A DNA stretch of 64,000 nucleotides, taken from positions 844-64,843 of the forward strand of contig JAGGWN010000117.1 in the NCBI GenBank assembly GCA_021157415.1. Direction: 5' to 3'. Shown here in pieces: positions 1 through 64,000 of this stretch; positions within the stretch are counted from its first letter, which is position 1; each line of letters begins with the position of its first letter. Position numbers and translations under genes: made by a program. Below the pieces are notes generated by a model. That model did not search any database. It was given only the letters and a program-made list of their open reading frames with translations, and was not told the DNA's origin. Source of the stretch: Bacteroidales bacterium. Its GTDB lineage: Bacteria; Bacteroidota; Bacteroidia; Bacteroidales; VadinHA17.

Positions 1-267
1 GTTAATATCCGGTTGAAAAATTATCCGTACCTCGAATACGGTATGATCAGAGGGGTGGTTTCCAGTGTGTCGCAGGTACCCGATGCGAACAGTTACTTCG
101 TGGAAATAAATTTTCCGCACGGTCTGATAACCTTGTATGGGAAAAAGTTGACATTCAGACAGCAGATGGAGGGTACCGGAGAGATACTGACAGAAAAACG
201 TTCTTTGCTACAGAGGATATTTAACCCTCTCAGATATTTGAGAGATAAGTATATGAAGGAAGATTAA
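1..267 (+). CDS. HlyD-family secretion adaptor protein, C-terminal fragment (5' end lies outside the window)
   Basis: Frame 1 is open from base 1. The tail ...GMIRGVVSSVSQVP...EINFPHGL...FRQQMEGTGEILTEKRSLLQRIF resembles the C-terminus of Bacteroidota HlyD-type ABC-exporter adaptors. Confidence 0.55.
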   Translation, partial: VNIRLKNYPYLEYGMIRGVVSSVSQVPDANSYFVEINFPHGLITLYGKKLTFRQQMEGTGEILTEKRSLLQRIFNPLRYLRDKYMKED

Positions 268-316
268 AAAAATATCGAACCGTAAGCAATGATTTGTTTT
301 CGGCAAAGTATTAAGT

Positions 317-889
317 GTGGATTTTTACACCAGAGATAGGATCATAGCCGGGATCATAAACCGGGAAGATGCCATGGCCCAATGGTTATATATGCGCGTG
401 TACGGATACCTGGAAAGTTTCATTCTAAGACGCGGCGGGACGGCATGGGATGTGATGGATGTTTATCAGGATGGCCTGCTGACCTTGTACGAAATGGCAA
501 AAGATACTTCCGTCTTTCCGGAGGTCAACCTGCCGGGATACCTGTTTGGCATATGCCGGTATTTATGGTATAAGCAATACCGGAAAAAACAATTTCTGGT
601 TCATGTGCAGGATATTAGCAATCAGGATATCATGGCCTTTGGTGACAGTGATTTTCCGGTATTTTCCGATCGACGCGAATTGAAATATATCCTCTATCTA
701 CGTCATTTTGAATTTCTGGATCCTGACTGCCGTCAGTTGCTGACCTTGTATCGCAGAGACATGAGGGTGGATGATATTGTCCGGGAAATGCACTTATCAT
801 CCAGAAGCTATGCCTATAAGAAAAAATTTAAGTGCATGCGCCAACTCATCCGGTATATCAGAAGTGATCCGGAATATGTCTATATCTGA
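317..889 (+). CDS. Sigma-70 family (ECF-like) sigma factor-like protein
   Basis: 190 aa with a non-ATG start in the ORF track. It has a region-2-like stretch (DVYQDGLLTLYE) and a C-terminal region-4-like HTH (LDPDCRQLLTLYRRDMRVDDIVREMHLSSRSYAYKKKFKCMRQL). Confidence 0.5.
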   Translation: MDFYTRDRIIAGIINREDAMAQWLYMRVYGYLESFILRRGGTAWDVMDVYQDGLLTLYEMAKDTSVFPEVNLPGYLFGICRYLWYKQYRKKQFLVHVQDISNQDIMAFGDSDFPVFSDRRELKYILYLRHFEFLDPDCRQLLTLYRRDMRVDDIVREMHLSSRSYAYKKKFKCMRQLIRYIRSDPEYVYI

Positions 890-906
890 ATGGGTTAACA
901 AAGCGA

Positions 907-1287
907 TCAGAAAGGCAGATCGTCAATTTCCCCTTCATCCGGGGCCGATGGGGGCATATTCTCTATGCCTGGCATGGGAGTATCTTCGTTTTCTGTTCCG
1001 GCAGCCTCTATTTTCCAGACATCCAGGTTGGTAAAATAACTGATATTCCCATCCTTTTCCCATTTGTTCCCCCGGATGTTGAAGTAAACTTTTATAATAT
1101 CATGGATGTTGTAAGGATCGATAAGATCGCATCTGTCCTGGGTAAGCTGGAATTTGATATAATCGCTGAAATCCAGACCACTCGCTTCGGCTTTCTTTTC
1201 AAGGACAAATTCTCTCTTTTTAAATTTATCACTTACCTTTTTGGTATCGTATTTTTCAATGAGTTTACCGGTAATTTCAAAAGTCAT
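907..1287 (-). CDS. DUF3127 domain protein (OB-fold-like, acidic C-terminal tail)
   Basis: The N-terminus MTFEITGKLIEKYDTKKVSDKFKKREFVLE and the acidic tail ending DEGEIDDLPF are typical of the Bacteroidota DUF3127 family. Confidence 0.6.
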   Translation of the reverse strand: MTFEITGKLIEKYDTKKVSDKFKKREFVLEKKAEASGLDFSDYIKFQLTQDRCDLIDPYNIHDIIKVYFNIRGNKWEKDGNISYFTNLDVWKIEAAGTENEDTPMPGIENMPPSAPDEGEIDDLPF

Positions 1288-1306
1288 AATGAATGATTTT
1301 ATAGGT

Positions 1307-2017
1307 TTATTGATAGTGTTTTATATTGACCAGTTCGATGTCAAAGATAAGGGTTGAGTAAGGGGTGATCAGGCTGTTAGGTTTGTATTCCGTGCCGTAA
1401 CCCAATGAGTAGGGTATGTAAATCCTCCATAGACTGCCCCGGGGCATGCGTAAGAGAGCCTCTTTCCATCCTGCAATGACCCGGTTGACGAAAAAAGGAA
1501 CGGGTTTACCTGTCATATGGTCTTCAAAAACGGTTCCGTCTATAAGTTTTCCCTTATAATGTACCAGCACCAGATCATTGCTGTCCGGCCTGGGTCCTTT
1601 TCCCCTCTTCAGGATCTTGTATTGCAAACCGGAAGGCAGGGTGACGATCCCTTTTTGTTTTTTGTTTTCCAGAAGGAATTTTTCTCCTGCAGCTTTATTA
1701 TCCTGGAATTTTGCCAGCAGTCTTTTCTTCAGAATCTCACCCCGGTAGGCTTCCAGAATTTTTTTTGACATATCCTGGTCAATGGTCAGCTTTTTATGTC
1801 CGAAATAATCTTCAAGACCCTGAGCCATCAATCGGGTGTTCACCGTATCAAAGCCGTCTCTTTGCAGGTTTGAACCGAACATAACGCCTACACAATAACT
1901 GATGGTGTCTGTTTTAGTATTGATAGCAGGAGTTTCTTGCTGGTTCTGGCAGGATGTTGATAAGAGAAAAATAGTGAAAACGAAGACAAATCCCGGTTGA
2001 ATATACTTTTTCATCAA
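1307..2017 (-). CDS. FKBP-type peptidyl-prolyl cis-trans isomerase lipoprotein (Mip/FkpA-like)
   Basis: Lipoprotein signal (LLSTSC), an FKBP_N-like helical region, and a C-terminal FKBP domain (VLVHYKGKLIDGTVFE...IPYSLGYG...LIFDIELV). Confidence 0.85.
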   Translation of the reverse strand: MMKKYIQPGFVFVFTIFLLSTSCQNQQETPAINTKTDTISYCVGVMFGSNLQRDGFDTVNTRLMAQGLEDYFGHKKLTIDQDMSKKILEAYRGEILKKRLLAKFQDNKAAGEKFLLENKKQKGIVTLPSGLQYKILKRGKGPRPDSNDLVLVHYKGKLIDGTVFEDHMTGKPVPFFVNRVIAGWKEALLRMPRGSLWRIYIPYSLGYGTEYKPNSLITPYSTLIFDIELVNIKHYQ

Positions 2018-2089
2018 CAGTAAATTTTATTTGCGAAAATAATAGAAATCTCATCAAGTTTGTTTGAAAACCGGATAAAAAAAACGAAC

Positions 2090-2776
2090 TCATAAAGGTT
2101 TGATTGCCTGAATGATCTCGCGTTTTCCGGGAGGCCCAGGCAGTCTGTTGACACGAAAGCCTGTTTTTTCCAGGGCTCTTCGCAGCGAACCTTTGGCAGA
2201 ATAGGTAATAAAGATACCTCCGGGGAACAATGCCGCAAACACAGCTTCCAGTCTCGATTTTGCCCACATCGCCGGTTGTTTGTCCGGGCCGAAAGCATCG
2301 AAATAAACAAGATTGTACCGACGGGTGAAATGATACGATAGGAAATCGGCATGGATCTTTCTGATTAGAAAGTTTTCAGTGAGCTGATGTTCCATTTCCC
2401 ACGAAAGCTCGTGCATACTCAGAAAGACGTCCGGGTCGGCATGAAGAATCTGCGGATAATTTAACCGGTTATAAACAGCAGGCCCGAGGGGGTATAACTC
2501 AATGGCTGAATAAAAAACTTTCCGGTTATCCCGTGTGGCTCTCATGAACGTGAGCAACGCATTCAGACCCGTTCCGAATCCTACCTCGAAAATATGCAAA
2601 GGATTATTGTCTGTTTTTTCATAACCGCTCCGGATAAAAATGTGAAGAGCTTCTTCAATAGCTCCGAAACGGGAATGGTAATATTCATCTATCTCGGGGA
2701 GGAAGAGCGTATGAGACTGATCTTCCGTTTTGATCAAAACAGGACTGTTTTTTATCATATTAACTAAGAAAGGCAT
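2090..2776 (-). CDS. mnmD: tRNA (mnm5s2U34) methyltransferase MnmD (stand-alone MnmC methyltransferase domain)
   Basis: SAM-binding motif EVGFGTGLN and the YFDAFGPDKQPAMW motif characteristic of MnmC/MnmD. An alternative ATG lies at 2758. Confidence 0.75.
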   Translation of the reverse strand: MPFLVNMIKNSPVLIKTEDQSHTLFLPEIDEYYHSRFGAIEEALHIFIRSGYEKTDNNPLHIFEVGFGTGLNALLTFMRATRDNRKVFYSAIELYPLGPAVYNRLNYPQILHADPDVFLSMHELSWEMEHQLTENFLIRKIHADFLSYHFTRRYNLVYFDAFGPDKQPAMWAKSRLEAVFAALFPGGIFITYSAKGSLRRALEKTGFRVNRLPGPPGKREIIQAIKPL

Positions 2777-2837
2777 TTTTGTATTAAAGAACTGTATAAA
2801 TATACCGGGAAATACGCAGGAAACAATGAAAATATTT

Positions 2838-2845
2838 TACATTTG
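2838..2845 (+). promoter_or_regulatory. Candidate Bacteroidetes -7 promoter box (TACATTTG)
   Basis: Exact match to TAnnTTTG, 52 nt upstream of the ATG at 2897. No clear -33 TTTG was seen. Confidence 0.3.
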
Positions 2846-2896
2846 CCTGTTGATAAGAATATATTGTGCTTATCAGGACAATGTTTTTGGACATTT

Positions 2897-5725
2897 ATGA
2901 AAGAAATATTTCGGATCTCAGGATTTCTGGGTTGGTTCATTTTGTTGTTTTCCTTTCAGGTTTGGGGACAGGAAAAAATTGAGGTGTCGGGCAGGGTGCT
3001 GGATGCAGAGACGAAAAAACCCCTTCCCGGAGTCAATGTGATCGTGAAAGGGACCCATGTTGGAGGAGGGACCGACGTGAGAGGCTATTTTTATCTGAAG
3101 TTTTCCTACAGGATGCCCTATACCTTAAGCTTTTCCATGATAGGATACGGGACGAAGGAGTATACGGTAAATGAGAATCCTAAATCAGGTCTTCGTGTTT
3201 ATCTGGCCACTCACTCCTATGAGACGAAGGAAGTTGTGGTGACGGCACCGGTGGTTGAGGTAGAACAAAAAACAATCAAAGAAGCTGTCTCCATGGAAGT
3301 GGTGGATGCCTTGAGTATTAAAGAGACCCCTTCGGCCAATTTCTATGAAGCCCTGGCAAATATCAAAGGGGTTGACGTAGCTACCCAGAGTATGCAGTTT
3401 ATGACTGTGAATGCCCGTGGTTTTAATTCGACGGAAAACACCCGGTTTGTTCAGATTGTTGATGGGATGGATAATCAGGCTCCGGGAATGAATTTTTCTA
3501 TTGGAAACATTGCCGGGTTGAATGAGTTGGATGTGGATGAGATGGAGTTTATGCCGGGGCCTTCCGATGCAAAATACGGAGGAAATGCCCTGAACGGAAT
3601 TCTACTGATGCGAAGCAAGGATCCTTTCCAATATCCCGGTATGGGGTTTTATGTGAAACCGGGCGTCAGTGATGTGAGGGCGGGCAGTGATTACCCGTTC
3701 CAGTTTTATGGGAAACCTATGGTCGATGCAGGTTTTCGTATTGCACAAGTGTTAAAAAAACGTTTTGCTTTTAAGCTTACCGGCGCCTTTATGCAGGGAA
3801 AAGACTGGTATGCCGATGATACAACCAACATCCGACCGGGGAGTGTACACTGGGAATATGACCCGGGTCACAATGCCATCAATAAGTATGGCGATGAAAT
3901 CGTAAAGATGCTGCCCCTGGGGAAAAACGGGGAAGATATTGTCGTTTCACGGACAGGTTACCGAGACAGGTATCTGATCAATAATGAGGTGAAAAATATC
4001 AAGATGGGTGCGGGACTTTATTATAAGATCACTCCGGGTATTAAAGCACAGGTCTATGGAAAATATACAAATACAACCACTGCATATACTGGAGACAACA
4101 GGATTTCGCTGACAGATTTTAAAATATACCAGGGGAAAGCCGAAATCAAAGGGAAACAATTTATGCTCAGAGCCTATGCTACGCAACAACAAACAGGGCA
4201 GACCTATGACGCTCGTTTTCTGGCTTATCATCTGATCAGGTCCTGGAAAAGTGATGAACAGTGGTTCCGTGATTATGAAAATGCTTACCGGGGCCGGTTG
4301 ATCCGTTTTGGGATCAGACCGGCGGATCATCTGATTGCCAGGCAGTTTGCAGACAGGGAACGTCTGAATCCGGGAACGGAAGAATATGAAAAAAAGAAGC
4401 AGGAGTTTATATCAATTACCAATTTCAGGGAAGGTGCCGGGATGATCAATAATTCCGCTTTATATCAGACAGAAGGTTCGTGGAACCTTAAAAATATCAT
4501 ACCTGTTGTTAATTTTGAAATAGGTGCCAATTATCGGTATTATGATCTGGTCTCCCGGGGAACGATCTTTCCGGATACCACCGGAAATAATCTTTCTTAC
4601 TTTGAATATGGTGCTTTTTTAACAGCCTCTAAAAATCTTTTTGCAAAAAGACTGAAGCTCAATGCTGTTGTAAGGTATGACCGCAGTGAGCATTTTACAG
4701 GTCATTATTCACCCCGGATCTCTGCTTTATATGTTGTTAATAAACGGCATTATTTCAGAGCTTCTTTTATGCAGGGTTATAGAAACCCCGGCGCTAAGGA
4801 ACAATACATAAATCAGGATCTGGGAACAGCTCGTATCCTGGGGGGACTCTCAGGCATATACAGATCTTATAACCTCGGTGATAACAGTATCTATCAGCAG
4901 AATGTGGAGATGTTCAACGATTCGGTTTACCAATATGTCAATGGGAATGATCCTCCCTACAACCAGGAACAGGCCCGGATCAAAAATCTGGATATCCTGG
5001 ATAAAGGAGTTGTCTCCGGAGAAGCTCTGAAAGACATTGTGCCAGAGGAAGTGACAACCTATGAGGTTGGATATAAAACAGATCTCTTTCATCTTATTTT
5101 TCTGGATGCGGTATATTATCACAGTGATTACCGGAATTTTATCGGTCTGATTCGTATGATTAAGCCCCGGACCAGCCCGCAGCTTGATCTTTATACGGCC
5201 GCTACCCAAGTTAACTCGACCTCTATGAGGGATGTTTATTATCTCTATACCAACTCTGCAGAAAAAGTGTCTATACAAGGTGTTTCCGTGGGCTGGAAAT
5301 GGTTGACTCCGCTTGGATCTATCCTGTCGGGAAATTTTACCTGGTCTGATATTCAGACCAATGTGCTGGACCCTATCGTACCGGGTTTTAATACCCCTCC
5401 TTTCAAAATGAATATATCGCTGGCCAACCGGAAACTGGATAAAATAGAGAATAATCCGGGTTTCAAAAACGTGGGTTTTAAACTTAACTGGAGATACCAA
5501 AGCCGCTTTTACTGGCAAAGTTCTTTCGGTGACGGTTGGGTGGACCCGATCAATACCTTCGACATACAGGTTTCTTATCATTTCAGAAAACTCCGTTCAT
5601 TGCTGAAAGCCGGCATAAGTAACTTTTTTGATGTGCGTTATGCCAATACTTTCGGGGGCACGCAGGTGGGCGTGTTCTATTATATATCTTACCGGATTGA
5701 TGATATCTTCGGAGGGCTTTTTTAA
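2897..5725 (+). CDS. TonB-dependent outer-membrane receptor with an N-terminal carboxypeptidase-regulatory-like domain
   Basis: Signal peptide MKEIFRISGFLGWFILLFSFQVWGQ, a CarboxypepD_reg-like start (VSGRVLDAETKKPLPGVNVIVKGT), a plug region (NARGFNSTENTRFVQIVDGMDNQ), a long beta-barrel and a terminal aromatic residue. The ORF track extends to a TTG at 2843. Confidence 0.85.
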   Translation: MKEIFRISGFLGWFILLFSFQVWGQEKIEVSGRVLDAETKKPLPGVNVIVKGTHVGGGTDVRGYFYLKFSYRMPYTLSFSMIGYGTKEYTVNENPKSGLRVYLATHSYETKEVVVTAPVVEVEQKTIKEAVSMEVVDALSIKETPSANFYEALANIKGVDVATQSMQFMTVNARGFNSTENTRFVQIVDGMDNQAPGMNFSIGNIAGLNELDVDEMEFMPGPSDAKYGGNALNGILLMRSKDPFQYPGMGFYVKPGVSDVRAGSDYPFQFYGKPMVDAGFRIAQVLKKRFAFKLTGAFMQGKDWYADDTTNIRPGSVHWEYDPGHNAINKYGDEIVKMLPLGKNGEDIVVSRTGYRDRYLINNEVKNIKMGAGLYYKITPGIKAQVYGKYTNTTTAYTGDNRISLTDFKIYQGKAEIKGKQFMLRAYATQQQTGQTYDARFLAYHLIRSWKSDEQWFRDYENAYRGRLIRFGIRPADHLIARQFADRERLNPGTEEYEKKKQEFISITNFREGAGMINNSALYQTEGSWNLKNIIPVVNFEIGANYRYYDLVSRGTIFPDTTGNNLSYFEYGAFLTASKNLFAKRLKLNAVVRYDRSEHFTGHYSPRISALYVVNKRHYFRASFMQGYRNPGAKEQYINQDLGTARILGGLSGIYRSYNLGDNSIYQQNVEMFNDSVYQYVNGNDPPYNQEQARIKNLDILDKGVVSGEALKDIVPEEVTTYEVGYKTDLFHLIFLDAVYYHSDYRNFIGLIRMIKPRTSPQLDLYTAATQVNSTSMRDVYYLYTNSAEKVSIQGVSVGWKWLTPLGSILSGNFTWSDIQTNVLDPIVPGFNTPPFKMNISLANRKLDKIENNPGFKNVGFKLNWRYQSRFYWQSSFGDGWVDPINTFDIQVSYHFRKLRSLLKAGISNFFDVRYANTFGGTQVGVFYYISYRIDDIFGGLF

Positions 5726-5728
5726 ACA

Positions 5729-7279
5729 ATGCAAACGATGTTGCTGAAATTAATTAAATATTTTACTCTGAGAAGATTCCGGCAAATATCCGGTTGTAAC
5801 AAAATGTTGTTTTTTCCCCTGCTTCTTCTCTTCTTGTCCTCAGCCTGTGAATATAAGTTTCCGGAGAGTGCGCAGGTATATGAGGCAGACAATCTGGATC
5901 TGAATTCTTTTGTGGCTGCCGGAGATGATTTTATGGCGGGCTTTATGGACGGAGCATTGTATGATGCCGGACAACAACATTCTGTTGCGTCTATTATTGC
6001 AGACAGGTTGCAGAAAACAGATCTGCAATCCTTTAACCTGGCAGAGATAGGCTCTGTCAACGGTTTTAACGAATATGCATCCGACGAGGGCCATATCTAT
6101 GGCAGATATGTTTATAAATATCCGGATAATCAAGCCAAAGATCCGGCTATTGTGCTAACCCCGGGAGAAGAAGTTCCGCCTTATCCCGGCGATAAAAGTT
6201 TCCTGAATGATTTTTCGGTTCCTTTTATGCGGATGTGGCAGATTGATGATCCCGCCCTGGACACCAATAAATATTATCACCGCATAGCTGCCGATCCGGG
6301 TGTGTCCACATGGTTGTCTCAGCTTGATCAGGCCAAACCGACCTTCTTCCTTCTTTGGACCGGCATGTCGGATATACTCGGTTATGCCGCTTCTGGAGGT
6401 TTAGGTGACAGCCTGCCTGCTGATCTCGACCATTTAACAGATCATGATCTCACCCCGGCAAATATTTTTAGTGAGAAACTGGATGTTTTGCTGTCAACCC
6501 TGTTGAAACAACCGGATAGCAAAGGAGTCCTGCTGTCTCTGCCGGATTTTACCGATCTTCCGTATTTCTATTTCTTTCCGTATGATTTTATCAAACTATC
6601 AGGCTCGATGCTTAGCCTGGCCAATTCTACATACAGGGATTTTAATGAGGCAGTTACTCTTAATAATCAGGATCCTTCAAAACCCAAAAGGCCTTACATA
6701 AGTTTTAATGACAACGGAGCTACTCCTTACCCCCAACCTGTGGTAGTTGTTGATGAGAGTCTCCCGGATGCCTGGTACCCGGATGGCAGACCCTTGGAGA
6801 AAGTACGGCAATTACATGAAAATGAGTTGGTACTCATGAGTTTTCCTGAGGATATGCTGCAATACGGGTTGGGCTCCATTATACCGTTGCCTGAGAAATA
6901 TTATCTTGACGAAGCAAGGATCAGGACTTTACATAAGCGCATTGATGATTTTAATGCGATCCTTTTACAAAAAGCCCAGGACCATCCGGGCCGATTGATC
7001 TGTGTGGATATCTCCGAAAGTATTCATGAAATTGCCGAAACAGGCCAACTGAATAGTTGGGGCAGTCCCCCCGTCAATGAAGTGTTTGACTTTGAAGGTG
7101 TGCCATTGCAGGGCAGACTGGAATTGTATAGTATTTATTCTCTGGATGCTCTGCATTTTAATCAGCGGGGGAATGCGTATATCGCCCGAATGGTCATTGA
7201 TAAGATTAATAATGAGTTTCAGTGTAAGATTCCACAAGTGGATGTCAATGCCTTTCAAGGGAATATCCCTTTGTATTAG
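5729..7279 (+). CDS. SGNH/GDSL-like lipoprotein with a variant block I (GDD instead of GDS)
   Basis: Lipobox LFLSSAC. Block-I-like FVAAGDDFMAGFMDGALY and block-V-like SLDALHFNQRGNAYIA (DxxH). The start could instead be the ATG at 5804. Confidence 0.5.
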   Translation: MQTMLLKLIKYFTLRRFRQISGCNKMLFFPLLLLFLSSACEYKFPESAQVYEADNLDLNSFVAAGDDFMAGFMDGALYDAGQQHSVASIIADRLQKTDLQSFNLAEIGSVNGFNEYASDEGHIYGRYVYKYPDNQAKDPAIVLTPGEEVPPYPGDKSFLNDFSVPFMRMWQIDDPALDTNKYYHRIAADPGVSTWLSQLDQAKPTFFLLWTGMSDILGYAASGGLGDSLPADLDHLTDHDLTPANIFSEKLDVLLSTLLKQPDSKGVLLSLPDFTDLPYFYFFPYDFIKLSGSMLSLANSTYRDFNEAVTLNNQDPSKPKRPYISFNDNGATPYPQPVVVVDESLPDAWYPDGRPLEKVRQLHENELVLMSFPEDMLQYGLGSIIPLPEKYYLDEARIRTLHKRIDDFNAILLQKAQDHPGRLICVDISESIHEIAETGQLNSWGSPPVNEVFDFEGVPLQGRLELYSIYSLDALHFNQRGNAYIARMVIDKINNEFQCKIPQVDVNAFQGNIPLY

Positions 7280-7289
7280 AAGAAGAAAA

Positions 7290-8762
7290 CTATTTCATCA
7301 GTCCGAAAAGCCTGGGGAGCCACAGGCTGATATCAGGGATATAAGTTACCAGTAACAAAACCACCACCATCGCGATAAACATGGGTAGCAACGGCTTGAT
7401 GACCTTCTCTATCTTAACATCTGCCACACTGCATCCTATGAACAGGACTGAACCTACTGGTGGTGTGCAAAGGCCTACGCTCAGGTTCAGCACCATAATG
7501 ATCCCGAAATGAATAGGGTCAAGCCCCAGTTGATTTTGTACCACCGGAAGGAAGATCGGAGTGAAAATCAGCACCGCAGGGGTCATGTCCATAAAAACAC
7601 CCACAAAAAGAAGAATCAGGTTGATGATCAGGAGAATTACGAAAGGACTTTTACTGATGCTCAGCAGTCCTGCGCTCACATTCTGGGGGATGTTTTCATA
7701 GGCCATGATCCAGGAGAGCCCGATACTGGTTCCTACCAACAGTAGAACAATAGCTGTGGTCTTGACGGAACGCAGGATAACATCAGGCAGGTCTTTGACT
7801 TTCATTTCCCTGTATATCAGTGCCAGAATGAGGGAGTACAACACAGCTACGGCAGAAGCTTCTGTGGCCGTAAAATAGCCTGCGATAATCCCACCCACAA
7901 CAATAATCAGCAGAAGCAGGCTGGGCAGGGCATCCAGGAAAGTTTTCATGCCATATAATGCCCGGTCCCAATGTTTCACAGTACGATAGACAAGCAGGGC
8001 TGTGAATAGCAGGCCCAGTATGAACCAGACTGCATGGAGCGCTTGTGGCGGATAGCTTTCAGAGAGGTAACTGATCCCGAGAACAGCCAGCACCGTCAGA
8101 AGGGAGAAAATAAATATTTTGACCAAAGTGACCGACACCCCTTTGATGCCCTTGTTCTTGTATATCAGCATCGACATGGCCGTAAGCATCAGGGCGACCC
8201 CTGTGAGAATACCGGGGATATAGCCGGCAATGAACAGAGCGGCAATGGAAGCGCCCCCGCTGGCCAGAGAATAGACGATCAGTATGTTACTGGGAGGTAT
8301 GGAAAGTCCGGTGGTGGCCGAGGTGATGTTAACCGCTGCACTGAAATGAGGGTCATAACCTTCTTTACGCATTTCGGGATCCATAATACTTCCGATAGCG
8401 GAAGCCGAAGCCGCAGCCGAACCGGAGATAGCCCCGAATAACATATTGGCAAAGATGTTGACAAAAGCCAATCCCCCGGGTATGCTGCCTACCAATGCCC
8501 GGGCAAAATTGATGAGCCTCATGGCTATACCCCCGCTGTTCATAATGTTTCCCGCCAGTATAAAGAACGGAATTGCCAGTAAAGCAAAACTGTCCAGTCC
8601 TGTGGCCATGCGATGGGCAAAGGTGGTGAAAGCCGGCAAAGCATCAATGCTCACCAGCATGGTCAGTATGCCGGAAATACCGATACTAAAGGCAATCGGG
8701 ACACCAAGAGTTAGTAAAATAATAAAACTTGTTATCAGTACAATAATACCCCAATAATCCAT
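7290..8762 (-). CDS. dctM: TRAP transporter large permease subunit
   Basis: 490-aa polytopic membrane protein with typical DctM sequence character. It lies downstream of DctQ and DctP genes on the same strand. Confidence 0.9.
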   Translation of the reverse strand: MDYWGIIVLITSFIILLTLGVPIAFSIGISGILTMLVSIDALPAFTTFAHRMATGLDSFALLAIPFFILAGNIMNSGGIAMRLINFARALVGSIPGGLAFVNIFANMLFGAISGSAAASASAIGSIMDPEMRKEGYDPHFSAAVNITSATTGLSIPPSNILIVYSLASGGASIAALFIAGYIPGILTGVALMLTAMSMLIYKNKGIKGVSVTLVKIFIFSLLTVLAVLGISYLSESYPPQALHAVWFILGLLFTALLVYRTVKHWDRALYGMKTFLDALPSLLLLIIVVGGIIAGYFTATEASAVAVLYSLILALIYREMKVKDLPDVILRSVKTTAIVLLLVGTSIGLSWIMAYENIPQNVSAGLLSISKSPFVILLIINLILLFVGVFMDMTPAVLIFTPIFLPVVQNQLGLDPIHFGIIMVLNLSVGLCTPPVGSVLFIGCSVADVKIEKVIKPLLPMFIAMVVVLLLVTYIPDISLWLPRLFGLMK

Positions 8763-8770
8763 AGTCTGCT

Positions 8771-9244
8771 CTATTTGTTGCGATAAGCTTTTTTTATATT
8801 ATCCGCTTCGTAATATGTGATCAGGATCCCGCTGACGGGAACGACAAGGTACACATATCCCAGGGGTAACTGTAAATCCGCCGACCGAACATCCAGGATA
8901 AAACGGGTATATACCAGCCAGCTACCTCCTATCACCATTACCGAGAGGCTGAAGAGTAAAATGAAAATGTAAATGGAGATAAGCAATCTCAATCTGCGCT
9001 TGTGAGAAGACTTCTGCAACAACAGGTCTATGGCTAAATGCTCATTCTTTCCCGCTACATAAGCCGCTCCGAGGATACCTACCCAGATAAGCAGATACCC
9101 GGCTACTTCTGTGGTGAAAGAACTGGGATTGATCAGGATATAACGGCTGACAACCTGCCATAACACATCAATGACGAGTACACTCATCAAAAAGATCAGA
9201 ACCCATTCCAGTATTTTATCAATGCTGTCCCGCAGGCTCATCAT
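8771..9244 (-). CDS. dctQ: TRAP transporter small permease subunit
   Basis: 157 aa with four predicted TM helices. It overlaps the stop of the upstream DctP gene by 4 nt and sits 9 nt upstream of dctM. Confidence 0.8.
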   Translation of the reverse strand: MMSLRDSIDKILEWVLIFLMSVLVIDVLWQVVSRYILINPSSFTTEVAGYLLIWVGILGAAYVAGKNEHLAIDLLLQKSSHKRRLRLLISIYIFILLFSLSVMVIGGSWLVYTRFILDVRSADLQLPLGYVYLVVPVSGILITYYEADNIKKAYRNK

Positions 9245-10251
9245 TCATGGGTGTTTTGTATTCGCGTAATATAGTCGTTGATGACTTTTTGTTCTTCATA
9301 TTCTTTATATACAGGACTCACCCTGGCACGAAATAGGCTTTTATCCGGGAGGATGATCTCTACGCCGGCTTTTTTAACAGTTTCCAGGGAGTGCTTAACG
9401 CTCTCAGCCCATAATTTTCTTTCAACCTGCACCGATTCGTTGGCAGCCTGCTGCAGCCATTGCTGTTCTTTTTTGGTGAGCTTATCCCATACTTTTTTAT
9501 TGATAATAAGAACATCGGGAACAGTAGTATGCTCGTCAAGGGTATAATATTTACACACTTCATAATGATGGGAAGTGTAAAAACTGGGAGGATTGTTTTC
9601 AGCGCCATCTACCACACCACTTTGCAAGGCCGTATATAACTCTCCCCATGACAAAGGGGTGGGAGATCCCCCCATGGCTTTTACCATCTCCAGGGCTGTT
9701 TTGCTTTTCATAACCCGTATCTTAAGCCCTTTCAGATCTTCCGGTTTGTGAATAGGTTTGGAAACTGTGTAAAAACTGCGGCTGCCGGCATCGTAAAAGC
9801 ACAATCCGCGAATCCATCTTTTTTCCGTGCTTAAAAGAATGTCTTTTCCGATATCTCCGTCCAGGACATTGAACGCATGTTGCTTGGACCGGAACAAGTA
9901 AGGCAGTCCAAGCACTTTATAGTCATCTGTAAAACTTTCCATCACTGCTGCCGAAACTTTTGTCATGGCAAGACTACCGATCTGCACCAACTCGACACAC
10001 TGTTGCTCCGATCCCAGTTGACCGCTGGGGTAAATCTGTATGGTTAATTTGCCTCCGGATAATTCCTGTAACCGGGTAGCCATGTATTCCATGGATTTAT
10101 GTACAGGATGATCTCTCGGAAGACTGTGTGCAAGTTTTAAAACCTTCCGCTGTTTATGAATAACACAGGAAGAGGTGCCGGCAAGAAGGGAAAAAAACAG
10201 GATGATCGTTAACGGTATAAGTGCCCTTGGCCTGTTCCCGGTGATATTCAT
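9241..10251 (-). CDS. dctP: TRAP transporter substrate-binding protein (lipoprotein form)
   Basis: DctP-family sequence (LKLAHSLPRDHPVHKSMEYMA..., GAENNPPSFYTSHHYEV). The ATG at 10251 gives a lipoprotein signal ending in SSC. The ORF track extends to 10317. Confidence 0.85.
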   Translation of the reverse strand: MNITGNRPRALIPLTIILFFSLLAGTSSCVIHKQRKVLKLAHSLPRDHPVHKSMEYMATRLQELSGGKLTIQIYPSGQLGSEQQCVELVQIGSLAMTKVSAAVMESFTDDYKVLGLPYLFRSKQHAFNVLDGDIGKDILLSTEKRWIRGLCFYDAGSRSFYTVSKPIHKPEDLKGLKIRVMKSKTALEMVKAMGGSPTPLSWGELYTALQSGVVDGAENNPPSFYTSHHYEVCKYYTLDEHTTVPDVLIINKKVWDKLTKKEQQWLQQAANESVQVERKLWAESVKHSLETVKKAGVEIILPDKSLFRARVSPVYKEYEEQKVINDYITRIQNTHE

Positions 10252-10286
10252 AAAATAAGGCTTAAAAAATAACCAAAATACACTTT

Positions 10287-10294
10287 CAAAAATA
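10287..10294 (-). promoter_or_regulatory. Candidate -7 promoter box (TATTTTTG on the minus strand) for dctPQM
   Basis: Exact TAnnTTTG match 36 nt upstream of the ATG at 10251. Its position argues against the longer 10317 start. Confidence 0.35.
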
Positions 10295-10344
10295 AAGGAA
10301 AGAACGGGAAGAAGCAAACGTTTGAGCTAAATTATTAAAATAGC

Positions 10345-10974
10345 TTAAATCTTCATTTGTGGATGCCAGGGGGTTACGTTTATTACTTCCATTCCCGCTT
10401 TCCGTGCAGCTTCCAGACCACGTTCAGCATCTTCAAACACCAGACACTTATTGGGATTGACATCCATTTTGTGTGCACAAAGCAGGAAGGTATCTGGCTC
10501 CGGCTTATGATGATTCACCTCGTCAGCCGCAATAATAACATCAAAATACCGTGTGAGACCGAGGTGTTCAAGGGTCTTAAAAGAGGAAGCTTTTAATCGT
10601 CCCGTACCCACAGCCATAGGAAGTTTTCCATAAAAATGCCGGACAATATGCAAAACAGGTTCAATCGGTTTTACCTTTTCTTGTAAGAGATCAAACTCCT
10701 TTTCTTTTCGGGCGGAGAGATCGCAGGCGGAGATTTCCTCCTTTTTGCCATACATTTCAAGAATCTCCTCAGCAATTTTTAACGACGACAATCCGGCGAA
10801 GTAGTAAAACTTATCTTGCGGATACTCTATTCCGAAAGCTTTACATGCTCTGGTCCAGGCTTCCAGATGAGCCGGATTCGAATCGGTCAGCGTTCCGTCA
10901 AGGTCAAATATCAAAGCGCTGAAAGAAGACTTTATTTTTAAAATCACCTCTTCCGGTGTTAGAACTTGCCCCAT
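10345..10974 (-). CDS. HAD-superfamily hydrolase (beta-phosphoglucomutase/phosphatase-like, subfamily IA)
   Basis: Motif I FDLDGTLTDS, with later VGTG and FEDAERGLEAARKAGM motifs. Confidence 0.85.
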   Translation of the reverse strand: MGQVLTPEEVILKIKSSFSALIFDLDGTLTDSNPAHLEAWTRACKAFGIEYPQDKFYYFAGLSSLKIAEEILEMYGKKEEISACDLSARKEKEFDLLQEKVKPIEPVLHIVRHFYGKLPMAVGTGRLKASSFKTLEHLGLTRYFDVIIAADEVNHHKPEPDTFLLCAHKMDVNPNKCLVFEDAERGLEAARKAGMEVINVTPWHPQMKI

Positions 10975-11008
10975 AAGCAGTGTCTTTTGTGAATTTTAAA
11001 AGAGACAT

Positions 11009-11016
11009 CAAATCTA
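11009..11016 (-). promoter_or_regulatory. Candidate -7 promoter box (TAGATTTG on the minus strand) for the HAD hydrolase gene
   Basis: Exact TAnnTTTG match 35 nt upstream of the start at 10974. Confidence 0.35.
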
Positions 11017-11029
11017 ATCTAAAATTTTC

Positions 11030-11037
11030 TAAATTTG
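11030..11037 (+). promoter_or_regulatory. Candidate -7 promoter box (TAAATTTG) for the homocysteine methyltransferase gene
   Basis: Exact TAnnTTTG match 53 nt upstream of the ATG at 11090. It is back-to-back with the divergent box at 11009-11016. Confidence 0.35.
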
Positions 11038-11089
11038 ATTGTTTGAAAAGTAACGAAAACCGGCAAAGATATTTGACCTGTATGATTGA

Positions 11090-11986
11090 ATGATTATGAA
11101 TAAATTATTGGAGTACTTAAAAAGGAAACCGGTGCTTGTCTCTGATGGAGCCTGGGGCACACAATTGCAGGAGAAAGGACTGCCCGCTGGGGAGTGTCCT
11201 GAAAGATGGAATATAACCCACCGCGATATTATCTATTCTGTAGCGAAAGGTTATGCAGATGCCGGAGCGGATATGGTAGAGACCAACAGTTTTGGAGGCA
11301 GTGTGATTAAATTAAAGAGCTACGGACTGGATGATCAGACTTTTGAAATAAACAGGCTGGCTGCTGAAATCTCACGTGAAGCCATCGGCCCGGAAGGAAT
11401 CGTTTTGGGCTCGATCGGGCCTACCGGCAAGCTCCTGATGATGGGAGAGATTGCCCCCACAGAAATGTACGAGGCTTTTGTCCCGCAGGTAAAAGGGCTG
11501 GAAGCCGGCGGAGCGGACGTGGCTATGATTGAAACCATGATGGATATTGAAGAGGCAAAGATAGCCCTACAGGCCGTGAGGGATTATACTCACCTGGCGG
11601 CAATTTGCTCATTTACCTTTGATAAGACCGGCATGGGAGAGTACCGTACCATGATGGGCTTCTCCCCGGCTGATGTGGCAAAAGCAATGGTAGAGGCAGG
11701 GGCCGATGTGATCGGAGCCAATTGCGGGCATGGTATCGAACAAATGGTGCCCATCGCCCGCCAACTGAAAGAAAATGCACCGGATACACCTGTATTGATA
11801 CAGGCTAACGCCGGAGAACCTCATATTCATGGCGACAAAACCATCTTCCCGGAAACACCCCAAGAAACCGTGAGATATGTTCCGGAACTTTATGATATCG
11901 GAGTGGAAATTATCGGAGGGTGTTGTGGCACCACCCCCAACCATATCCGCGAAATACGAAAGAAAATACAGGAACTAAATAGCTGA
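11090..11986 (+). CDS. Homocysteine S-methyltransferase family protein (Pfam S-methyl_trans-like)
   Basis: DGAWGTQL near the N-terminus, ETNSFGG, and the C-terminal zinc-ligand region GANCGHG...IIGGCCGTTPNHI. Confidence 0.85.
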   Translation: MIMNKLLEYLKRKPVLVSDGAWGTQLQEKGLPAGECPERWNITHRDIIYSVAKGYADAGADMVETNSFGGSVIKLKSYGLDDQTFEINRLAAEISREAIGPEGIVLGSIGPTGKLLMMGEIAPTEMYEAFVPQVKGLEAGGADVAMIETMMDIEEAKIALQAVRDYTHLAAICSFTFDKTGMGEYRTMMGFSPADVAKAMVEAGADVIGANCGHGIEQMVPIARQLKENAPDTPVLIQANAGEPHIHGDKTIFPETPQETVRYVPELYDIGVEIIGGCCGTTPNHIREIRKKIQELNS

Positions 11987-12013
11987 ATAATCAGTTGATA
12001 AATTTTATCTGTG

Positions 12014-13282
12014 ATGAAATCATATTTTCGGAATACCATACTAACGGGAATGCTGACCGGATTGGCGCTGCTTACATCCGGATGTGGAAATGCCTCAAAA
12101 AACGAAAAGAAAATGGAAGAAATGAAAACCAGTGAACTAAAAGAAGGCACATTTGTCTATGATGTGAATGTAATGAAGGACAATAAATCCTATGCAATTC
12201 TCCGGTCGGAGGATAGCACCCGTCTGATACTCGTTTCGGCCGATTTGCAGGGACGGGTGATGACCAGCACTTTCGATGGGATGAATGGTTATAGCATAGG
12301 ATGGGTCAATGATAAATTCATCCGGGCCGGGAAGATACAGAAGCATTTCAACCCCTGGGGAGGAGAAGAACGTCTCTGGCTCGGGCCCGAAGGAGGTCAG
12401 TTTTCCCTTTTCTTCAAACCTGGTGCTCCGTTCGATCTGGACCATTGGTATACCCCCGCTGCCTTTGATACCGAACCTTTTGAAACGGAGGAGAAAAGTG
12501 ATAGCATGGTGCGATTCGCCAGGGATATTACCCTGGTGAATTATTCATCACATACCTTTGACATTGGAATCCGGCGCACAGTACATTTGCTCGAAGAGAA
12601 TGACCTGAAAGACCTGTTGGATGAGAGACTCCCCCGCAATGTGAAATGGGTGGGTTATGAAACGGAGAATGTGCTGGAGAATAAAGGAGATCAGGCCTGG
12701 ACAAAAGAATTTGGCATGCCTTCCATATGGTTGCTGGGGATGTACAGACCTTCCGATGCTACCACCATTGTGATCCCTTTTAATACCGGCGACAGCAAGG
12801 TCCTGGGAAAAGTTGTCAACGATGCATATTTCGGGAAGATTTCTCCGGACCGCCTGAAAATTAAAGATGGAGTGATCTTTTTTAAAGGAGATGGGAAATC
12901 CAGAGGAAAGATCGGTCTTAATCCCGAAAGAGCAAAGGATGTTCTGGGAAGCTATGACAATATAAATCATATCCTTACCATTGTGAAATACAATAAACCG
13001 GAGGGGGTGGCGGATTATGTCAATTCGATGTGGGAGATCCAAAAAGATCCATTTGACGGGGATGTGATAAATGCGTATAATGATGGTCCGCTGCCTGATG
13101 GAGGACAGCTTGGACCATTCTATGAATTAGAGACTTCCTCCCCGGCTGCCGTTTTAAAACCGGGAGAAAAACTCATCCACGTCAGCCAGACATGGCATTT
13201 CTCAGGGAGCGAAAGAGCATTGAGTGTGATAGCTGAAAAAATTCTCGGTGCGAGTATCGGAGATATCAAGAATGCCATTTGA
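12014..13282 (+). CDS. Hypothetical lipoprotein (conserved-looking, function unknown)
   Basis: Lipobox LLTSGC and a long uninterrupted ORF with protein-like composition. I could not assign a domain with confidence. Confidence 0.6.
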   Translation: MKSYFRNTILTGMLTGLALLTSGCGNASKNEKKMEEMKTSELKEGTFVYDVNVMKDNKSYAILRSEDSTRLILVSADLQGRVMTSTFDGMNGYSIGWVNDKFIRAGKIQKHFNPWGGEERLWLGPEGGQFSLFFKPGAPFDLDHWYTPAAFDTEPFETEEKSDSMVRFARDITLVNYSSHTFDIGIRRTVHLLEENDLKDLLDERLPRNVKWVGYETENVLENKGDQAWTKEFGMPSIWLLGMYRPSDATTIVIPFNTGDSKVLGKVVNDAYFGKISPDRLKIKDGVIFFKGDGKSRGKIGLNPERAKDVLGSYDNINHILTIVKYNKPEGVADYVNSMWEIQKDPFDGDVINAYNDGPLPDGGQLGPFYELETSSPAAVLKPGEKLIHVSQTWHFSGSERALSVIAEKILGASIGDIKNAI

Positions 13283-13422
13283 AAGGGTTTTTGTGTGCTT
13301 GCCGGAAGCTAAACAGAGAATGTGTTATCCCGAAGGTAGTATTTTATCAGAAGCATGATACAAGGTTAGAAGATCGGAAGTATTATTCTGTATTTTCATT
13401 TTTTATTTAGATTAATTCTTAG

Positions 13423-13430
13423 TAACTTTG
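13423..13430 (+). promoter_or_regulatory. Candidate -7 promoter box (TAACTTTG) for the E1 gene
   Basis: Exact TAnnTTTG match 33 nt upstream of the ATG at 13463. It overlaps the GTG at 13430 that the ORF track uses as a start. Confidence 0.4.
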
Positions 13431-13462
13431 TGCGATTAAAACAGAATTATAAAAAAACAGAT

Positions 13463-15889
13463 ATGCAGGAAGCTGAAAATAAAAAAGATATTTCATTGGA
13501 CGATTTCAGGGCAGAGGTCCTGGCAGATTATAAATTAGCAAATTTAAGCCGGAATCTGAGCACAATAGGCAGGAAAGAAGTTCTAACGGGAAAAGCCAAA
13601 TTCGGTATTTTCGGGGATGGGAAAGAGATTATTCAGATAGCTTTGGCCAAACAGTACAAGAATGGGGACTGGCGCTCGGGTTATTACCGTGACCAGACCT
13701 GGATGATGGCGGCAGGCATTTTCTCGGCCGAAGATTTTTTCCATCAGTTATATGGAAACACGGACCCGGAACTTTCCATAGGGAATGGAGGTCTTTCCTT
13801 TAATAATCATTTTTCCACGCCAAACATAAACCGGGACGGGACATGGCGGGATCTGACAAAACAGAAAAACTCTTCGGCAGACATCTCTCCCACTGCAGGA
13901 CAGATGTCCCGTTTACTGGGTTTGGCTTATGCTTCCAAATTGTTCAGGCATAATAAGGAGTTACATCAGTTTGATACCTTGTCGGTACAAGGCAATGAGG
14001 TAGCATTTGGTTCTATCGGAGATGCCAGTACTTCGGAGGGACATTTCTGGGAGACTGTCAATGCTGCCGGCGTATTGCAGGTGCCGATGGCTTTATCCGT
14101 ATATGATGACGGGTATGGCATTTCGGTTCCGAAAAAGTTCCAGACTACCAAGGGTAGCATTTCGGAATTATTGAAAGGTTTTGAAAGAACCAATGAGAAA
14201 GAAGGGATCCTGATTTATGCGGGAAAAGGATGGGATTATCCGGGATTGTGCAAGCTCTATGAAGACGGAGTGAAGATCTGCCGGGAAGAACAGGTTCCCG
14301 TGGTATTCCATATTCAGGAAGTGACGCAGCCTTTGGGGCATTCAACCTCAGGGTCACATGAGAGGTACAAGTCGGAAGAAAGATTGAAATGGGAAGAGGA
14401 ATTTGATCCGATTCGAAAGATGAGGGAATGGATGATTGAATCGGGGATTGCTCAGGTTGACACATTGGATAATTTGGAACAGCAGGCGCTGCAGGAAGCC
14501 AAAGAGGCACGGAAAAATGCCTGGGAAGCCTTTCAAAGGTCCATTCGTACGGAAAGGGATTCATTGATAAAGATCATCGATAATCGTTCCTGCATGTGTA
14601 AACGTGAACATATTGACAAAGTAGGGCTTACCACCCAGGAACTAAAAAAGATAATGTATCCTTTGCGCAAAGATGTGTTCAGTGCAGCCAAAAAAATCCT
14701 TCGTTGGGTTTGTCCTGATTGTTCCATGCGGGAAACCCTGCAGGGTGACCTGGTAGCCTGGCTGAATAAGAACCTGAAAGATGCCAAAGTACGATATAAT
14801 TCTCACCTTTATAATGAGACCCCTACCTCTGTTTTGAATGTGGTACCGGAGGCTCCTGTTATACAAAAGGATGCGGAAGAAGTGCCCGGACGAATCGTGC
14901 TCCGTGAGAATTTTGATCATCTGTTTTCAAAGTATCCTAAACTGTTGATCTTTGGTGAGGATGCCGGGTTTATCGGAGGAGTGAATCAATCGTTGGAAGG
15001 ACTTCAGAAAAAATACGGTGAACTGCGTGTAACAGATACCGGGATTCGTGAAACAACCATTCTGGGCCAGGGAATTGGCTTGGCGTTGAGAGGATTACGG
15101 CCTATTGCCGAGATGCAGTATTTCGATTATTTATTATATGCTTTACAGACCCTGAGTGATGACCTCGCTACAACGACCTACCGTACCCGTGGAGAAATGA
15201 TTGCTCCGGTAATTATCCGCACACGCGGACATCGTCTGGAAGGAATATGGCATTCCGGATCGCCTTTAAGTATGGTTATCAATTCTATCCGTGGCGTATA
15301 TGTTTGTGTCCCAAGGAATATGACGGTAGCCGCCGGGTTTTATAATACCCTGTTGGAAGGTCAGGATCCCGCATTGGTCATAGAACCATTAAACGGATAC
15401 CGCCGGAAAGAAAAAATGCCTGCTAATATCGGAGAATACAAGATTCCTCTGGGACAACCGGAGATTCTCCACGAAGGAACAGATATTTCCCTGGTAACCT
15501 ACGGGTCGTGTGTCAGGATCGCACAGGATGCCGTAGCACAACTCGAAGAATTTGAGGTATCCGTAGAACTGATAGATGTGCAGACACTTATCCCTTTCGA
15601 TTTGAATAAGACCATCCTGCAATCCGTAATAAAAACCAACCGGGTCTTGTTTTTTGATGAAGATGTCCCGGGCGGGGCCACTGCCTATATGATGCAGAAA
15701 GTTGTGGAAGAGCAGGAAGCATATTATTATCTGGATACGGAGCCGCGCACACTGTCGGCACAGGAACACAGGCCTGCTTATGCAACTGACGGAGACTATT
15801 TCTCCAATCCCAATGCAGAGGATGTTTTTGAGTCGGTGTATGATATTATGCACGAAGCCAACCCGGGAAAGTACCCGAAACTCTATTGA
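13463..15889 (+). CDS. Fused alpha/beta E1 component of a 2-oxoacid (branched-chain type) dehydrogenase, TPP-dependent
   Basis: The N-terminal half is E1-alpha-like (GIFGDGKE..., GDASTSEGHFWE). The C-terminal half is E1-beta/transketolase-like (FGEDAGFIGGVNQ..., DTGIRETTILGQGIGLA, VVFHIQE). Confidence 0.85.
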   Translation: MQEAENKKDISLDDFRAEVLADYKLANLSRNLSTIGRKEVLTGKAKFGIFGDGKEIIQIALAKQYKNGDWRSGYYRDQTWMMAAGIFSAEDFFHQLYGNTDPELSIGNGGLSFNNHFSTPNINRDGTWRDLTKQKNSSADISPTAGQMSRLLGLAYASKLFRHNKELHQFDTLSVQGNEVAFGSIGDASTSEGHFWETVNAAGVLQVPMALSVYDDGYGISVPKKFQTTKGSISELLKGFERTNEKEGILIYAGKGWDYPGLCKLYEDGVKICREEQVPVVFHIQEVTQPLGHSTSGSHERYKSEERLKWEEEFDPIRKMREWMIESGIAQVDTLDNLEQQALQEAKEARKNAWEAFQRSIRTERDSLIKIIDNRSCMCKREHIDKVGLTTQELKKIMYPLRKDVFSAAKKILRWVCPDCSMRETLQGDLVAWLNKNLKDAKVRYNSHLYNETPTSVLNVVPEAPVIQKDAEEVPGRIVLRENFDHLFSKYPKLLIFGEDAGFIGGVNQSLEGLQKKYGELRVTDTGIRETTILGQGIGLALRGLRPIAEMQYFDYLLYALQTLSDDLATTTYRTRGEMIAPVIIRTRGHRLEGIWHSGSPLSMVINSIRGVYVCVPRNMTVAAGFYNTLLEGQDPALVIEPLNGYRRKEKMPANIGEYKIPLGQPEILHEGTDISLVTYGSCVRIAQDAVAQLEEFEVSVELIDVQTLIPFDLNKTILQSVIKTNRVLFFDEDVPGGATAYMMQKVVEEQEAYYYLDTEPRTLSAQEHRPAYATDGDYFSNPNAEDVFESVYDIMHEANPGKYPKLY

Positions 15890-15958
15890 TATATCCTACG
15901 TAGTTGATTTGTAACCTGTTGACCGGTATTGCTATACGGATAGGATGGCTGTGTGGAA

Positions 15959-17443
15959 TTATGCTTCTGCGGGCGTGCCGTCAGTATCTGAAGGGATCTC
16001 ACCGGAGGCAAACCGTCTGATCTTGTAATTAATCGCCGCAATAAAAATGCTCATAAACGGACTAATGAGGTTGAAAAAGGCATAAGGAAGGTATGTTAAA
16101 GTAGGGACACCCAGGACAGTGGCCTGGGTGGCGCCTCCGGTATTCCAGGGAATCAGGACGGAAGTTACCGTTCCGGCATCTTCCAGGGTGCGGCTGAGCA
16201 ATTCCGGCTTATAGCCTTTTTTACGGTAGGTCTTGGCAAACATCCTGCCCGGTACCACAATAGAGATGTACTGATCGGAAGCTGTTATATTAAAAAAGAT
16301 GCAGGTGACTGCGGTGGAGGCTACCAGTGAAGTGGTGTTATGTACGAAACCGAGGATACTTTTGGATATGCGAATTAAAAAATTGCCGGATTCCATCATA
16401 CCTCCGAAGATCATTGCCGACAGAATCAGCCAGATGGTATTCAGCATACCGGCCATACCACGGGTGGCCAGCAGCTTGGTAACAATAGGACTGGGGGTGG
16501 GGATATCCACAGGGCCGAACATGGATTTCATACTGGCAATCCAGGCGAGCTTGGCATAACTTCCACCTGTACCTGCTACCTGGCGAACAGCCTGTGGCTG
16601 GAAGATCAGGGCAAAGATTACGCCCAGCAGTATGCCGGAAAGAAGAGCCGGTACGGCCGGAACCCTGCGTACAATGATGATAATTAACACCACAGGGACA
16701 ATCAACAGAACAGGGGAGATGTAGAATGTGTCTTTCAGGGCCGACATGACCCCGGAGACTTCGGTATGGTTAACCGGATAATGCAGGGTAAAGCCGATGA
16801 TGAGGAAAGCAATCATGGCCAGGGTGATGGAAGGCCAGGTGGTGATGATCATATACCTTATGTGTGTAAACAGATCGGTGCCGGCCATAGCAGGGGCCAG
16901 GTTGGTTGTGTCCGAGAGCGGAGACATCTTGTCCCCGAAGTAGGCGCCCGAAATGATCGATCCGGCTACTAATCCGTCATGGATGCCCAGGGTCCTTCCT
17001 ATTCCTATCAGGGCTATGCCTATGGTTGCGATAGTGGACCAGGAGCTTCCTGTAGCCAATGAGACAAGGGCGGCTATGGTGATGGATGCAAAAAGGAAGA
17101 TCTTGGGATTCAGGATCTCCAGCCCGTAATATATCAGCGTGGGTACAACGCCACTTAACATCCAGGTACCTGCCAGGGCTCCTATCAGAAACAAGATCAG
17201 AATGGCAGGCAGTGCCGAGCTGATGCTGCGAACAATGCTGGTCTCCATCTTTTTCCATCTTACGCCTGTGGAGTAGGCAACGAGTCCCGCAATGGCGGCG
17301 GCCAGCAGCAGGGCCATCTGGTTGGAGCCGGCCAGGGTGTCTTCAAAATATTGGACATTCAGGAAGAGAAAAAGAATGAGAAAGGCCAGAGGAACCAGGG
17401 CCTGAAAAAGTGTAGGTTCTTTTTTACTTGCCGGCTGGCTCAT
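15959..17443 (-). CDS. nhaC: Na+/H+ antiporter NhaC family protein
   Basis: 494-aa polytopic membrane protein with NhaC-like motifs (GAYFGDKMSPLSDTTNLAPA, IPWNTGGA). Confidence 0.85.
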   Translation of the reverse strand: MSQPASKKEPTLFQALVPLAFLILFLFLNVQYFEDTLAGSNQMALLLAAAIAGLVAYSTGVRWKKMETSIVRSISSALPAILILFLIGALAGTWMLSGVVPTLIYYGLEILNPKIFLFASITIAALVSLATGSSWSTIATIGIALIGIGRTLGIHDGLVAGSIISGAYFGDKMSPLSDTTNLAPAMAGTDLFTHIRYMIITTWPSITLAMIAFLIIGFTLHYPVNHTEVSGVMSALKDTFYISPVLLIVPVVLIIIIVRRVPAVPALLSGILLGVIFALIFQPQAVRQVAGTGGSYAKLAWIASMKSMFGPVDIPTPSPIVTKLLATRGMAGMLNTIWLILSAMIFGGMMESGNFLIRISKSILGFVHNTTSLVASTAVTCIFFNITASDQYISIVVPGRMFAKTYRKKGYKPELLSRTLEDAGTVTSVLIPWNTGGATQATVLGVPTLTYLPYAFFNLISPFMSIFIAAINYKIRRFASGEIPSDTDGTPAEA

Positions 17444-17464
17444 GTTCCTGTGTTAATAATGGTG

Positions 17465-19918
17465 TTATTTATGAAATAGGAAATGAAAGATCTTACGTAG
17501 CAACGGTTTATGTTTGCCCTCTTCTTCATAGTAGCCCTGTCCATAACCATACCCGTAGCCATATCCGTAATGATATCCGTAGCCATACCCGTAACCATAT
17601 CCGTAACTGTAACCGTAGTAACTGGATAGCTTGATGTCGTTGACCAGAATGCCAAGTTTTTTCAGTTCCTGTTTTTCATACAGGTCGTCCAGAAATGGAA
17701 TCACATCCTTACTTGAATAGTTTTGCCGCACCAGGTAAAGGATCGTATCCGAAAACGGAATCAGCAGCAGGGTGTCTGTGACAATAGCCAAAGGAGGCGT
17801 ATCCACGACAATATAATCGAAATCTTTCTTAGCCAATGAGAAAAACGCTTCTGTCCCCGGGCTCTCCAGTAGCTCTGCCGGGTTGGGCGGTATTTCCCCG
17901 GAAGTGGCTACATACAGGTTTTCAATATCCGTTTTCAGGATCATTTCTTCATAACTGTGCTGATTAGCCAGATAAGAGCTTAATCCTATTTCATTGTTAA
18001 TGTTAAAATCCCTGTGAATCTTGGGTTTTCTTAAGTCAAAACTGGCAAGTAGCGTCTTTTTACCGGACATAGCTATGATAACGGCCAGATTTTCTGCTGC
18101 AAACGTTTTTCCTTCCCCACTGATTGTAGAGGTAACCACAATGATCTTTTGACTTTTTTCTTTCAGCTTATATTGCAGATTGGTTCGCAATGCACGGAAT
18201 GATTCTGCCAGTGCCGACTTAGGATGGGTAAGCACAGGAATATTTTCCTCAGTGGTGTTATGTCCGATGGTTCCCAGGATCGGGACACGGGTCTTGGATT
18301 CTATGTCTTTTTTGTCAACAACTTTGTTGTTAAAATATTCTAACAGCAGCAGGATGGTCAAAGGGATGATAAAACCCAACACCAGGGCGATCATGTAGTT
18401 CAATGAGGTTTTTGGTTTTACCCTGGAGGCATTCTCCGGTCGTGCAATATCCAGAATCTTGTTGTCAGCTACATTGGAGGCTTTCGCAATGCCGGCTTCG
18501 GCCCTTTTTTCCAACAGGTAAGTGTAAATCTGATTGGCGATGTTGTAAACCCGTTCAATGCCCAGCAATTGTCGTTCTTTTATGGGAAGCTTCTTGATCT
18601 GAACGGTCAGGGCATCTATGTTCTTATCAATATCCTGCAAACTCAGCTCGGTGGAATGGATCAGGCTTTTTACATTATTTACCAGTAGTTTTCGTGTTTC
18701 ATATATTTTCTGGTTGACAAGTTGTAATCCCGTTGAATTGGGCTGGGTTGTGATTTGCAGGTTGGTTTTCTGACTGTACAACTCAATCAATTGCTGGATC
18801 AGAGAGATCAATACCGGATCATTGATGCCCGCCACACTCGGAGCTACCATTTCACTTACATTGACCGATTCTTCCAGGAATTTTAAGACATACTGATAAT
18901 AGTTCTTCTGGATTTCCAGAACGGCCTTTTGCGACTGAAACTCACTGATCTTATCATAGATAGCCATCCCTTCCTTACTGATATCAATAATGTCGTTTTT
19001 AATACGGAAATTTTCCAGTTTCAACTCTGATTTGCGGAGAGAATCAACGATGTTCTTCATCTGCTCATCAATAAAATTGATGGTATTGGTGGCGATTCTG
19101 TTCTTTTCCTCCAGTCCCGAACGAATATAGACCTCTCCCAGTTTGTTGAGATAATCACATTCCTGCTGGGCAACCTGTCCTTGTGTGGTCAGGATCAGAA
19201 TAGAACCTTTTTTATCATTTACCGTAATGCTGAGCTTTCCCTTATACTGATTGGTCAGGGAATTGAGGTCATTGATAACAAAATAATATTTGTTTGACAA
19301 CTGTTCTTCGGGATCAAATGTTTCCGGGTTTCTGAGAAAAAGCCTGAAAGAAAAGTTTTCATTGATGAACGGGTCCCCATAATGCAAAATGGTATCAATG
19401 TTCATTCCTTCATCAATGGTAAGCCTGTATTTTTCTTTCGATAACAAAAAAATATTTACCCGGTGTCCTCTCATCTGTACATGAGAAGTATCTATCTCAA
19501 CAAAGAAAGGAGAACGGTTGTAAAGGGACGACTCTTTTATGCCTCTTCTGCCTACCAGCATATAGGTGATCTCAAAATCTTTCAGCTCGGAAAGAGCCTT
19601 GTGTGTTAGAGAGTAGGACTGAAGGATCCCCATTTCGTTATAAATATTCTTCTTGCTCCGGAAGATATCCATTCCCTCCAGAACATTTTCATATCCTGAC
19701 AATTGTCCTTTTCCGGCTTTTGTATCATCCCTCACAATGATGGTGGAAGTGACGCTGTATAACGGATCAGCATACCGGTTTACGAGGTAAGCGATGGTCA
19801 GCGCAAAAAACATGGCGATTGCAAACCAATACCAGTTATATAAAATCTTAAAAAGAAATTTTTTAAGATCGATACTTTCTTCTTGTATAAAAGGGTATTC
19901 TGAAGGCGTCGTTTCCAT
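17465..19918 (-). CDS. Polysaccharide co-polymerase / tyrosine autokinase (Wzc/PTK family)
   Basis: Wzz-like N-terminal domain with a TM helix, a long coiled-coil periplasmic region, a second TM helix, Walker A (TSTISGEGKTF), Walker A'/B (VVDTPP) and a C-terminal Tyr cluster. Confidence 0.9.
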   Translation of the reverse strand: METTPSEYPFIQEESIDLKKFLFKILYNWYWFAIAMFFALTIAYLVNRYADPLYSVTSTIIVRDDTKAGKGQLSGYENVLEGMDIFRSKKNIYNEMGILQSYSLTHKALSELKDFEITYMLVGRRGIKESSLYNRSPFFVEIDTSHVQMRGHRVNIFLLSKEKYRLTIDEGMNIDTILHYGDPFINENFSFRLFLRNPETFDPEEQLSNKYYFVINDLNSLTNQYKGKLSITVNDKKGSILILTTQGQVAQQECDYLNKLGEVYIRSGLEEKNRIATNTINFIDEQMKNIVDSLRKSELKLENFRIKNDIIDISKEGMAIYDKISEFQSQKAVLEIQKNYYQYVLKFLEESVNVSEMVAPSVAGINDPVLISLIQQLIELYSQKTNLQITTQPNSTGLQLVNQKIYETRKLLVNNVKSLIHSTELSLQDIDKNIDALTVQIKKLPIKERQLLGIERVYNIANQIYTYLLEKRAEAGIAKASNVADNKILDIARPENASRVKPKTSLNYMIALVLGFIIPLTILLLLEYFNNKVVDKKDIESKTRVPILGTIGHNTTEENIPVLTHPKSALAESFRALRTNLQYKLKEKSQKIIVVTSTISGEGKTFAAENLAVIIAMSGKKTLLASFDLRKPKIHRDFNINNEIGLSSYLANQHSYEEMILKTDIENLYVATSGEIPPNPAELLESPGTEAFFSLAKKDFDYIVVDTPPLAIVTDTLLLIPFSDTILYLVRQNYSSKDVIPFLDDLYEKQELKKLGILVNDIKLSSYYGYSYGYGYGYGYGYHYGYGYGYGYGQGYYEEEGKHKPLLRKIFHFLFHK
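17528..17620 (-). repeat. Hexanucleotide-periodic coding repeat that encodes the (Tyr-Gly)n tail of Wzc
   Basis: Codon-by-codon reading gives YYGYSYGYGYGYGYGYHYGYGYGYGYGQGYY, which is 16 Tyr in 31 codons. Confidence 0.9.
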
Positions 19919-19921
19919 AAA

Positions 19922-20692
19922 CTATTTAATAAATGATAATACAAGAATCAAAGTGGAGACACTGGTAAGGAGCAGACTGAAAATGGGGATGTTGATTCGG
20001 AAGGGTTTACTTTTGATCGGTTCGACATAAACGATGTCATTGGGCAAAAGAAAGAATGCGTCAGAGGTCAGGAACTTTGAATTGGTCAGATCGACACGAT
20101 AAACCGTGGATTTTGTCTCTCCGGGCCGTAACACCAGTACCCGCTCTCTGTTTCCGTAGTCGGTGATGTCGCCTGCACGGGAGATAGCTTCCAATACGGT
20201 CAGCTGATTGTTGAAATTGGTGTAAGTGCCTGGTTTTTTTACTTCTCCAAGAACCGAGTACTTAAAACTGACAAGTTTAACATCTACCGTAGCATTTTTT
20301 AACACATCGTTTGTTTTTTCCTGGATGGCATTTTTTGCTTCTTCCACAGTCAAACCTGCCACTTTAACTGCCCCTACAAAAGGGACGGTGACATACCCGG
20401 AATCATTGACAGAATAACCATAAATGTAAAAACTCTGATCGTTGTTAAATATGTTCTGCTGGTTCTGACTCATATTGGGATTATAGACCTGGTTAATATC
20501 GGGGTCTATACTCATGATACGAATGTATAAAATATCGCTGTTGTGGATTTTATAGTTCGGTGTACGCTGTTTGGAGACCTCCGGAGCTTTCAGAGTATCG
20601 ATATCCTGAAGGTAAATAAGCTGTTTTTGTGAAGTACAGGAAGAAAAAAATATTAAAATGATTACTACTCCACCCCAAAAATATCTGGTCAT
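19922..20692 (-). CDS. Polysaccharide export outer-membrane protein (Wza family)
   Basis: Lipoprotein signal (FFSSC), a Poly_export-like motif (YKIHNSDILYIRI...) and a SLBB-like region. Its stop is 4 nt upstream of the wzc start. Confidence 0.85.
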   Translation of the reverse strand: MTRYFWGGVVIILIFFSSCTSQKQLIYLQDIDTLKAPEVSKQRTPNYKIHNSDILYIRIMSIDPDINQVYNPNMSQNQQNIFNNDQSFYIYGYSVNDSGYVTVPFVGAVKVAGLTVEEAKNAIQEKTNDVLKNATVDVKLVSFKYSVLGEVKKPGTYTNFNNQLTVLEAISRAGDITDYGNRERVLVLRPGETKSTVYRVDLTNSKFLTSDAFFLLPNDIVYVEPIKSKPFRINIPIFSLLLTSVSTLILVLSFIK

Positions 20693-20717
20693 GTTATAAG
20701 CTTGTTTTAAATAGATG

Positions 20718-20725
20718 CAAACTTA
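20718..20725 (-). promoter_or_regulatory. Candidate -7 promoter box (TAAGTTTG on the minus strand) for wza-wzc
   Basis: Exact TAnnTTTG match 26 nt upstream of the start at 20692. Confidence 0.4.
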
Positions 20726-20822
20726 ATGATTATTTCAGATTTCTACAAGGTAAAAACCCATGAATTAACCTATGAAAATATTGTTCTGGCATGATATTAG
20801 TATAAAGTAATAAAGTTTTATT

Positions 20823-20830
20823 TAACTTTG
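20823..20830 (+). promoter_or_regulatory. Candidate -7 promoter box (TAACTTTG) for the yqgE/algH-like gene
   Basis: Exact TAnnTTTG match 19 nt upstream of the ATG at 20849. Confidence 0.4.
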
Positions 20831-20848
20831 TTTTTAAAGGAATAAAGA

Positions 20849-21439
20849 ATGAATGTGCCATTTGATTTTTTTTCGGTTGAGAAAAAAGATACGATTCCCG
20901 GAAAGGGGAAGGTATTGATCTCAGAACCTTTCTTGAGTGATGAATATTTTAAAAGATCGATCGTTCTGTTGGCGGAATATGGCAAAGAGGGGGCCCTGGG
21001 TTTTGTGTTGAATAAACCTGTAAATATGACAGTCAGAAAGCTCGTAAAGGATTTTCCCGAGACAGACATTCCTGTTTTTTTGGGCGGGCCCGTATCCACG
21101 AATACACTGCACTACATTCATACACTGGGAGAGTTTCTTCCGGGGAGTAAATGTATTTTTAGCGACATATACTGGGGCGGGGATTTTGAAGCCCTGAAGC
21201 AACTGGTAAAGCAGAGGGTAGCTACCCGGAAAAATATGAGGTTTTTTATCGGTTATTCGGGTTGGGATGCCGGCCAGCTCGAAAAAGAGTTGTCTGAGAA
21301 TGCCTGGGTGATTACCAGGCTTGGGGTGAAACAGATTATGATGGGAAACGATCAGCAAATATGGAAGAAAGTCTTGCGCGACCTTGGAAAGAAATATAAA
21401 TTGTGGGCGGATTTTCCGGAAAACCCGGGGTTAAACTAA
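20849..21439 (+). CDS. YqgE/AlgH family (UPF0301) protein
   Basis: GKVLISEPFLSDEYFKRSIVLLAEYGKEGALGFVLNKP...GGPV...GYSGWDAGQLEKEL is the canonical UPF0301 pattern. Confidence 0.85.
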   Translation: MNVPFDFFSVEKKDTIPGKGKVLISEPFLSDEYFKRSIVLLAEYGKEGALGFVLNKPVNMTVRKLVKDFPETDIPVFLGGPVSTNTLHYIHTLGEFLPGSKCIFSDIYWGGDFEALKQLVKQRVATRKNMRFFIGYSGWDAGQLEKELSENAWVITRLGVKQIMMGNDQQIWKKVLRDLGKKYKLWADFPENPGLN

Positions 21440-22045
21440 TCCCATTTCTGAGAGAAATAACCGGATCAGGGCAGGATTCATCAACACAGGATATAAGAAA
21501 CCAAAAAGTGCTCCGGCAAAATGAGCCTCATGATTGATGTTCTGATCACTTCTTTTGGCCATATACTGAGAGTATAGCAGATAAAGAATTCCGAAAACAA
21601 AGGCAGGAATGGGAATGAAATAAAAATAAATCAGGCTTTTGGGCTGGAAGAAGATACTGGTGAAGACAACGGCGGAAACAGCTCCCGAAGCTCCGACCGA
21701 ATTATAAGAAACATTGTTTCTATGCCTGTACAGGGTGGGGAGGGCGGAAAAAAGAATCCCTCCGGCATATAAAAAAAGAAAATTGAGAGAAGGATGTCGG
21801 ATATAATCATGTACGGCCAGTTCTTTTAAGTATCTTTCATTGAAGATGCCGAAGGAAAACAGGACAAACATGTTCACCCCCAAGTGAACCCAGTCGGCAT
21901 GAATGAATCCATGTGTTACGATACGCCAGTATTCTCTGTTTCTGAAAAAAAAATAAGGATTCAGAGTCAACTTGTAAAAGAAATCGGGTTTGTTGAATGC
22001 ATATACCGAAACAATCGTAGTGAGCACAATGATGGCAATGGTCAT
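21431..22045 (-). CDS. Rhomboid family intramembrane serine protease
   Basis: Six TM helices, the WRIVTHGFIH motif, catalytic GASGAVSAV and a downstream HEAHFAGALFG. Confidence 0.85.
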   Translation of the reverse strand: MTIAIIVLTTIVSVYAFNKPDFFYKLTLNPYFFFRNREYWRIVTHGFIHADWVHLGVNMFVLFSFGIFNERYLKELAVHDYIRHPSLNFLFLYAGGILFSALPTLYRHRNNVSYNSVGASGAVSAVVFTSIFFQPKSLIYFYFIPIPAFVFGILYLLYSQYMAKRSDQNINHEAHFAGALFGFLYPVLMNPALIRLFLSEMGLV

Positions 22046-22055
22046 AAGAATAGAG

Positions 22056-23066
22056 TTAGTGTAGTATTTTAAATATCAGCTCCTTGAGAAGATCGCAGGG
22101 GGTGGCTGAAATATTTCCTATGCCTTTCGACCGGGCATCCGTTTCATGAAGCAGTGAGATTATTTGCTCTACCCTGGAATATGAAAACCGTTGGGCTGCT
22201 TTTTCATAATCTTTCAGAAAAAACTCTCTGGTTTTCAGAATCTCTGCTATCCGGGCGCGGGGAAGCTTCTTGACACTGTGATAGGCCAGTAATTTGGAAA
22301 AGAAAAAATATAAATAGGATACCGTTAATTGGATGGGATGGTCCTTACTATTCTTGCAAAAGTGAAAAACGATCCGGTTGGCTTTCAGGATGTCCCTGGT
22401 GATAATGGCTTTTTGTAACTCAATATTGTTATAGTCCTTACTGAAGCCGATGTATTTTTCAATATGTTCCGGCAGAACCTGTTTAATGCCCGCAGGTAAG
22501 GTTATGGCCAGCTTGTCCAACTCGTTGACAATATGGGACAAGTCGTTTCCGACATGTTCAGCGATTAGTAATGCCGTATCATATTTCAGAGAAAGATTTT
22601 TCCGCGATGCATATTTTATGATCCAATCCGGGATCTGATTGTCATACAGTTTCTTTGATTCAAAGTAAAGACAAGTTTTTGATTTGGAAACAGCCTGATA
22701 AAACTTTGTCCTTTTGTCAAGCTTTCTATGCTTGTAATTTAACACCAGGACGGTGGTGGGTGCAGGTTGTTTGACGTAATTTGTGAGCAGGTCGGTTTTA
22801 TTCATTTCCTGGGCTTCCTTGACAATCACTACCTGGCGATTGGCCATCATCGGGAACCGTCTGGCTGTCTCAATGATTGTCAGAGGGTCACTGTCTTTCC
22901 CGTAAAATATTTGCAGGTTAAAAGCCCTCTCCTGCTCGGAGAGAACATTCTTTTCAATAAAATCGGAGAGAACATCAATGTAATAAGGTTCTTCTCCGCA
23001 AAGAAAATAAACAGGGTAGATCGTTCCTTTTTTTATATCTTCAATGATCTGAGTGGCTGGTAGCAT
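22056..23066 (-). CDS. holA: DNA polymerase III subunit delta
   Basis: 336 aa. The N-terminus (PVYFLCGEEPYYID) and overall pattern match HolA. Confidence 0.8.
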   Translation of the reverse strand: MLPATQIIEDIKKGTIYPVYFLCGEEPYYIDVLSDFIEKNVLSEQERAFNLQIFYGKDSDPLTIIETARRFPMMANRQVVIVKEAQEMNKTDLLTNYVKQPAPTTVLVLNYKHRKLDKRTKFYQAVSKSKTCLYFESKKLYDNQIPDWIIKYASRKNLSLKYDTALLIAEHVGNDLSHIVNELDKLAITLPAGIKQVLPEHIEKYIGFSKDYNNIELQKAIITRDILKANRIVFHFCKNSKDHPIQLTVSYLYFFFSKLLAYHSVKKLPRARIAEILKTREFFLKDYEKAAQRFSYSRVEQIISLLHETDARSKGIGNISATPCDLLKELIFKILH

Positions 23067-23084
23067 GACAGGAGAGTTGATTGT

Positions 23085-23855
23085 TTAGAAACGCAGGTGT
23101 TTAACGGATATTCCGTTATTCTTCAGGTCCATCAGGGCATTATAACCTATTTTCAGATGATCATTCAGAAACCGGTCATCAACGTATTTGTCCGTTTCCC
23201 TTGTTTTTATGCCCTCCGAGATCATGGGTTGATCGGACACCAGCAACAAAGCTCCTGTAGGGATCTCATTGGCAAAGCCAACGGTGAAAATCGTAGCAGT
23301 TTCCATATCAATGGCCATAGCACGTGTTTTAACGAGATATCTTTTGAAACGTTCGTCATATTCCCAAACCCTGCGGTTGGTCGTAAAAACGGTTCCTGTC
23401 CAGTAGTCTCTGCCGTGTTCCAGAATAGAGTTGGATACGGCTCTTTGCAGACTAAAAGCAGGAAGGGCCGGTATTTCCGGAGGGAGATAATCACTGGAGG
23501 TTCCTTCACTGCGAATGGCTGCTATGGGCAGGATCAGATCTCCCAGTTTGTTTTTCTTTTTCAAACCGCCGCACTTACCCAGAAATAAAACGGCTTTGGG
23601 CATGATCGCTGTCAATAAGTCCATTATCGTGGCCGCATTGGGACTGCCCATGCCAAAGTCTATTATGGTAACCCCGTTATGTGTCGCATTGGGCATGTTG
23701 GATGTTGGTCCGATAACCGGCACCTGATGCCACTTCGAGAACAGATCGATGTATGAATAAAAATTAGTAAGCAGGATGTATTCACCAAAATTCTCCAGTG
23801 CGTTCCCGGTATATCTTGGTAACCAGTCTTGTACTATATCATCTTTCGTTTTCAT
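23085..23855 (-). CDS. amn: AMP nucleosidase (short, catalytic-domain form; PNP_UDP_1 fold)
   Basis: FGMGSPNAATIMDLL, LFLGKCGGL, AIDMETATIF and LLVSDQP motifs of the nucleoside phosphorylase/AMP nucleosidase family. Confidence 0.75.
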   Translation of the reverse strand: MKTKDDIVQDWLPRYTGNALENFGEYILLTNFYSYIDLFSKWHQVPVIGPTSNMPNATHNGVTIIDFGMGSPNAATIMDLLTAIMPKAVLFLGKCGGLKKKNKLGDLILPIAAIRSEGTSSDYLPPEIPALPAFSLQRAVSNSILEHGRDYWTGTVFTTNRRVWEYDERFKRYLVKTRAMAIDMETATIFTVGFANEIPTGALLLVSDQPMISEGIKTRETDKYVDDRFLNDHLKIGYNALMDLKNNGISVKHLRF

Positions 23856-23971
23856 TTGTTTATATATTACATGTACCTGCCTTACTCTTATTTGTCATTT
23901 CTGATGTTCAGCCATGTTCTCTAATCACAGCTACCTACTAATAATTATTAACCCGGAACCACAAACTTTTT

Positions 23972-23979
23972 TAACTTTG
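23972..23979 (+). promoter_or_regulatory. Candidate -7 promoter box (TAACTTTG) for the HsdR_N-domain gene
   Basis: Exact TAnnTTTG match 23 nt upstream of the TTG start at 24002. Confidence 0.35.
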
Positions 23980-24001
23980 CTAAGATACAAAATTCCGGCC
24001 G

Positions 24002-24475
24002 TTGAAAACGAATCTTAATCTTCCGAAGTTTGACATTCCTGTGAGGACACAGGAAGGAAAGCTTTTTGTGTTTGATCCTGTAAGAAAAAAGTATGTGAGG
24101 CTTACACCTGAAGAATGGGTGAGGCAGAATTTTCTGTTATTCCTGAACGAGTTTAAGAAGTATCCGATATCCCTGATGCAGGTAGAAAAGGAATTTGTTT
24201 GGAATAACCTTTCCATGCGGAGTGATATCTTACTGTTTTCCAGTGATGGTAAACCCAGGATGATTGTGGAATGCAAAGCTCCGGAAGTGGCTGTGACGGA
24301 TAAGGTCTTTGAGCAGATTGCCAGGTATAACCTACGTTATCAGGTCCCATACCTGGTAGTGACCAACGGGCTGAGCCATTATTGCTGCAAGATGAATTAC
24401 AACGTGGGAACATACCTGTTTTTGGAGGATATCCCCGATTATAAAACCATTTCCGAAACAGGTTTTATCAGTTGA
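24002..24475 (+). CDS. Stand-alone type I restriction enzyme HsdR N-terminal domain (PD-(D/E)xK-like) protein
   Basis: 157 aa. The pattern RKKYVRLTPEEWVRQNFLLFL...DILLFSSDGKPRMIVECKAP is typical of the small HSDR_N family proteins common in Bacteroidota. Confidence 0.7.
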   Translation: MKTNLNLPKFDIPVRTQEGKLFVFDPVRKKYVRLTPEEWVRQNFLLFLNEFKKYPISLMQVEKEFVWNNLSMRSDILLFSSDGKPRMIVECKAPEVAVTDKVFEQIARYNLRYQVPYLVVTNGLSHYCCKMNYNVGTYLFLEDIPDYKTISETGFIS

Positions 24476-25014
24476 AAAATCAATTCATCTTCCCATTGGT
24501 CCGCTTTTCTCAACCAGTCTTTCTTACGACCGGTTTCAGTAAATCCTTTCGATTGGAATAAACGAATACTTTGAAGGTTTCCGGCCGGAATATTGCAATA
24601 AACCTGGTGCAACAAAAGTACGGAAAAACAATAGTCTATAATAATTTCCAGAGACTGGCCGGCATATCCCTTTTTTCTTTCTTCTTTTTCTTTGATCAGA
24701 ACACCTATACCAATCCTCAGATTCTGGGGGTCAAAATCGAAAAGATCTATGGTCCCGATGGTTTTAACGACCGGCTCGGAGGGAACCGGTTTCCGGTCAA
24801 TCATAAAGCGGATTTGCCCCGATTGGAATATATCCCGATGGGAATTTTCGATATACTGTTTCAATACAAAACGGGAGAATGGAGTCAGTGTGTTACTTAC
24901 TGTCCATATTTCAGGATCATTTTCCCATTTGTAGAGCAGCTCAAGATCTTCCGGTTCTAAAGCACGGAGAAGGATTTGATCGTTTTCCAGATGAAAAGTC
25001 TTTTCGGGTGTCAT
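24439..25014 (-). CDS. GNAT family N-acetyltransferase (RimJ/RimL-like)
   Basis: LRALEPEDLELLYKWENDPEIW at the N-terminus and an acetyl-CoA-binding region KGYAGQSLEIIIDYCF. Its ATG overlaps the stop of the upstream paralogue A as ATGA. Confidence 0.8.
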   Translation of the reverse strand: MTPEKTFHLENDQILLRALEPEDLELLYKWENDPEIWTVSNTLTPFSRFVLKQYIENSHRDIFQSGQIRFMIDRKPVPSEPVVKTIGTIDLFDFDPQNLRIGIGVLIKEKEERKKGYAGQSLEIIIDYCFSVLLLHQVYCNIPAGNLQSIRLFQSKGFTETGRKKDWLRKADQWEDELIFQLIKPVSEMVL

Positions 25015-26963
25015 CCTTCGGGTTTATCTTCGGAGTCACTATAGACTTTCTTTACGAATACATCCGCGTATCCTTTTTTTAATATCTTTTGCCTGGCTTT
25101 TTGTGCTTCTTTCAACGTTTTATATTGACCGACCGTGTACCGGTAGAAAGCATCCTTTCCATGCAGGACCACGACCCCTTTAAGATTCCTGAAATAGGAA
25201 ATATCTACCGGATTCAGCAGTGCCATTACCTGAACCGTGTAATATAAGACCTTCCTTCCTTGTTTATCAATATACTCAGGGTTCTTTACCATGACGTTGG
25301 TTACAATATTAAAGGTGTCCTGCGCAGTGGTTTCAGGGATAGGTGGTGTCTTTTTCTTAGGGATCCAGGAGGTGTCTTTCTCCAGATAGAGGTCATGAGT
25401 AATTTTCAGGGAAGGAGCATCTTTTTTAATGACAAGCGTATCCTGAAAAGGGAGAATGCCTTCTCCGTCACAGTCGATCCGGTAGGTTCCGTGTGGCACA
25501 TGGAAATGATACATACCGCTTTTATAATCGGGTACTCCGATATCTGCAGTATCCATTGAGATGGTGTCAATGATCCGGATCCTGACGTTGGGGTTTAGGA
25601 TGGGGTCGATGGTGTCATTGATATGAACGATCCCCATCACATCAAAAAGAGGGCTGGTTTCAGCTGTTCCCAGAAAGTCCAGACGAAAAATATTCATTTC
25701 CTTGTAACCGTCCAGCAGGGAAATATACCCGGATTTCCCATTTCTGTATGGTTGGAAAAACACGTCTTCATCGGTGGTACTCACCGGATAACCAATGTTA
25801 TCCGGTTTTTTCCAATGGTTACCTTTGCGTTTCGACACAAAAATATCATATCCTCCCATGTTAAAATGACCTTCAGATGTAAAAAATAACAAGGAGTCGT
25901 TCATGGATATGAAAGGACTGTTCTCATTGTACTTGGTATTGACAATAGGGCCCAGGTTTTTTGCCGGTCCCCAGTCGCCTCCCTTTTCACGATGAGTCAT
26001 ATAGATGTCCAATTCACCGATGCCTCCTTCCCGGTTGCTTGTAAAATACAAGGTTGACCCGTCTTTGCTTATAGAAGCATGGGATTCATAATATTTGGTA
26101 TTGATATTTTTATTCAGTTTCTTGATCCTGGACCATTGATTTCCGTCAAAAGTGGATACATAAATATTTCCTTCGAAGTTGTCCGTTTTATAAAGGTAGA
26201 GTTCGGTGCCATCGTAATTCAGGCACGAGGTGGAACAATCTTTATCAGAGCCTATTTCTGTTGTTATGTCTACCGGAATCATCCAGTGTCCGTGGATTTT
26301 TTTGCTAAAATACACCACCAGATCTTCTCCGAAATGTGCGGTGAAAGCCAGGGTATTCCCATCGCCGGAGATCACAGGATTCAGGTTGATTGAGGAGATG
26401 TTGACGGTGTCGCCCAGGTTGGTTCTTTTGATCTTCAGCGGTGTGGCCATCAGTTTTAAAGCGTTCTTGCAGGCAAGAATTTGCTGATCCACGAAGTCTT
26501 CATTAATCATTTTATTTTTGGCAGACAATTGTTTCTTGAAATATTTATATTTTTCTATGGCCTTATCCAGTTGATTATTTATACGGTATGCATTGCCCAG
26601 CTGAAAAAACACATCCAGCGGAGCCTTGGTTTCAGAAAACTGATCTTCTTGGGCATCATAGCTGGCATTTTGAGCAGCCTTTTCCAGATAGGAGATGGCC
26701 TTGTCTTTTTCATATGGAGTATTCAGATAACAGACCCCTATTTTATAGGCAATATTTGCATTGTCGGGGAGGCTTTCATACAGGATGAGATAAAGCGGGG
26801 TAGCCAGTTCATATTCTTCATAAAGGAAATGAGACTCTGCCTGCACAAAAAAATCTTTTAGTTCAGACTTGTTCTGTGCATGAAGAGTCCCTGAAGTATT
26901 GAATATGAAAATAATTCCTGTGAACAAGATTACTTTTAAATAACATGTGTGTTTCATAATCAT
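25011..26963 (-). CDS. Envelope paralogue A: signal peptide + TPR + PD40/TolB-like beta-propeller + Ig/CarboxypepD_reg-like domain + C-terminal SPOR domain
   Basis: It shares the N-terminal motifs of the array (YKIGVCYLNTPYEKDKAISYLEKA, ETKAPLDVFFQLGNAYRINNQLDKAIEKY) and the PD40 repeats (SKDGSTLYFTSNREGGIGELDIY). The C-terminus YYTVQVMAL...FYRYTVGQYKTLKEAQKARQKILKKGYADVFVKKV fits the SPOR fold pattern. Confidence 0.8.
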   Translation of the reverse strand: MIMKHTCYLKVILFTGIIFIFNTSGTLHAQNKSELKDFFVQAESHFLYEEYELATPLYLILYESLPDNANIAYKIGVCYLNTPYEKDKAISYLEKAAQNASYDAQEDQFSETKAPLDVFFQLGNAYRINNQLDKAIEKYKYFKKQLSAKNKMINEDFVDQQILACKNALKLMATPLKIKRTNLGDTVNISSINLNPVISGDGNTLAFTAHFGEDLVVYFSKKIHGHWMIPVDITTEIGSDKDCSTSCLNYDGTELYLYKTDNFEGNIYVSTFDGNQWSRIKKLNKNINTKYYESHASISKDGSTLYFTSNREGGIGELDIYMTHREKGGDWGPAKNLGPIVNTKYNENSPFISMNDSLLFFTSEGHFNMGGYDIFVSKRKGNHWKKPDNIGYPVSTTDEDVFFQPYRNGKSGYISLLDGYKEMNIFRLDFLGTAETSPLFDVMGIVHINDTIDPILNPNVRIRIIDTISMDTADIGVPDYKSGMYHFHVPHGTYRIDCDGEGILPFQDTLVIKKDAPSLKITHDLYLEKDTSWIPKKKTPPIPETTAQDTFNIVTNVMVKNPEYIDKQGRKVLYYTVQVMALLNPVDISYFRNLKGVVVLHGKDAFYRYTVGQYKTLKEAQKARQKILKKGYADVFVKKVYSDSEDKPEG

Positions 26964-27008
26964 TAAGCTTTAACCGGTTGATAAACACATAATGTTCCCT
27001 GCCTCATT

Positions 27009-28499
27009 TTACCTGGATTCATCCCTGGGTTTAAACTCGTACAAGAAATTTCCGGAATAGGAATAATATCTGAAAGTTTTGGTTTTAGGATCATAGATCA
27101 CCCTGATCACCACATCTTCTGTTCCCTTATCCTTAATTAGGATTTCAAACCCTTTGTTCAAGTCAACATGCAGTCCGTGCATATCTATGTTGCCTTCGAA
27201 TACCCTGATTTGATTTTTTTTAGACGGTAGGATTTCTATTCTGTAAATATCTTTTTTGCCATATCCTTCAGGGGTGATCCTGGAAAGATACCCGGCCAGA
27301 CCGTTCCGTACCGGGAAAAAGTAATCGTTATCGCGGGTTGTATTTATCGGATATCCGATATTGGTAGGGATATCCCAGCCATTGCTTTTCTTTTCTGAGT
27401 AAAAAATATCATATCCCCCCATATTGTAATGTCCTTCCGAGACAAAATAAAGCCTTTTCTGATCATCGGTAAGATATGGAGCATCTTCATTGAAAGGTGT
27501 ATTTATCGTCTTTTGCATATTTTCAGGAGGCCCCCATTCTCCTGATGCAGAAAGGCGGGAACGGTAAATGTCAAGTTTTCCATATCCACCCCGACGGTTG
27601 CTGGAAAAGAACAGTGTTTTATTATCAGGCGAAAGACTGGCATGGGCCTCAGCCCTTCCTGAGTTGACGACATCACTCAGCCTGGTCATTTGGGTCCACA
27701 TGCCCTCTTTCCATTTGCTGATATATATATCCCGGTCATTCCCCTTCCCTTTGATCAGGTACAGGGTCTTTTTGTCGGATGAAATATCAGTGGGATAAGC
27801 ATCTCCGTCAGATACTACCTGTGGGGTGATGTTGATTGGGGCCGTCCATTTCCCCCCTTCACGATGTGACATGAATATGGCATCGTAGAATTTTAATTCA
27901 GTCATGTAAAATATCACACTCTCATCCCTCGACAAAACAGGATAATAGTTATTGGCTCCTGTATTGATCGGCTGACCCAGGTTATATTCTTCAATCTGTA
28001 CCGGTATGTCCTGGATGATCTTGGCCTTTTCACTGGCCTTGATCTCATTATCAACAATATTGAGGTTGTATCTGTCAATAAAATCCGGCAGCGACTTGAA
28101 TTTCTGATAAGCCTCTAGCGCTTTGTCCAGTTCATTGTTCATGCGGTATGCATTTCCAAGATAAAACAAAGCATATTCGGGAGCTTTGGTTTCTTTTGGA
28201 GATCTTTTTTTATATTTTGGGTTGATGTCCTGCACGGCTTTCTCGAGGTAAGGGATGGCTTGCACCTCCTTGCCCGGGATGTGAATATAACAATATCCGA
28301 TTTTATAATACAGATTGGCATTTTCATATTTTGTGCCAATGAGTTTTAAATAGTCGTACAAAGCTTCCTGATAATCTTCTGCAAAAAAGAAATAATCACC
28401 GTCTTTATAAAGCGTTTCCGGATCGGTTTTCTGTTGGGCATAGGTGATGGAAAACAAACCGGTAAAAATTATGATAAGTAAACCTGACAGAAATTTCAT
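27009..28499 (-). CDS. Envelope paralogue B: signal peptide + TPR + PD40 beta-propeller, with no recognisable anchoring domain
   Basis: Same conserved N-terminal and PD40 motifs (SPDNKTLFFSSNRRGGYGKLDIY). It ends after a short beta-rich segment. The ATG at 28499 gives MKFLSGLLIIIFTGLFSITYAQ. The ORF track extends to a TTG at 28523. Confidence 0.8.
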   Translation of the reverse strand: MKFLSGLLIIIFTGLFSITYAQQKTDPETLYKDGDYFFFAEDYQEALYDYLKLIGTKYENANLYYKIGYCYIHIPGKEVQAIPYLEKAVQDINPKYKKRSPKETKAPEYALFYLGNAYRMNNELDKALEAYQKFKSLPDFIDRYNLNIVDNEIKASEKAKIIQDIPVQIEEYNLGQPINTGANNYYPVLSRDESVIFYMTELKFYDAIFMSHREGGKWTAPINITPQVVSDGDAYPTDISSDKKTLYLIKGKGNDRDIYISKWKEGMWTQMTRLSDVVNSGRAEAHASLSPDNKTLFFSSNRRGGYGKLDIYRSRLSASGEWGPPENMQKTINTPFNEDAPYLTDDQKRLYFVSEGHYNMGGYDIFYSEKKSNGWDIPTNIGYPINTTRDNDYFFPVRNGLAGYLSRITPEGYGKKDIYRIEILPSKKNQIRVFEGNIDMHGLHVDLNKGFEILIKDKGTEDVVIRVIYDPKTKTFRYYSYSGNFLYEFKPRDESR

Positions 28500-28520
28500 G
28501 GATGGTTTATTATGAGTAGT

Positions 28521-28528
28521 CAAATTTA
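28521..28528 (-). promoter_or_regulatory. Candidate -7 promoter box (TAAATTTG on the minus strand) for paralogues B-A and the GNAT gene
   Basis: Exact TAnnTTTG match 22 nt upstream of the ATG at 28499, inside the 116-bp C-B gap. Confidence 0.4.
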
Positions 28529-28615
28529 AAAAATTAATATAAAAATACTAATAATATCCGATAAAATATATTTCTTGAGGAAAAATAGAACGACAGGCCG
28601 CGGCTTCAGTAACCA

Positions 28616-30607
28616 CTATTTATTAAAGAGAAGTTCAGGAGGAATGTTTTGTTTAACCCGGATTTGATCTGCCCCGTTTCCTTTTATGCCAAACTCTACC
28701 CTTCGGTTGTAATGTCTGCCTCGCGGATTGTCAGTACCGTCCAGGTTCCTGTTTATGGCTACCGGCTTACTTTCCCCGTAAGCTGTAGCAGTCAGCCGTG
28801 ACGAAGTGATGCCTTTCGAAACAAGATAATTCTTCACGGCTTGACTTCTTTTTAAGGACAGTTTTCGGTTGTATGAACAAGGACCAATGGCATCTGTATG
28901 CCCTTCTACAGAAACCCGTACACCCGGGAAAACTTTGAGAATGTCAGCCAGCTTATCTAACTTTAACCGGGCTGCCGTGGTAAGTGTAAATTTGTCAAAA
29001 TCAAAGTATACGGGAGAAACAACATACATCTCTTTTTTTTCTGCAGTGGCCGGAGCGGCAAAAGTAAGGGGTAACTCTATTCTTTTGGTATGGTCTTCCT
29101 TTTGTAGAGCGATCACCTGCGCAAAGGGGGATAACTTTTTCCCGTTTACAGTGATCCGGTAAGTTCCGGCCGGTAGTTTCGTCTCAAATGTTCCTTCTCT
29201 GGTAATATGAATACTGCCGGTAGCCGGTACTTTCACCGCCGTATTTTCAATTTTTATGTTAATATCCTCCGGTAGATTATAGCCGGGAGGAAGGATGAGT
29301 TTTCCGGAAAGAACAACAGGCCGGGGATGTTCGGGAGTATATCTCTCGACCGTAGCAATATAGGCTCTTTTTTCTTGTTCGTTGAACCAGTGTGTGATAT
29401 ATCCTTTGAACCCACTGTCCAAAGGAGCGAAGTAAAGATCGTCGTCGGTCGAGTTGGGTGGATAACCGAGGTTTACAGGATCATTCCATATTTCGTTTTT
29501 TTGTTTACTGGAAAAAATATCGTAGCCTCCCATGCCGGGATGTCCGTCAGAACTGAAAAACAATTGTTGTCCGTCGGAGGTTAGCACCGGCGACTGTTCA
29601 TTATAGGGCGTATTTACAGGACCCGGCAGTGGCAGGATGTTATCCCATTTCCCCTCAGGCGTGAGCGAAGCTGTAAAAATATCCAGTCCTCCCGGGCCAC
29701 CACTGCGATCACTCACGAAATAAAGCTTATGCCCATCAGGAGACAGCGATGCAAAAACCTCATCGTGCAGAGTGTTGACTTTTCCTTCCAGGGGTATGGC
29801 TTTCTCCCATACATTGTTTTTGTACTTGCTGATGAATATGTCCCGGTGTTCTTTCCTGGGAACGGTCAGAAGAAGAAGGGTCCCCTCATAATTCAGTGAA
29901 GCTACCTGGTAGGTGCCATCAGACTCAATTTCCATGGTAATATTTTCCGGTGTGGTCCAGGCTCCGTTTTGAAATTCCGTAAAATAAATGGCTTGGTAAT
30001 ATTTAGTTTCACTCATAAATACCATCCTTTTTTTGTCGCCCGACAAGGCCGGATGATACACGATCCGGCCTACCTTTAACAACTCGGGATAGACCATCTC
30101 TACATCTCCGGGACGGCTCATCATTTTTTTTGCCAGTTCACAACTACCGATCCATCTGTTTACGATATCCTTGCTTTGTCGCTTACGTAGCATCTTTTTA
30201 TAACGGGAATAGGCAGATAATGCTTTGTCCAATTCGTTATGGATCTGATAAGCTCTTCCAAGAAACAACAGGGCCTCCAAAGGGGCTCTGGTTTCCTGAT
30301 ACAGATCTTTTTTATATTTGCGGGATACATCTTGTGATGCTTTCTCCAGATAGGAAATGGCTCGGGTCTTTTGACCGGGGATATGTAAATAACAAGTCCC
30401 TGTCAGGTACTGAAGATTGCTGTTAGCCGGGTATTTATCCGCCAATTTGAGATACAAAGGCAGCGCAGCTTCGTATTTATGATACAGTACCAGCAGATTG
30501 GCATTGTAAAAGGATTTCTCATCTTTTACGGCCTCCTGGGCATGGAGCAGGTTTCCTGTGAATAATAAACTGAAAAAGACCTGGAAAATGATCCCCTTTC
30601 TTACCAT
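28616..30607 (-). CDS. Envelope paralogue C: signal peptide + TPR + PD40 beta-propeller + CarboxypepD_reg-like domain + OmpA C-terminal-like peptidoglycan-binding domain
   Basis: Conserved array motifs plus the C-terminal OmpA_C pattern VYFDFDKFTL...VEGHTDAIGPCSYNRKLSLKRSQAVKNYLVSKGI...YGESKP...NRRVEF. The ATG is at 30607, and the ORF track uses a TTG at 30616. Confidence 0.85.
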   Translation of the reverse strand: MVRKGIIFQVFFSLLFTGNLLHAQEAVKDEKSFYNANLLVLYHKYEAALPLYLKLADKYPANSNLQYLTGTCYLHIPGQKTRAISYLEKASQDVSRKYKKDLYQETRAPLEALLFLGRAYQIHNELDKALSAYSRYKKMLRKRQSKDIVNRWIGSCELAKKMMSRPGDVEMVYPELLKVGRIVYHPALSGDKKRMVFMSETKYYQAIYFTEFQNGAWTTPENITMEIESDGTYQVASLNYEGTLLLLTVPRKEHRDIFISKYKNNVWEKAIPLEGKVNTLHDEVFASLSPDGHKLYFVSDRSGGPGGLDIFTASLTPEGKWDNILPLPGPVNTPYNEQSPVLTSDGQQLFFSSDGHPGMGGYDIFSSKQKNEIWNDPVNLGYPPNSTDDDLYFAPLDSGFKGYITHWFNEQEKRAYIATVERYTPEHPRPVVLSGKLILPPGYNLPEDINIKIENTAVKVPATGSIHITREGTFETKLPAGTYRITVNGKKLSPFAQVIALQKEDHTKRIELPLTFAAPATAEKKEMYVVSPVYFDFDKFTLTTAARLKLDKLADILKVFPGVRVSVEGHTDAIGPCSYNRKLSLKRSQAVKNYLVSKGITSSRLTATAYGESKPVAINRNLDGTDNPRGRHYNRRVEFGIKGNGADQIRVKQNIPPELLFNK

Positions 30608-30653
30608 AACATGCAATTAAAATCCGGATTCTTTGTGGGTAAAAGAATCTCGT

Positions 30654-32648
30654 TTATTTTATCTTCAACTGATCCGGCACATGGATGGGTGTCGGTTGTA
30701 TGGTATTTACCGGGGTGCCGGCAACGGTTATTTCAACCCTCCTGTTAAGAGCTCGGCCTTCCGGACAATCTCTGCCGTCGGGATAACGGTTAATCGCAAT
30801 GAAATTAGTTTCTCCGGCGCCTTTCACATGATATCTTGAAGGAGCGATCCCTGCCTTTTTCAGAACATTGGCTACTGCACGTGCTCTTCTCAGAGATAAT
30901 CTGCGGTTGTACCCTGCAGACCCTTTGGAATCAGCATAACCGGTAATATTAATCACAAGTTCCGGATGATTAGTCAATATACTGACCAGCTGGTTGACTT
31001 TCCCTTTCTCCGCATCGGAAAGCCGGGCTTTATCAAAGTTGAAGAATATGACCGGCAGGTATTCAACCTTTGCTACTGGTGCCGGGTTAAGAGTTATATC
31101 TTCGCGGACAGTAGATATTGAATAACTCGCCGGGATCCTGATATCTTTTGTATTTTGTTGATATTCAGGGGACTGTAATATCAGTTCATAATCGCCTTTT
31201 GGAAGACGGGCTGTTATATTATATTTTCCTGAAGGTTTGATAGATGTTTCTTTTACTACTTTCCCCGTTTTTTTATCCCTGAGGATAATATGAACAGGCT
31301 CGTTATAAGTTTCAGGTTTGTTTTTCAGTTGAACGGTTCCTGCGAGAGATACAGGCCGGGGGTTTAAGTCAGAGAAAAATTCAACACGGAATATATCTTT
31401 GTTTCCAATGCTTTTCTCGGGATCATACATAGAGAAATACCCATAGACCTTTGCGACCATGGGCACAAAGAAAAGATCATCATCCGTTGAGTTTATCGGA
31501 TAACCGATATTTCTGGGTTGGGACCAGGTTCCGTTCTCCTGGGCTTCGGAGTAGAAGATGTCAAAACCACCCATGCTGTTGTGCCCCTGAGAGCTGAAAT
31601 AAAGCGTTTTCCCATCTTTGGATAAGAACGGGGTTTCTTCATTGAATTCGGTGTTGATGGTAGGTCCCAAATTGCTGGCAGGGCCCCATTCTCCAGTCGT
31701 TTCATCAAGATAGGAGATGTATATGTCCAACCCTCCATGACTGCCTTTACGGTTACTTGTGAAATAGAGTGTTTTACCGTCAGGAGAAAGAGTAGCACTC
31801 GATTCCCAGAATTTGGTGTTTACATTTTTCCCCAGTTTCACAGCCTTGGTCCATTGATCGTTTTTCAAATGGCTCACCCAGATATCACTGTTGAATCGGT
31901 CGTTTCTGGACATGAAAAAAGTCTTCCCGTCAAAAGAAATACCTGCAGGATAGAGATCTCCGTCGGATTGAATTTCCGGGGTAATATTTCTCGGGGTACT
32001 CCAGCCGGTACTTTTTTTCTTCGCATAAAAAACAGCATCATAAAACTTGAGGCTGGTAACATATATCAATGTTGATTCGTCACCTGAAACGACAGGGTCA
32101 AAATTAGCACGGGAATTATTAATATTTTTTCCTGCATTTTCCAGATCGACAGCCACAGGATGCGCCATGAAGTTGCGGGCTCTCTCTACAGCAGAAATTT
32201 CCTGTTTTACAAAATCATAATCCAAGGTATCTGTCGGTTCCAGGTAGGTCAAATATTTTTCAAAGTATGTTTTTGCATCGTCGAAACGGTATTGGAGCAA
32301 GTAGGCGGTACCCAGAAAAAAAAGAGCATCCCTCGGGGCCTTGGTTTCCTTTACATTACCTTCTTTGTATTTATCAGTGGTTTTCCTGGCGGCTTTTTCC
32401 AGGTAAGGAATTGCCTTCTCTTTCTGGCCGGGAATATTCAGGTAACAGATGCCCATACGGTAGTTAATATTGGCATTTTCCGGATCAACACGGTAAACCT
32501 TTTTATATCCTTCCAGGGCATCCGGATAGGATTCCAGTGCCAGGAAATATTCTCCGTCCAGGAAAGCCCTCTTAACATCCTTGGAATATTGGGAATATGC
32601 GGACAGCAATGATAACAAAAAAACTGCCAATATGATAACTCTTTTCAT
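30654..32648 (-). CDS. Envelope paralogue D: signal peptide + TPR + PD40 beta-propeller + CarboxypepD_reg-like domain + OmpA C-terminal-like domain
   Basis: Conserved array motifs plus IFFNFDKARL...ITGYADSKGSAGYNRRLSLRRARAVANVLKKAGI...GAGETNF...NRRVEI. Confidence 0.85.
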   Translation of the reverse strand: MKRVIILAVFLLSLLSAYSQYSKDVKRAFLDGEYFLALESYPDALEGYKKVYRVDPENANINYRMGICYLNIPGQKEKAIPYLEKAARKTTDKYKEGNVKETKAPRDALFFLGTAYLLQYRFDDAKTYFEKYLTYLEPTDTLDYDFVKQEISAVERARNFMAHPVAVDLENAGKNINNSRANFDPVVSGDESTLIYVTSLKFYDAVFYAKKKSTGWSTPRNITPEIQSDGDLYPAGISFDGKTFFMSRNDRFNSDIWVSHLKNDQWTKAVKLGKNVNTKFWESSATLSPDGKTLYFTSNRKGSHGGLDIYISYLDETTGEWGPASNLGPTINTEFNEETPFLSKDGKTLYFSSQGHNSMGGFDIFYSEAQENGTWSQPRNIGYPINSTDDDLFFVPMVAKVYGYFSMYDPEKSIGNKDIFRVEFFSDLNPRPVSLAGTVQLKNKPETYNEPVHIILRDKKTGKVVKETSIKPSGKYNITARLPKGDYELILQSPEYQQNTKDIRIPASYSISTVREDITLNPAPVAKVEYLPVIFFNFDKARLSDAEKGKVNQLVSILTNHPELVINITGYADSKGSAGYNRRLSLRRARAVANVLKKAGIAPSRYHVKGAGETNFIAINRYPDGRDCPEGRALNRRVEITVAGTPVNTIQPTPIHVPDQLKIK

Positions 32649-32673
32649 TGGATATGAAATTTTTGCATTTTAA

Positions 32674-32681
32674 CAAATTTA
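32674..32681 (-). promoter_or_regulatory. Candidate -7 promoter box (TAAATTTG on the minus strand) for paralogues D-C
   Basis: Exact TAnnTTTG match 26 nt upstream of the ATG at 32648, inside the 104-bp E-D gap. It is the same octamer as at 28521-28528. Confidence 0.4.
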
Positions 32682-32752
32682 GAAATAAAATTGTAAAAAA
32701 GGTATAAATGATTAAAAATCTTTTGAAAAATCCAATATGAGCCGTCCGTTTA

Positions 32753-35641
32753 CTATTCCTTATTCCCTTTTTTCACGATCAGGTAACCCGTAACAATCCC
32801 TGCCAGAACCAGTGGTACGATCCAGTAGAGACGGCTGGCTTTTCCTCCCGTAAGAATATCTCCCTGGGTCATTAGTTCTCTTACCTTGTCTTCCTCAATA
32901 TTGGAAGAAATAATGATTCGGGTGAGCGCTTTCAGCAAATCATTTTCCGTATAATTATTTGTCTTTGCCTGATTCATTAAATAATCCAAAAGGTTTTTGA
33001 TGTTTTTGATCTTGTTGGATTTCAGATCTATATTCGTTAAAAGATCATGCAAGTGACCGGTGGATTTTTTAATGAGTTTTCCAAGGAAATTATTCACGTC
33101 AGGATCCCCGTTGGAGGCAATCCGGGCAAACAGATAGATCAGGTCTTTGGTGGAATAACCCAGCAGATCGGATTTATCAATCAGGAAATTCGTCAGTTCC
33201 CAGGCGGAATAAATCTCATTTTTCTCCGGATTAGCCTGGTTCACAGCTTGTTTAATTTTGCCACTGGAAAGATCTATCAGATGTTGATACATTGTTCTAA
33301 GACCTTTGTCTTTTTCTGTTGCCATGGAGACGAACATCTGATGCAATTCCGTGCTGTCGATCAGACCTGAGTCGGTTGCTTCCAGAAGTTGTTTCATGAG
33401 CTGGTGGGAGGTGTGTATGTTCGATTTGTCCAGGTCCAGGCGATCGAGATATTCCTTTAATGACCCGGAAGCATTTGTAACCAGACTGTTATAAACATCT
33501 TCAAGTTCTTCCGGGTTACGTGTTGCCGCCAATAAAAGCAACTGATCAATGTCCTCGGGGGTATAACTTGAAACGGAGGCCTTCCTCTTCAGATAATCGA
33601 TGATCTCAAACTGGTTGCTGAAATTCATGGCTTCAGGGTCTATCTTCTGAATTTCTGATAGCAGACTGCCTGTGGCATAATGCTTCAGGATACCCAGGAA
33701 ATCATTCATTTCCTGAAGCTGGGCAGGGGTCACATGTACTTTGGGCAACTCATGTTTGGGTTGTTCTTCTGTTATGGTCACTTCCGGAGCCACCGGAACA
33801 GGTATATTCAGATAAATTTCTTTTTGTGTGGTATTCCCGTAACGGTCGGTCAGGTTTAGCACTACGGTACTCCTTCCGGCAGGTGGCAGGATGGGGAAAG
33901 TAAGTGAATCGTTCATTACGTAATAATGTGTTGAATCGACCAAAACGGAATCCTGATACAAACGCAGGGTCAACCAGGATCCTTTCTCCGTGCTGAGAAT
34001 AAGATCCAGTGTATCTCCCGCCTGAACACTAAAAGAAGTATTCAGGATATCCAGATTGGCCGTCTGATCTTCCAACTGGATTAAAACAGGGGGCATGTAA
34101 ATCTCTTCTTTGTTAAGACTCATCGGCAGGGAGAGCGGCGACACCTGGGGCTTTATCCCTTCTCCGCCGATCGCCAGGTTGTAATCTCCTGCCACGGTTT
34201 CAAGCTGATAATGCAGGGATGTATCAGGATTGACACTTTTAAGTGTGTCCATCATGTTTTTACTCAGTAAATTGACAAATATTTTGTTATGGTCCTGTAT
34301 AAAGGAGATGTTCTTTGTGTCTATGGTTCCTTGTATCAGGAACCTGCGAGGATGTTCTGCCGAGAAGATTTCGACCTTAAAAATATCCATGTTTCCTAAT
34401 CCCCGGGTTGAAAATTTTGACATGTAGGCATAATACCCTTTGCCAACGGGTTGATAGAACAGGTCATCATCGGTAGTATTGACAGGGTAGCCCATATTCA
34501 TGGGTACCGACCATTCTGCACTATCAAGAAGATTTGAGTAAAAGATATCGTATCCCCCCATGTTGTAATGACCATAGGAACTGAAGAACAATGTTTTTCC
34601 ATCGGCAGTGATAAAGGGAGTTTCCTCGTTGTATTTTGTGTTGATGATGGGCCCCAGATTTTCTGCTGGGCCCCAGTTACCCAGACTGTCCAGATGGGAA
34701 ACATAGATATCCAGTCCGCCGTATCCGCCTTTCCGGTTGCTCGTAAAATATAGAACCTTTCCGTCTTTAGTAACACTGGCATGGGATTCCCAGTACTTGG
34801 TGTTGATGTGATCGTTCAGCCTGATTACCTGTGACCACCGTCCGTCTTTATATTGGCTGATGTATATATTCCCGTCATACTGGTCGTTTTTGTAAAGATA
34901 CAGCGTTTTGCCGTCAAAGGAAAGAGAAGAAGAATAAAAATCCTGGTCAACACCGAGCTCTGGAGTCAAATTGATCGGGGGTGTCCAGGTGCCGTTTTCC
35001 TGATGCGTGTAAAAAACAGCATCATAGAAGGGGAGTTTCCGGGTGAATACCAGTGTTTTCATATCCCCTGAAATAACTGGCCTGTAATCCGAAAAACGAC
35101 TGTTGATCGGCTTGCCGACATTCTTTTCAGAAAAGTACAATGGTGTGCTTTCTAGTTTCTTGGCAACATTGCATGCTTTGATCTGGTCGTTTACCAGTTG
35201 TACGTCATAAATTTTCGGATTCAGATGATCTTTGAAATATTGATACATCTCCAGCGCCTTATCCAGCTTATTATTGACCCGGTATGCATTGCCAAGGTAA
35301 AAATATGCATCCATCGGAGCATGCGTTTCATGTATTGAATTCTCTCTGTATTTTGGGGTAATATCGGTGATAGCTTTCTCGAGATAGGCAATGGACTTGT
35401 CTTTTTGGCCCGGGATATTCAGGTAGCAGATCCCTATGCGATAATTCAGATTGTTGTTGTCCGGAAATAATTTATGTAACTCTAAATAGTATGGCAGGGC
35501 ATCACTGTATTCTTCAAAAAGGAAAAAAGAATTTCCTTCTACAAATTTTTTTTTGATCTCCGCTCTGCTGAGATTTTGCGAATAACCTGAAAAAACAAAC
35601 AAAAAATAAAATAGTAATACCAATACTTGCTTACTTCGCAT
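32753..35641 (-). CDS. Envelope paralogue E: signal peptide + TPR + PD40 beta-propeller + beta-rich middle region + four ~68-aa helical repeats + C-terminal TM anchor
   Basis: The N-terminal ~430 aa carry the array motifs (YRIGICYLNIPGQKDKSIAYLEKA, TKDGKVLYFTSNRKGGYGGLDIY). The C-terminal third has four repeats beginning GSL/GSL/GKI/GHL. The protein ends LYWIVPLVLAGIVTGYLIVKKGNKE. Confidence 0.8.
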   Translation of the reverse strand: MRSKQVLVLLFYFLFVFSGYSQNLSRAEIKKKFVEGNSFFLFEEYSDALPYYLELHKLFPDNNNLNYRIGICYLNIPGQKDKSIAYLEKAITDITPKYRENSIHETHAPMDAYFYLGNAYRVNNKLDKALEMYQYFKDHLNPKIYDVQLVNDQIKACNVAKKLESTPLYFSEKNVGKPINSRFSDYRPVISGDMKTLVFTRKLPFYDAVFYTHQENGTWTPPINLTPELGVDQDFYSSSLSFDGKTLYLYKNDQYDGNIYISQYKDGRWSQVIRLNDHINTKYWESHASVTKDGKVLYFTSNRKGGYGGLDIYVSHLDSLGNWGPAENLGPIINTKYNEETPFITADGKTLFFSSYGHYNMGGYDIFYSNLLDSAEWSVPMNMGYPVNTTDDDLFYQPVGKGYYAYMSKFSTRGLGNMDIFKVEIFSAEHPRRFLIQGTIDTKNISFIQDHNKIFVNLLSKNMMDTLKSVNPDTSLHYQLETVAGDYNLAIGGEGIKPQVSPLSLPMSLNKEEIYMPPVLIQLEDQTANLDILNTSFSVQAGDTLDLILSTEKGSWLTLRLYQDSVLVDSTHYYVMNDSLTFPILPPAGRSTVVLNLTDRYGNTTQKEIYLNIPVPVAPEVTITEEQPKHELPKVHVTPAQLQEMNDFLGILKHYATGSLLSEIQKIDPEAMNFSNQFEIIDYLKRKASVSSYTPEDIDQLLLLAATRNPEELEDVYNSLVTNASGSLKEYLDRLDLDKSNIHTSHQLMKQLLEATDSGLIDSTELHQMFVSMATEKDKGLRTMYQHLIDLSSGKIKQAVNQANPEKNEIYSAWELTNFLIDKSDLLGYSTKDLIYLFARIASNGDPDVNNFLGKLIKKSTGHLHDLLTNIDLKSNKIKNIKNLLDYLMNQAKTNNYTENDLLKALTRIIISSNIEEDKVRELMTQGDILTGGKASRLYWIVPLVLAGIVTGYLIVKKGNKE

Positions 35642-35719
35642 ATTAAGGAGTTTATGACGAAAGTAGTATATATAAATTAAATTTTTTGTAATTATATAAA
35701 AAAAATCTTATTTTTTATC

Positions 35720-35748
35720 AAAAAAAAGGGAGTTGTTGATGAACTCCC
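35720..35748 (-). terminator. Rho-independent terminator downstream of the COG1579 gene
   Basis: On the minus strand, GGGAGTT-(7-nt loop)-AACTCCC is followed directly by eight T residues (stem arms at 35742-35748 and 35728-35734, T-run at 35720-35727). It separates the nif3/zinc-ribbon unit from the paralogue array. Confidence 0.75.
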
Positions 35749-35775
35749 CCTTATTTGAAATGATTGACAGATGTT

Positions 35776-36552
35776 TTATTCGCTTTCCACCTCTTGAGCG
35801 AGATCCTCATCAATAAGTATTCTGCCACAATATTCGCATACAATGATTTTTTTCCGGGTTTTGATATCCAGTTGTCTCTGGGGAGGGATTTTATTGAAAC
35901 ATCCGCCACAGGCATCTCGTTGTATGGTAACAATAGCCAAACCGTTACGTGCATTGGCACGTATCCTTTTATAGGCGGTCAATAAACGGGGATCTATTTT
36001 TTTCTGAAGCTCTTTTGATTTTTCAGCGAGTAGTTCTTCTTCTTTTTGTGTATCAGAGATAATGGCATTCAGTTCCTCTTGTTTGCCTGTCAGGTCTTTT
36101 TCCCTTTCCTGTAATTGTTCCCTGGATTTTTCAATGGTGTTATTTTTCTCTTTGATCTTTTCGGTGAATTCGCTGATATGCTTCTTGTACAGTTCTATTT
36201 CCAACTTCTGGTATTCGATTTCCTTGGAAATGGAATCAAACTCTCTGTTGTTACGTACATTCATCTGCTGAGCTTCGTATTTCTTAATCAGGGCCTCAGC
36301 ATCCTTAATTTCATTCTTTTTACCGGCAATATTGTCTTCCAGCTCTTTGATTTCCTTTTCATAGTTTTGAATACGCGTATTCAAACCTGCAATTTCATCT
36401 TCCAGATCCTGGACTTCCAAGGGTAACTCTCCCCGGAGAGTCCTGATCTTATCAATCTTAGAGTCGGTTAACTGGAGAGAATACAAAAGTCTCAGTTTTT
36501 CTTCTATCGTCATTTCTTTTGGCTCAGCGGTTGTTTTGCTTTTGGTACCCAT
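35776..36552 (-). CDS. COG1579-type coiled-coil protein with a C-terminal C4 zinc ribbon
   Basis: Long coiled coil followed by CGGCFNKIPPQ...CEYCGRIL. It lies immediately downstream of the Nif3 gene, which is a well-known conserved pairing. Confidence 0.8.
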   Translation of the reverse strand: MGTKSKTTAEPKEMTIEEKLRLLYSLQLTDSKIDKIRTLRGELPLEVQDLEDEIAGLNTRIQNYEKEIKELEDNIAGKKNEIKDAEALIKKYEAQQMNVRNNREFDSISKEIEYQKLEIELYKKHISEFTEKIKEKNNTIEKSREQLQEREKDLTGKQEELNAIISDTQKEEELLAEKSKELQKKIDPRLLTAYKRIRANARNGLAIVTIQRDACGGCFNKIPPQRQLDIKTRKKIIVCEYCGRILIDEDLAQEVESE

Positions 36553-36554
36553 TG

Positions 36555-37655
36555 TTAATAATAATTTATAGGATTCGTTTTTACTTTTGAAAAATGAAGT
36601 ACAAAGTTAGGGAATTTTTTCAAAAGTAAGTCATAAAATATTTCCGTTGTAAATTGCTCACTTTCAAAATGCCCGATATCCGCGATCACAATGTTCCTGT
36701 CCGCATTAAAGAATTCATGATACTTGAAGTCGGCACTGACATAAAACTCTGCACCGGTGCGGATGGCAGCCCCGAGAAGAAAGCTTCCGGTGCCTCCGCA
36801 CAATGCCACTTTATGAACCGGTTTATTTAACAAGGGGGTATGCCGGATGCAAGAGGCGTTAAATACTGTCTTTAGTTTGTCCAGAAACTCTTTCTCACTG
36901 AGCGGTGCCGGAAGAACACCGGTTATGCCCAGGCCTGCCCCGTGGTATTCATTTTCCAATGAATAAATGTCATAGGCTGGTTCTTCATAAGGGTGTGCCT
37001 CTGTTATGGCCCGGAGTATCCGGGATTGCAGATGAGCGGGGAAAATAGTTTCTGTTCTTACTTCCTTTTCCGTATGGAGAACGCCGGGTTTCCCTGCGAA
37101 AGGATGGGTGTTCACCGATCCCCGGAAAGTCCCCTCGCCCGTAACATTGAAACTACATTCGTCATAGTTTCCGACAGTTCCGGCGCCTGCCTTAAAAACA
37201 GCTTTCCTGACTTTTTCTGCATATTCAACAGGGACAAAAACGACCAGCTTTCTTAAGGTTTCTTTCCCCCCGGGCGTTAAAATACTGATGTTTTCCAGGT
37301 CCAGTTTTTCGGCCATTCGTTTGCTTACGCCTTCGGCGATCGAGTCAAAATTGGTGTGGCCGGCAAAAACTGCAATTTTGTTCCGGATGGCTTTGATCAC
37401 GGTACGTTCTACAGCATTGTCCCCGGTAAGTTTTTTTAATCCCTTGAAAATGACGGGATGGTGGGCAATGATAAGGTTTATCCCCAGACGGACAGCTTCT
37501 TCTACCACTTCTTCCGTAACATCGATGGTAAGCAACGCGCCGTTAACATCCATATCAGCATCCCCGGTCTGTAAGCCGGAATTATCATACGATTCCTGAT
37601 ACGAAAGCGGAGCGATCCCGTGCAGATAAGTCACTATATCTTTTAGTTTTGTCAT
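36555..37655 (-). CDS. Nif3-like dinuclear metal centre protein (GTP cyclohydrolase 1 type 2 homologue)
   Basis: N-terminal SYDNSGLQ, IAHHPVIFKGLKKL, an inserted PII-like middle domain and a C-terminal GHFESEQF. Confidence 0.85.
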   Translation of the reverse strand: MTKLKDIVTYLHGIAPLSYQESYDNSGLQTGDADMDVNGALLTIDVTEEVVEEAVRLGINLIIAHHPVIFKGLKKLTGDNAVERTVIKAIRNKIAVFAGHTNFDSIAEGVSKRMAEKLDLENISILTPGGKETLRKLVVFVPVEYAEKVRKAVFKAGAGTVGNYDECSFNVTGEGTFRGSVNTHPFAGKPGVLHTEKEVRTETIFPAHLQSRILRAITEAHPYEEPAYDIYSLENEYHGAGLGITGVLPAPLSEKEFLDKLKTVFNASCIRHTPLLNKPVHKVALCGGTGSFLLGAAIRTGAEFYVSADFKYHEFFNADRNIVIADIGHFESEQFTTEIFYDLLLKKFPNFVLHFSKVKTNPINYY

Positions 37656-37744
37656 AGGGCTTGGAATGATTTTGGAAAATATTACTTCATTGCATCCTCT
37701 GAACTGTGCATATCCTTCTTTTGTGCTACCTTTCCCTCACTGAT

Positions 37745-38080
37745 TCATAAATTATTCCTGATCTCCAACAACAACCTTCGGATTTCCTGCAAAGTTTTTA
37801 CGACCTCAAAGTTTTCAACCGTTTCTTCCTTATTTTCACGCAGTTTCTTTTTGGCCCCTTTCAGGGTCATGCCTCTTTCCTTGACAAGATGGTAGATAAT
37901 GTGAAAATTGTCTATATCTTTTTGGGTGAAAAGACGGTTCCCTTTTTTGTTTTTTTTAGGTTTGATAATATCAAATTCCTTTTCCCAGTAACGGATCAAT
38001 GAGGTATTTACATGGAACATTTCCGCCACTTCTCCGATGGAGTAATACAAACGTTCGACTTTTTTTTCTTTGTAGGGCAC
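37745..38080 (-). CDS. MerR family transcriptional regulator (short form)
   Basis: YYSIGEVAEMFHVNTSLIRYWEKEFDIIKPKKNKKGNRLFTQKDI is a canonical MerR HTH. GTG start. Confidence 0.8.
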   Translation of the reverse strand: MPYKEKKVERLYYSIGEVAEMFHVNTSLIRYWEKEFDIIKPKKNKKGNRLFTQKDIDNFHIIYHLVKERGMTLKGAKKKLRENKEETVENFEVVKTLQEIRRLLLEIRNNL

Positions 38081-38142
38081 GTTTCAGTAATTGAAAATGG
38101 AAGCACAAATTAAAAAAAATACTTTATATAACAATAAGTTTT

Positions 38143-39630
38143 TCATTGTTTCCCAAAACAATATAAAAAACCATTCCTGGATGCGAGATATAGTCTTCCG
38201 TTCCAGACGATGGGGGTTGCTTCGAAAGGGGCATTGAAGTGATCAAGGAATTTAAGATTTATATTGTTTTGTTTGTTTTCAATAAGATAAAGATACAGGC
38301 CGTTATATCCTGCTGCGATAAGTTTGTTGCCGACAATCAAAGGGGTGGAGATAGACGGACCGATATGTTTGCGGGCAAGCAGGCGCGGCAGGGGCCAGGT
38401 GCTGACAGAGTCGGGGCCTATGTGAGTGGTGTCTGGCAGCAGGCTGTTGTGTTGTACCAGGTAAAGATAGCCGTCTATTCCTGAAAAGGCCGCCAGCGGG
38501 GGATATCCCTGCGGGAGATCCTGGTCGTTGACAGCAGCTGTGCCGATGACCCCGCCTTCCCACGAACCTACGCTGTCATTGGCGGTTGGCTGAAACCATA
38601 CGACAGCCTGCGCCGGTGGTTTACGCGGATCCAACTTGAACACCCCGCCCGGCCCGGGGATGTATTGTCTTTCGACAGAGACCAGAATACAACTGTCACG
38701 GGTGACTGCAGGTGAGCCGTCCATGTCCGAACCGATATAAAAATCCCAGTCCAGCCGGTGGGTGTTCATATTGTAGCGGAAGACATGGCCTGATCCGGAA
38801 GTGATGAATATATAGGGACCCAGACGGCTGGGAGAGGATTCCGTTACCACATTGTATTTATGTCTGATCACATCTTCCCGCCGGTATAACCTGATTTCCC
38901 TGAGGATCCGGGGTTGTAGCATGCTGTCTTTCACAGCAGCCACGGCCGGGTCAGGATCAATGAGGGTAAACAACGAATTTTCCAGGCCTATATACAAAGT
39001 GTCGTGTATGATCAGGGCAGAGCCGTCCACATCACGGCTGTAACTGTCGGTCCATTTGCTGTCCAGACGCCATATCTCTTTTCCCGTAAGCAGAGAGATG
39101 GCCCTGAAACTGGGAACATGGGGTGCATCGAGGTAATGCTCTGTTCCCAAACGGCTGCCCTGAAAAATGATATATTCTTCTTCGCAGGAACGGGCCTTCG
39201 GGTTGTGCCAGATCGTGCCGGTACCTTTTACTACATCGTCAAAGGTGTATTGCCAGACAATCTTCCCGTTACTGGCATCGATTTTTTTCAGGTGATGATC
39301 ATAAGCTCCCTGGATCAGGTATAACCGTCCGTTTTCCCTGACGAGAAGCGGTTGCCCTGTCCATCCGGCTCCGGCCCAGATCTTTTCCCCTAGATTCCTG
39401 GAAATCACGGTTTTCCCTTTTCCCAGGTAGAGCTTCCATAATAGATGAAGATTGTCAGGGGCTTTGTTTCCGTAAAAATTACGCCTTTCATTGCCCAGGA
39501 ATGTTCCGTCCAGTATTTCCACTTTCATTCCGGCGGAATCGGCAGGAGAGATGGTTGCCGGAGGACCCGTGCCACAGAGTCCTGTTCCCGGAAACAGCAG
39601 TATTAATAATACAAAGACATTTGTTTTCAT
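38143..39630 (-). CDS. Secreted PQQ-like (BamB-type) beta-propeller repeat protein
   Basis: Signal peptide and repeated motifs of the type G.IVW...D....G...V.....Y. across the whole length. Confidence 0.65.
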   Translation of the reverse strand: MKTNVFVLLILLFPGTGLCGTGPPATISPADSAGMKVEILDGTFLGNERRNFYGNKAPDNLHLLWKLYLGKGKTVISRNLGEKIWAGAGWTGQPLLVRENGRLYLIQGAYDHHLKKIDASNGKIVWQYTFDDVVKGTGTIWHNPKARSCEEEYIIFQGSRLGTEHYLDAPHVPSFRAISLLTGKEIWRLDSKWTDSYSRDVDGSALIIHDTLYIGLENSLFTLIDPDPAVAAVKDSMLQPRILREIRLYRREDVIRHKYNVVTESSPSRLGPYIFITSGSGHVFRYNMNTHRLDWDFYIGSDMDGSPAVTRDSCILVSVERQYIPGPGGVFKLDPRKPPAQAVVWFQPTANDSVGSWEGGVIGTAAVNDQDLPQGYPPLAAFSGIDGYLYLVQHNSLLPDTTHIGPDSVSTWPLPRLLARKHIGPSISTPLIVGNKLIAAGYNGLYLYLIENKQNNINLKFLDHFNAPFEATPIVWNGRLYLASRNGFLYCFGKQ

Positions 39631-39843
39631 CCTTTTTCAAAAAAACAGTTCGCGGGGAACGGTTTGTAATATTTGGGCAATATGTTTAACGATGGATGAG
39701 TCAGGTCAGAAAAGGTGGATTTTCGTTAAAATCAAGGCGGAGAAAATTTTGCAACCGCAATTAACTTGTTGTTAATAAGGATTGAAGGATTCTTGACAAC
39801 GAAGAGTTTGCAACAAAGACCCTTTTTAGACTGGACGCATGTA

Positions 39844-40815
39844 TTAATCGAGAGATTGCTTGACATTATTGGTCAGTTCGACCATTTTTTCATATTCGTC
39901 TGCGGTAAGGTCATTGAAAAAATAGTTGATGGGATTCACATATTTTCCTCTCAACATTACGCCGTAATGCAGGTGAGGCCCTGTTGACAGTCCTGTGTTT
40001 CCTACATAACCGATCACATCGCCACGTTTAACGTGTTGTCCTCTTTTTACATTGAAGGCGTTCAGGTGTGCATAGAGTGACACATATCCGAATCCATGGT
40101 CGATAAGTATCTCGTTTCCATATCCTCTTCGGGAACGGACAACTTTTTTGATTACTCCGTCGCCCGTGGCATATATCGGGGTGCCTTTGGGTGCTGTGAA
40201 GTCAATGCCATAATGAAATTTCCGTATTTTGTATATCGGATGAATTCTCCAGCCCCAGCCGGCAGAAATACGACGCAGGTTTTTGTTGGAAATGGGCTGG
40301 ATAGCCGGAACACAGGAAAGCATTTTTTTCTTGTTTCGCGCCAGCTTGATTAGCTCATCATACGACTTGCTCTGAACATAAGCTTCTTTGGTTATGATAT
40401 CCAGTTTTCGGGCGGTCTCAATAATAATGTCCGAGTTGTCGTGTCCTTCAAGATCGGAATATTTATTGATCCCTCCGTATCCGGCTTTTCTTACCGATGA
40501 CGGAATCGGATCGGCTTCAAAGATGGTGCGGTACAGATTGTCATCCCTTTGTTGCAGATCTGCCAGTACGGCGCTTACCTGTTCCAACCGCTTGTTCATG
40601 ATCTCATATTGAGCCCTCATGGCAGATATTTCCCGCTTCAGCTTCTTTTCCTTGGGGGAATCTATGAAATAGGAGAGAATCCCAAAATAAATCCCCGCCA
40701 GCAACATACTGGCAAACAAATAAATAAAAAACCGGAAGATTTTTTGCTTAAATGTATGTTCTATCCGGTCATACTGAAGCGTCTCCGGATTAAAACGATA
40801 TTTTGCTTTGGCCAT
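39844..40815 (-). CDS. M23 family metallopeptidase (membrane-anchored, coiled-coil linker)
   Basis: N-terminal TM helix, a coiled coil, and a LytM-type catalytic domain (HYGIDFTAPKGTPIYATGDG...GNTGLSTGPHLHY). Confidence 0.85.
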   Translation of the reverse strand: MAKAKYRFNPETLQYDRIEHTFKQKIFRFFIYLFASMLLAGIYFGILSYFIDSPKEKKLKREISAMRAQYEIMNKRLEQVSAVLADLQQRDDNLYRTIFEADPIPSSVRKAGYGGINKYSDLEGHDNSDIIIETARKLDIITKEAYVQSKSYDELIKLARNKKKMLSCVPAIQPISNKNLRRISAGWGWRIHPIYKIRKFHYGIDFTAPKGTPIYATGDGVIKKVVRSRRGYGNEILIDHGFGYVSLYAHLNAFNVKRGQHVKRGDVIGYVGNTGLSTGPHLHYGVMLRGKYVNPINYFFNDLTADEYEKMVELTNNVKQSLD

Positions 40816-40942
40816 TCAGCAAATATTTTAACGAAATTTGAGTGCAAAACTAAAGAATTAAACTAATTTTACAAACTTTTGAACGATAATTTTAATAAAA
40901 AGGTTACATAATAGGCCTGAAAATATTGTAATTTAGAAATAT

Positions 40943-43588
40943 ATGACAAGCACAGAGGTTAGAAAACAGTTTTTGGATTATTTTCATTCCAGGGGACATG
41001 AGATCGTGCCGTCGGCACCGATGGTGGTAAAAAATGATCCGACACTGATGTTTACGAATGCCGGAATGAATCAATTCAAGGATATTTTCCTGGGAAACAG
41101 AAAGCCCCAATATCCCCGTGTGGCCAATGCCCAGAAATGTTTGCGTGTTTCCGGAAAACATAATGATTTGGAAGAGGTAGGGCACGATGCCTATCATCAT
41201 ACCATGTTTGAGATGTTGGGGAACTGGTCCTTTGGCGATTACTTCAAAAAGGAAGCCATACGGATGGCCTGGGAGTTTCTGACGGAAAGGATGAGTATCG
41301 ATCCCGGAAGGTTGTATGCTACGGTCCTTGGCGGGGATGCTGCTGATGGATTACAACGGGATGATGAAGCAGCTCGTTACTGGGCGGAGAATCTTCCGGC
41401 TGACCATATTCTCGACGGCTCGAAAAAGGACAACTTCTGGGAAATGGGAGATACCGGTCCGTGCGGTCCCTGTACGGAAATTCATATTGATATCCGTGAT
41501 GAGCAGGAAAGGGATAAAGTGCCGGGGAAAGAACTGGTAAACAAAGATCATCCCGAGGTGATTGAAATTTGGAATCTGGTATTTATTCAGTATAACCGGA
41601 AGGAGAACGGCGAACTTGTGCCTTTGCCGGTGAATCATGTGGATACGGGTATGGGTTTCGAAAGGCTCTGTATGATCATGCAGGGCAAAAAATCCAATTA
41701 TGAAACGGATATTTTTATGCCCGTGATCCGGGAGATAAGCGCTATGGCTGGGATACCCTATGGACAGGACAAAGGGGCCGATGCGGCTATGCATGTGGTG
41801 GCCGATCACCTGCGGGCCGTGGCTTTTTCTATTGCCGACGGCCAGTTACCCTCCAACAACAAGGCGGGCTATGTAATCCGCAGGATCCTGCGGCGGGCAG
41901 TACGTTATGGTTATACCTACCTGAAACAAAACGACCCTTTCATCTATCGCCTGATCCCTGTACTGGTACAGGTGATGGGCCCTGCTTATCCCGAGATAAC
42001 GCAACAGGAAGAGCTGATCACCCGTGTGATCCGCGAAGAGGAGCGCGCTTTTCTGCGTACCCTGGAAACAGGAATGAACAAACTTGAAACGGTAATATCT
42101 CAAAGTAAGGAGAAAAAAGAACGAACGCTGGACGGAAAAATTGCTTTTGAATTGTACGATACTTTTGGCTTTCCCCTCGACCTGACGGCTCTGATTGCCA
42201 GGGAAAACGACATGGACGTGGATACGGCAGGCTTCAATAGGGAGATGCAGGAACAGAAAACCCGTTCTCGTCATGCAGCCGCCCAGGATACCTCCGATTG
42301 GGTGGAGCTGCAGCAGGCTGACGAAGTGACATTTGTCGGTTATGACCAGCTGGAAACAGAAGTGCGGATCGTTAAGTACCGGAAAGTTAATCAGAAAAAA
42401 AAGGAATACTATCATCTGGTGTTTGATAAAACTCCTTTCTATGCCGAATCGGGGGGACAGGTGGGGGATACCGGCCTCCTGGAGAATGGCGGTGAGAAGA
42501 TACATATCCTGAATACAATCAGGGAAAATGAGCTGATCATTCATATTGCTGACAAGCTGCCGGAAAATCCGGAGGTTGTTTTTACGGCGGTCGTAAACCG
42601 GCAGAAGCGACAATCCACAGCCAATAATCATACTGCTACCCATTTGTTGCACTGGGCTCTGCGAAAGGTGTTGGGCACACATGTCGAACAGAAAGGATCA
42701 TTGGTACACCCGGATTATCTCCGTTTTGATTTTTCTCATTTCCGGAAAGTGACGGAGGAAGAACAGGTGAAAATCGCTTCTCTGGTCAATGAAAAAATAC
42801 GGGAAAATATCCCCCTGAAGGAGTTACGTGACATCCCGCTGGAGGAAGCACGTGCTATGGGAGCCATGTCGCTGTTTGGAGAAAAATATGGCGAAAAGGT
42901 ACGGGTGATCCGTTTCGGAGAGTCGGTAGAGTTATGTGGCGGGACACATGTGGAATCTACCGGCCGGATCGGGTTGTTTCTGATTGTATCGGAGAATGCG
43001 GTGGCCGCTGGCATACGAAGGATTGAAGCAGTGACCGGCAGAAAAGCCGAAGAACTGGTTTTTGAAAGAAGCCGCCTGCTGGATGAGCTGAAAAGTTTAC
43101 TGAAAGTAAATAAGGATATCCCGGCAAGGGTGAAAGAGTTGCTGGAAGAGAACAAAAGGGCGGCGGCCGGCCTGGAAGAATGCAACCGGGAACGACTGGT
43201 TCAGGTAAAGGATAAATTGCTGGCTGCCGGTGAAACAATGGGGGATGTTCACCTGGTGCATGGAATCGTGGATATCCCTTCTTCAAAGCTGATGAGGGAT
43301 TTGGCTTTCCGTATGAAAAATGAGGTGCCCGGATTGGTGATGGTGGCCGGTGCCGTCTTTGACGGGAAACCAATACTGGCAGTAATGATTGCCGATGAGA
43401 TCGTTCGGGAAAAAGAACTTGACGCCCGCGAAATCATACAGACCGTGGCAAGCGAGATCCATGGCGGCGGCGGCGGCCAGCCGTTTTATGCTACCGCTGG
43501 CGGAAAAAATCCCCGGGGCCTGGAAAAAGCAATTAACACTGCCGTAAACCTGGTAAAAATTAAACTGGGGAAAGAAACAACACCATAA
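40943..43588 (+). CDS. alaS: Alanine--tRNA ligase
   Basis: 881 aa with class II catalytic motifs (FTNAGMNQFK, RVSGKHNDLEEVG), an editing-domain HxxxH...CGGTH motif and a C-terminal DHHA1-like region (GGGGQPFYATAGG). Confidence 0.97.
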   Translation: MTSTEVRKQFLDYFHSRGHEIVPSAPMVVKNDPTLMFTNAGMNQFKDIFLGNRKPQYPRVANAQKCLRVSGKHNDLEEVGHDAYHHTMFEMLGNWSFGDYFKKEAIRMAWEFLTERMSIDPGRLYATVLGGDAADGLQRDDEAARYWAENLPADHILDGSKKDNFWEMGDTGPCGPCTEIHIDIRDEQERDKVPGKELVNKDHPEVIEIWNLVFIQYNRKENGELVPLPVNHVDTGMGFERLCMIMQGKKSNYETDIFMPVIREISAMAGIPYGQDKGADAAMHVVADHLRAVAFSIADGQLPSNNKAGYVIRRILRRAVRYGYTYLKQNDPFIYRLIPVLVQVMGPAYPEITQQEELITRVIREEERAFLRTLETGMNKLETVISQSKEKKERTLDGKIAFELYDTFGFPLDLTALIARENDMDVDTAGFNREMQEQKTRSRHAAAQDTSDWVELQQADEVTFVGYDQLETEVRIVKYRKVNQKKKEYYHLVFDKTPFYAESGGQVGDTGLLENGGEKIHILNTIRENELIIHIADKLPENPEVVFTAVVNRQKRQSTANNHTATHLLHWALRKVLGTHVEQKGSLVHPDYLRFDFSHFRKVTEEEQVKIASLVNEKIRENIPLKELRDIPLEEARAMGAMSLFGEKYGEKVRVIRFGESVELCGGTHVESTGRIGLFLIVSENAVAAGIRRIEAVTGRKAEELVFERSRLLDELKSLLKVNKDIPARVKELLEENKRAAAGLEECNRERLVQVKDKLLAAGETMGDVHLVHGIVDIPSSKLMRDLAFRMKNEVPGLVMVAGAVFDGKPILAVMIADEIVREKELDAREIIQTVASEIHGGGGGQPFYATAGGKNPRGLEKAINTAVNLVKIKLGKETTP

Positions 43589-43619
43589 CCGTGTTTCGTC
43601 ACTTATGGATCATCGTTCC

Positions 43620-45431
43620 TTATCTTTTATGCTCAAAGCCTTTCATATCATCTTCTGCCCCATATTGGTAAATATCCCGGATGAGATGTTCATATTTTTT
43701 GTATAGATTACGGCGTTTGAGTTTCAGGGTGGGAGAGAGCTCGCCACTGGCGGGGCTCCACTCATCGCATACCAGCCGGAAACGCTTGATCTGCTCATGA
43801 AAGGCCAGATTTTTGTTGATCTCATTCACTTCCCGCTGGTACCGGGCTATCACTTCAGGGATATTTATCAGCTCTTTGTTGTCATGGAACGTTATCCCAT
43901 GGAGGTGACACCAACTGTGCAGAAATTCGAAATTCGGGGAAATCAGGGCGCTGGCAAATTTTTCACTTTCTCCGACAACCATGATCTGTTCAATAAACAG
44001 GGATTCCTTGAATTTATTCTCGATCACTTGAGGGGCTATATACTTCCCGCTGGACAACTTGAAAATTTCCTTTTTACGGTCCGTGATCTTCAGGTAAATC
44101 TTGTCCACCATCACCCCGATGTCTCCCGTGGCAAACCAGCCTTCTTCGTCAATGACCTCGCTCGTGATCTCAGGTTTTTTATAGTAGCCCATCATGACAT
44201 TCGGGCCTTTCACCAGGATCTCACCGTCGTCAGCGATCTTCACTTCTACCCCTTCAATCACCGGACCGACAGTGCCTATCATTACCTGGTCGGTGATCAT
44301 GTTGTTTACGGCAATGACGGGAGAGGTCTCCGTCAGGCCGTACCCTTCCAATACTTTAATGTTGGCTGCCCAGAAAACCGTAGCAATACGGGGTTGCAGC
44401 GCAGCACCTCCTGAGACAATCACTTTGGTATTGCCTCCCAGAGCTTCACGCCACTTCGAGTAAACCAGCTTATCGGCAATGCCGTGTTTCAGGTTGTAAA
44501 ACCAGGAGTTTTTGTGGTGCAGTTTGTATTTCAATGCAAGATTGACAGCCCAGAAAAAGATCTGTTTTTTGGCCCCCTTCAAATTTTTGCCTTTGGCCAG
44601 GATCCCGTCATATACACGTTCAAGCAAACGAGGTACCGTGGTGAAAAGGTCCGGTTGAACCTCTTTGATGTCATTGATAATGGTTCCCATACTCTGGGCA
44701 TAATAGATGCTGATACCTTTATATTGATAATGATAATTGAGCATCCTTTCATAGATATGGCTGATGGGCAGAAAACTCAGAGCTTTTGCCTCAAGGCCGA
44801 AAGGATGAACCTTGACTGTAGATTTTACATTGGATATCAGATTGTTGTGGCTTAGCATTACCCCTTTGGGAAAACCCGTTGTTCCGGAAGTGTATATCAT
44901 CGTCAACCAGTCCTCCGGTACGAGAGACTGTTTGATCTCTTTCTGTTTGTCCCTGAATTCCGCTGCATGTGCCCTGCCAATCTCCAGCAATTCTTTCCAG
45001 TTTCGTTCCCCCTCAATTTGGTCGAAGGTGTAAAGGTGTTCTATGCTTTTGACTTTTTTTACCAGAGGTTTGATCTTTTTTACCAATCCCTGATCCGCCA
45101 GGAAGATAAGGCGGGGTTCGGCATCTTTCAGAATATAATCATATTCCTTAACGCTGATGGTAGGATAAACAGGTACCGTAACAACGCCGGTCTGGCTGGC
45201 CCCCATATCAATAAAATTCCATTCGGGACGGTTGTTGGTAATTACGGCAATACGGTCTCCTTTTTTCAGCCCGAGGTGTAACAGGGCATAACTGACCAGC
45301 GTGGCCTGGTCGAAATACTCTTTTGAGCTGATCTTTATCCATTTATCTCCGCTTTTTGCGGCCAGGGCATCATCCTTGTTGTACTTTTCTACTTGCAACT
45401 CAAGGATGTCAAAGGTACGTGTGATCTCCAT
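43620..45431 (-). CDS. Long-chain-fatty-acid--CoA ligase (AMP-forming, FadD-like)
   Basis: AMP-binding motif YTSGTTGFPKGVMLSH, plus EGYGLTETS and TGDIG...DRKKEIFKLSSGKYIAPQ. The start at ATG 45431 (MEITRTF...) is preferred because a -7 box sits at 45481-45488. Confidence 0.85.
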   Translation of the reverse strand: MEITRTFDILELQVEKYNKDDALAAKSGDKWIKISSKEYFDQATLVSYALLHLGLKKGDRIAVITNNRPEWNFIDMGASQTGVVTVPVYPTISVKEYDYILKDAEPRLIFLADQGLVKKIKPLVKKVKSIEHLYTFDQIEGERNWKELLEIGRAHAAEFRDKQKEIKQSLVPEDWLTMIYTSGTTGFPKGVMLSHNNLISNVKSTVKVHPFGLEAKALSFLPISHIYERMLNYHYQYKGISIYYAQSMGTIINDIKEVQPDLFTTVPRLLERVYDGILAKGKNLKGAKKQIFFWAVNLALKYKLHHKNSWFYNLKHGIADKLVYSKWREALGGNTKVIVSGGAALQPRIATVFWAANIKVLEGYGLTETSPVIAVNNMITDQVMIGTVGPVIEGVEVKIADDGEILVKGPNVMMGYYKKPEITSEVIDEEGWFATGDIGVMVDKIYLKITDRKKEIFKLSSGKYIAPQVIENKFKESLFIEQIMVVGESEKFASALISPNFEFLHSWCHLHGITFHDNKELINIPEVIARYQREVNEINKNLAFHEQIKRFRLVCDEWSPASGELSPTLKLKRRNLYKKYEHLIRDIYQYGAEDDMKGFEHKR

Positions 45432-45480
45432 GGCAGATTGAGGTTTTTGCTTGGTAATGGTTGTATAAAGGTTTATCAAG

Positions 45481-45488
45481 CAAACATA
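45481..45488 (-). promoter_or_regulatory. Candidate -7 promoter box (TATGTTTG on the minus strand) for the acyl-CoA ligase gene
   Basis: Exact TAnnTTTG match 50 nt upstream of ATG 45431. It would lie only 2 nt from the ORF-track start at 45479. Confidence 0.35.
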
Positions 45489-45564
45489 TGGATTTATTTT
45501 ATATCAGCCAAACCCTTTTGGTTCCGACTGAGAGGTTGAGGTTTGGATGCGGTTGTAAAAAACC

Positions 45565-45572
45565 TAACTTTG
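45565..45572 (+). promoter_or_regulatory. Candidate -7 promoter box (TAACTTTG) for the ChaN-like gene
   Basis: Exact TAnnTTTG match 37 nt upstream of the ATG at 45609. Confidence 0.4.
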
Positions 45573-45608
45573 CATATACTATAACTAAACATTATAAATG
45601 GTATCATT

Positions 45609-46478
45609 ATGAAAAGTAAATTGTTTATTCTGCTCTTATCCTCTTTGTTTGTTTTTTCTTCTTTCAAACCGGATAAAACGGCTTACCGGTTATATTCTTC
45701 GGAGGGAAAACCTGTGAAATATCAGAAAATGATCGATGATCTCCGTAATGCGGATATGGTTTTTTTCGGGGAAGAACACAATAACCCCGTTGCCCATTGG
45801 CTGGAATATGAAGTGACCAAAAGCATCTATACAATGCGGGGGAAAGACCTTGTCCTGGGTGCCGAAATGATCGAGGCGGACAACCAGTTGCTCATGAATG
45901 AGTATTTGCAGGGCCTCATCCCGACGAAGACGTTTGAAGGAGAAGCCAGGCTTTGGAAAAATTATAAAACCGATTATAAACCTTTGGTGGATTTTGCCCA
46001 TGACAGCGGACTGGTTTTTGTGGCGGATAATATCCCACGTCGCTATGCTTCTATTGTTGCAAAAAAAGGCTTTGAGGGGTTGAATCAAATCAGCGATGAA
46101 GCCAAGACCTATATCCATCCTTTACCCATTCCCTATGATCCTGAGGTGAAATGCTACAAAGATATGCTATCCATGAAAGGGATGGGCGCACATGTCACTC
46201 AGAACTTCCCAAAAGCGCAGGCCGTAAAGGATGCTACCATGGCATGGTTTATTTTCCGGAATTGGAAAAAAGGAAAGATCTTCCTGCATTATAACGGTTC
46301 CTACCACTCTGATTACCACCAGGGAATCGTCTGGTATCTGTTAAACCGGGATCCCTCCCTGCAGATAAAGACTATTTCCGTGGTCTCACAAAAGGACACG
46401 GGAACTTTCGAACCGGAGAACAAAGGACTGGCAGATTATATCATTGTGGTGCCGGAGGATATGACGAAGACCTATTAA
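45609..46478 (+). CDS. ChaN-family (haem-binding uptake, Tiki superfamily) protein
   Basis: Signal peptide and the MVFFGEEHNNPVAHWLE motif typical of ChaN/DUF399. Confidence 0.7.
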   Translation: MKSKLFILLLSSLFVFSSFKPDKTAYRLYSSEGKPVKYQKMIDDLRNADMVFFGEEHNNPVAHWLEYEVTKSIYTMRGKDLVLGAEMIEADNQLLMNEYLQGLIPTKTFEGEARLWKNYKTDYKPLVDFAHDSGLVFVADNIPRRYASIVAKKGFEGLNQISDEAKTYIHPLPIPYDPEVKCYKDMLSMKGMGAHVTQNFPKAQAVKDATMAWFIFRNWKKGKIFLHYNGSYHSDYHQGIVWYLLNRDPSLQIKTISVVSQKDTGTFEPENKGLADYIIVVPEDMTKTY

Positions 46479-46649
46479 CCTGAACGCGAAATTAGCTTTG
46501 CTCACCGTCTCAGATAATGATTGTCTCTTGCTCAATGTTTTATATATGACGGTCATGGAGAGATCCTCCGGGTGGCGCAATCATGTCTGTTGTTCTTTCA
46601 AGAACCCACATATAAGAAAAACCAGTGATACCTCACCCTTCGGGCTTTC

Positions 46650-48386
46650 TTATTTTTCTGTGGTCACTTTAAACACCGGAACTCTCATATAGCTCTTTTC
46701 CAGCCATGGCGAGTGGTTGTAGATAAAACCCAGTTGCTGATAACGGTTTCTGGCAAAGGCCGGGTCTGATTTTTTCTTTTCTTCAAACTTTTTTTTCAGG
46801 TCGGGGTTTTTCTCCAGTACATCCAGTGCCTTTTCTTCGAAGGTGGAGGGCGAGAAATATTCCCGGCGGTCAAGAACCGGATCAAAGAAATTCCAGCTAA
46901 AAAACGAGTCGGGGGCATCAGGCTCCAGCACTTGGATGATATAACGGTTACCAGGCTGGTCTGTGGGGACCAGATAATCCCCCTGGTAAAACTTCACTTT
47001 CTGCTTTTCTTCCCGGTAGCGGATGTCCCGGTGCTGGAAATGTCCGTTATAGGGTCTTTGTGCATATTTTATGGAAGTTATGTACATAGAGGTAACCTGA
47101 ATCAGAGTGTCTCTCTCCAGACGAACCATCCGGATGCCGTTGATACGCAGCCTATCAACAGCTTTTTTCCAAGCCTGCGGAATGATATAATAATCCGGTT
47201 TTTCAACGGTTTTCACCGGATTGAAGTTCTCATAAAACGGAATATTCTTTACAAAGGGCCTGGAATGATCATACCAGCGATAAGGCAAACCGGTGACCTC
47301 GCCGGTACGTTCGGAAAGGTAATATCCTTTGAACGGGATCATTTTTTTGACGGTAGTATCCGGTTTCCAGGACAATACAAACTTTTTCTGATGGGAAACA
47401 GACAGATCGGCGTTGCTTTTCAACGTCATCATCTCGGAGGCATGATCCTGTGTGAATCCGATCAGCCCTTTCATAAAAAAATATACGGATCTGACCTGGT
47501 CGCGGAACAATTTGTACACATGATTTTCGGTCATGAAGGCAAAGGTGTTGAACAACGCAGCATAACCTGTGGAATATCTGGGCAGATCATTGAAGGCGGA
47601 AATTCCTTTATCCGGTGTCCCGTGAATGCTGTTTACATAAGGAATCATCTCATAGGGAGTCTTTTTCATGACTTCAAACAAAGCCGGCACCATAGTGTTA
47701 TGAAAATACTGGCCCATGGCCGGCTCCATGTTCTGGTAAAGGGTGGGGATCAGGGTGATCGTGTACTGATGATCGGATCCGTCGGTGGTGTGGGTGTCCA
47801 GAAAAACAAGGGGATTCGTTTCACGGAAGATTTTCTCAAGGGAGCGTGCATTTTTTGAGTCTGCCTTGACAAAATCGCGGTTCAGATCCAGGTGCTGTCC
47901 GTTACCCCGGAAACCGCTCTCAGGGGGAGTGTCCTGGTTGGCCCGGTGATAATGGCTGCGGTTGAGCATGCCTCCCACATTGTAAACGGGAATGATACAG
48001 ATAATGACTTTGTCCAGGTATCTTTTCATGTGGTCCTTATCCCTAAGAATGTCCTTGGCCAGTTGCAGACTGGCTTCGATGCCGGCCGGTTCTCCGGGAT
48101 GAATGCCGTTGTTGATGAATACAACCGGCCTGCCGCTTTGTCCGATCTTTAACGGATCGAAAATTTTGTCTCCGGACAGAATAAAAAGATGCAGAGGCTT
48201 GCCGATATCCGTCTCTCCCGCCTCAAGAAGCGATGCTTCCGGATACTCCCGCGCCAGGTGTCTGTATGCATTGATCAGTTGTTCGTAGCTCTGCGTTTTG
48301 TTATCTTCATAGAGCGGTACCTCACGGGCCGGCAGAAAAAGAGTCCCCGACACCCATAAAAAAATAAAAAATGTTATCTGTTTCAT
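46650..48386 (-). CDS. M14 family zinc carboxypeptidase (secreted)
   Basis: Signal peptide, zinc-binding NNGIHPGEPAG, later LDLNRDF and FLDTHTTDGSD segments, and a C-terminal extension. Confidence 0.8.
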   Translation of the reverse strand: MKQITFFIFLWVSGTLFLPAREVPLYEDNKTQSYEQLINAYRHLAREYPEASLLEAGETDIGKPLHLFILSGDKIFDPLKIGQSGRPVVFINNGIHPGEPAGIEASLQLAKDILRDKDHMKRYLDKVIICIIPVYNVGGMLNRSHYHRANQDTPPESGFRGNGQHLDLNRDFVKADSKNARSLEKIFRETNPLVFLDTHTTDGSDHQYTITLIPTLYQNMEPAMGQYFHNTMVPALFEVMKKTPYEMIPYVNSIHGTPDKGISAFNDLPRYSTGYAALFNTFAFMTENHVYKLFRDQVRSVYFFMKGLIGFTQDHASEMMTLKSNADLSVSHQKKFVLSWKPDTTVKKMIPFKGYYLSERTGEVTGLPYRWYDHSRPFVKNIPFYENFNPVKTVEKPDYYIIPQAWKKAVDRLRINGIRMVRLERDTLIQVTSMYITSIKYAQRPYNGHFQHRDIRYREEKQKVKFYQGDYLVPTDQPGNRYIIQVLEPDAPDSFFSWNFFDPVLDRREYFSPSTFEEKALDVLEKNPDLKKKFEEKKKSDPAFARNRYQQLGFIYNHSPWLEKSYMRVPVFKVTTEK

Positions 48387-48417
48387 TTCCTGTAATTATT
48401 TAATAAACTACCCCGGT

Positions 48418-48500
48418 TATCACAAGGAATTATTTGTTTCCGATCCAATGGGGAATAAAATCATTTCTTCCGGTACGCGCCATAGCAGAACGATAAAAAT
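48418..48500. repeat. Dispersed ~80-nt intergenic element, copy Y
   Basis: 27/30 identity over TATCACAAGGAATTATTTGTTTCCGATCCA with 63407-63436. Similarity continues through GGGGAATAAAA..CATTTCTTC..CGCCATAGC.GAACG. Confidence 0.6.
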
Positions 48501-48557
48501 AGGTACAACCATTTTCTTTCTCTTTCTGTGTTTTTATTAATCTCAATATTACCTTAT

Positions 48558-49400
48558 TTATTGCTCTGTTATATGCCTGGCGGCTTTCGCAAACGAAGAC
48601 AGTTCTTTTTGCATCCCGGTAAAAAAATCTGAAACATAGGTTGTTTTTTTGTGTTTCAGCATCTCTGGGATGATCTGTTCCGGGTTTTTCCGGGGGATAC
48701 GGATGTGTTGTTCAAAGACTTCGATGACTTCTTTGGCGCCGGGGTCTTTCTCCTGCAGATTCACAAAAAAGTTATGGGTGATCAGGTATCTCTTTTTCTG
48801 CTTACGGAGGAGGTCAGTCCAGGGGGCCAGTTGTGCCTCCATAGTATTGAATCTGTGATCAAGATTGGGGAGGACCCGTTCGGCCACCTGACCGGAGGGA
48901 ATAGCACGCATGACATATATCTCGTAGTATCTGAAAACCCCTATGAATCCGAAAGCATCCATATCATCGGCCAGGGAAAGAAGGGAGAGTATTATTCCTT
49001 CATCTGATGCCGGTGAGTGTGGGGAAGCATAGTTTTTGTCGTCATGTTTTTCTATGGCTGTCAGGATCGCATGGGTGAGTGTTGGGGGGGAAGGGGTCCG
49101 GCTGAAAAACATTGCTGCCAGCCGCCGGCTGGCATGACCATGGGTAAAATCAATCGTCTCCGACATGCCTGTGTCGTGTAGCATGACAGCCAGCAGGATA
49201 CCCTCAACCTGGTCGCGGCTGAGCGGCCGGATCGTCTTATGGTAACCGGGAATCAGCCCCTTCGCAAAATGCCAGACACGCAAATGATGGGTCTCATCAT
49301 GTGACGGTAAATAAACCGTTGAAAAACACTTGCGGCAAAAATCAAAAGCCTCTCCGAGCTGCTTGTGTTCAGCTGCATCAATGGTTTCCCGTATATTCAT
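48558..49400 (-). CDS. HD-domain (metal-dependent phosphohydrolase-like) protein
   Basis: His...HD signature (HDETHHLRVWHF...AVMLHDTGM). Confidence 0.7.
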   Translation of the reverse strand: MNIRETIDAAEHKQLGEAFDFCRKCFSTVYLPSHDETHHLRVWHFAKGLIPGYHKTIRPLSRDQVEGILLAVMLHDTGMSETIDFTHGHASRRLAAMFFSRTPSPPTLTHAILTAIEKHDDKNYASPHSPASDEGIILSLLSLADDMDAFGFIGVFRYYEIYVMRAIPSGQVAERVLPNLDHRFNTMEAQLAPWTDLLRKQKKRYLITHNFFVNLQEKDPGAKEVIEVFEQHIRIPRKNPEQIIPEMLKHKKTTYVSDFFTGMQKELSSFAKAARHITEQ

Positions 49401-49452
49401 AAAGGTGGTTGCAAAAAAAAACCGTTTTTTTGCAGATAAGTATATGAACAGC

Positions 49453-49698
49453 TTAAATACTGGCTATCTCCCTGGCTATTTCCAGTATGGTGGTGTCATC
49501 CAGAGTTACCAGTCCTCCGTCCGGACCTGGTTCCGTATGTATCCCAATACTTTCTCCGTCGTTGTAGTTGGTGCCGCCAAAATAATTGCGTACTGTTTCA
49601 ACATTCAGGTCCAGTCTTTCTGCAATCAGGCGCATAGCTCCATCCGGAAGACTATCCTTTATTCTTCGTAACTCATTGAATGTGATAATAGTAGACAT
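49453..49698 (-). CDS. Small hypothetical protein with a possible HTH
   Basis: 81-aa ORF in an otherwise empty interval. The segment MRLIAERLDLNVETVRNYF looks helix-turn-helix-like. No family was recognised. Confidence 0.4.
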   Translation of the reverse strand: MSTIITFNELRRIKDSLPDGAMRLIAERLDLNVETVRNYFGGTNYNDGESIGIHTEPGPDGGLVTLDDTTILEIAREIASI

Positions 49699-49768
49699 AG
49701 TGAATAAAAGTTTATATGTGTTAGAGGTTCAACCCTTAAAGATAAGAAAGATATTTTTTTCATACAAA

Positions 49769-50206
49769 TTACTGGATATATTTACGGATAATATATACAT
49801 CGTAATCCCCCAGATATTGAAATCCCCATCGGGTATACAGGTTGATGGCCCGGGTATTGTTTCGATGTACTTCCAGTTTGATCTGGCTGCCGTTTTTCCG
49901 GGCAAAGGCAAGCGTCTCTTGCAGCAGGATATGGCTGAGTTTTTTCCCCTGATGGTCGGGATGGATGGCAAAGTGATGCAGATGCAGTCGCCTGCCGTCA
50001 AAGGTTAACCAGGAAGTGCCTATAACCTTTTTGTGTTGAGTGTGTTCCAGGATGAACATTTTTCCACCCATGGACAGTGTCCTTTCGACGACCTCACGGG
50101 TGTCCCCACGTTCCGGACCTCCAAGGCCGGTCCGTTGCCAGATAATCTCTACCTCCGGCCAGTCTTCCCGGCGGTATTCCCGGCAAATGATATCATTATC
50201 TGTCAT
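49769..50206 (-). CDS. GNAT family N-acetyltransferase
   Basis: 145 aa with the acetyl-CoA-binding motif HPDHQGKKLSHILLQETLAFARKNG and a C-terminal NTRAINLYTRWGF. Confidence 0.8.
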   Translation of the reverse strand: MTDNDIICREYRREDWPEVEIIWQRTGLGGPERGDTREVVERTLSMGGKMFILEHTQHKKVIGTSWLTFDGRRLHLHHFAIHPDHQGKKLSHILLQETLAFARKNGSQIKLEVHRNNTRAINLYTRWGFQYLGDYDVYIIRKYIQ

Positions 50207-50232
50207 ATCTCAACAAGAGTCTTATGAAAGAT

Positions 50233-51711
50233 TTATGATTTTTCTTCTTCCGGCAGTACATAAATCTGTCCGGTGATGTGTCTGGTGACTTTTACGGAGG
50301 TTCCTTTTTCAATAAATCCTATCTCGGAAATGGCATCGTAGATCTCTCCGTTAATCTCCACTTTGCCGGCCGGACGCAGTACCGTGTGCGTAACCCCTGT
50401 CTTCCCGGTAAGTAGTTGCTGCTGTTTTTGATCCACTCCCACAAAACCCTCGCCGCTGTCCAGGGTGGTGTGCAGGGCAAACTTGAATTTGCGGGATTCT
50501 GTTACTTTCTTGGTCAGGAAAATAGAAAGAATCACAGCCGTAAGAGCGGAGACAAGAACGATGAACAGGGATTTTATCAACATACGCATAGCCAGCGCGG
50601 TGTCGAATTTAAAAACAAAATTATCTACAAGACTGAGCGTTAGTCCGATGACGATCAGCGTGATCCCGGAGATACCGGCCACCCCGAATCCGGGGATGGC
50701 AAAAATTTCCACCGCAACGAGGATCAGGCCTACGATGAAAAGAAGGATCTCCCAGTGAGCTGCCAGTCCTTCCAGGTATAAGGGGGCAAAATAAAGAATG
50801 GCTGCCAGGATGGCTGCTGCCAACGGGAAACCCACCCCCGGGGTGCGGAGCTCAAAATAGATACCCCCGACAATGATCATAATCAGAAAACCGGATACCC
50901 CCGGACTGGCCAGGAACCCAATGATTTTTTCAACAGGTGTTAAGGTAAATGCATGTATTTCGTAGTCTTTAATTCCTGCTTGTTGCATGACCTCTTCAAT
51001 ATTTTCAGCTTTTCCTTCACAGTAACCCAGCCGGATGGCTTCTTCCGTGGTCAGGGTAAGCACTTTCCCCGAGTCACTGATTCCGGGGACGATTACCCGG
51101 GGATCAACCATAGCTTCCGCAATGCGCGGATCCCGGTGCCACCGGATGACCGTGTCCCCGTTTTGCAGGATCGTGTCTTTTCCGTGGGCTTCAGCAGTAG
51201 CCCTCATCATGCCTCTCATGTATGATTGATATTTGTCCGGTACCTGTTGGCCGGTCTGATTGACCACGGTGGCTGCCCCGATGGTGCTGCCCGAATGCAT
51301 ATATATGCTGTCGCAGGCAATGGAAATCAAAGCCCCCGCCGAGGCCGCATTGTTATCTATGTAAACCAGAGTGGGGATGCTGCATTTTAATAAGGCGGTA
51401 CGGATACTGTCGGCATCGTTCAGCAACCCTCCGTACGTGTTCATCCGGATCAGGATGTAATCGGCATGCACAGCACGGGCTTCTTCCAGACTTTTTTGGG
51501 TGATCCTCCATACCGGTTTGGCGATCTCTTTCTGAATGGGAAAACTATAGATTATGGTTTTCTTATGAATCGTGTCCGGCGCCGGGACAATGGCCGTTTT
51601 ACTATTGGGCAGATCACTATTGATAAGTGTATCTACAGCCGGATTCGTAGCTCCCGTGAAAACAAAGGCCAGCAGGATGATCAACCCGGAAAACATTATC
51701 TGTCTGTTCAT
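50233..51711 (-). CDS. NfeD-family membrane-bound ClpP-class serine protease (long form)
   Basis: Signal peptide, a ClpP/SppA-like domain (INTYGGLLNDADSI...NAASAGALIS), four or five TM helices and a C-terminal NfeD OB-fold (GKTGVTHTVLRPAGKVEINGEIYDAISE). Confidence 0.8.
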   Translation of the reverse strand: MNRQIMFSGLIILLAFVFTGATNPAVDTLINSDLPNSKTAIVPAPDTIHKKTIIYSFPIQKEIAKPVWRITQKSLEEARAVHADYILIRMNTYGGLLNDADSIRTALLKCSIPTLVYIDNNAASAGALISIACDSIYMHSGSTIGAATVVNQTGQQVPDKYQSYMRGMMRATAEAHGKDTILQNGDTVIRWHRDPRIAEAMVDPRVIVPGISDSGKVLTLTTEEAIRLGYCEGKAENIEEVMQQAGIKDYEIHAFTLTPVEKIIGFLASPGVSGFLIMIIVGGIYFELRTPGVGFPLAAAILAAILYFAPLYLEGLAAHWEILLFIVGLILVAVEIFAIPGFGVAGISGITLIVIGLTLSLVDNFVFKFDTALAMRMLIKSLFIVLVSALTAVILSIFLTKKVTESRKFKFALHTTLDSGEGFVGVDQKQQQLLTGKTGVTHTVLRPAGKVEINGEIYDAISEIGFIEKGTSVKVTRHITGQIYVLPEEEKS

Positions 51712-51736
51712 ATCTGTCTGATAAATGAGTTCCCTA

Positions 51737-51744
51737 CAAATATA
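51737..51744 (-). promoter_or_regulatory. Candidate -7 promoter box (TATATTTG on the minus strand) for the nfeD-like gene
   Basis: Exact TAnnTTTG match 26 nt upstream of the start at 51711. Confidence 0.4.
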
Positions 51745-51833
51745 TCAATAACTTTTAACTTGTAATTTTTAACTTTTGTTCTTCTCTCCATGATTCCATG
51801 ATACCAATATTCCACTATTCCACTATTATTTCC

Positions 51834-51841
51834 TATTTTTG
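51834..51841 (+). promoter_or_regulatory. Candidate -7 promoter box (TATTTTTG) for purB
   Basis: Exact TAnnTTTG match 24 nt upstream of the ATG at 51865. Confidence 0.4.
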
Positions 51842-51864
51842 CCGGAGAACTGAAAGAAAATATC

Positions 51865-53208
51865 ATGAAAGATTTTTCCATCCTTGCCATCTCTCCTGTT
51901 GACGGAAGGTATCGTGATAGAATTAAGGAACTTGAGAATTATTTTTCCGAGTTTGCACTGATCCGGTACAGGCTGAAAGTGGAGATTGAATATTTCATAG
52001 CTCTGTGTAAGATCCCTCTTCCTCCTCTGGAATCTTTTCCTGCAGAAAAATATTCTGTTCTACGGGGATGGGTAGAGTCTTTCAGTCCCGAAGAGGCACG
52101 AAGCGTGAAGGAGATAGAAGCAAAAACCAATCATGACGTCAAGTCGGTGGAATATTATTTGAAGGAAAAGTTTAATCAGGAGGAACTGGGAGATTACGGG
52201 GAGTTTATACATTTCGGGCTTACTTCGCAGGATATCAACAATACGGCGTTTCCTATGATGATCAGGGATGCTTTCAGGGAAATTTATGAGCCCTTGCTTA
52301 TCTCCCTGATGGCAAAGTTGTCGGATATGGCGGATGACTGGGCCGATATCCCCATGCTGGCGCATACACACGGACAGGCGGCATCCCCTACACGCGTGGG
52401 GAAAGAAGTGTTGGTGTTTGTACGGCGTCTGGAAGATCAGTATGACGCTCTGGTTAAAATTCCCTGGGCTGCCAAATTCGGAGGGGCTACGGGCAATCTG
52501 AATGCTCACGTGGCAGCTTTCCCCGAAATTGACTGGATGACTTTCACCAATCATTTTGTAGAACAGACCCTGGGCCTGCACCGGACACGCGTAACAACCC
52601 AGATCGAACCGTATGATCACCTGGCAGCTTTACTGGATAACCTGAAGAGAATCAATACCATCTTTCTCGATCTGGCACGGGATTTCTGGATGTATATTTC
52701 CATGGAATATTTCCATCAGGAGATCAAAGCCGGTGAGGTGGGCTCCTCTACCATGCCTCATAAAATCAATCCCATAGACTTTGAAAATGCGGAAGGAAAT
52801 CTGGGGATGGCCAATGCCATATATGAACATATGTCGGCCAAGCTCCCGCTGTCCCGCCTGCAAAGGGACCTTACCGACAGTACGGTGTTGAGGAACGTCG
52901 GTATGCCGGTGGCCTATACCCTGATTGCACTCCATTCACTGAAGCGGGGACTGAATAAACTCATCCTGAACGAGGATAAGATCCGTGACGACCTGGAGAA
53001 TAACTGGAGTGTTGTGGCAGAGGCTATTCAGACCATCCTGCGCAGGGAAGGCTATCCCCGGCCCTACGAAAAACTTAAGGAGCTTACCCGAACCCATAAA
53101 CGAATCACAAAAGAGACACTGCATAATTTTATCGATACTTTAAACGTTTCCAATGAGGTGAAGGAAGAAATGAAGAAAATCACCCCTTTTAATTATACCG
53201 GCATCTGA
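51865..53208 (+). CDS. purB: Adenylosuccinate lyase
   Basis: ISPVDGRYR at the N-terminus, the fumarate-lyase signature GSSTMPHKINPIDFEN, and 447 aa in length. Confidence 0.95.
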   Translation: MKDFSILAISPVDGRYRDRIKELENYFSEFALIRYRLKVEIEYFIALCKIPLPPLESFPAEKYSVLRGWVESFSPEEARSVKEIEAKTNHDVKSVEYYLKEKFNQEELGDYGEFIHFGLTSQDINNTAFPMMIRDAFREIYEPLLISLMAKLSDMADDWADIPMLAHTHGQAASPTRVGKEVLVFVRRLEDQYDALVKIPWAAKFGGATGNLNAHVAAFPEIDWMTFTNHFVEQTLGLHRTRVTTQIEPYDHLAALLDNLKRINTIFLDLARDFWMYISMEYFHQEIKAGEVGSSTMPHKINPIDFENAEGNLGMANAIYEHMSAKLPLSRLQRDLTDSTVLRNVGMPVAYTLIALHSLKRGLNKLILNEDKIRDDLENNWSVVAEAIQTILRREGYPRPYEKLKELTRTHKRITKETLHNFIDTLNVSNEVKEEMKKITPFNYTGI

Positions 53209-53209
53209 G

Positions 53210-55027
53210 ATGAAGCAGTTTTTCCAGATTTTTGCACTGATAAAGCCTTATTGGGTAAGGGCAGCCTGGAATGTGGTTTTTAACATCTTATCGGCTTTTG
53301 CCGCCCTTTTTTCCTATACCCTGGTAGCTCCGTTTCTCGGGATACTTTTCGGAACCCAGCCTGTGGTGACCGAACCGGTACCTTTGCGGCTCAGCGCCGG
53401 TGCCATGATTCATAATGTGAATTTTTTTCTCAGCAAGGTGGTTACCGAACATGGCAGGGTGGAAGCCCTGCTGACGGTAGCCATACTGGTGGTGATCATG
53501 GCCTTACTGAAAAACGGTTTTGCTTTCCTGTCTAACTGGCATATGGCTCCCATACGTGCCGGAATAGAAACCGACCTGAGAAAACAACTCTACCGGAAGC
53601 TGTTGCGTCTGCCGCTGTCCTATTACTCCGAAGCCCGGAAAGGAGATGTGATGTCGCGGATATCCGCCGATGTGAAAGAAATAGAAAATTCCATTGTCAG
53701 CTCGCTGGAGATGCTGTTCCGCTCTCCGATTGTGGTAATTATCTACATGGTCACCCTCTTTGTGATGAGTTACAAACTGACCCTGTTTGTACTGGTCCTC
53801 CTGCCTGTCAGTGGCTGGGCCATAGGCAAAGTGGCCAGAAATCTGCGGGGGATATCCTTCGGAGGACAAAGACGGCTGGGATCGATCATGGCCATCATTG
53901 AAGAAACCCTCTCCGGATTCAGGATCATCAAAGCTTTTAATGCGGAAAAGAATTTTACCGAAAAATTCGACCAGGTAAATGCCCGATACTTCTCTATCAT
54001 GAAAAAAGTACATCGCCGCCGTTACCTGTCCAGCCCGCTGAGTGAGTTTCTTGCTACCATTGTGATGATGTTGCTCATGTATTACGGAGGAAGAATGGTT
54101 TTAAATCATACCTCCAACCTCTCTTCGCAGGAATTTATCGCGTACATTGTGATCTTTTCGCAGGTGATACCGCCCGCCAAAACTTTCTCATTGGCTTATT
54201 TCAATATTCAGAAAGGCCTGGCTTCTTTCGACCGTATCAATACGATCCTGAACGAAGAGGAACCGATCAAAGATACACCCGGGGCCCTTCCCCTCCGCGA
54301 ATTTAATGACGCTATCGAATACAGAGAAGTGTATTTCAAATATGAACATGATTATGTGCTGAGAAATATTAACCTTAAGATTAACAAAGGAAGTACGGTG
54401 GCTCTGGTAGGGGAATCCGGCGGCGGAAAGTCCACGGTGGCGGATCTGTTGCCCCGGTTCATTGAACCGACGAAAGGAACTGTTTTGCTGGACGGCCATA
54501 CGGTGCAGGATTATAAAATCAGTGATCTGCGCAATCTGATGGGCATTGTGAACCAGCAACCGATTCTTTTCAACGATACCTTTTATAATAACATTACCAT
54601 GGGTATGGATGTCGGCCGGGATGAAGTGATCAAAGCTGCTAAGATTGCCAATGCGCATGATTTTATCTTATCCACACCTGAGGGCTATGACACCTCGATA
54701 GGGGAGGGAGGCAACAAACTCTCAGGTGGACAGAAACAGCGCATCAGCATCGCCCGGGCACTTTTAAAGAATCCCCCGATCCTGATTCTGGATGAAGCTA
54801 CCTCCTCACTGGATACCGAGTCGGAGAAACTGGTACAGGATGCCATGCTCCATCTGATGAAAAACCGTACCTCCCTGGTCATTGCCCATCGTCTCTCCAC
54901 CATCAAAAATGCCGACGAGATATGTGTTTTGCACCATGGTGAGATCGTAGAACGAGGCACCCATACCCAGCTCATGCGAAAAAAAGGATACTACCATAAG
55001 CTGCAGAAAATGCAGTCGGTGGAGTGA
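53210..55027 (+). CDS. ABC transporter permease/ATP-binding fusion (MsbA-like exporter)
   Basis: Six-TM ABC_membrane domain, then Walker A GESGGGKST, the signature LSGGQKQRISIARAL and Walker B ILILDEATSSLD. Confidence 0.9.
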   Translation: MKQFFQIFALIKPYWVRAAWNVVFNILSAFAALFSYTLVAPFLGILFGTQPVVTEPVPLRLSAGAMIHNVNFFLSKVVTEHGRVEALLTVAILVVIMALLKNGFAFLSNWHMAPIRAGIETDLRKQLYRKLLRLPLSYYSEARKGDVMSRISADVKEIENSIVSSLEMLFRSPIVVIIYMVTLFVMSYKLTLFVLVLLPVSGWAIGKVARNLRGISFGGQRRLGSIMAIIEETLSGFRIIKAFNAEKNFTEKFDQVNARYFSIMKKVHRRRYLSSPLSEFLATIVMMLLMYYGGRMVLNHTSNLSSQEFIAYIVIFSQVIPPAKTFSLAYFNIQKGLASFDRINTILNEEEPIKDTPGALPLREFNDAIEYREVYFKYEHDYVLRNINLKINKGSTVALVGESGGGKSTVADLLPRFIEPTKGTVLLDGHTVQDYKISDLRNLMGIVNQQPILFNDTFYNNITMGMDVGRDEVIKAAKIANAHDFILSTPEGYDTSIGEGGNKLSGGQKQRISIARALLKNPPILILDEATSSLDTESEKLVQDAMLHLMKNRTSLVIAHRLSTIKNADEICVLHHGEIVERGTHTQLMRKKGYYHKLQKMQSVE

Positions 55028-55131
55028 AGGCTGAAGAGAGCATGATATTATGTTGCTCCCGGCAAGATTATGATACCTGATGTCTGCTGAAATCGAAAGG
55101 ATCGGCCGGAGATATTAGGATATACATATTT

Positions 55132-55163
55132 AAATATTTATTTAAATATGTATTTAAATAAAT
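55132..55163. terminator. AT-rich perfect inverted repeat between convergent genes (possible bidirectional terminator)
   Basis: ATACATATTTAAATA (55132-55146), a TT spacer, then TATTTAAATATGTAT (55149-55163). The arms are 15 bp and fully complementary. The stem is AT-only, so its stability is doubtful. Confidence 0.3.
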
Positions 55164-55170
55164 ATATTTT

Positions 55171-56040
55171 TTATGATTCATCGGTATCCCGAAGTGATCT
55201 CTTTGGGAAACGATCCTTATTCCGGATGTATTCGTCCATGGTCTTATCGTATTCCTTTATCAGGGTCAGGAGCAAAGGATGGGAGGTGGAAAAGGAATGA
55301 CCATTGATGTGGGATACCGGCAGCACCTTGATAGACGTGCCGGTAAGGAAGGCGGCCTCGATGCCGGAGAGGCCGGTGACGGAAATGGCTTCTTTTTTTA
55401 AGGGTATGCACTGATCCCGGCAGATGCTGATTACATATTTCCGGGATATTCCCTGCAGCACCAGATGGTCGGGTGCGGTATAAAGAATATTATCCCTGAT
55501 GAAGAAAACGTTGGAGCGACTGCCCTCGGTAATGATTCCCTGCCGGTTTACAAGAAGAGCTTCATAGGTCCCGGTTTCGATCAGCTTGTTGTAAAGGGTG
55601 AGGCGCAGGTTGTGGTGGATAATCTTGGCAGTGGGGCAGGGTCGTTCAGCCTGGTAAAGGATGCACTTGACTCCCTTTTCGTACTGTTCCTGCGAGGGAT
55701 AGTGATGTGTGACCTGGTACACCAGAAAATGAGATATACCGGGGCGATCCTTCTCAAAATTAAAAATGACTTTGATATTCCCTTCCGTGATATGGTTTTC
55801 CCGGATAATCCTGTTTACAGCGTCCATGATCTCACGGTCGGATACTTGGATTTCTCCCTTTTTAATATCCAGGGTACGGTGTAATCGCTGCAGATGATCC
55901 TCCGAAAACAGAGGTATGCCTTTTACAACCCGTATGACTTCATATACCGATTCTCCTTCAAAGATCAGAGATGACCTGAATTCATGGCAGTCATACATGT
56001 TGCCATTGTGATAAAAACGATGACCGTAACATTCTCTCAT
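55171..56040 (-). CDS. Class IV aminotransferase (branched-chain amino acid aminotransferase / aminodeoxychorismate lyase family)
   Basis: Fold-type IV patterns (GESVYEVIRVVKG, EALLVNRQGIITEGSRSNVFFI, APDHLVLQGISRKYV). The start at ATG 56040 is preferred because a -7 box lies at 56059-56066. The ORF track extends to 56130. Confidence 0.8.
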   Translation of the reverse strand: MRECYGHRFYHNGNMYDCHEFRSSLIFEGESVYEVIRVVKGIPLFSEDHLQRLHRTLDIKKGEIQVSDREIMDAVNRIIRENHITEGNIKVIFNFEKDRPGISHFLVYQVTHHYPSQEQYEKGVKCILYQAERPCPTAKIIHHNLRLTLYNKLIETGTYEALLVNRQGIITEGSRSNVFFIRDNILYTAPDHLVLQGISRKYVISICRDQCIPLKKEAISVTGLSGIEAAFLTGTSIKVLPVSHINGHSFSTSHPLLLTLIKEYDKTMDEYIRNKDRFPKRSLRDTDES

Positions 56041-56058
56041 GGAGCAATCTTCAGGGGT

Positions 56059-56066
56059 CAAACCTA
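56059..56066 (-). promoter_or_regulatory. Candidate -7 promoter box (TAGGTTTG on the minus strand) for the class IV aminotransferase gene
   Basis: Exact TAnnTTTG match 19 nt upstream of the ATG at 56040. Confidence 0.35.
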
Positions 56067-56340
56067 CATAAAATTTTTCATGAAAGCGTACATGGGCCGT
56101 ATGAAAAAATTTATAACCTGGTTCTCCCACTGGAGCTCTGTCCGACCGCCTGTCTAAAGCAGGGTGCGGGGTAATCCGTTGCTATATTCAAAGGATTATC
56201 AGAGGGAATGTGAAATATTTGGTTGTTGAAGCGTGATAAAATGCAACCTTATTTTTTTATTTATTGAGCTTCGAGCCCGCCATGCAAAGTGAAAGCAGTG
56301 ACCTTGCTTTTTGTTCGCTTGTGTGTAATAACATTTCTTG

Positions 56341-56348
56341 TAATTTTG
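56341..56348 (+). promoter_or_regulatory. Candidate -7 promoter box (TAATTTTG) for the exonuclease gene
   Basis: Exact TAnnTTTG match 6 nt upstream of the in-frame GTG at 56354. If real, the mRNA would be nearly leaderless. Confidence 0.25.
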
Positions 56349-56353
56349 TTTCC

Positions 56354-56848
56354 GTGTATGCCGTCATCGACATAGAAACCACCGGACTGAGTCCGCGCAA
56401 GGAGAAGATTACCGAGATTGCATTGTTTCTGACGGATGGAAAACGAATTGTGAACGAATTTTCCACCCTGATCAATCCGGAGCGGCCCATACCTTATTAT
56501 ATTACGCGTCTGACAGGTATCACGGATGAAATGGTGGCGGAGGCCCCGAAGTTTTACGAGGTGGCCCGGACGCTGGTGGAGATGACGGAAGGCACTGTTT
56601 TTACCGCCCATAACGCCCGTTTTGATTATGGCTTTGTCCGGGAGGAGTTCCGCCAACTGGGTTACCCTTACGAAAGGGAGATCATGGATACGTTGCGGTG
56701 GAGCCGGCGGTTGTTGCCGGGTCATCCTTCCTATAGCCTGGGAAGACTGTGCCATGCTTTGGGCATCCATGTCAACGGGCGTCACCGTGCAGCCGGCGAT
56801 GCCCTGGCCACGGTACATCTTTTGCATCATCTGCTGGAAATCACATAA
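56354..56848 (+). CDS. DnaQ-like 3'-5' exonuclease domain protein (DEDDh), apparently lacking a C-terminal partner domain
   Basis: ExoI YAVIDIETTG, ExoII FTAHNARFDYGF and ExoIII GRHRAAGDALAT. The stop comes 10 codons after ExoIII. The start is uncertain: GTG 56354 gives MYAVIDIETTG, and alternatives are ATG 56282 and TTG 56264. Confidence 0.8.
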   Translation: MYAVIDIETTGLSPRKEKITEIALFLTDGKRIVNEFSTLINPERPIPYYITRLTGITDEMVAEAPKFYEVARTLVEMTEGTVFTAHNARFDYGFVREEFRQLGYPYEREIMDTLRWSRRLLPGHPSYSLGRLCHALGIHVNGRHRAAGDALATVHLLHHLLEIT

Positions 56849-56868
56849 ATCTTCATTCCCTCCGGGTA

Positions 56869-57262
56869 GAATAACGAACAAGGATCAGCGATTTTCGATT
56901 TGCGAAGTATGCTGCGACTTTGCCGCGTAATTAGCTTGCTGCGCAAGCGACATAAAGCCATTACATGGCTGTCATTTGCCGCTCTGATGCGGCGTTTGAT
57001 GTTTAAGTATTGTGATTTGTAAATTATTTGGAATTTGGAATTTGACTATTGGAATTTTCTTTCAGTTCCTGACAGGGCGGAGAGAATAACGAACAAGGAT
57101 CAACGATTTTCGATTTGCGAAGTTTGCTGCGGCGTTTGATGTTTAAGTATTGTGATTTGTAAATTATTTGGAATTTGGAATCTGACTATTGGAATTTTCT
57201 TTCAGTTCCTGACAGGGCGGAGAGAATAACGAACAAGGATCAACGATTTTCGATTTGCGAAG
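56869..57262. repeat. Tandem intergenic repeat with a 140-bp period (three copies of a 39-bp segment, two full 140-bp units)
   Basis: GAATAACGAACAAGGATCA(G/A)CGATTTTCGATTTGCGAAG occurs at 56869-56907, 57084-57122 and 57224-57262. The 101-bp segments between them (57123-57223 versus the end of 56908-57083) differ at one base. The first unit carries an extra 75 bp. Confidence 0.95.
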
Positions 57263-57759
57263 AATTCGATATTCAATTTTCCCGGTAAATCCCGGAGGAC
57301 TGGCATGATCATACTGTCAGATAATTATTTCAGGGAAAAGTAAATCCAAATTATGATTTTGAACATTGGGAGCCCTCAGTGTATCCAGAATGGTTTCTTC
57401 CTGAATGGACAACAAATCACACTATAGCAATTCATACTACTTCGGTGGTCCCTGACTCCTTAAATGCTTATCACGGCCAGTATGCAATGACATACAAAAC
57501 ACCGGCTTTGTAAGAGCGACGATAACCGGTCCGTGCGGGAATACCAGCGTCCTGAAAAATTTACGGATAGGATGTCTTGGCACCGGCCGGCCCCTTCAGT
57601 GGCCGGTTTGAACGGAGATAAACCATCGCCACAGCCCGGGGGCCGGAAGGGGTTTTCTGCCGTAATGTCAGCCTCTTTATTCTGGCATACGATTTGATTC
57701 TCCCCCGGCGTAAATCATGAGAACAAATTAAACTGGTTAAACTAAAAAAATAAAAAGAT

Positions 57760-59805
57760 ATGCAGAAGTCTCAGATCAATGTTACCACGGAGAACATTTT
57801 CCCCGTCATCAAAAAATTCCTCTATTCCGACCACGAGATCTTTTTAAGGGAACTGATCTCCAATGCCGTAGATGCTACGCTGAAGTTGAAGACCCTGGCA
57901 GCCGTGGGGGATTTCAAGGAAGAGCTCGGTGACCTGACCATCCGGGTGAAACTGGATAAAAAGAAAAAGACCCTGACAGTCTCTGACCGGGGCGTGGGTA
58001 TGACTGCTGAAGAGATTGATAAATTTATCAACCAGATCGCTTTGTCAGGTGCCGAAGAGTTCCTGGAAAAATATAAAAAAGATGCCAATGCCATCATCGG
58101 ACATTTCGGACTTGGTTTTTACTCTACGTTCATGGTCTCCAAAAAGGTCGAGATCATTACAAAATCGTGGCGGCCGGACACCAAAGCCGTAAAATGGTCC
58201 TGTGAAGGGAACCCCGAGGTGGTCCTTGATGAGGTGGACAAAAAAGACCGGGGTACGGATGTGGTCCTGTATTTTGATGATGAGTCGAAAGAATTTCTCG
58301 AAGAGAGCCGGATCGAAGAGATCCTGAATAAATATTGCCGGTACCTGCCGGTGGAGATTGCTTTTGGCAAGGAAAAGGAGTGGAAAGATGGCAAAATGAT
58401 CGAAACCGGGAAAGACCGGATCATTAACAATACCCGGCCCATCTGGATCCGGAAACCTTCGGAACTGAAACATGAAGATTATATCAATTTTTATAAAGAG
58501 CTTTATCCCACACAGGAAGATCCCCTTTTCTATATCCATCTGAATGTGGATTATCCGTTTACCCTGACCGGCATCCTTTATTTCCCGAAAATCAAAAATC
58601 AGTTTGAAATCCAGAAAAACAAAATCCAGCTTTATTGCAACCAGGTCTTTGTTACCGACTCGGTTGAAGGCATCGTGCCTGAATTTCTGACCCTGTTGCA
58701 CGGAGTGCTGGATTCACCGGACATCCCGCTGAATGTCTCCAGAAGTTATCTGCAGAGCGACTCGAATGTGAAGAAAATATCCAGTCACATCACCAGGAAA
58801 GTAGCCGACCGTTTGCAGGATATATTTAAAAACGACCGGAAAGAGTTTGAGAAGAAATGGGATGATCTCAAACTGTTCATCGAATACGGGATGATGACGG
58901 AGGATAAGTTTTATGAGAAAGCCGGGAAGTTTGCATTGTTGAAAAATACGGAAGGCAAATATTTTACCTTTGAAGAGTACAAAAACCTGATCAGGGAAAA
59001 CCAGACGGATAAGCACAAGAACCTGATCTATCTGTATGCTACGGATAAGGAAGAGCAATATACGTTCATTGATGCTGCCCGCTCGAAAGGATATGATGTG
59101 CTGCTGATGGACGGTCAGTTGGATGTGCATTTCCTGAACCATCTGGAGACCAAGTTTAAGGACAGCCGCTTTGTCAGGGTGGACTCGGATGTGATAGACA
59201 AGTTGATCGAAAAGGAAGATTTGGGCGAATCGAAGCTGACTGAAGAAGAGAAGGAAGATCTCCGTGAAGTATTCCTGAGTGCAATCCCCGAGCGGGATAA
59301 GTTTATGGTGGTTTTCGAGAACCTGAGCGAAACGGACAGTCCCGTGATGATCACACAATCGGAGTTTATGCGGAGGATGAAGGATATGTCGGCCCTGGGT
59401 GGAGAAACCGGTATATACGGGAATCTCCCGGATAGCTTCAATCTGGTAATCAATGCCAACCATCCGCTGGTGAAAAAAGTGATGGAGGAGAAAGAAAAGA
59501 AAACAGGGACACGTATCTCAAAGATCAAAGAGAAGATAGAACCTTTGAAGAAGACCAGGGAGGAGCTGGAGAAAGCCAACAAGGATAAGAAAGAAGAGGA
59601 GATTCCCCAGGCAGATAAAGACAGGATCAGCGAACTGGAGAAGAAGATCGGTGAGTATGATGAAAAACGGAAGACAATCCTTCGGGACTATGCTGCCAAG
59701 AGCAAACGGGTACGTCAGATGATCGACCTGGCGCTGCTGGCCAATAACATGCTACGTGGAGAAAAACTCAATGCGTTTGTGAAACGCAGTATTGAGTTGC
59801 TGTAG
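57760..59805 (+). CDS. htpG: Molecular chaperone HtpG (Hsp90 family)
   Basis: N-terminal GHKL ATPase motifs (YSDHEIFLRELISNAVDA, DRGVGMT, IGHFGLGFYS), 681 aa in length, and a full middle domain and C-terminal domain. Confidence 0.97.
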   Translation: MQKSQINVTTENIFPVIKKFLYSDHEIFLRELISNAVDATLKLKTLAAVGDFKEELGDLTIRVKLDKKKKTLTVSDRGVGMTAEEIDKFINQIALSGAEEFLEKYKKDANAIIGHFGLGFYSTFMVSKKVEIITKSWRPDTKAVKWSCEGNPEVVLDEVDKKDRGTDVVLYFDDESKEFLEESRIEEILNKYCRYLPVEIAFGKEKEWKDGKMIETGKDRIINNTRPIWIRKPSELKHEDYINFYKELYPTQEDPLFYIHLNVDYPFTLTGILYFPKIKNQFEIQKNKIQLYCNQVFVTDSVEGIVPEFLTLLHGVLDSPDIPLNVSRSYLQSDSNVKKISSHITRKVADRLQDIFKNDRKEFEKKWDDLKLFIEYGMMTEDKFYEKAGKFALLKNTEGKYFTFEEYKNLIRENQTDKHKNLIYLYATDKEEQYTFIDAARSKGYDVLLMDGQLDVHFLNHLETKFKDSRFVRVDSDVIDKLIEKEDLGESKLTEEEKEDLREVFLSAIPERDKFMVVFENLSETDSPVMITQSEFMRRMKDMSALGGETGIYGNLPDSFNLVINANHPLVKKVMEEKEKKTGTRISKIKEKIEPLKKTREELEKANKDKKEEEIPQADKDRISELEKKIGEYDEKRKTILRDYAAKSKRVRQMIDLALLANNMLRGEKLNAFVKRSIELL

Positions 59806-59821
59806 TGATGGATATTCCGGA

Positions 59822-59858
59822 ATCAGCCGGTGATGCAAATCACCGGCTGATTTATTTT
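59822..59858. terminator. Strong hairpin terminator between convergent htpG and a hypothetical gene
   Basis: ATCAGCCGGTGAT (59822-59834), a GCAA loop, then ATCACCGGCTGAT (59839-59851). The 13-bp stem is perfect and is followed on the plus strand by TTATTTT. Confidence 0.7.
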
Positions 59859-60378
59859 AAAAAATCCGGTTCACTTCTGTTTTAAGAAATTCGATGGCAG
59901 CCTGGGTAGGCTGTTTCTCCATCTCCATCAGCTCTTCCATCAGGCTTTTGCTGTACTCCAAAGCCGGAGCATCCGGCTTGAATTTCTCGTACATGGTGTT
60001 GATGATCTTTAACATATTGGCCCGTGCATTCTTGATCACTTCCCAGCCATTGGCAGAGATATACAACTGCTGTGACAGGTTGTGCTCATATTCCGAGCGG
60101 ATGGCCTGAAGCATCTCCTGGTGCAGTTGTTGGGCGGTCATACCCGGCCGGTTGACCCGCATGATCAGAGACTCGAGAGAAATACGCTCCAGAAAAAGGA
60201 TCAGGCGTTCATAAGCCTGTAGTTTTACCGGGGTGATGAGACGTTGGTTTTCCAATATGATATCCATCTTGTGTGCTTTGTCCTGTGACCTGACCATCTC
60301 CCTCAAAACAAAATAAGCTGCCAGAAAGACGATCAGAGCAGGTAGTGTATACTTCAATATTTCCAGTAAGGTATCCAT
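59857..60378 (-). CDS. Hypothetical membrane-anchored helical protein
   Basis: An N-terminal TM helix (LPALIVFLAAYFVL) followed by an all-helical-looking domain. The ATG at 60378 (MDTLLEILKY) is preferred, and the ORF track starts at 60414. No family was recognised. Confidence 0.5.
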   Translation of the reverse strand: MDTLLEILKYTLPALIVFLAAYFVLREMVRSQDKAHKMDIILENQRLITPVKLQAYERLILFLERISLESLIMRVNRPGMTAQQLHQEMLQAIRSEYEHNLSQQLYISANGWEVIKNARANMLKIINTMYEKFKPDAPALEYSKSLMEELMEMEKQPTQAAIEFLKTEVNRIF

Positions 60379-60668
60379 GGTATAAATTTTTATGCTAAGA
60401 TAATAAGATTTCATGCAGATTTTACAGATTTTGCAGATATGTTAACCGAATGCAGAGAATACAAATACGTTGGAACCTGGCATGGTCTGGTCCTGTCCGG
60501 AAACAAGCAGGCCGTAAAATCGCCATGGCAGGCAGAGCAATTTCCGCAGATGATACCTTTTTCACCTGGTGAATCATGTATCCCAAAGGGGGCTTCATCA
60601 AAAAAAAAGATTGAAAAAAAGCAGAGATAAAAAATAATTATATTTTTATCCGTTCTATAAGAAAATCC

Positions 60669-61700
60669 GTGCGTGTATTGAAAAAGTATCTGTATATCAT
60701 TGGGCCTGCTGTTTTTTTTCTGGTTTTTGCGTTGTTTTATGTTGTTACATGGATGCCCAATACAAACATACCGAAGGGAGAAGGCAGGGTTGTCCTGCTG
60801 CCTTCCGGCGTTGATTACGAAGAAGTCCTGGATATTCTGAAGAGGGATACGATCCTGCGGTATCCTGCTACTTTCGATTTTCTGGCCCGCCGGAAACATT
60901 ATCCCCGGTTTATTCATCCCGGCAGATATCTTTTCCGGGGAGGAATGAGCAATAACGAGATGGTGAATATGTTACGGGGCGGGTTTCAGCAACCCGTGAG
61001 GGTTACTATTCACAATGTCCGGACGAAAGAACAATTGGCAGGAGTGGTGGCTCATAAACTGGAGCTGGACTCGGCCGAACTGGTCCGGCTGCTGTCCGAT
61101 TCTGTTTTTGTGGCTGCTTTGGGCATGGATACATTCACGGTGATCAGTATTTTTTTACCGGACACCTATGAATTTTACTGGAACATCTCTGCCGAACAGT
61201 TTGTGAAGAAAATGTATAGGGAATATAAAAAGTTTTGGAATAAAAAACGACTGGAAGAAGCGGAACAGCTCGGCCTGACGCCGGTGGAGGTGATCACGCT
61301 GGCTTCCATTGTGCAGGAAGAAGCACTCCATAAAGACGAAATGTCCAGGATCACGGGGGTGTATCTGAACCGCCTGAAAAAGGGCATTCGTCTGCAGGCT
61401 GACCCTACGATCAAGTATGCCCTGAGGGATTTTGACAGACGGAGGATCATTACCAAAGACCTGCAGTATGATTCTCCTTACAATACATATAAGTTTGCCG
61501 GACTTCCTCCCGGCCCCATCAGGATTCCCTCAAAGGAAGCCATAGATGCCGTCCTTCATGCAGAGAAACATCCGTACCTGTACTTTTGTGCAAAGGATGA
61601 CTTTTCAGGATATCATTATTTTTCCAGGACATTATCGGAGCACAACCGTTATGCCCGGAAATATCGCAGGGCGCTGAATAAGAAACGGATATACAGGTGA
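60669..61700 (+). CDS. mltG: Endolytic murein transglycosylase MltG (YceG-like)
   Basis: N-terminal TM anchor plus the YceG signature region ([42 protein letters not shown]...[14 protein letters not shown]). GTG start. Confidence 0.85.
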
Positions 61701-61705
61701 GGAAG

Positions 61706-61824
61706 GAGAGATGAGAGATGAGAGATGAGAAAGGAGAGATGAGAAATGAGAGATGAGAGATGAGAAATGAGAGGTGAGAGGTGAGAGAGGAGAGATGAGA
61801 AATGAGGAATGAGAGATGAGAAGG
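61706..61824. repeat. Heptanucleotide tandem repeat (GAGARAT)n, 17 units, polypurine on the plus strand
   Basis: Units read in order: GAGAGAT x3, GAGAAAG, GAGAGAT, GAGAAAT, GAGAGAT x2, GAGAAAT, GAGAGGT x2, GAGAGAG, GAGAGAT, GAGAAAT, GAGGAAT, GAGAGAT, GAGAAGG. The tract starts 6 nt after the mltG stop. Confidence 0.95.
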
Positions 61825-61933
61825 ATATTGATAATGTTTGGACAGAGAATGGCATAGTCTCTTTATGAAAAGATTCATTGAGTCACAATTAAATAAAAAA
61901 CTGTATATTTAAATCCGGTTCAGGAAAGAAGAA

Positions 61934-63361
61934 ATGGCAGATATAAAATTTGGTACCGATGGTTGGAGAGCGGTGATCGCCGAGAGTTTCACCGTGGATA
62001 ATGTGGCCCGGGTAGCCTGGGCGGTAGCCCGCTGGGTGGGCGGCAAGGAGGGTGAGGATAGTGTAGTGGTGGGATATGACACCCGTTTTGGGGGAAAGAT
62101 GTTTGCCGAGACCGTAGCCAAGGTGCTGACGATAAAAGGGATCAGGGTGTACCTGTCTCCCGATTTTGTGACTGCCCCCATGGTTTCCTATGGGGTGGTG
62201 GCCCTTAAAGCCAGGGCAGGTATCGTGATTACCGCCAGCCACAACCCTGCGCAGTATAATGGGATCAAACTGAAAGGACCTCACGGAGGCCCTCTGGATA
62301 ATCAGGAAACCAGAATCATTGAAAACCTTATCCCGGAAGAAAACGAGCTCAGCCTCGCAACCATACGATGGGACAGCAGCCTGCAAAAAGATAAGATCAT
62401 ATATACCGACCTTGAACAGATCTATTTGGAAAATATCCAAACACATTTTGACCTGGAGACACTCCGGAAAAGCGGATTGAAGCTGGCTTTTGATGCCATG
62501 TATGGCGCATCCCAGAATATCATACAGCGTTTGTTTCCGGAGGCCCGTTTTTTTCATTGCATGGTGAACCCGACTTTTTTCAATATCCCTCCGGAGCCAG
62601 ACCGGCCTTATCTGATGGAGTTCAGCGAAGCAATCAGAAAGAGCGGCAAGATTGACCTGGGTATTGCCATGGATGGCGATGGTGACAGGATCGCCCTGAT
62701 CGACCCGGAAGGCAATTATATTGACTCGCATCATATTATCCTGCTGCTTATCCTGTATCTGGCCGGATATAAGAAACTGAAGGGGAAGGTGGTGACCGGT
62801 TTTTCTTCCACCATTGAAGTGGAGAAACTGGCCGGACGCTACGGTCTGGAAACGGTACGTGTTCCTATCGGCTTTAAGGAAATCTCGGCGATCATGCGTA
62901 AAGAGACGGTGCTGGTCGGTGGAGAGGAGTCGGGAGGCTTCTCGGTGGTCTCACATATCCCCGAAAGGGATGGTGTCTGGGTGACTCTGACCATCATGCA
63001 GTTTATGGAAGAGACGGGAAAAGGGATCGGAGAGCTGTTGAAAGAGGTGGAGGCCATTACCGGCCCGTTTGTTTTCGGACGAGCCGATTTCAAAATGGCC
63101 CAGGAACAGATCCAGCGTATCCTGAAAAAATGTCGGACAGAAAGCTTTGCCAGATTTGGTGACTTTCAGGTATCTCATGAGGTGGCTTTTGACGGTTTCA
63201 AATATTTTTTCAATGATCATGAATGGCTGATGATCCGCTCTTCCGGCACCGAGTATCTGCTGCGTTTGTATGCCGAAGCGGAGACACAGGAACGAATGGA
63301 GTCCATCCTCAAAGCAGGCTACCATACGCTGATGGCGGATTCCGATAGCGAAAAATCCTGA
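61934..63361 (+). CDS. Alpha-D-phosphohexomutase family protein (phosphoglucomutase/phosphomannomutase)
   Basis: FGTDGWR at the N-terminus, the active-site loop TASHNPAQYNGIKL, the metal-binding AMDGDGDRIAL and the sugar-binding GGEESGG. Confidence 0.85.
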   Translation: MADIKFGTDGWRAVIAESFTVDNVARVAWAVARWVGGKEGEDSVVVGYDTRFGGKMFAETVAKVLTIKGIRVYLSPDFVTAPMVSYGVVALKARAGIVITASHNPAQYNGIKLKGPHGGPLDNQETRIIENLIPEENELSLATIRWDSSLQKDKIIYTDLEQIYLENIQTHFDLETLRKSGLKLAFDAMYGASQNIIQRLFPEARFFHCMVNPTFFNIPPEPDRPYLMEFSEAIRKSGKIDLGIAMDGDGDRIALIDPEGNYIDSHHIILLLILYLAGYKKLKGKVVTGFSSTIEVEKLAGRYGLETVRVPIGFKEISAIMRKETVLVGGEESGGFSVVSHIPERDGVWVTLTIMQFMEETGKGIGELLKEVEAITGPFVFGRADFKMAQEQIQRILKKCRTESFARFGDFQVSHEVAFDGFKYFFNDHEWLMIRSSGTEYLLRLYAEAETQERMESILKAGYHTLMADSDSEKS

Positions 63362-63406
63362 CTTACTCCAAACAGAAATGAACTACCTCGCAGCAAAGCT
63401 ATGAGG

Positions 63407-63487
63407 TATCACGAGGAATGATTTGTTTCCGACCCAGAGGGTCGGGGAATGAAACCCTTTCTTCTCGTCCGCCATAGCGGGACGCGA
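63407..63487. repeat. Dispersed ~80-nt intergenic element, copy X
   Basis: Homologous to 48418-48500. It contains the hairpin CCGACCC-AGA-GGGTCGG (63429-63445). It lies between the convergent phosphohexomutase and murB genes. Confidence 0.6.
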
Positions 63488-63495
63488 AGACGGAT

Positions 63496-64000
63496 TCAAA
63501 GAATCAGGACTTCCGGCTCCAATAGTACGGCAAACCGTTTATATACGCTTTTTTGTATGGCTCGTGAGAAGTCCAGTAACTCTTTGCCGGTAGCATCTCC
63601 AAGGTTGACAATCACCAAAGGCTGGCCATGCCATGTTGCACAAGGACCGGTTTGTTTTCCTTTCCAGCCGCATTGTTCGATCAGCCAGGCTGCCGGAATC
63701 TTGAAACGATCACCGGGAAGCGCATGCCATGGCATGTCAGGATAATCTGCCAGGAGGGTTTCCCGCTTTTCTTTGCTGACCACGGGGTTCTTGAAAAAAC
63801 TGCCGGCATTGCCTGTCTGTGCGGGATCGGGTAACTTGCTCCGGCGGATCCGCATCACGGCCTCACGGACGTCAAGGAGGTCAGGGTGGGAGATATGCTC
63901 TGTTGCCCGTGCCAGTTGCGGGTAGGAGAGATTCATCCGGGGTTGCAGCGATAAACGGAAACGTACCGAGGTGATAAAAAAAGACCGGAGAGCAGGGGTC
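63496..64000 (-). CDS. murB: UDP-N-acetylmuramate dehydrogenase, C-terminal part (5' end lies outside the window)
   Basis: MurB C-terminal domain motifs (GNAGSFFKNPVV, PAAWLIEQCGWKG, QPLVIVN). The reading frame stays open to the window edge. Confidence 0.85.
   Translation of the reverse strand, partial: TPALRSFFITSVRFRLSLQPRMNLSYPQLARATEHISHPDLLDVREAVMRIRRSKLPDPAQTGNAGSFFKNPVVSKEKRETLLADYPDMPWHALPGDRFKIPAAWLIEQCGWKGKQTGPCATWHGQPLVIVNLGDATGKELLDFSRAIQKSVYKRFAVLLEPEVLIL

What the first reader, a model, noticed from the sequence alone, without database searches (positions are those of the whole stretch)
25011..35641. Five tandem paralogues of a TPR + PD40 beta-propeller envelope protein, each with a different C-terminal module
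Five consecutive minus-strand genes (E 962 aa, D 664 aa, C 663 aa, B 496 aa, A 650 aa) all start with a signal peptide and share a strongly conserved ~430-aa N-terminal part. That part contains the TPR-like motifs Y+IG.CYL.IPG.K.KAI.YLEKA and ET.AP.....LG.AYR.NN.LDKA.E.Y, followed by repeated PD40-type blades (S.DG..L.F.S.R.GG.G..DIY). The genes then diverge completely at the C-terminus. A ends in a SPOR-like domain. B has no recognisable anchor. C and D end in OmpA_C-like peptidoglycan-binding domains. E ends in four helical repeats and a TM helix. The result is one sensing or scaffold module wired to different envelope attachment points: septal peptidoglycan, bulk peptidoglycan, a membrane, or none. 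A co-located five-member series of this kind looks like a coordinated system rather than random duplication. I know of no functional description of such an array. Single genes of this type are normally annotated only as OmpA family or PD40 domain proteins.
Basis: partly seen in the sequence, partly recalled or inferred. Interest (0 to 1): 0.7.

Follow-up and report, generated by a model that had tools for sequence, protein, structure and literature searches.

The report
Conserved five-gene PorE-like envelope protein array
Five neighbouring genes in an uncultured Bacteroidales bacterium encode ancient copies of one periplasmic module (the same module as the secretion/envelope protein PorE), each with a different tail predicted to attach it to the inner membrane, the cell wall, probably the division septum, or nothing; the set is conserved in many related genomes and may be a cell-envelope tethering system that nobody has studied.

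Summary
Their tails differ:
- C and D end in OmpA_C domains with an intact peptidoglycan-binding triad.
- A ends in a probable SPOR domain.
- B has only a short stub.
- E has a second Ig-like domain, four ~68-aa alpha-helical repeats with no Pfam or PDB match, and a C-terminal TM helix.

The shared module is that of PorE (T9SS) and CHU_0125, which have been characterised, so the building block is not new. All five score far below those families' cut-offs, and none is a lipoprotein.

The array is not specific to this window. E-D-C-B-A recurs in six other genomes, in two of them with D only 48-56% identical. Three- and four-gene variants occupy the same locus in five more. All sit directly upstream of a GNAT gene. 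The five orthogroups are each monophyletic (bootstrap at least 97%), so the duplications are old and each copy has been kept.

The best reading is a passive, Tol-Pal-like envelope tether or scaffold, not a sensor. I found no paper describing the array. It is a new variant of a known kind, of moderate interest.

The parts
32753..35641 (-). Gene E (962 aa). Signal peptide, TPR, PD40 propeller, CRD beta-sandwich, second Ig-like beta-sandwich, disordered linker, four alpha-helical repeats, C-terminal TM helix, basic tail. Predicted type I inner-membrane-anchored periplasmic protein.
   Evidence: AF2, pLDDT 82; TolB structures are the top Foldseek hits.
35150..35566 (-). E residues 26-164: TPR-like helical domain (eight helices).
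   Evidence: secondary structure; TPR_2/TPR_6 hits.
34364..35137 (-). E residues 169-426: PD40 beta-propeller, TolB-like.
   Evidence: PD40, 5e-20; TolB 2w8b, 1crz, 2hqs at E about 1e-8, TM-score about 0.42 normalised to the target.
34097..34345 (-). E residues 433-515: CRD-type beta-sandwich. Shared with A, C and D; truncated in B.
   Evidence: alignment; CarboxypepD_reg hits in D and in E, C and D orthologues.
33803..34009 (-). E residues 545-613: second, Ig-like beta-sandwich, specific to the E type.
   Evidence: conserved in E-type relatives including P0001.
32864..33727 (-). E residues 639-926: four repeats of about 66-70 aa, each of four (the last of five) helices. No Pfam family and no PDB structural match.
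   Evidence: pLDDT 87.6, pTM 0.78; best Foldseek E = 1.2.
32774..32830 (-). E residues 938-956: C-terminal transmembrane helix LYWIVPLVLAGIVTGYLIV, followed by KKGNKE.
   Evidence: Kyte-Doolittle 2.14; the only non-signal hydrophobic segment in the five proteins; a basic tail (consensus RRKKK) in the 41-sequence alignment of E-type proteins.
30654..32648 (-). Gene D (664 aa). Signal peptide, TPR, propeller, CRD, OmpA_C. This is the full PorE/CHU_0125 architecture, but D is not a lipoprotein.
30771..31046 (-). D residues 535-626: OmpA_C peptidoglycan-binding domain with the triad D573/N581/R588.
   Evidence: 1.2e-19; PorE C-terminal domain 6TOP at 1e-11.
28616..30616 (-). Gene C (666 aa from TTG, or 663 aa from the ATG at 30607). 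Same four-domain architecture as D. It is the most divergent paralogue.
28739..29008 (-). C residues 537-626: OmpA_C domain with the triad D575/N583/R590.
   Evidence: 5.8e-22.
27009..28523 (-). Gene B (504 aa from TTG, or 496 aa from the ATG at 28499). Signal peptide, TPR, propeller, then a conserved beta-rich stub of about 65 aa. No anchor, so predicted to be free in the periplasm.
25011..26963 (-). Gene A (650 aa). Signal peptide, TPR, propeller, CRD, linker, probable SPOR domain.
25044..25253 (-). A residues about 571-640: probable SPOR domain (YYTVQVMAL ... FYRYTVG ... EA..AR..ILKKGYADVFVKKVY).
   Evidence: Pfam SPOR at 22-24 bits against a cut-off of 21, found in 6 of 7 orthologues. This is the most conserved stretch of the A tail. 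Not confirmed by the PDB profile search or hhalign.
24439..25014 (-). GNAT (Acetyltransf_3) gene. It overlaps the stop codon of A by 4 bp and lies directly downstream of the array in every locus examined. Whether it belongs to the system is unknown.
35724..35752 (-). Terminator-like hairpin (11-bp stem followed by a T run) between the upstream Zn-ribbon gene and E. It marks the likely 5' boundary of the array's transcription unit.

Best explanation
The region holds a conserved, probably co-expressed array of five anciently diverged paralogues of the PorE/CHU_0125 superfamily.

**Architecture.** Each protein is exported by a signal-peptidase-I signal peptide. Each carries the same periplasmic module: CpoB-like TPR helices, a TolB-like PD40 propeller and a CRD beta-sandwich. 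The C-terminal tail sets where that module sits:
- E is tethered to the inner membrane by a C-terminal TM helix, through a stalk made of an Ig-like domain and four novel alpha-helical repeats.
- C and D bind bulk peptidoglycan through OmpA_C domains with an intact DAP-binding triad.
- A probably binds denuded, septal glycan through a SPOR domain.
- B is free in the periplasm.

**Proposed function.** The most likely function is structural. It would be a passive Tol-Pal-like tether or scaffold that links the inner membrane, the cell wall, the division site and, through the propeller or TPR face, as yet unknown outer-membrane partners. The anchorless B could act as a soluble competitor or adaptor, as TolB does for Pal.

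**What is shown:** the domain architecture, the targeting tails, the conservation of the set, and the age of the duplication.

**What is inferred:** co-transcription, physical interaction among the members, any outer-membrane partner, and the envelope-integrity or division role.
For: **Architecture**
- Pfam and NCBIfam hits.
- AF2 model of E at pLDDT 82.
- TolB structures are the top Foldseek hits for the propeller.
- The OmpA_C triad D-x7-N-x6-R, matching PorE Asp576/Asn584/Arg591 (PMC7192894), is present in all 14 C and D orthologues.
- Only E has a second hydrophobic helix, followed by a basic tail.
- SPOR is found in 6 of 7 A orthologues.

**A unit under selection**
- The same order E-D-C-B-A occurs in the window and six other genomes: L002-L007, with D 91, 76, 75, 62, 56 and 48% identical.
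- The five orthogroups are each monophyletic in 194-200 of 200 bootstraps. Identity is 52-71% within groups and 34-46% between them.
- Three- and four-gene variants at the same locus always keep one TM-anchored member, at least one OmpA member and one anchorless member. SPOR is a separate gene, is fused behind OmpA, or is absent.

**Expression**
- All genes are on one strand. Gaps are 104, 37, 92 and 45 nt. No terminator-like site on the coding strand falls in any of the four gaps between the genes. A hairpin lies just upstream of E.

**Function by analogy**
- Deleting CHU_0125 breaks outer-membrane integrity and raises OMV release sixfold (PMC5891637).
- PorE needs its PG-binding OmpA_C domain (PMC12773672).
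- No tol-pal loci are identifiable in Bacteroidetes, and PorE has been proposed as a compact CpoB-TolB-Pal tether that may traffic to the septum (PMC12204202).
Against: - There is no experimental or expression data for any member.
- All relatives I found are from MAGs, so no phenotype is available.
- No member has a lipid anchor or a beta-barrel, so the outer-membrane link is entirely hypothetical.
- Interaction among the paralogues was not tested.
- The SPOR call is marginal.
- No TolQR/ExbBD-type motor genes and no OM partner genes lie in the 64-kb window. E's TM helix has no obvious motor-coupling residues, so a force-transducing Tol-like mechanism is unsupported.
- The flanking genes are housekeeping and say nothing about function.
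Confidence: 0.55

Rival explanations
1. T9SS accessory proteins. The five would be PorE-like anchors that dock PorP/SprF-like outer-membrane proteins and their type-B CTD cargo to different envelope layers, as proposed for the porE-like genes of Flavobacterium johnsoniae.
For: - The NCBIfam PorE model is one of the two best hits for all five proteins.
- The PorE propeller is implicated in PorP binding (PMC12773672).
- Six porP-like genes sit next to porE-like genes in F. johnsoniae (PMC9143113).
- The non-lipoprotein PorE homologues of F. johnsoniae resemble C and D (PMC7192894).
Against: - Scores are 114-239 bits against a cut-off of 600.
- None is a lipoprotein.
- No PorP/SprF-like, CTD-cargo or other T9SS gene lies in the 64-kb window or in the eleven flanked loci.
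- A, B and E lack the OmpA_C domain that is essential for PorE function (PMC12773672).
- The locus sits in conserved housekeeping synteny.
Confidence: 0.2
2. Independent paralogues without a joint function. The tandem order would be a frozen relic of old duplications, with each gene doing a separate periplasmic job.
For: - D-type and E-type proteins are each very large families (more than 6000 hits at E <= 1e-20).
- Copy number at the locus varies from three to five.
- The -7-like box TAAATTTG lies 25 nt upstream of D and could be an internal promoter.
Against: - Order, strand and tail types are kept in genomes whose D orthologues are only 48-62% identical.
- The variants keep a constant logic of TM-anchored, OmpA-bearing and anchorless members.
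- The intergenic gaps are short.
Confidence: 0.15
3. An envelope sensor or signalling array. The TPR-propeller module would bind a ligand and the tails would relay the signal.
For: TPR and propeller domains are generic ligand- and protein-binding modules.
Against: - E's cytoplasmic tail is only six residues.
- No kinase, anti-sigma or other output domain occurs in any member.
- No regulator is adjacent to the array. The nearest is a MerR gene about 2 kb upstream.
Confidence: 0.05

Closest known systems
PorE (PG1058/PGN_1296) of Porphyromonas gingivalis, a T9SS component
   Same: - C and D have the same four-domain order: TPR, beta-propeller, CRD, OmpA_C.
- C and D have the same PG-binding triad (PMC7192894).
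- A, B and E share the first three domains.
   Different: - PorE is an OM lipoprotein. None of the five has a lipobox.
- Scores are 114-239 bits against the family cut-off of 600.
- No T9SS or porP context.
- A, B and E replace OmpA_C with SPOR, nothing, or an Ig + alpha-repeat + TM tail.
CHU_0125 of Cytophaga hutchinsonii (NCBIfam: OmpA-like outer membrane integrity protein)
   Same: - Signal peptide, TPR, PD40 and OmpA_C, as in C and D.
- It is the best or second-best NCBIfam hit for all five.
- Its deletion phenotype (OM integrity, OMV release) is the model for the function proposed here (PMC5891637).
   Different: - Scores are 132-244 bits against a cut-off of 620.
- CHU_0125 was studied as a single gene. 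No tandem set with alternative tails was described.
Multi-copy PorE homologues of Flavobacterium johnsoniae (more than 20) and Tannerella forsythia (14)
   Same: - Many paralogues per genome.
- The F. johnsoniae copies have signal peptides but are not lipoproteins, like C and D (PMC7192894).
   Different: - As described, those copies align over more than 95% of PorE's length and keep its PG-binding residues (PMC7192894). No copies with other tails are reported.
- Six of the F. johnsoniae porE-like genes sit next to porP-like genes (PMC9143113).
- Here five fixed orthogroups with different tails sit in one syntenic array without porP.
The Tol-Pal system (TolA, TolB, Pal, CpoB) of Proteobacteria
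   Same: - The same domain vocabulary: a TolB-like propeller, a Pal-like OmpA_C domain and a CpoB-like TPR.
- An IM-anchored member with a helical periplasmic stalk, as in TolA.
- A free propeller protein, as in TolB.
- A link to the division site, here through SPOR.
- PorE has already been read as a CpoB-TolB-Pal fusion (PMC12204202).
   Different: - The domains are fused and repeated in every member.
- E's TM helix is C-terminal, and its stalk is unrelated to TolA.
- No TolQR motor genes are nearby.
- There is no lipoprotein.
- TolB/Pal/YbgF NCBIfam scores are far below their cut-offs.
SPOR-domain division proteins (FtsN, DamX, DedD, RlpA)
   Same: A's tail matches Pfam SPOR, a domain that binds denuded septal glycan (the role of SPOR is from general knowledge).
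   Different: - The match is marginal.
- In A the SPOR domain is attached to a large TPR-propeller-CRD module instead of a short membrane anchor.
- In the L008 and L011 relatives it is fused behind an OmpA_C domain.

Membership tests
PorE family T9SS protein (NCBIfam NF052230) | Whole-protein score at or above the curated cut-off of 600 bits | tested here: not met
   D 239, C 221, E 141, B 128, A 114 bits.
PorE family T9SS protein | Four-domain architecture: TPR, beta-propeller, CRD, OmpA_C | tested here: inconclusive
   Met by C and D. Not met by A (SPOR tail), B (no tail) or E (Ig, alpha-repeats, TM).
PorE family T9SS protein | N-terminal lipobox; outer-membrane lipoprotein (PMC7192894) | tested here: not met
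   The signal peptides end LHA-Q, TYA-Q, LHA-Q, AYS-Q and GYS-Q. No Cys is at the cleavage site (sequences).
PorE family T9SS protein | PG-binding residues Asp576, Asn584 and Arg591 in OmpA_C | tested here: met
   D-x7-N-x6-R is present in C and D and in all 12 of their orthologues. A, B and E have no OmpA_C domain.
PorE family T9SS protein | Binds PorP and is required for T9SS cargo secretion | not testable with these tools
   No T9SS or porP-like gene was found in the window or in the flanked loci. The rest of the genome was not available.
CHU_0125 family OmpA-like outer membrane integrity protein (NCBIfam NF053607) | Whole-protein score at or above the curated cut-off of 620 bits | tested here: not met
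   D 244, C 203, B 160, E 152, A 132 bits.
Tol-Pal system | TolB equivalog (TIGR02800, cut-off 343), including the TolB N-terminal domain | tested here: not met
   at most 30 bits. Only the propeller resembles TolB (E about 1e-8, TM-score about 0.42 normalised to the target).
Tol-Pal system | Pal: an OM lipoprotein with OmpA_C | tested here: not met
   OmpA_C is present in C and D, but there is no lipobox. Pal models score 51-72 bits against cut-offs of 125 (TIGR02802) and 261 (NF008067).
Tol-Pal system | TolQ-TolR-TolA motor genes in the locus | tested here: not met
   No MotA/ExbB/TolQ, ExbD/TolR or TolA/TonB genes were found among the window's ORFs.
PD40 beta-propeller repeat (Pfam PF07676) | Score above the gathering threshold of 20.9 | tested here: met
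   58-79 bits in all five proteins, with two matched stretches each.
OmpA family (Pfam PF00691) | Score above the gathering threshold of 27.2 | tested here: met
   C 78.3 and D 70.9 bits. Absent from A, B and E.
SPOR domain (Pfam PF05036) | Score above the gathering threshold of 21, and a SPOR fold | tested here: inconclusive
   A scores 22.0 bits as the whole protein and 24.2 bits as the tail alone. The domain is found in 6 of 7 orthologues. The PDB profile search gave only CwlC SPOR at E = 0.27. No structure model of A was made.

The most novel reading that the evidence does not exclude
The array would be the functional counterpart of Tol-Pal in a clade of Bacteroidales, a phylum in which no tol-pal locus is recognisable. 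The shared TPR-propeller modules would hetero-oligomerise. E would reach up from the inner membrane on a new kind of alpha-repeat stalk, C and D would hold the wall, A would take the complex to the septum, and B would regulate exchange. Together they would link the envelope layers and coordinate outer-membrane constriction. The E-type tail would then be a new family of periplasm-spanning stalk.
Probability: 0.25. Interest if true: 0.75.

Novelty: new variant of a known kind. Interest (0 to 1): 0.5.

Why it matters
Bacteroidota lack a recognisable Tol-Pal system. How they hold the outer membrane to the wall, and how they constrict it at division, is still open. PorE was proposed in 2025 as a compact CpoB-TolB-Pal tether that might traffic to the septum (PMC12204202).

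This array adds three things that proposal lacks:
- an inner-membrane-anchored relative;
- a relative with a probable septum-binding domain;
- an anchorless relative.

All three are kept together with two wall-binding copies in a conserved locus. That gives a concrete set of genes to delete, localise and test for mutual binding.

The analysis also defines a large family with no functional annotation, the E type: at least 120 clusters (at 90% identity) matching E over most of its length, and 132 representative clusters (at 50% identity) matching its tail. The family carries a confidently predicted alpha-repeat module that has no Pfam family and no solved structural relative.

If the genes turn out to be independent, the finding reduces to routine domain shuffling within the PorE superfamily.

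Tried and rejected
1. **Word-index search with E's C-terminal 402 aa.** It returned one protein only and missed the obvious orthologues. This was a limit of the candidate step, not a sign of rarity. The exhaustive search found 132 representative clusters.
2. **Split of E in L001.** A 99.6%-identical metagenome scaffold (L001) shows E as two genes. The cause is a run of N at a scaffold gap, so it is an artefact.
3. **Rhombosortase idea.** I asked whether E's tail (TGGK, TM helix, basic residues) is a GlyGly-CTERM-like sorting signal for the syntenic rhomboid protease. The rhomboid scores 39 bits against the rhombosortase cut-off of 84, and the GG is not conserved in distant E-type proteins. Not supported.
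4. **Independent confirmation of SPOR.** The PDB profile search and hhalign against the FtsN SPOR domain were both uninformative.
5. **Sigma-70 promoter scan.** It found 34 sites against 31.7 expected, so it is uninformative. This consensus is also not the one Bacteroidota promoters use (general knowledge). Only one TAnnTTTG box was found, upstream of D.
6. **Terminator scan.** The total was not above the shuffles (13 against 14.5). Only the hairpin upstream of E is well placed.
7. **First bootstrap run.** It timed out. I redid it with my own neighbour-joining code.
8. **Order of duplication.** The relationships among the five orthogroups are unresolved (all groupings at or below 14 of 200), so nothing can be said about the order.
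10. **Provenance.** The exact A protein is not on record in the collection.

Full report
**1. What is in the sequence**

ORF listing confirms five consecutive minus-strand genes at 25011-35641:

| Gene | Window coordinates | Length |
|---|---|---|
| E | 32753-35641 | 962 aa |
| D | 30654-32648 | 664 aa |
| C | 28616-30616 | 666 aa from TTG, 663 from the ATG at 30607 |
| B | 27009-28523 | 504 aa from TTG, 496 from the ATG at 28499 |
| A | 25011-26963 | 650 aa |

Pairwise BLASTP scores between paralogues are 283-450 bits, so the paralogy is not a chance effect.

All five start with a signal-peptidase-I type signal peptide that ends in Ala or Ser followed by Gln (LHA-Q, TYA-Q, LHA-Q, AYS-Q, GYS-Q). 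None has a lipobox cysteine.

**2. Domains**

- Pfam finds PD40 repeats in all five (58-79 bits) and weak TPR in all five.
- OmpA is found in C (5.8e-22) and D (1.2e-19).
- SPOR is found in A, just above the gathering threshold: 22 bits for the whole protein and 24 for the tail alone, against a cut-off of 21.
- A sub-threshold CarboxypepD_reg match follows the propeller in D.
A CRD-type beta-sandwich follows the propeller in A, C, D and E and is cut down to a ~65-aa stub in B.
- The OmpA_C domains of C and D carry the D-x7-N-x6-R triad, which corresponds to PorE Asp576/Asn584/Arg591, the residues that contact the DAP of peptidoglycan (PMC7192894). The triad is present in all 14 C and D orthologues examined.
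- A's tail (YYTVQVMAL ... FYRYTVG ... EA..AR..ILKKGYADVFVKKVY) is the most conserved stretch of the A-specific region. It matches Pfam SPOR in 6 of 7 orthologues. A PDB profile search and an hhalign test did not confirm it. I call SPOR probable, not proven.

**3. Gene E**

An AF2 model built on 41 sequences (mean pLDDT 82) gives this layout:

| Residues | Element |
|---|---|
| 1-22 | signal peptide |
| 26-164 | eight TPR-like helices |
| 169-426 | beta-propeller |
| 433-515 | CRD-type beta-sandwich |
| 545-613 | second, Ig-like beta-sandwich |
| 617-633 | disordered linker |
| 639-926 | 17 helices |
| 937-961 | terminal helix |

- Foldseek's top hits for the propeller are the TolB structures (E about 1e-8, TM-score about 0.42 normalised to the target).
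- The strand pattern suggests about five blades, as reported for PorE (PMC7192894). I did not count blades on coordinates.
- The helical region is four repeats of 66-70 aa, 15-31% identical to each other. BLASTP of the first half against the second gives E = 5e-8.
- Modelled alone, the helical region is confident (pLDDT 87.6, pTM 0.78). It has no Pfam family and no PDB structural neighbour (best Foldseek E = 1.2).
- Residues 938-956 (LYWIVPLVLAGIVTGYLIV) are the only hydrophobic segment in any of the five proteins apart from the signal peptides. They are followed by KKGNKE.
- A cleaved signal peptide plus a C-terminal TM helix with a basic tail predicts a type I inner-membrane protein (positive-inside rule, general knowledge). 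Its whole TPR-propeller module would be in the periplasm, and only six residues would be in the cytoplasm.

**4. Nearest named families**

NCBIfam's two best models for all five proteins are NF053607 (CHU_0125 family OmpA-like outer membrane integrity protein) and NF052230 (PorE family T9SS protein). The scores are 114-244 bits against cut-offs of 620 and 600. TolB, Pal and YbgF models hit only weakly. So the proteins belong to the PorE/CHU_0125 superfamily but are not equivalogs of either protein.

The literature provides this context:
- PorE is an OM lipoprotein with TPR, propeller, CRD and OmpA_C domains that binds peptidoglycan (PMC7192894).
- PorE's OmpA_C domain is essential, and its propeller probably contacts PorP (PMC12773672).
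- Deleting CHU_0125 damages outer-membrane integrity and raises OMV release sixfold (PMC5891637).
- Many PorE homologues exist in T. forsythia (14, lipoproteins) and F. johnsoniae (more than 20, not lipoproteins) (PMC7192894).
- In F. johnsoniae, six porP-like genes lie next to porE-like genes (PMC9143113).
- A 2025 paper notes that no tol-pal loci are identifiable in Bacteroidetes. It reads PorE as a CpoB-TolB-CP-Pal fusion that may tether the OM to peptidoglycan and traffic to the septum (PMC12204202).

**5. Conservation of the array**

A genome scan with C found three MAGs, from Bacteroidales and Rikenellaceae. All carry NIF3 - Zn-ribbon - E-D-C-B-A - GNAT - (HSDR_N on the opposite strand) - PNP - holA. 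Orthologues are 63-94% identical, while paralogues are only 34-47%.

Following progressively more distant D-like proteins gave these loci:

| Locus | D identity to window | Array (aa lengths) |
|---|---|---|
| L005 | 62% | E 963, D 658, C 644, B 496, A 647 |
| L006 | 56% | E 948, D 665, C 663, B 492, A 658 |
| L007 | 48% | E 942, D 660, C 639, B 472, A 616 |
| L009 | 44% | E 961, D 663, C 612, B 491; no A |
| L010 | 50% | E 954, D 660, C 634, B 493; no A |
| L011 | 42% (the fusion protein) | long E 1363, OmpA 626, anchorless 485, OmpA+SPOR fusion 922 |
| L012 | not measured | long E 1363, OmpA 626, then 518 and 213 (faint SPOR) |
| L008 | 41% (the fusion protein) | anchorless 443, E-type 975, OmpA+SPOR-like fusion 746 |

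- Every version lies immediately upstream of the same GNAT gene and the HSDR_N-PNP-holA block.
- The constant elements are one TM-anchored member, at least one OmpA member and one anchorless member.
- A neighbour-joining tree of the shared 462 columns from 37 proteins recovers A, B, C, D and E as separate clades, with 194-200 of 200 bootstraps. The branching among the clades is unresolved.
- The duplications therefore predate the divergence of these genomes, and each copy has been kept with its own tail.

**6. Are the five each other's closest relatives?**

No.
- D has more than 6000 relatives at E <= 1e-20. Many are full-length at 40-62% identity.
- E has at least 120 clusters matching 63-100% of its length (94% or more for most) at 34-83% identity, with lengths of about 600-1570 aa.
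- E's tail module has 132 representative clusters among 1.84 billion proteins. Among the full-length hits it nearly always starts at about residue 540-590 of a 750-2100-aa protein, and up to nine repeat stretches are matched.
- The sources name them only 'OmpA family', 'tetratricopeptide repeat', 'PD40 domain-containing' or 'hypothetical' protein. All named members come from MAGs.

**7. Transcription**

- All five genes and the GNAT gene are on one strand.
- The gaps are 104, 37, 92 and 45 nt, and A overlaps the GNAT start by 4 bp.
- A terminator-like hairpin (35724-35752) separates the upstream Zn-ribbon gene from E.
- No terminator-like site on the coding strand lies in the gaps between the array genes.
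- One box resembling the Bacteroidota -7 promoter element (TAAATTTG) lies 25 nt upstream of D.
- Co-transcription is plausible but has not been shown.

**8. Context**

The 64-kb window holds no T9SS, PorP/SprF, TolQR/ExbBD or TonB genes. The neighbours are housekeeping genes: NIF3, a CdsZ-like Zn-ribbon protein, MerR, an M23 peptidoglycan endopeptidase, AlaRS, PNP, holA and a rhomboid protease.

**9. Mechanism**

*Shown:* a common exported TPR-propeller-CRD module; four kinds of tail that predict four locations (inner membrane, bulk wall twice, probably septal wall, free); and long-term retention of the set.

*Inferred:* the set works together as a passive tether or scaffold that connects envelope layers. 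This is analogous to Tol-Pal and to what has been proposed for PorE and shown phenotypically for CHU_0125. B could play a TolB-like soluble role, and OM contact would come through partners that are not yet known.

A sensing role is unlikely, because no member has a cytoplasmic output. A T9SS-anchoring role remains possible. It lacks the expected gene context, the lipid anchor and, in three of the five members, the OmpA_C domain that PorE needs.

**10. Verdict**

The finding is a new variant of a known kind: a conserved, undescribed tandem set within the PorE/CHU_0125 superfamily that includes an unannotated inner-membrane-anchored subfamily with a novel alpha-repeat stalk. Interest is moderate at 0.5. 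It would rise if the members are shown to interact or to affect envelope integrity or division.

Noticed in passing
window 24439-25014 (-): A GNAT (Acetyltransf_3) gene overlaps the stop codon of A by 4 bp. It sits directly downstream of the array in all eleven flanked loci, whatever the array's composition. Its best NCBIfam hits (SpeG-like, PseH-like) are far below their cut-offs. Whether it acts with the array is unknown.
   Followed up: partly
window 21431-22045 (-), and E residues 926-962 (window 32756-32866): A short rhomboid protease is part of the conserved downstream synteny. Its only NCBIfam hit is rhombosortase (39 bits against a cut-off of 84). E ends in TGGK, a TM helix and a basic tail, which is loosely like a GlyGly-CTERM sorting signal. 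The GG is not conserved in distant E-type proteins, so the link is speculative.
   Followed up: partly
window 24002-24475 (+): A small HSDR_N_2 protein (N-terminal domain of a type I restriction R subunit, with no enzyme attached) is convergent with the GNAT gene, and their 3' ends overlap by 37 nt. It is conserved at this position in all eleven flanked loci.
   Followed up: no
window 35724-35752 (-): A strong terminator-like hairpin (11-bp stem, T run) lies downstream of the CdsZ-like Zn-ribbon gene, followed by a very AT-rich 80 nt before the start of E.
   Followed up: partly
L008:10001-12241, L011:10001-12769; proteins P0102, P0104, P0112: Some relatives carry OmpA_C and a SPOR-like tail in one protein (746-922 aa). 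So the separate SPOR-bearing gene A and the OmpA-bearing genes C and D of the window correspond to a fused form elsewhere. The direction of change (fission or fusion) was not resolved.
   Followed up: partly
proteins P0147, P0161, P0165, P0242 and others: E-type proteins range from about 940 to 2108 aa. The longest hit shows up to nine matched stretches of the E tail, which suggests that the helical stalk varies in repeat number between lineages.
   Followed up: no
window 38143-40815 (-): A MepM/ShyA-like M23 peptidoglycan endopeptidase and a PQQ/BamB-like beta-propeller protein lie 2.5-5 kb upstream of the array. The AlaRS - M23 - PQQ-like - MerR - NIF3 - Zn-ribbon order is also kept in L005 and L006.
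   Followed up: no
L001:1587-1599 (window about 33523): A 99.6%-identical metagenome scaffold has a 13-base insertion (CAC plus ten N) at a scaffold gap inside E. This made the gene caller split E into products of 534 and 214 aa. It is an assembly artefact, not a biological difference.
   Followed up: yes
window 2843-7279 (+): A SusC-like TonB-dependent receptor with an N-terminal CarboxypepD_reg domain is followed by a 516-aa protein with no Pfam hit at E <= 1e-5. The second may be a SusD-like partner.
   Followed up: no
window 48558-49400 (-), 56261-56881 (-), 60411-60917 (-): Three ORFs of 168-280 aa have no Pfam match at E <= 1e-5. They were not examined further.
   Followed up: no
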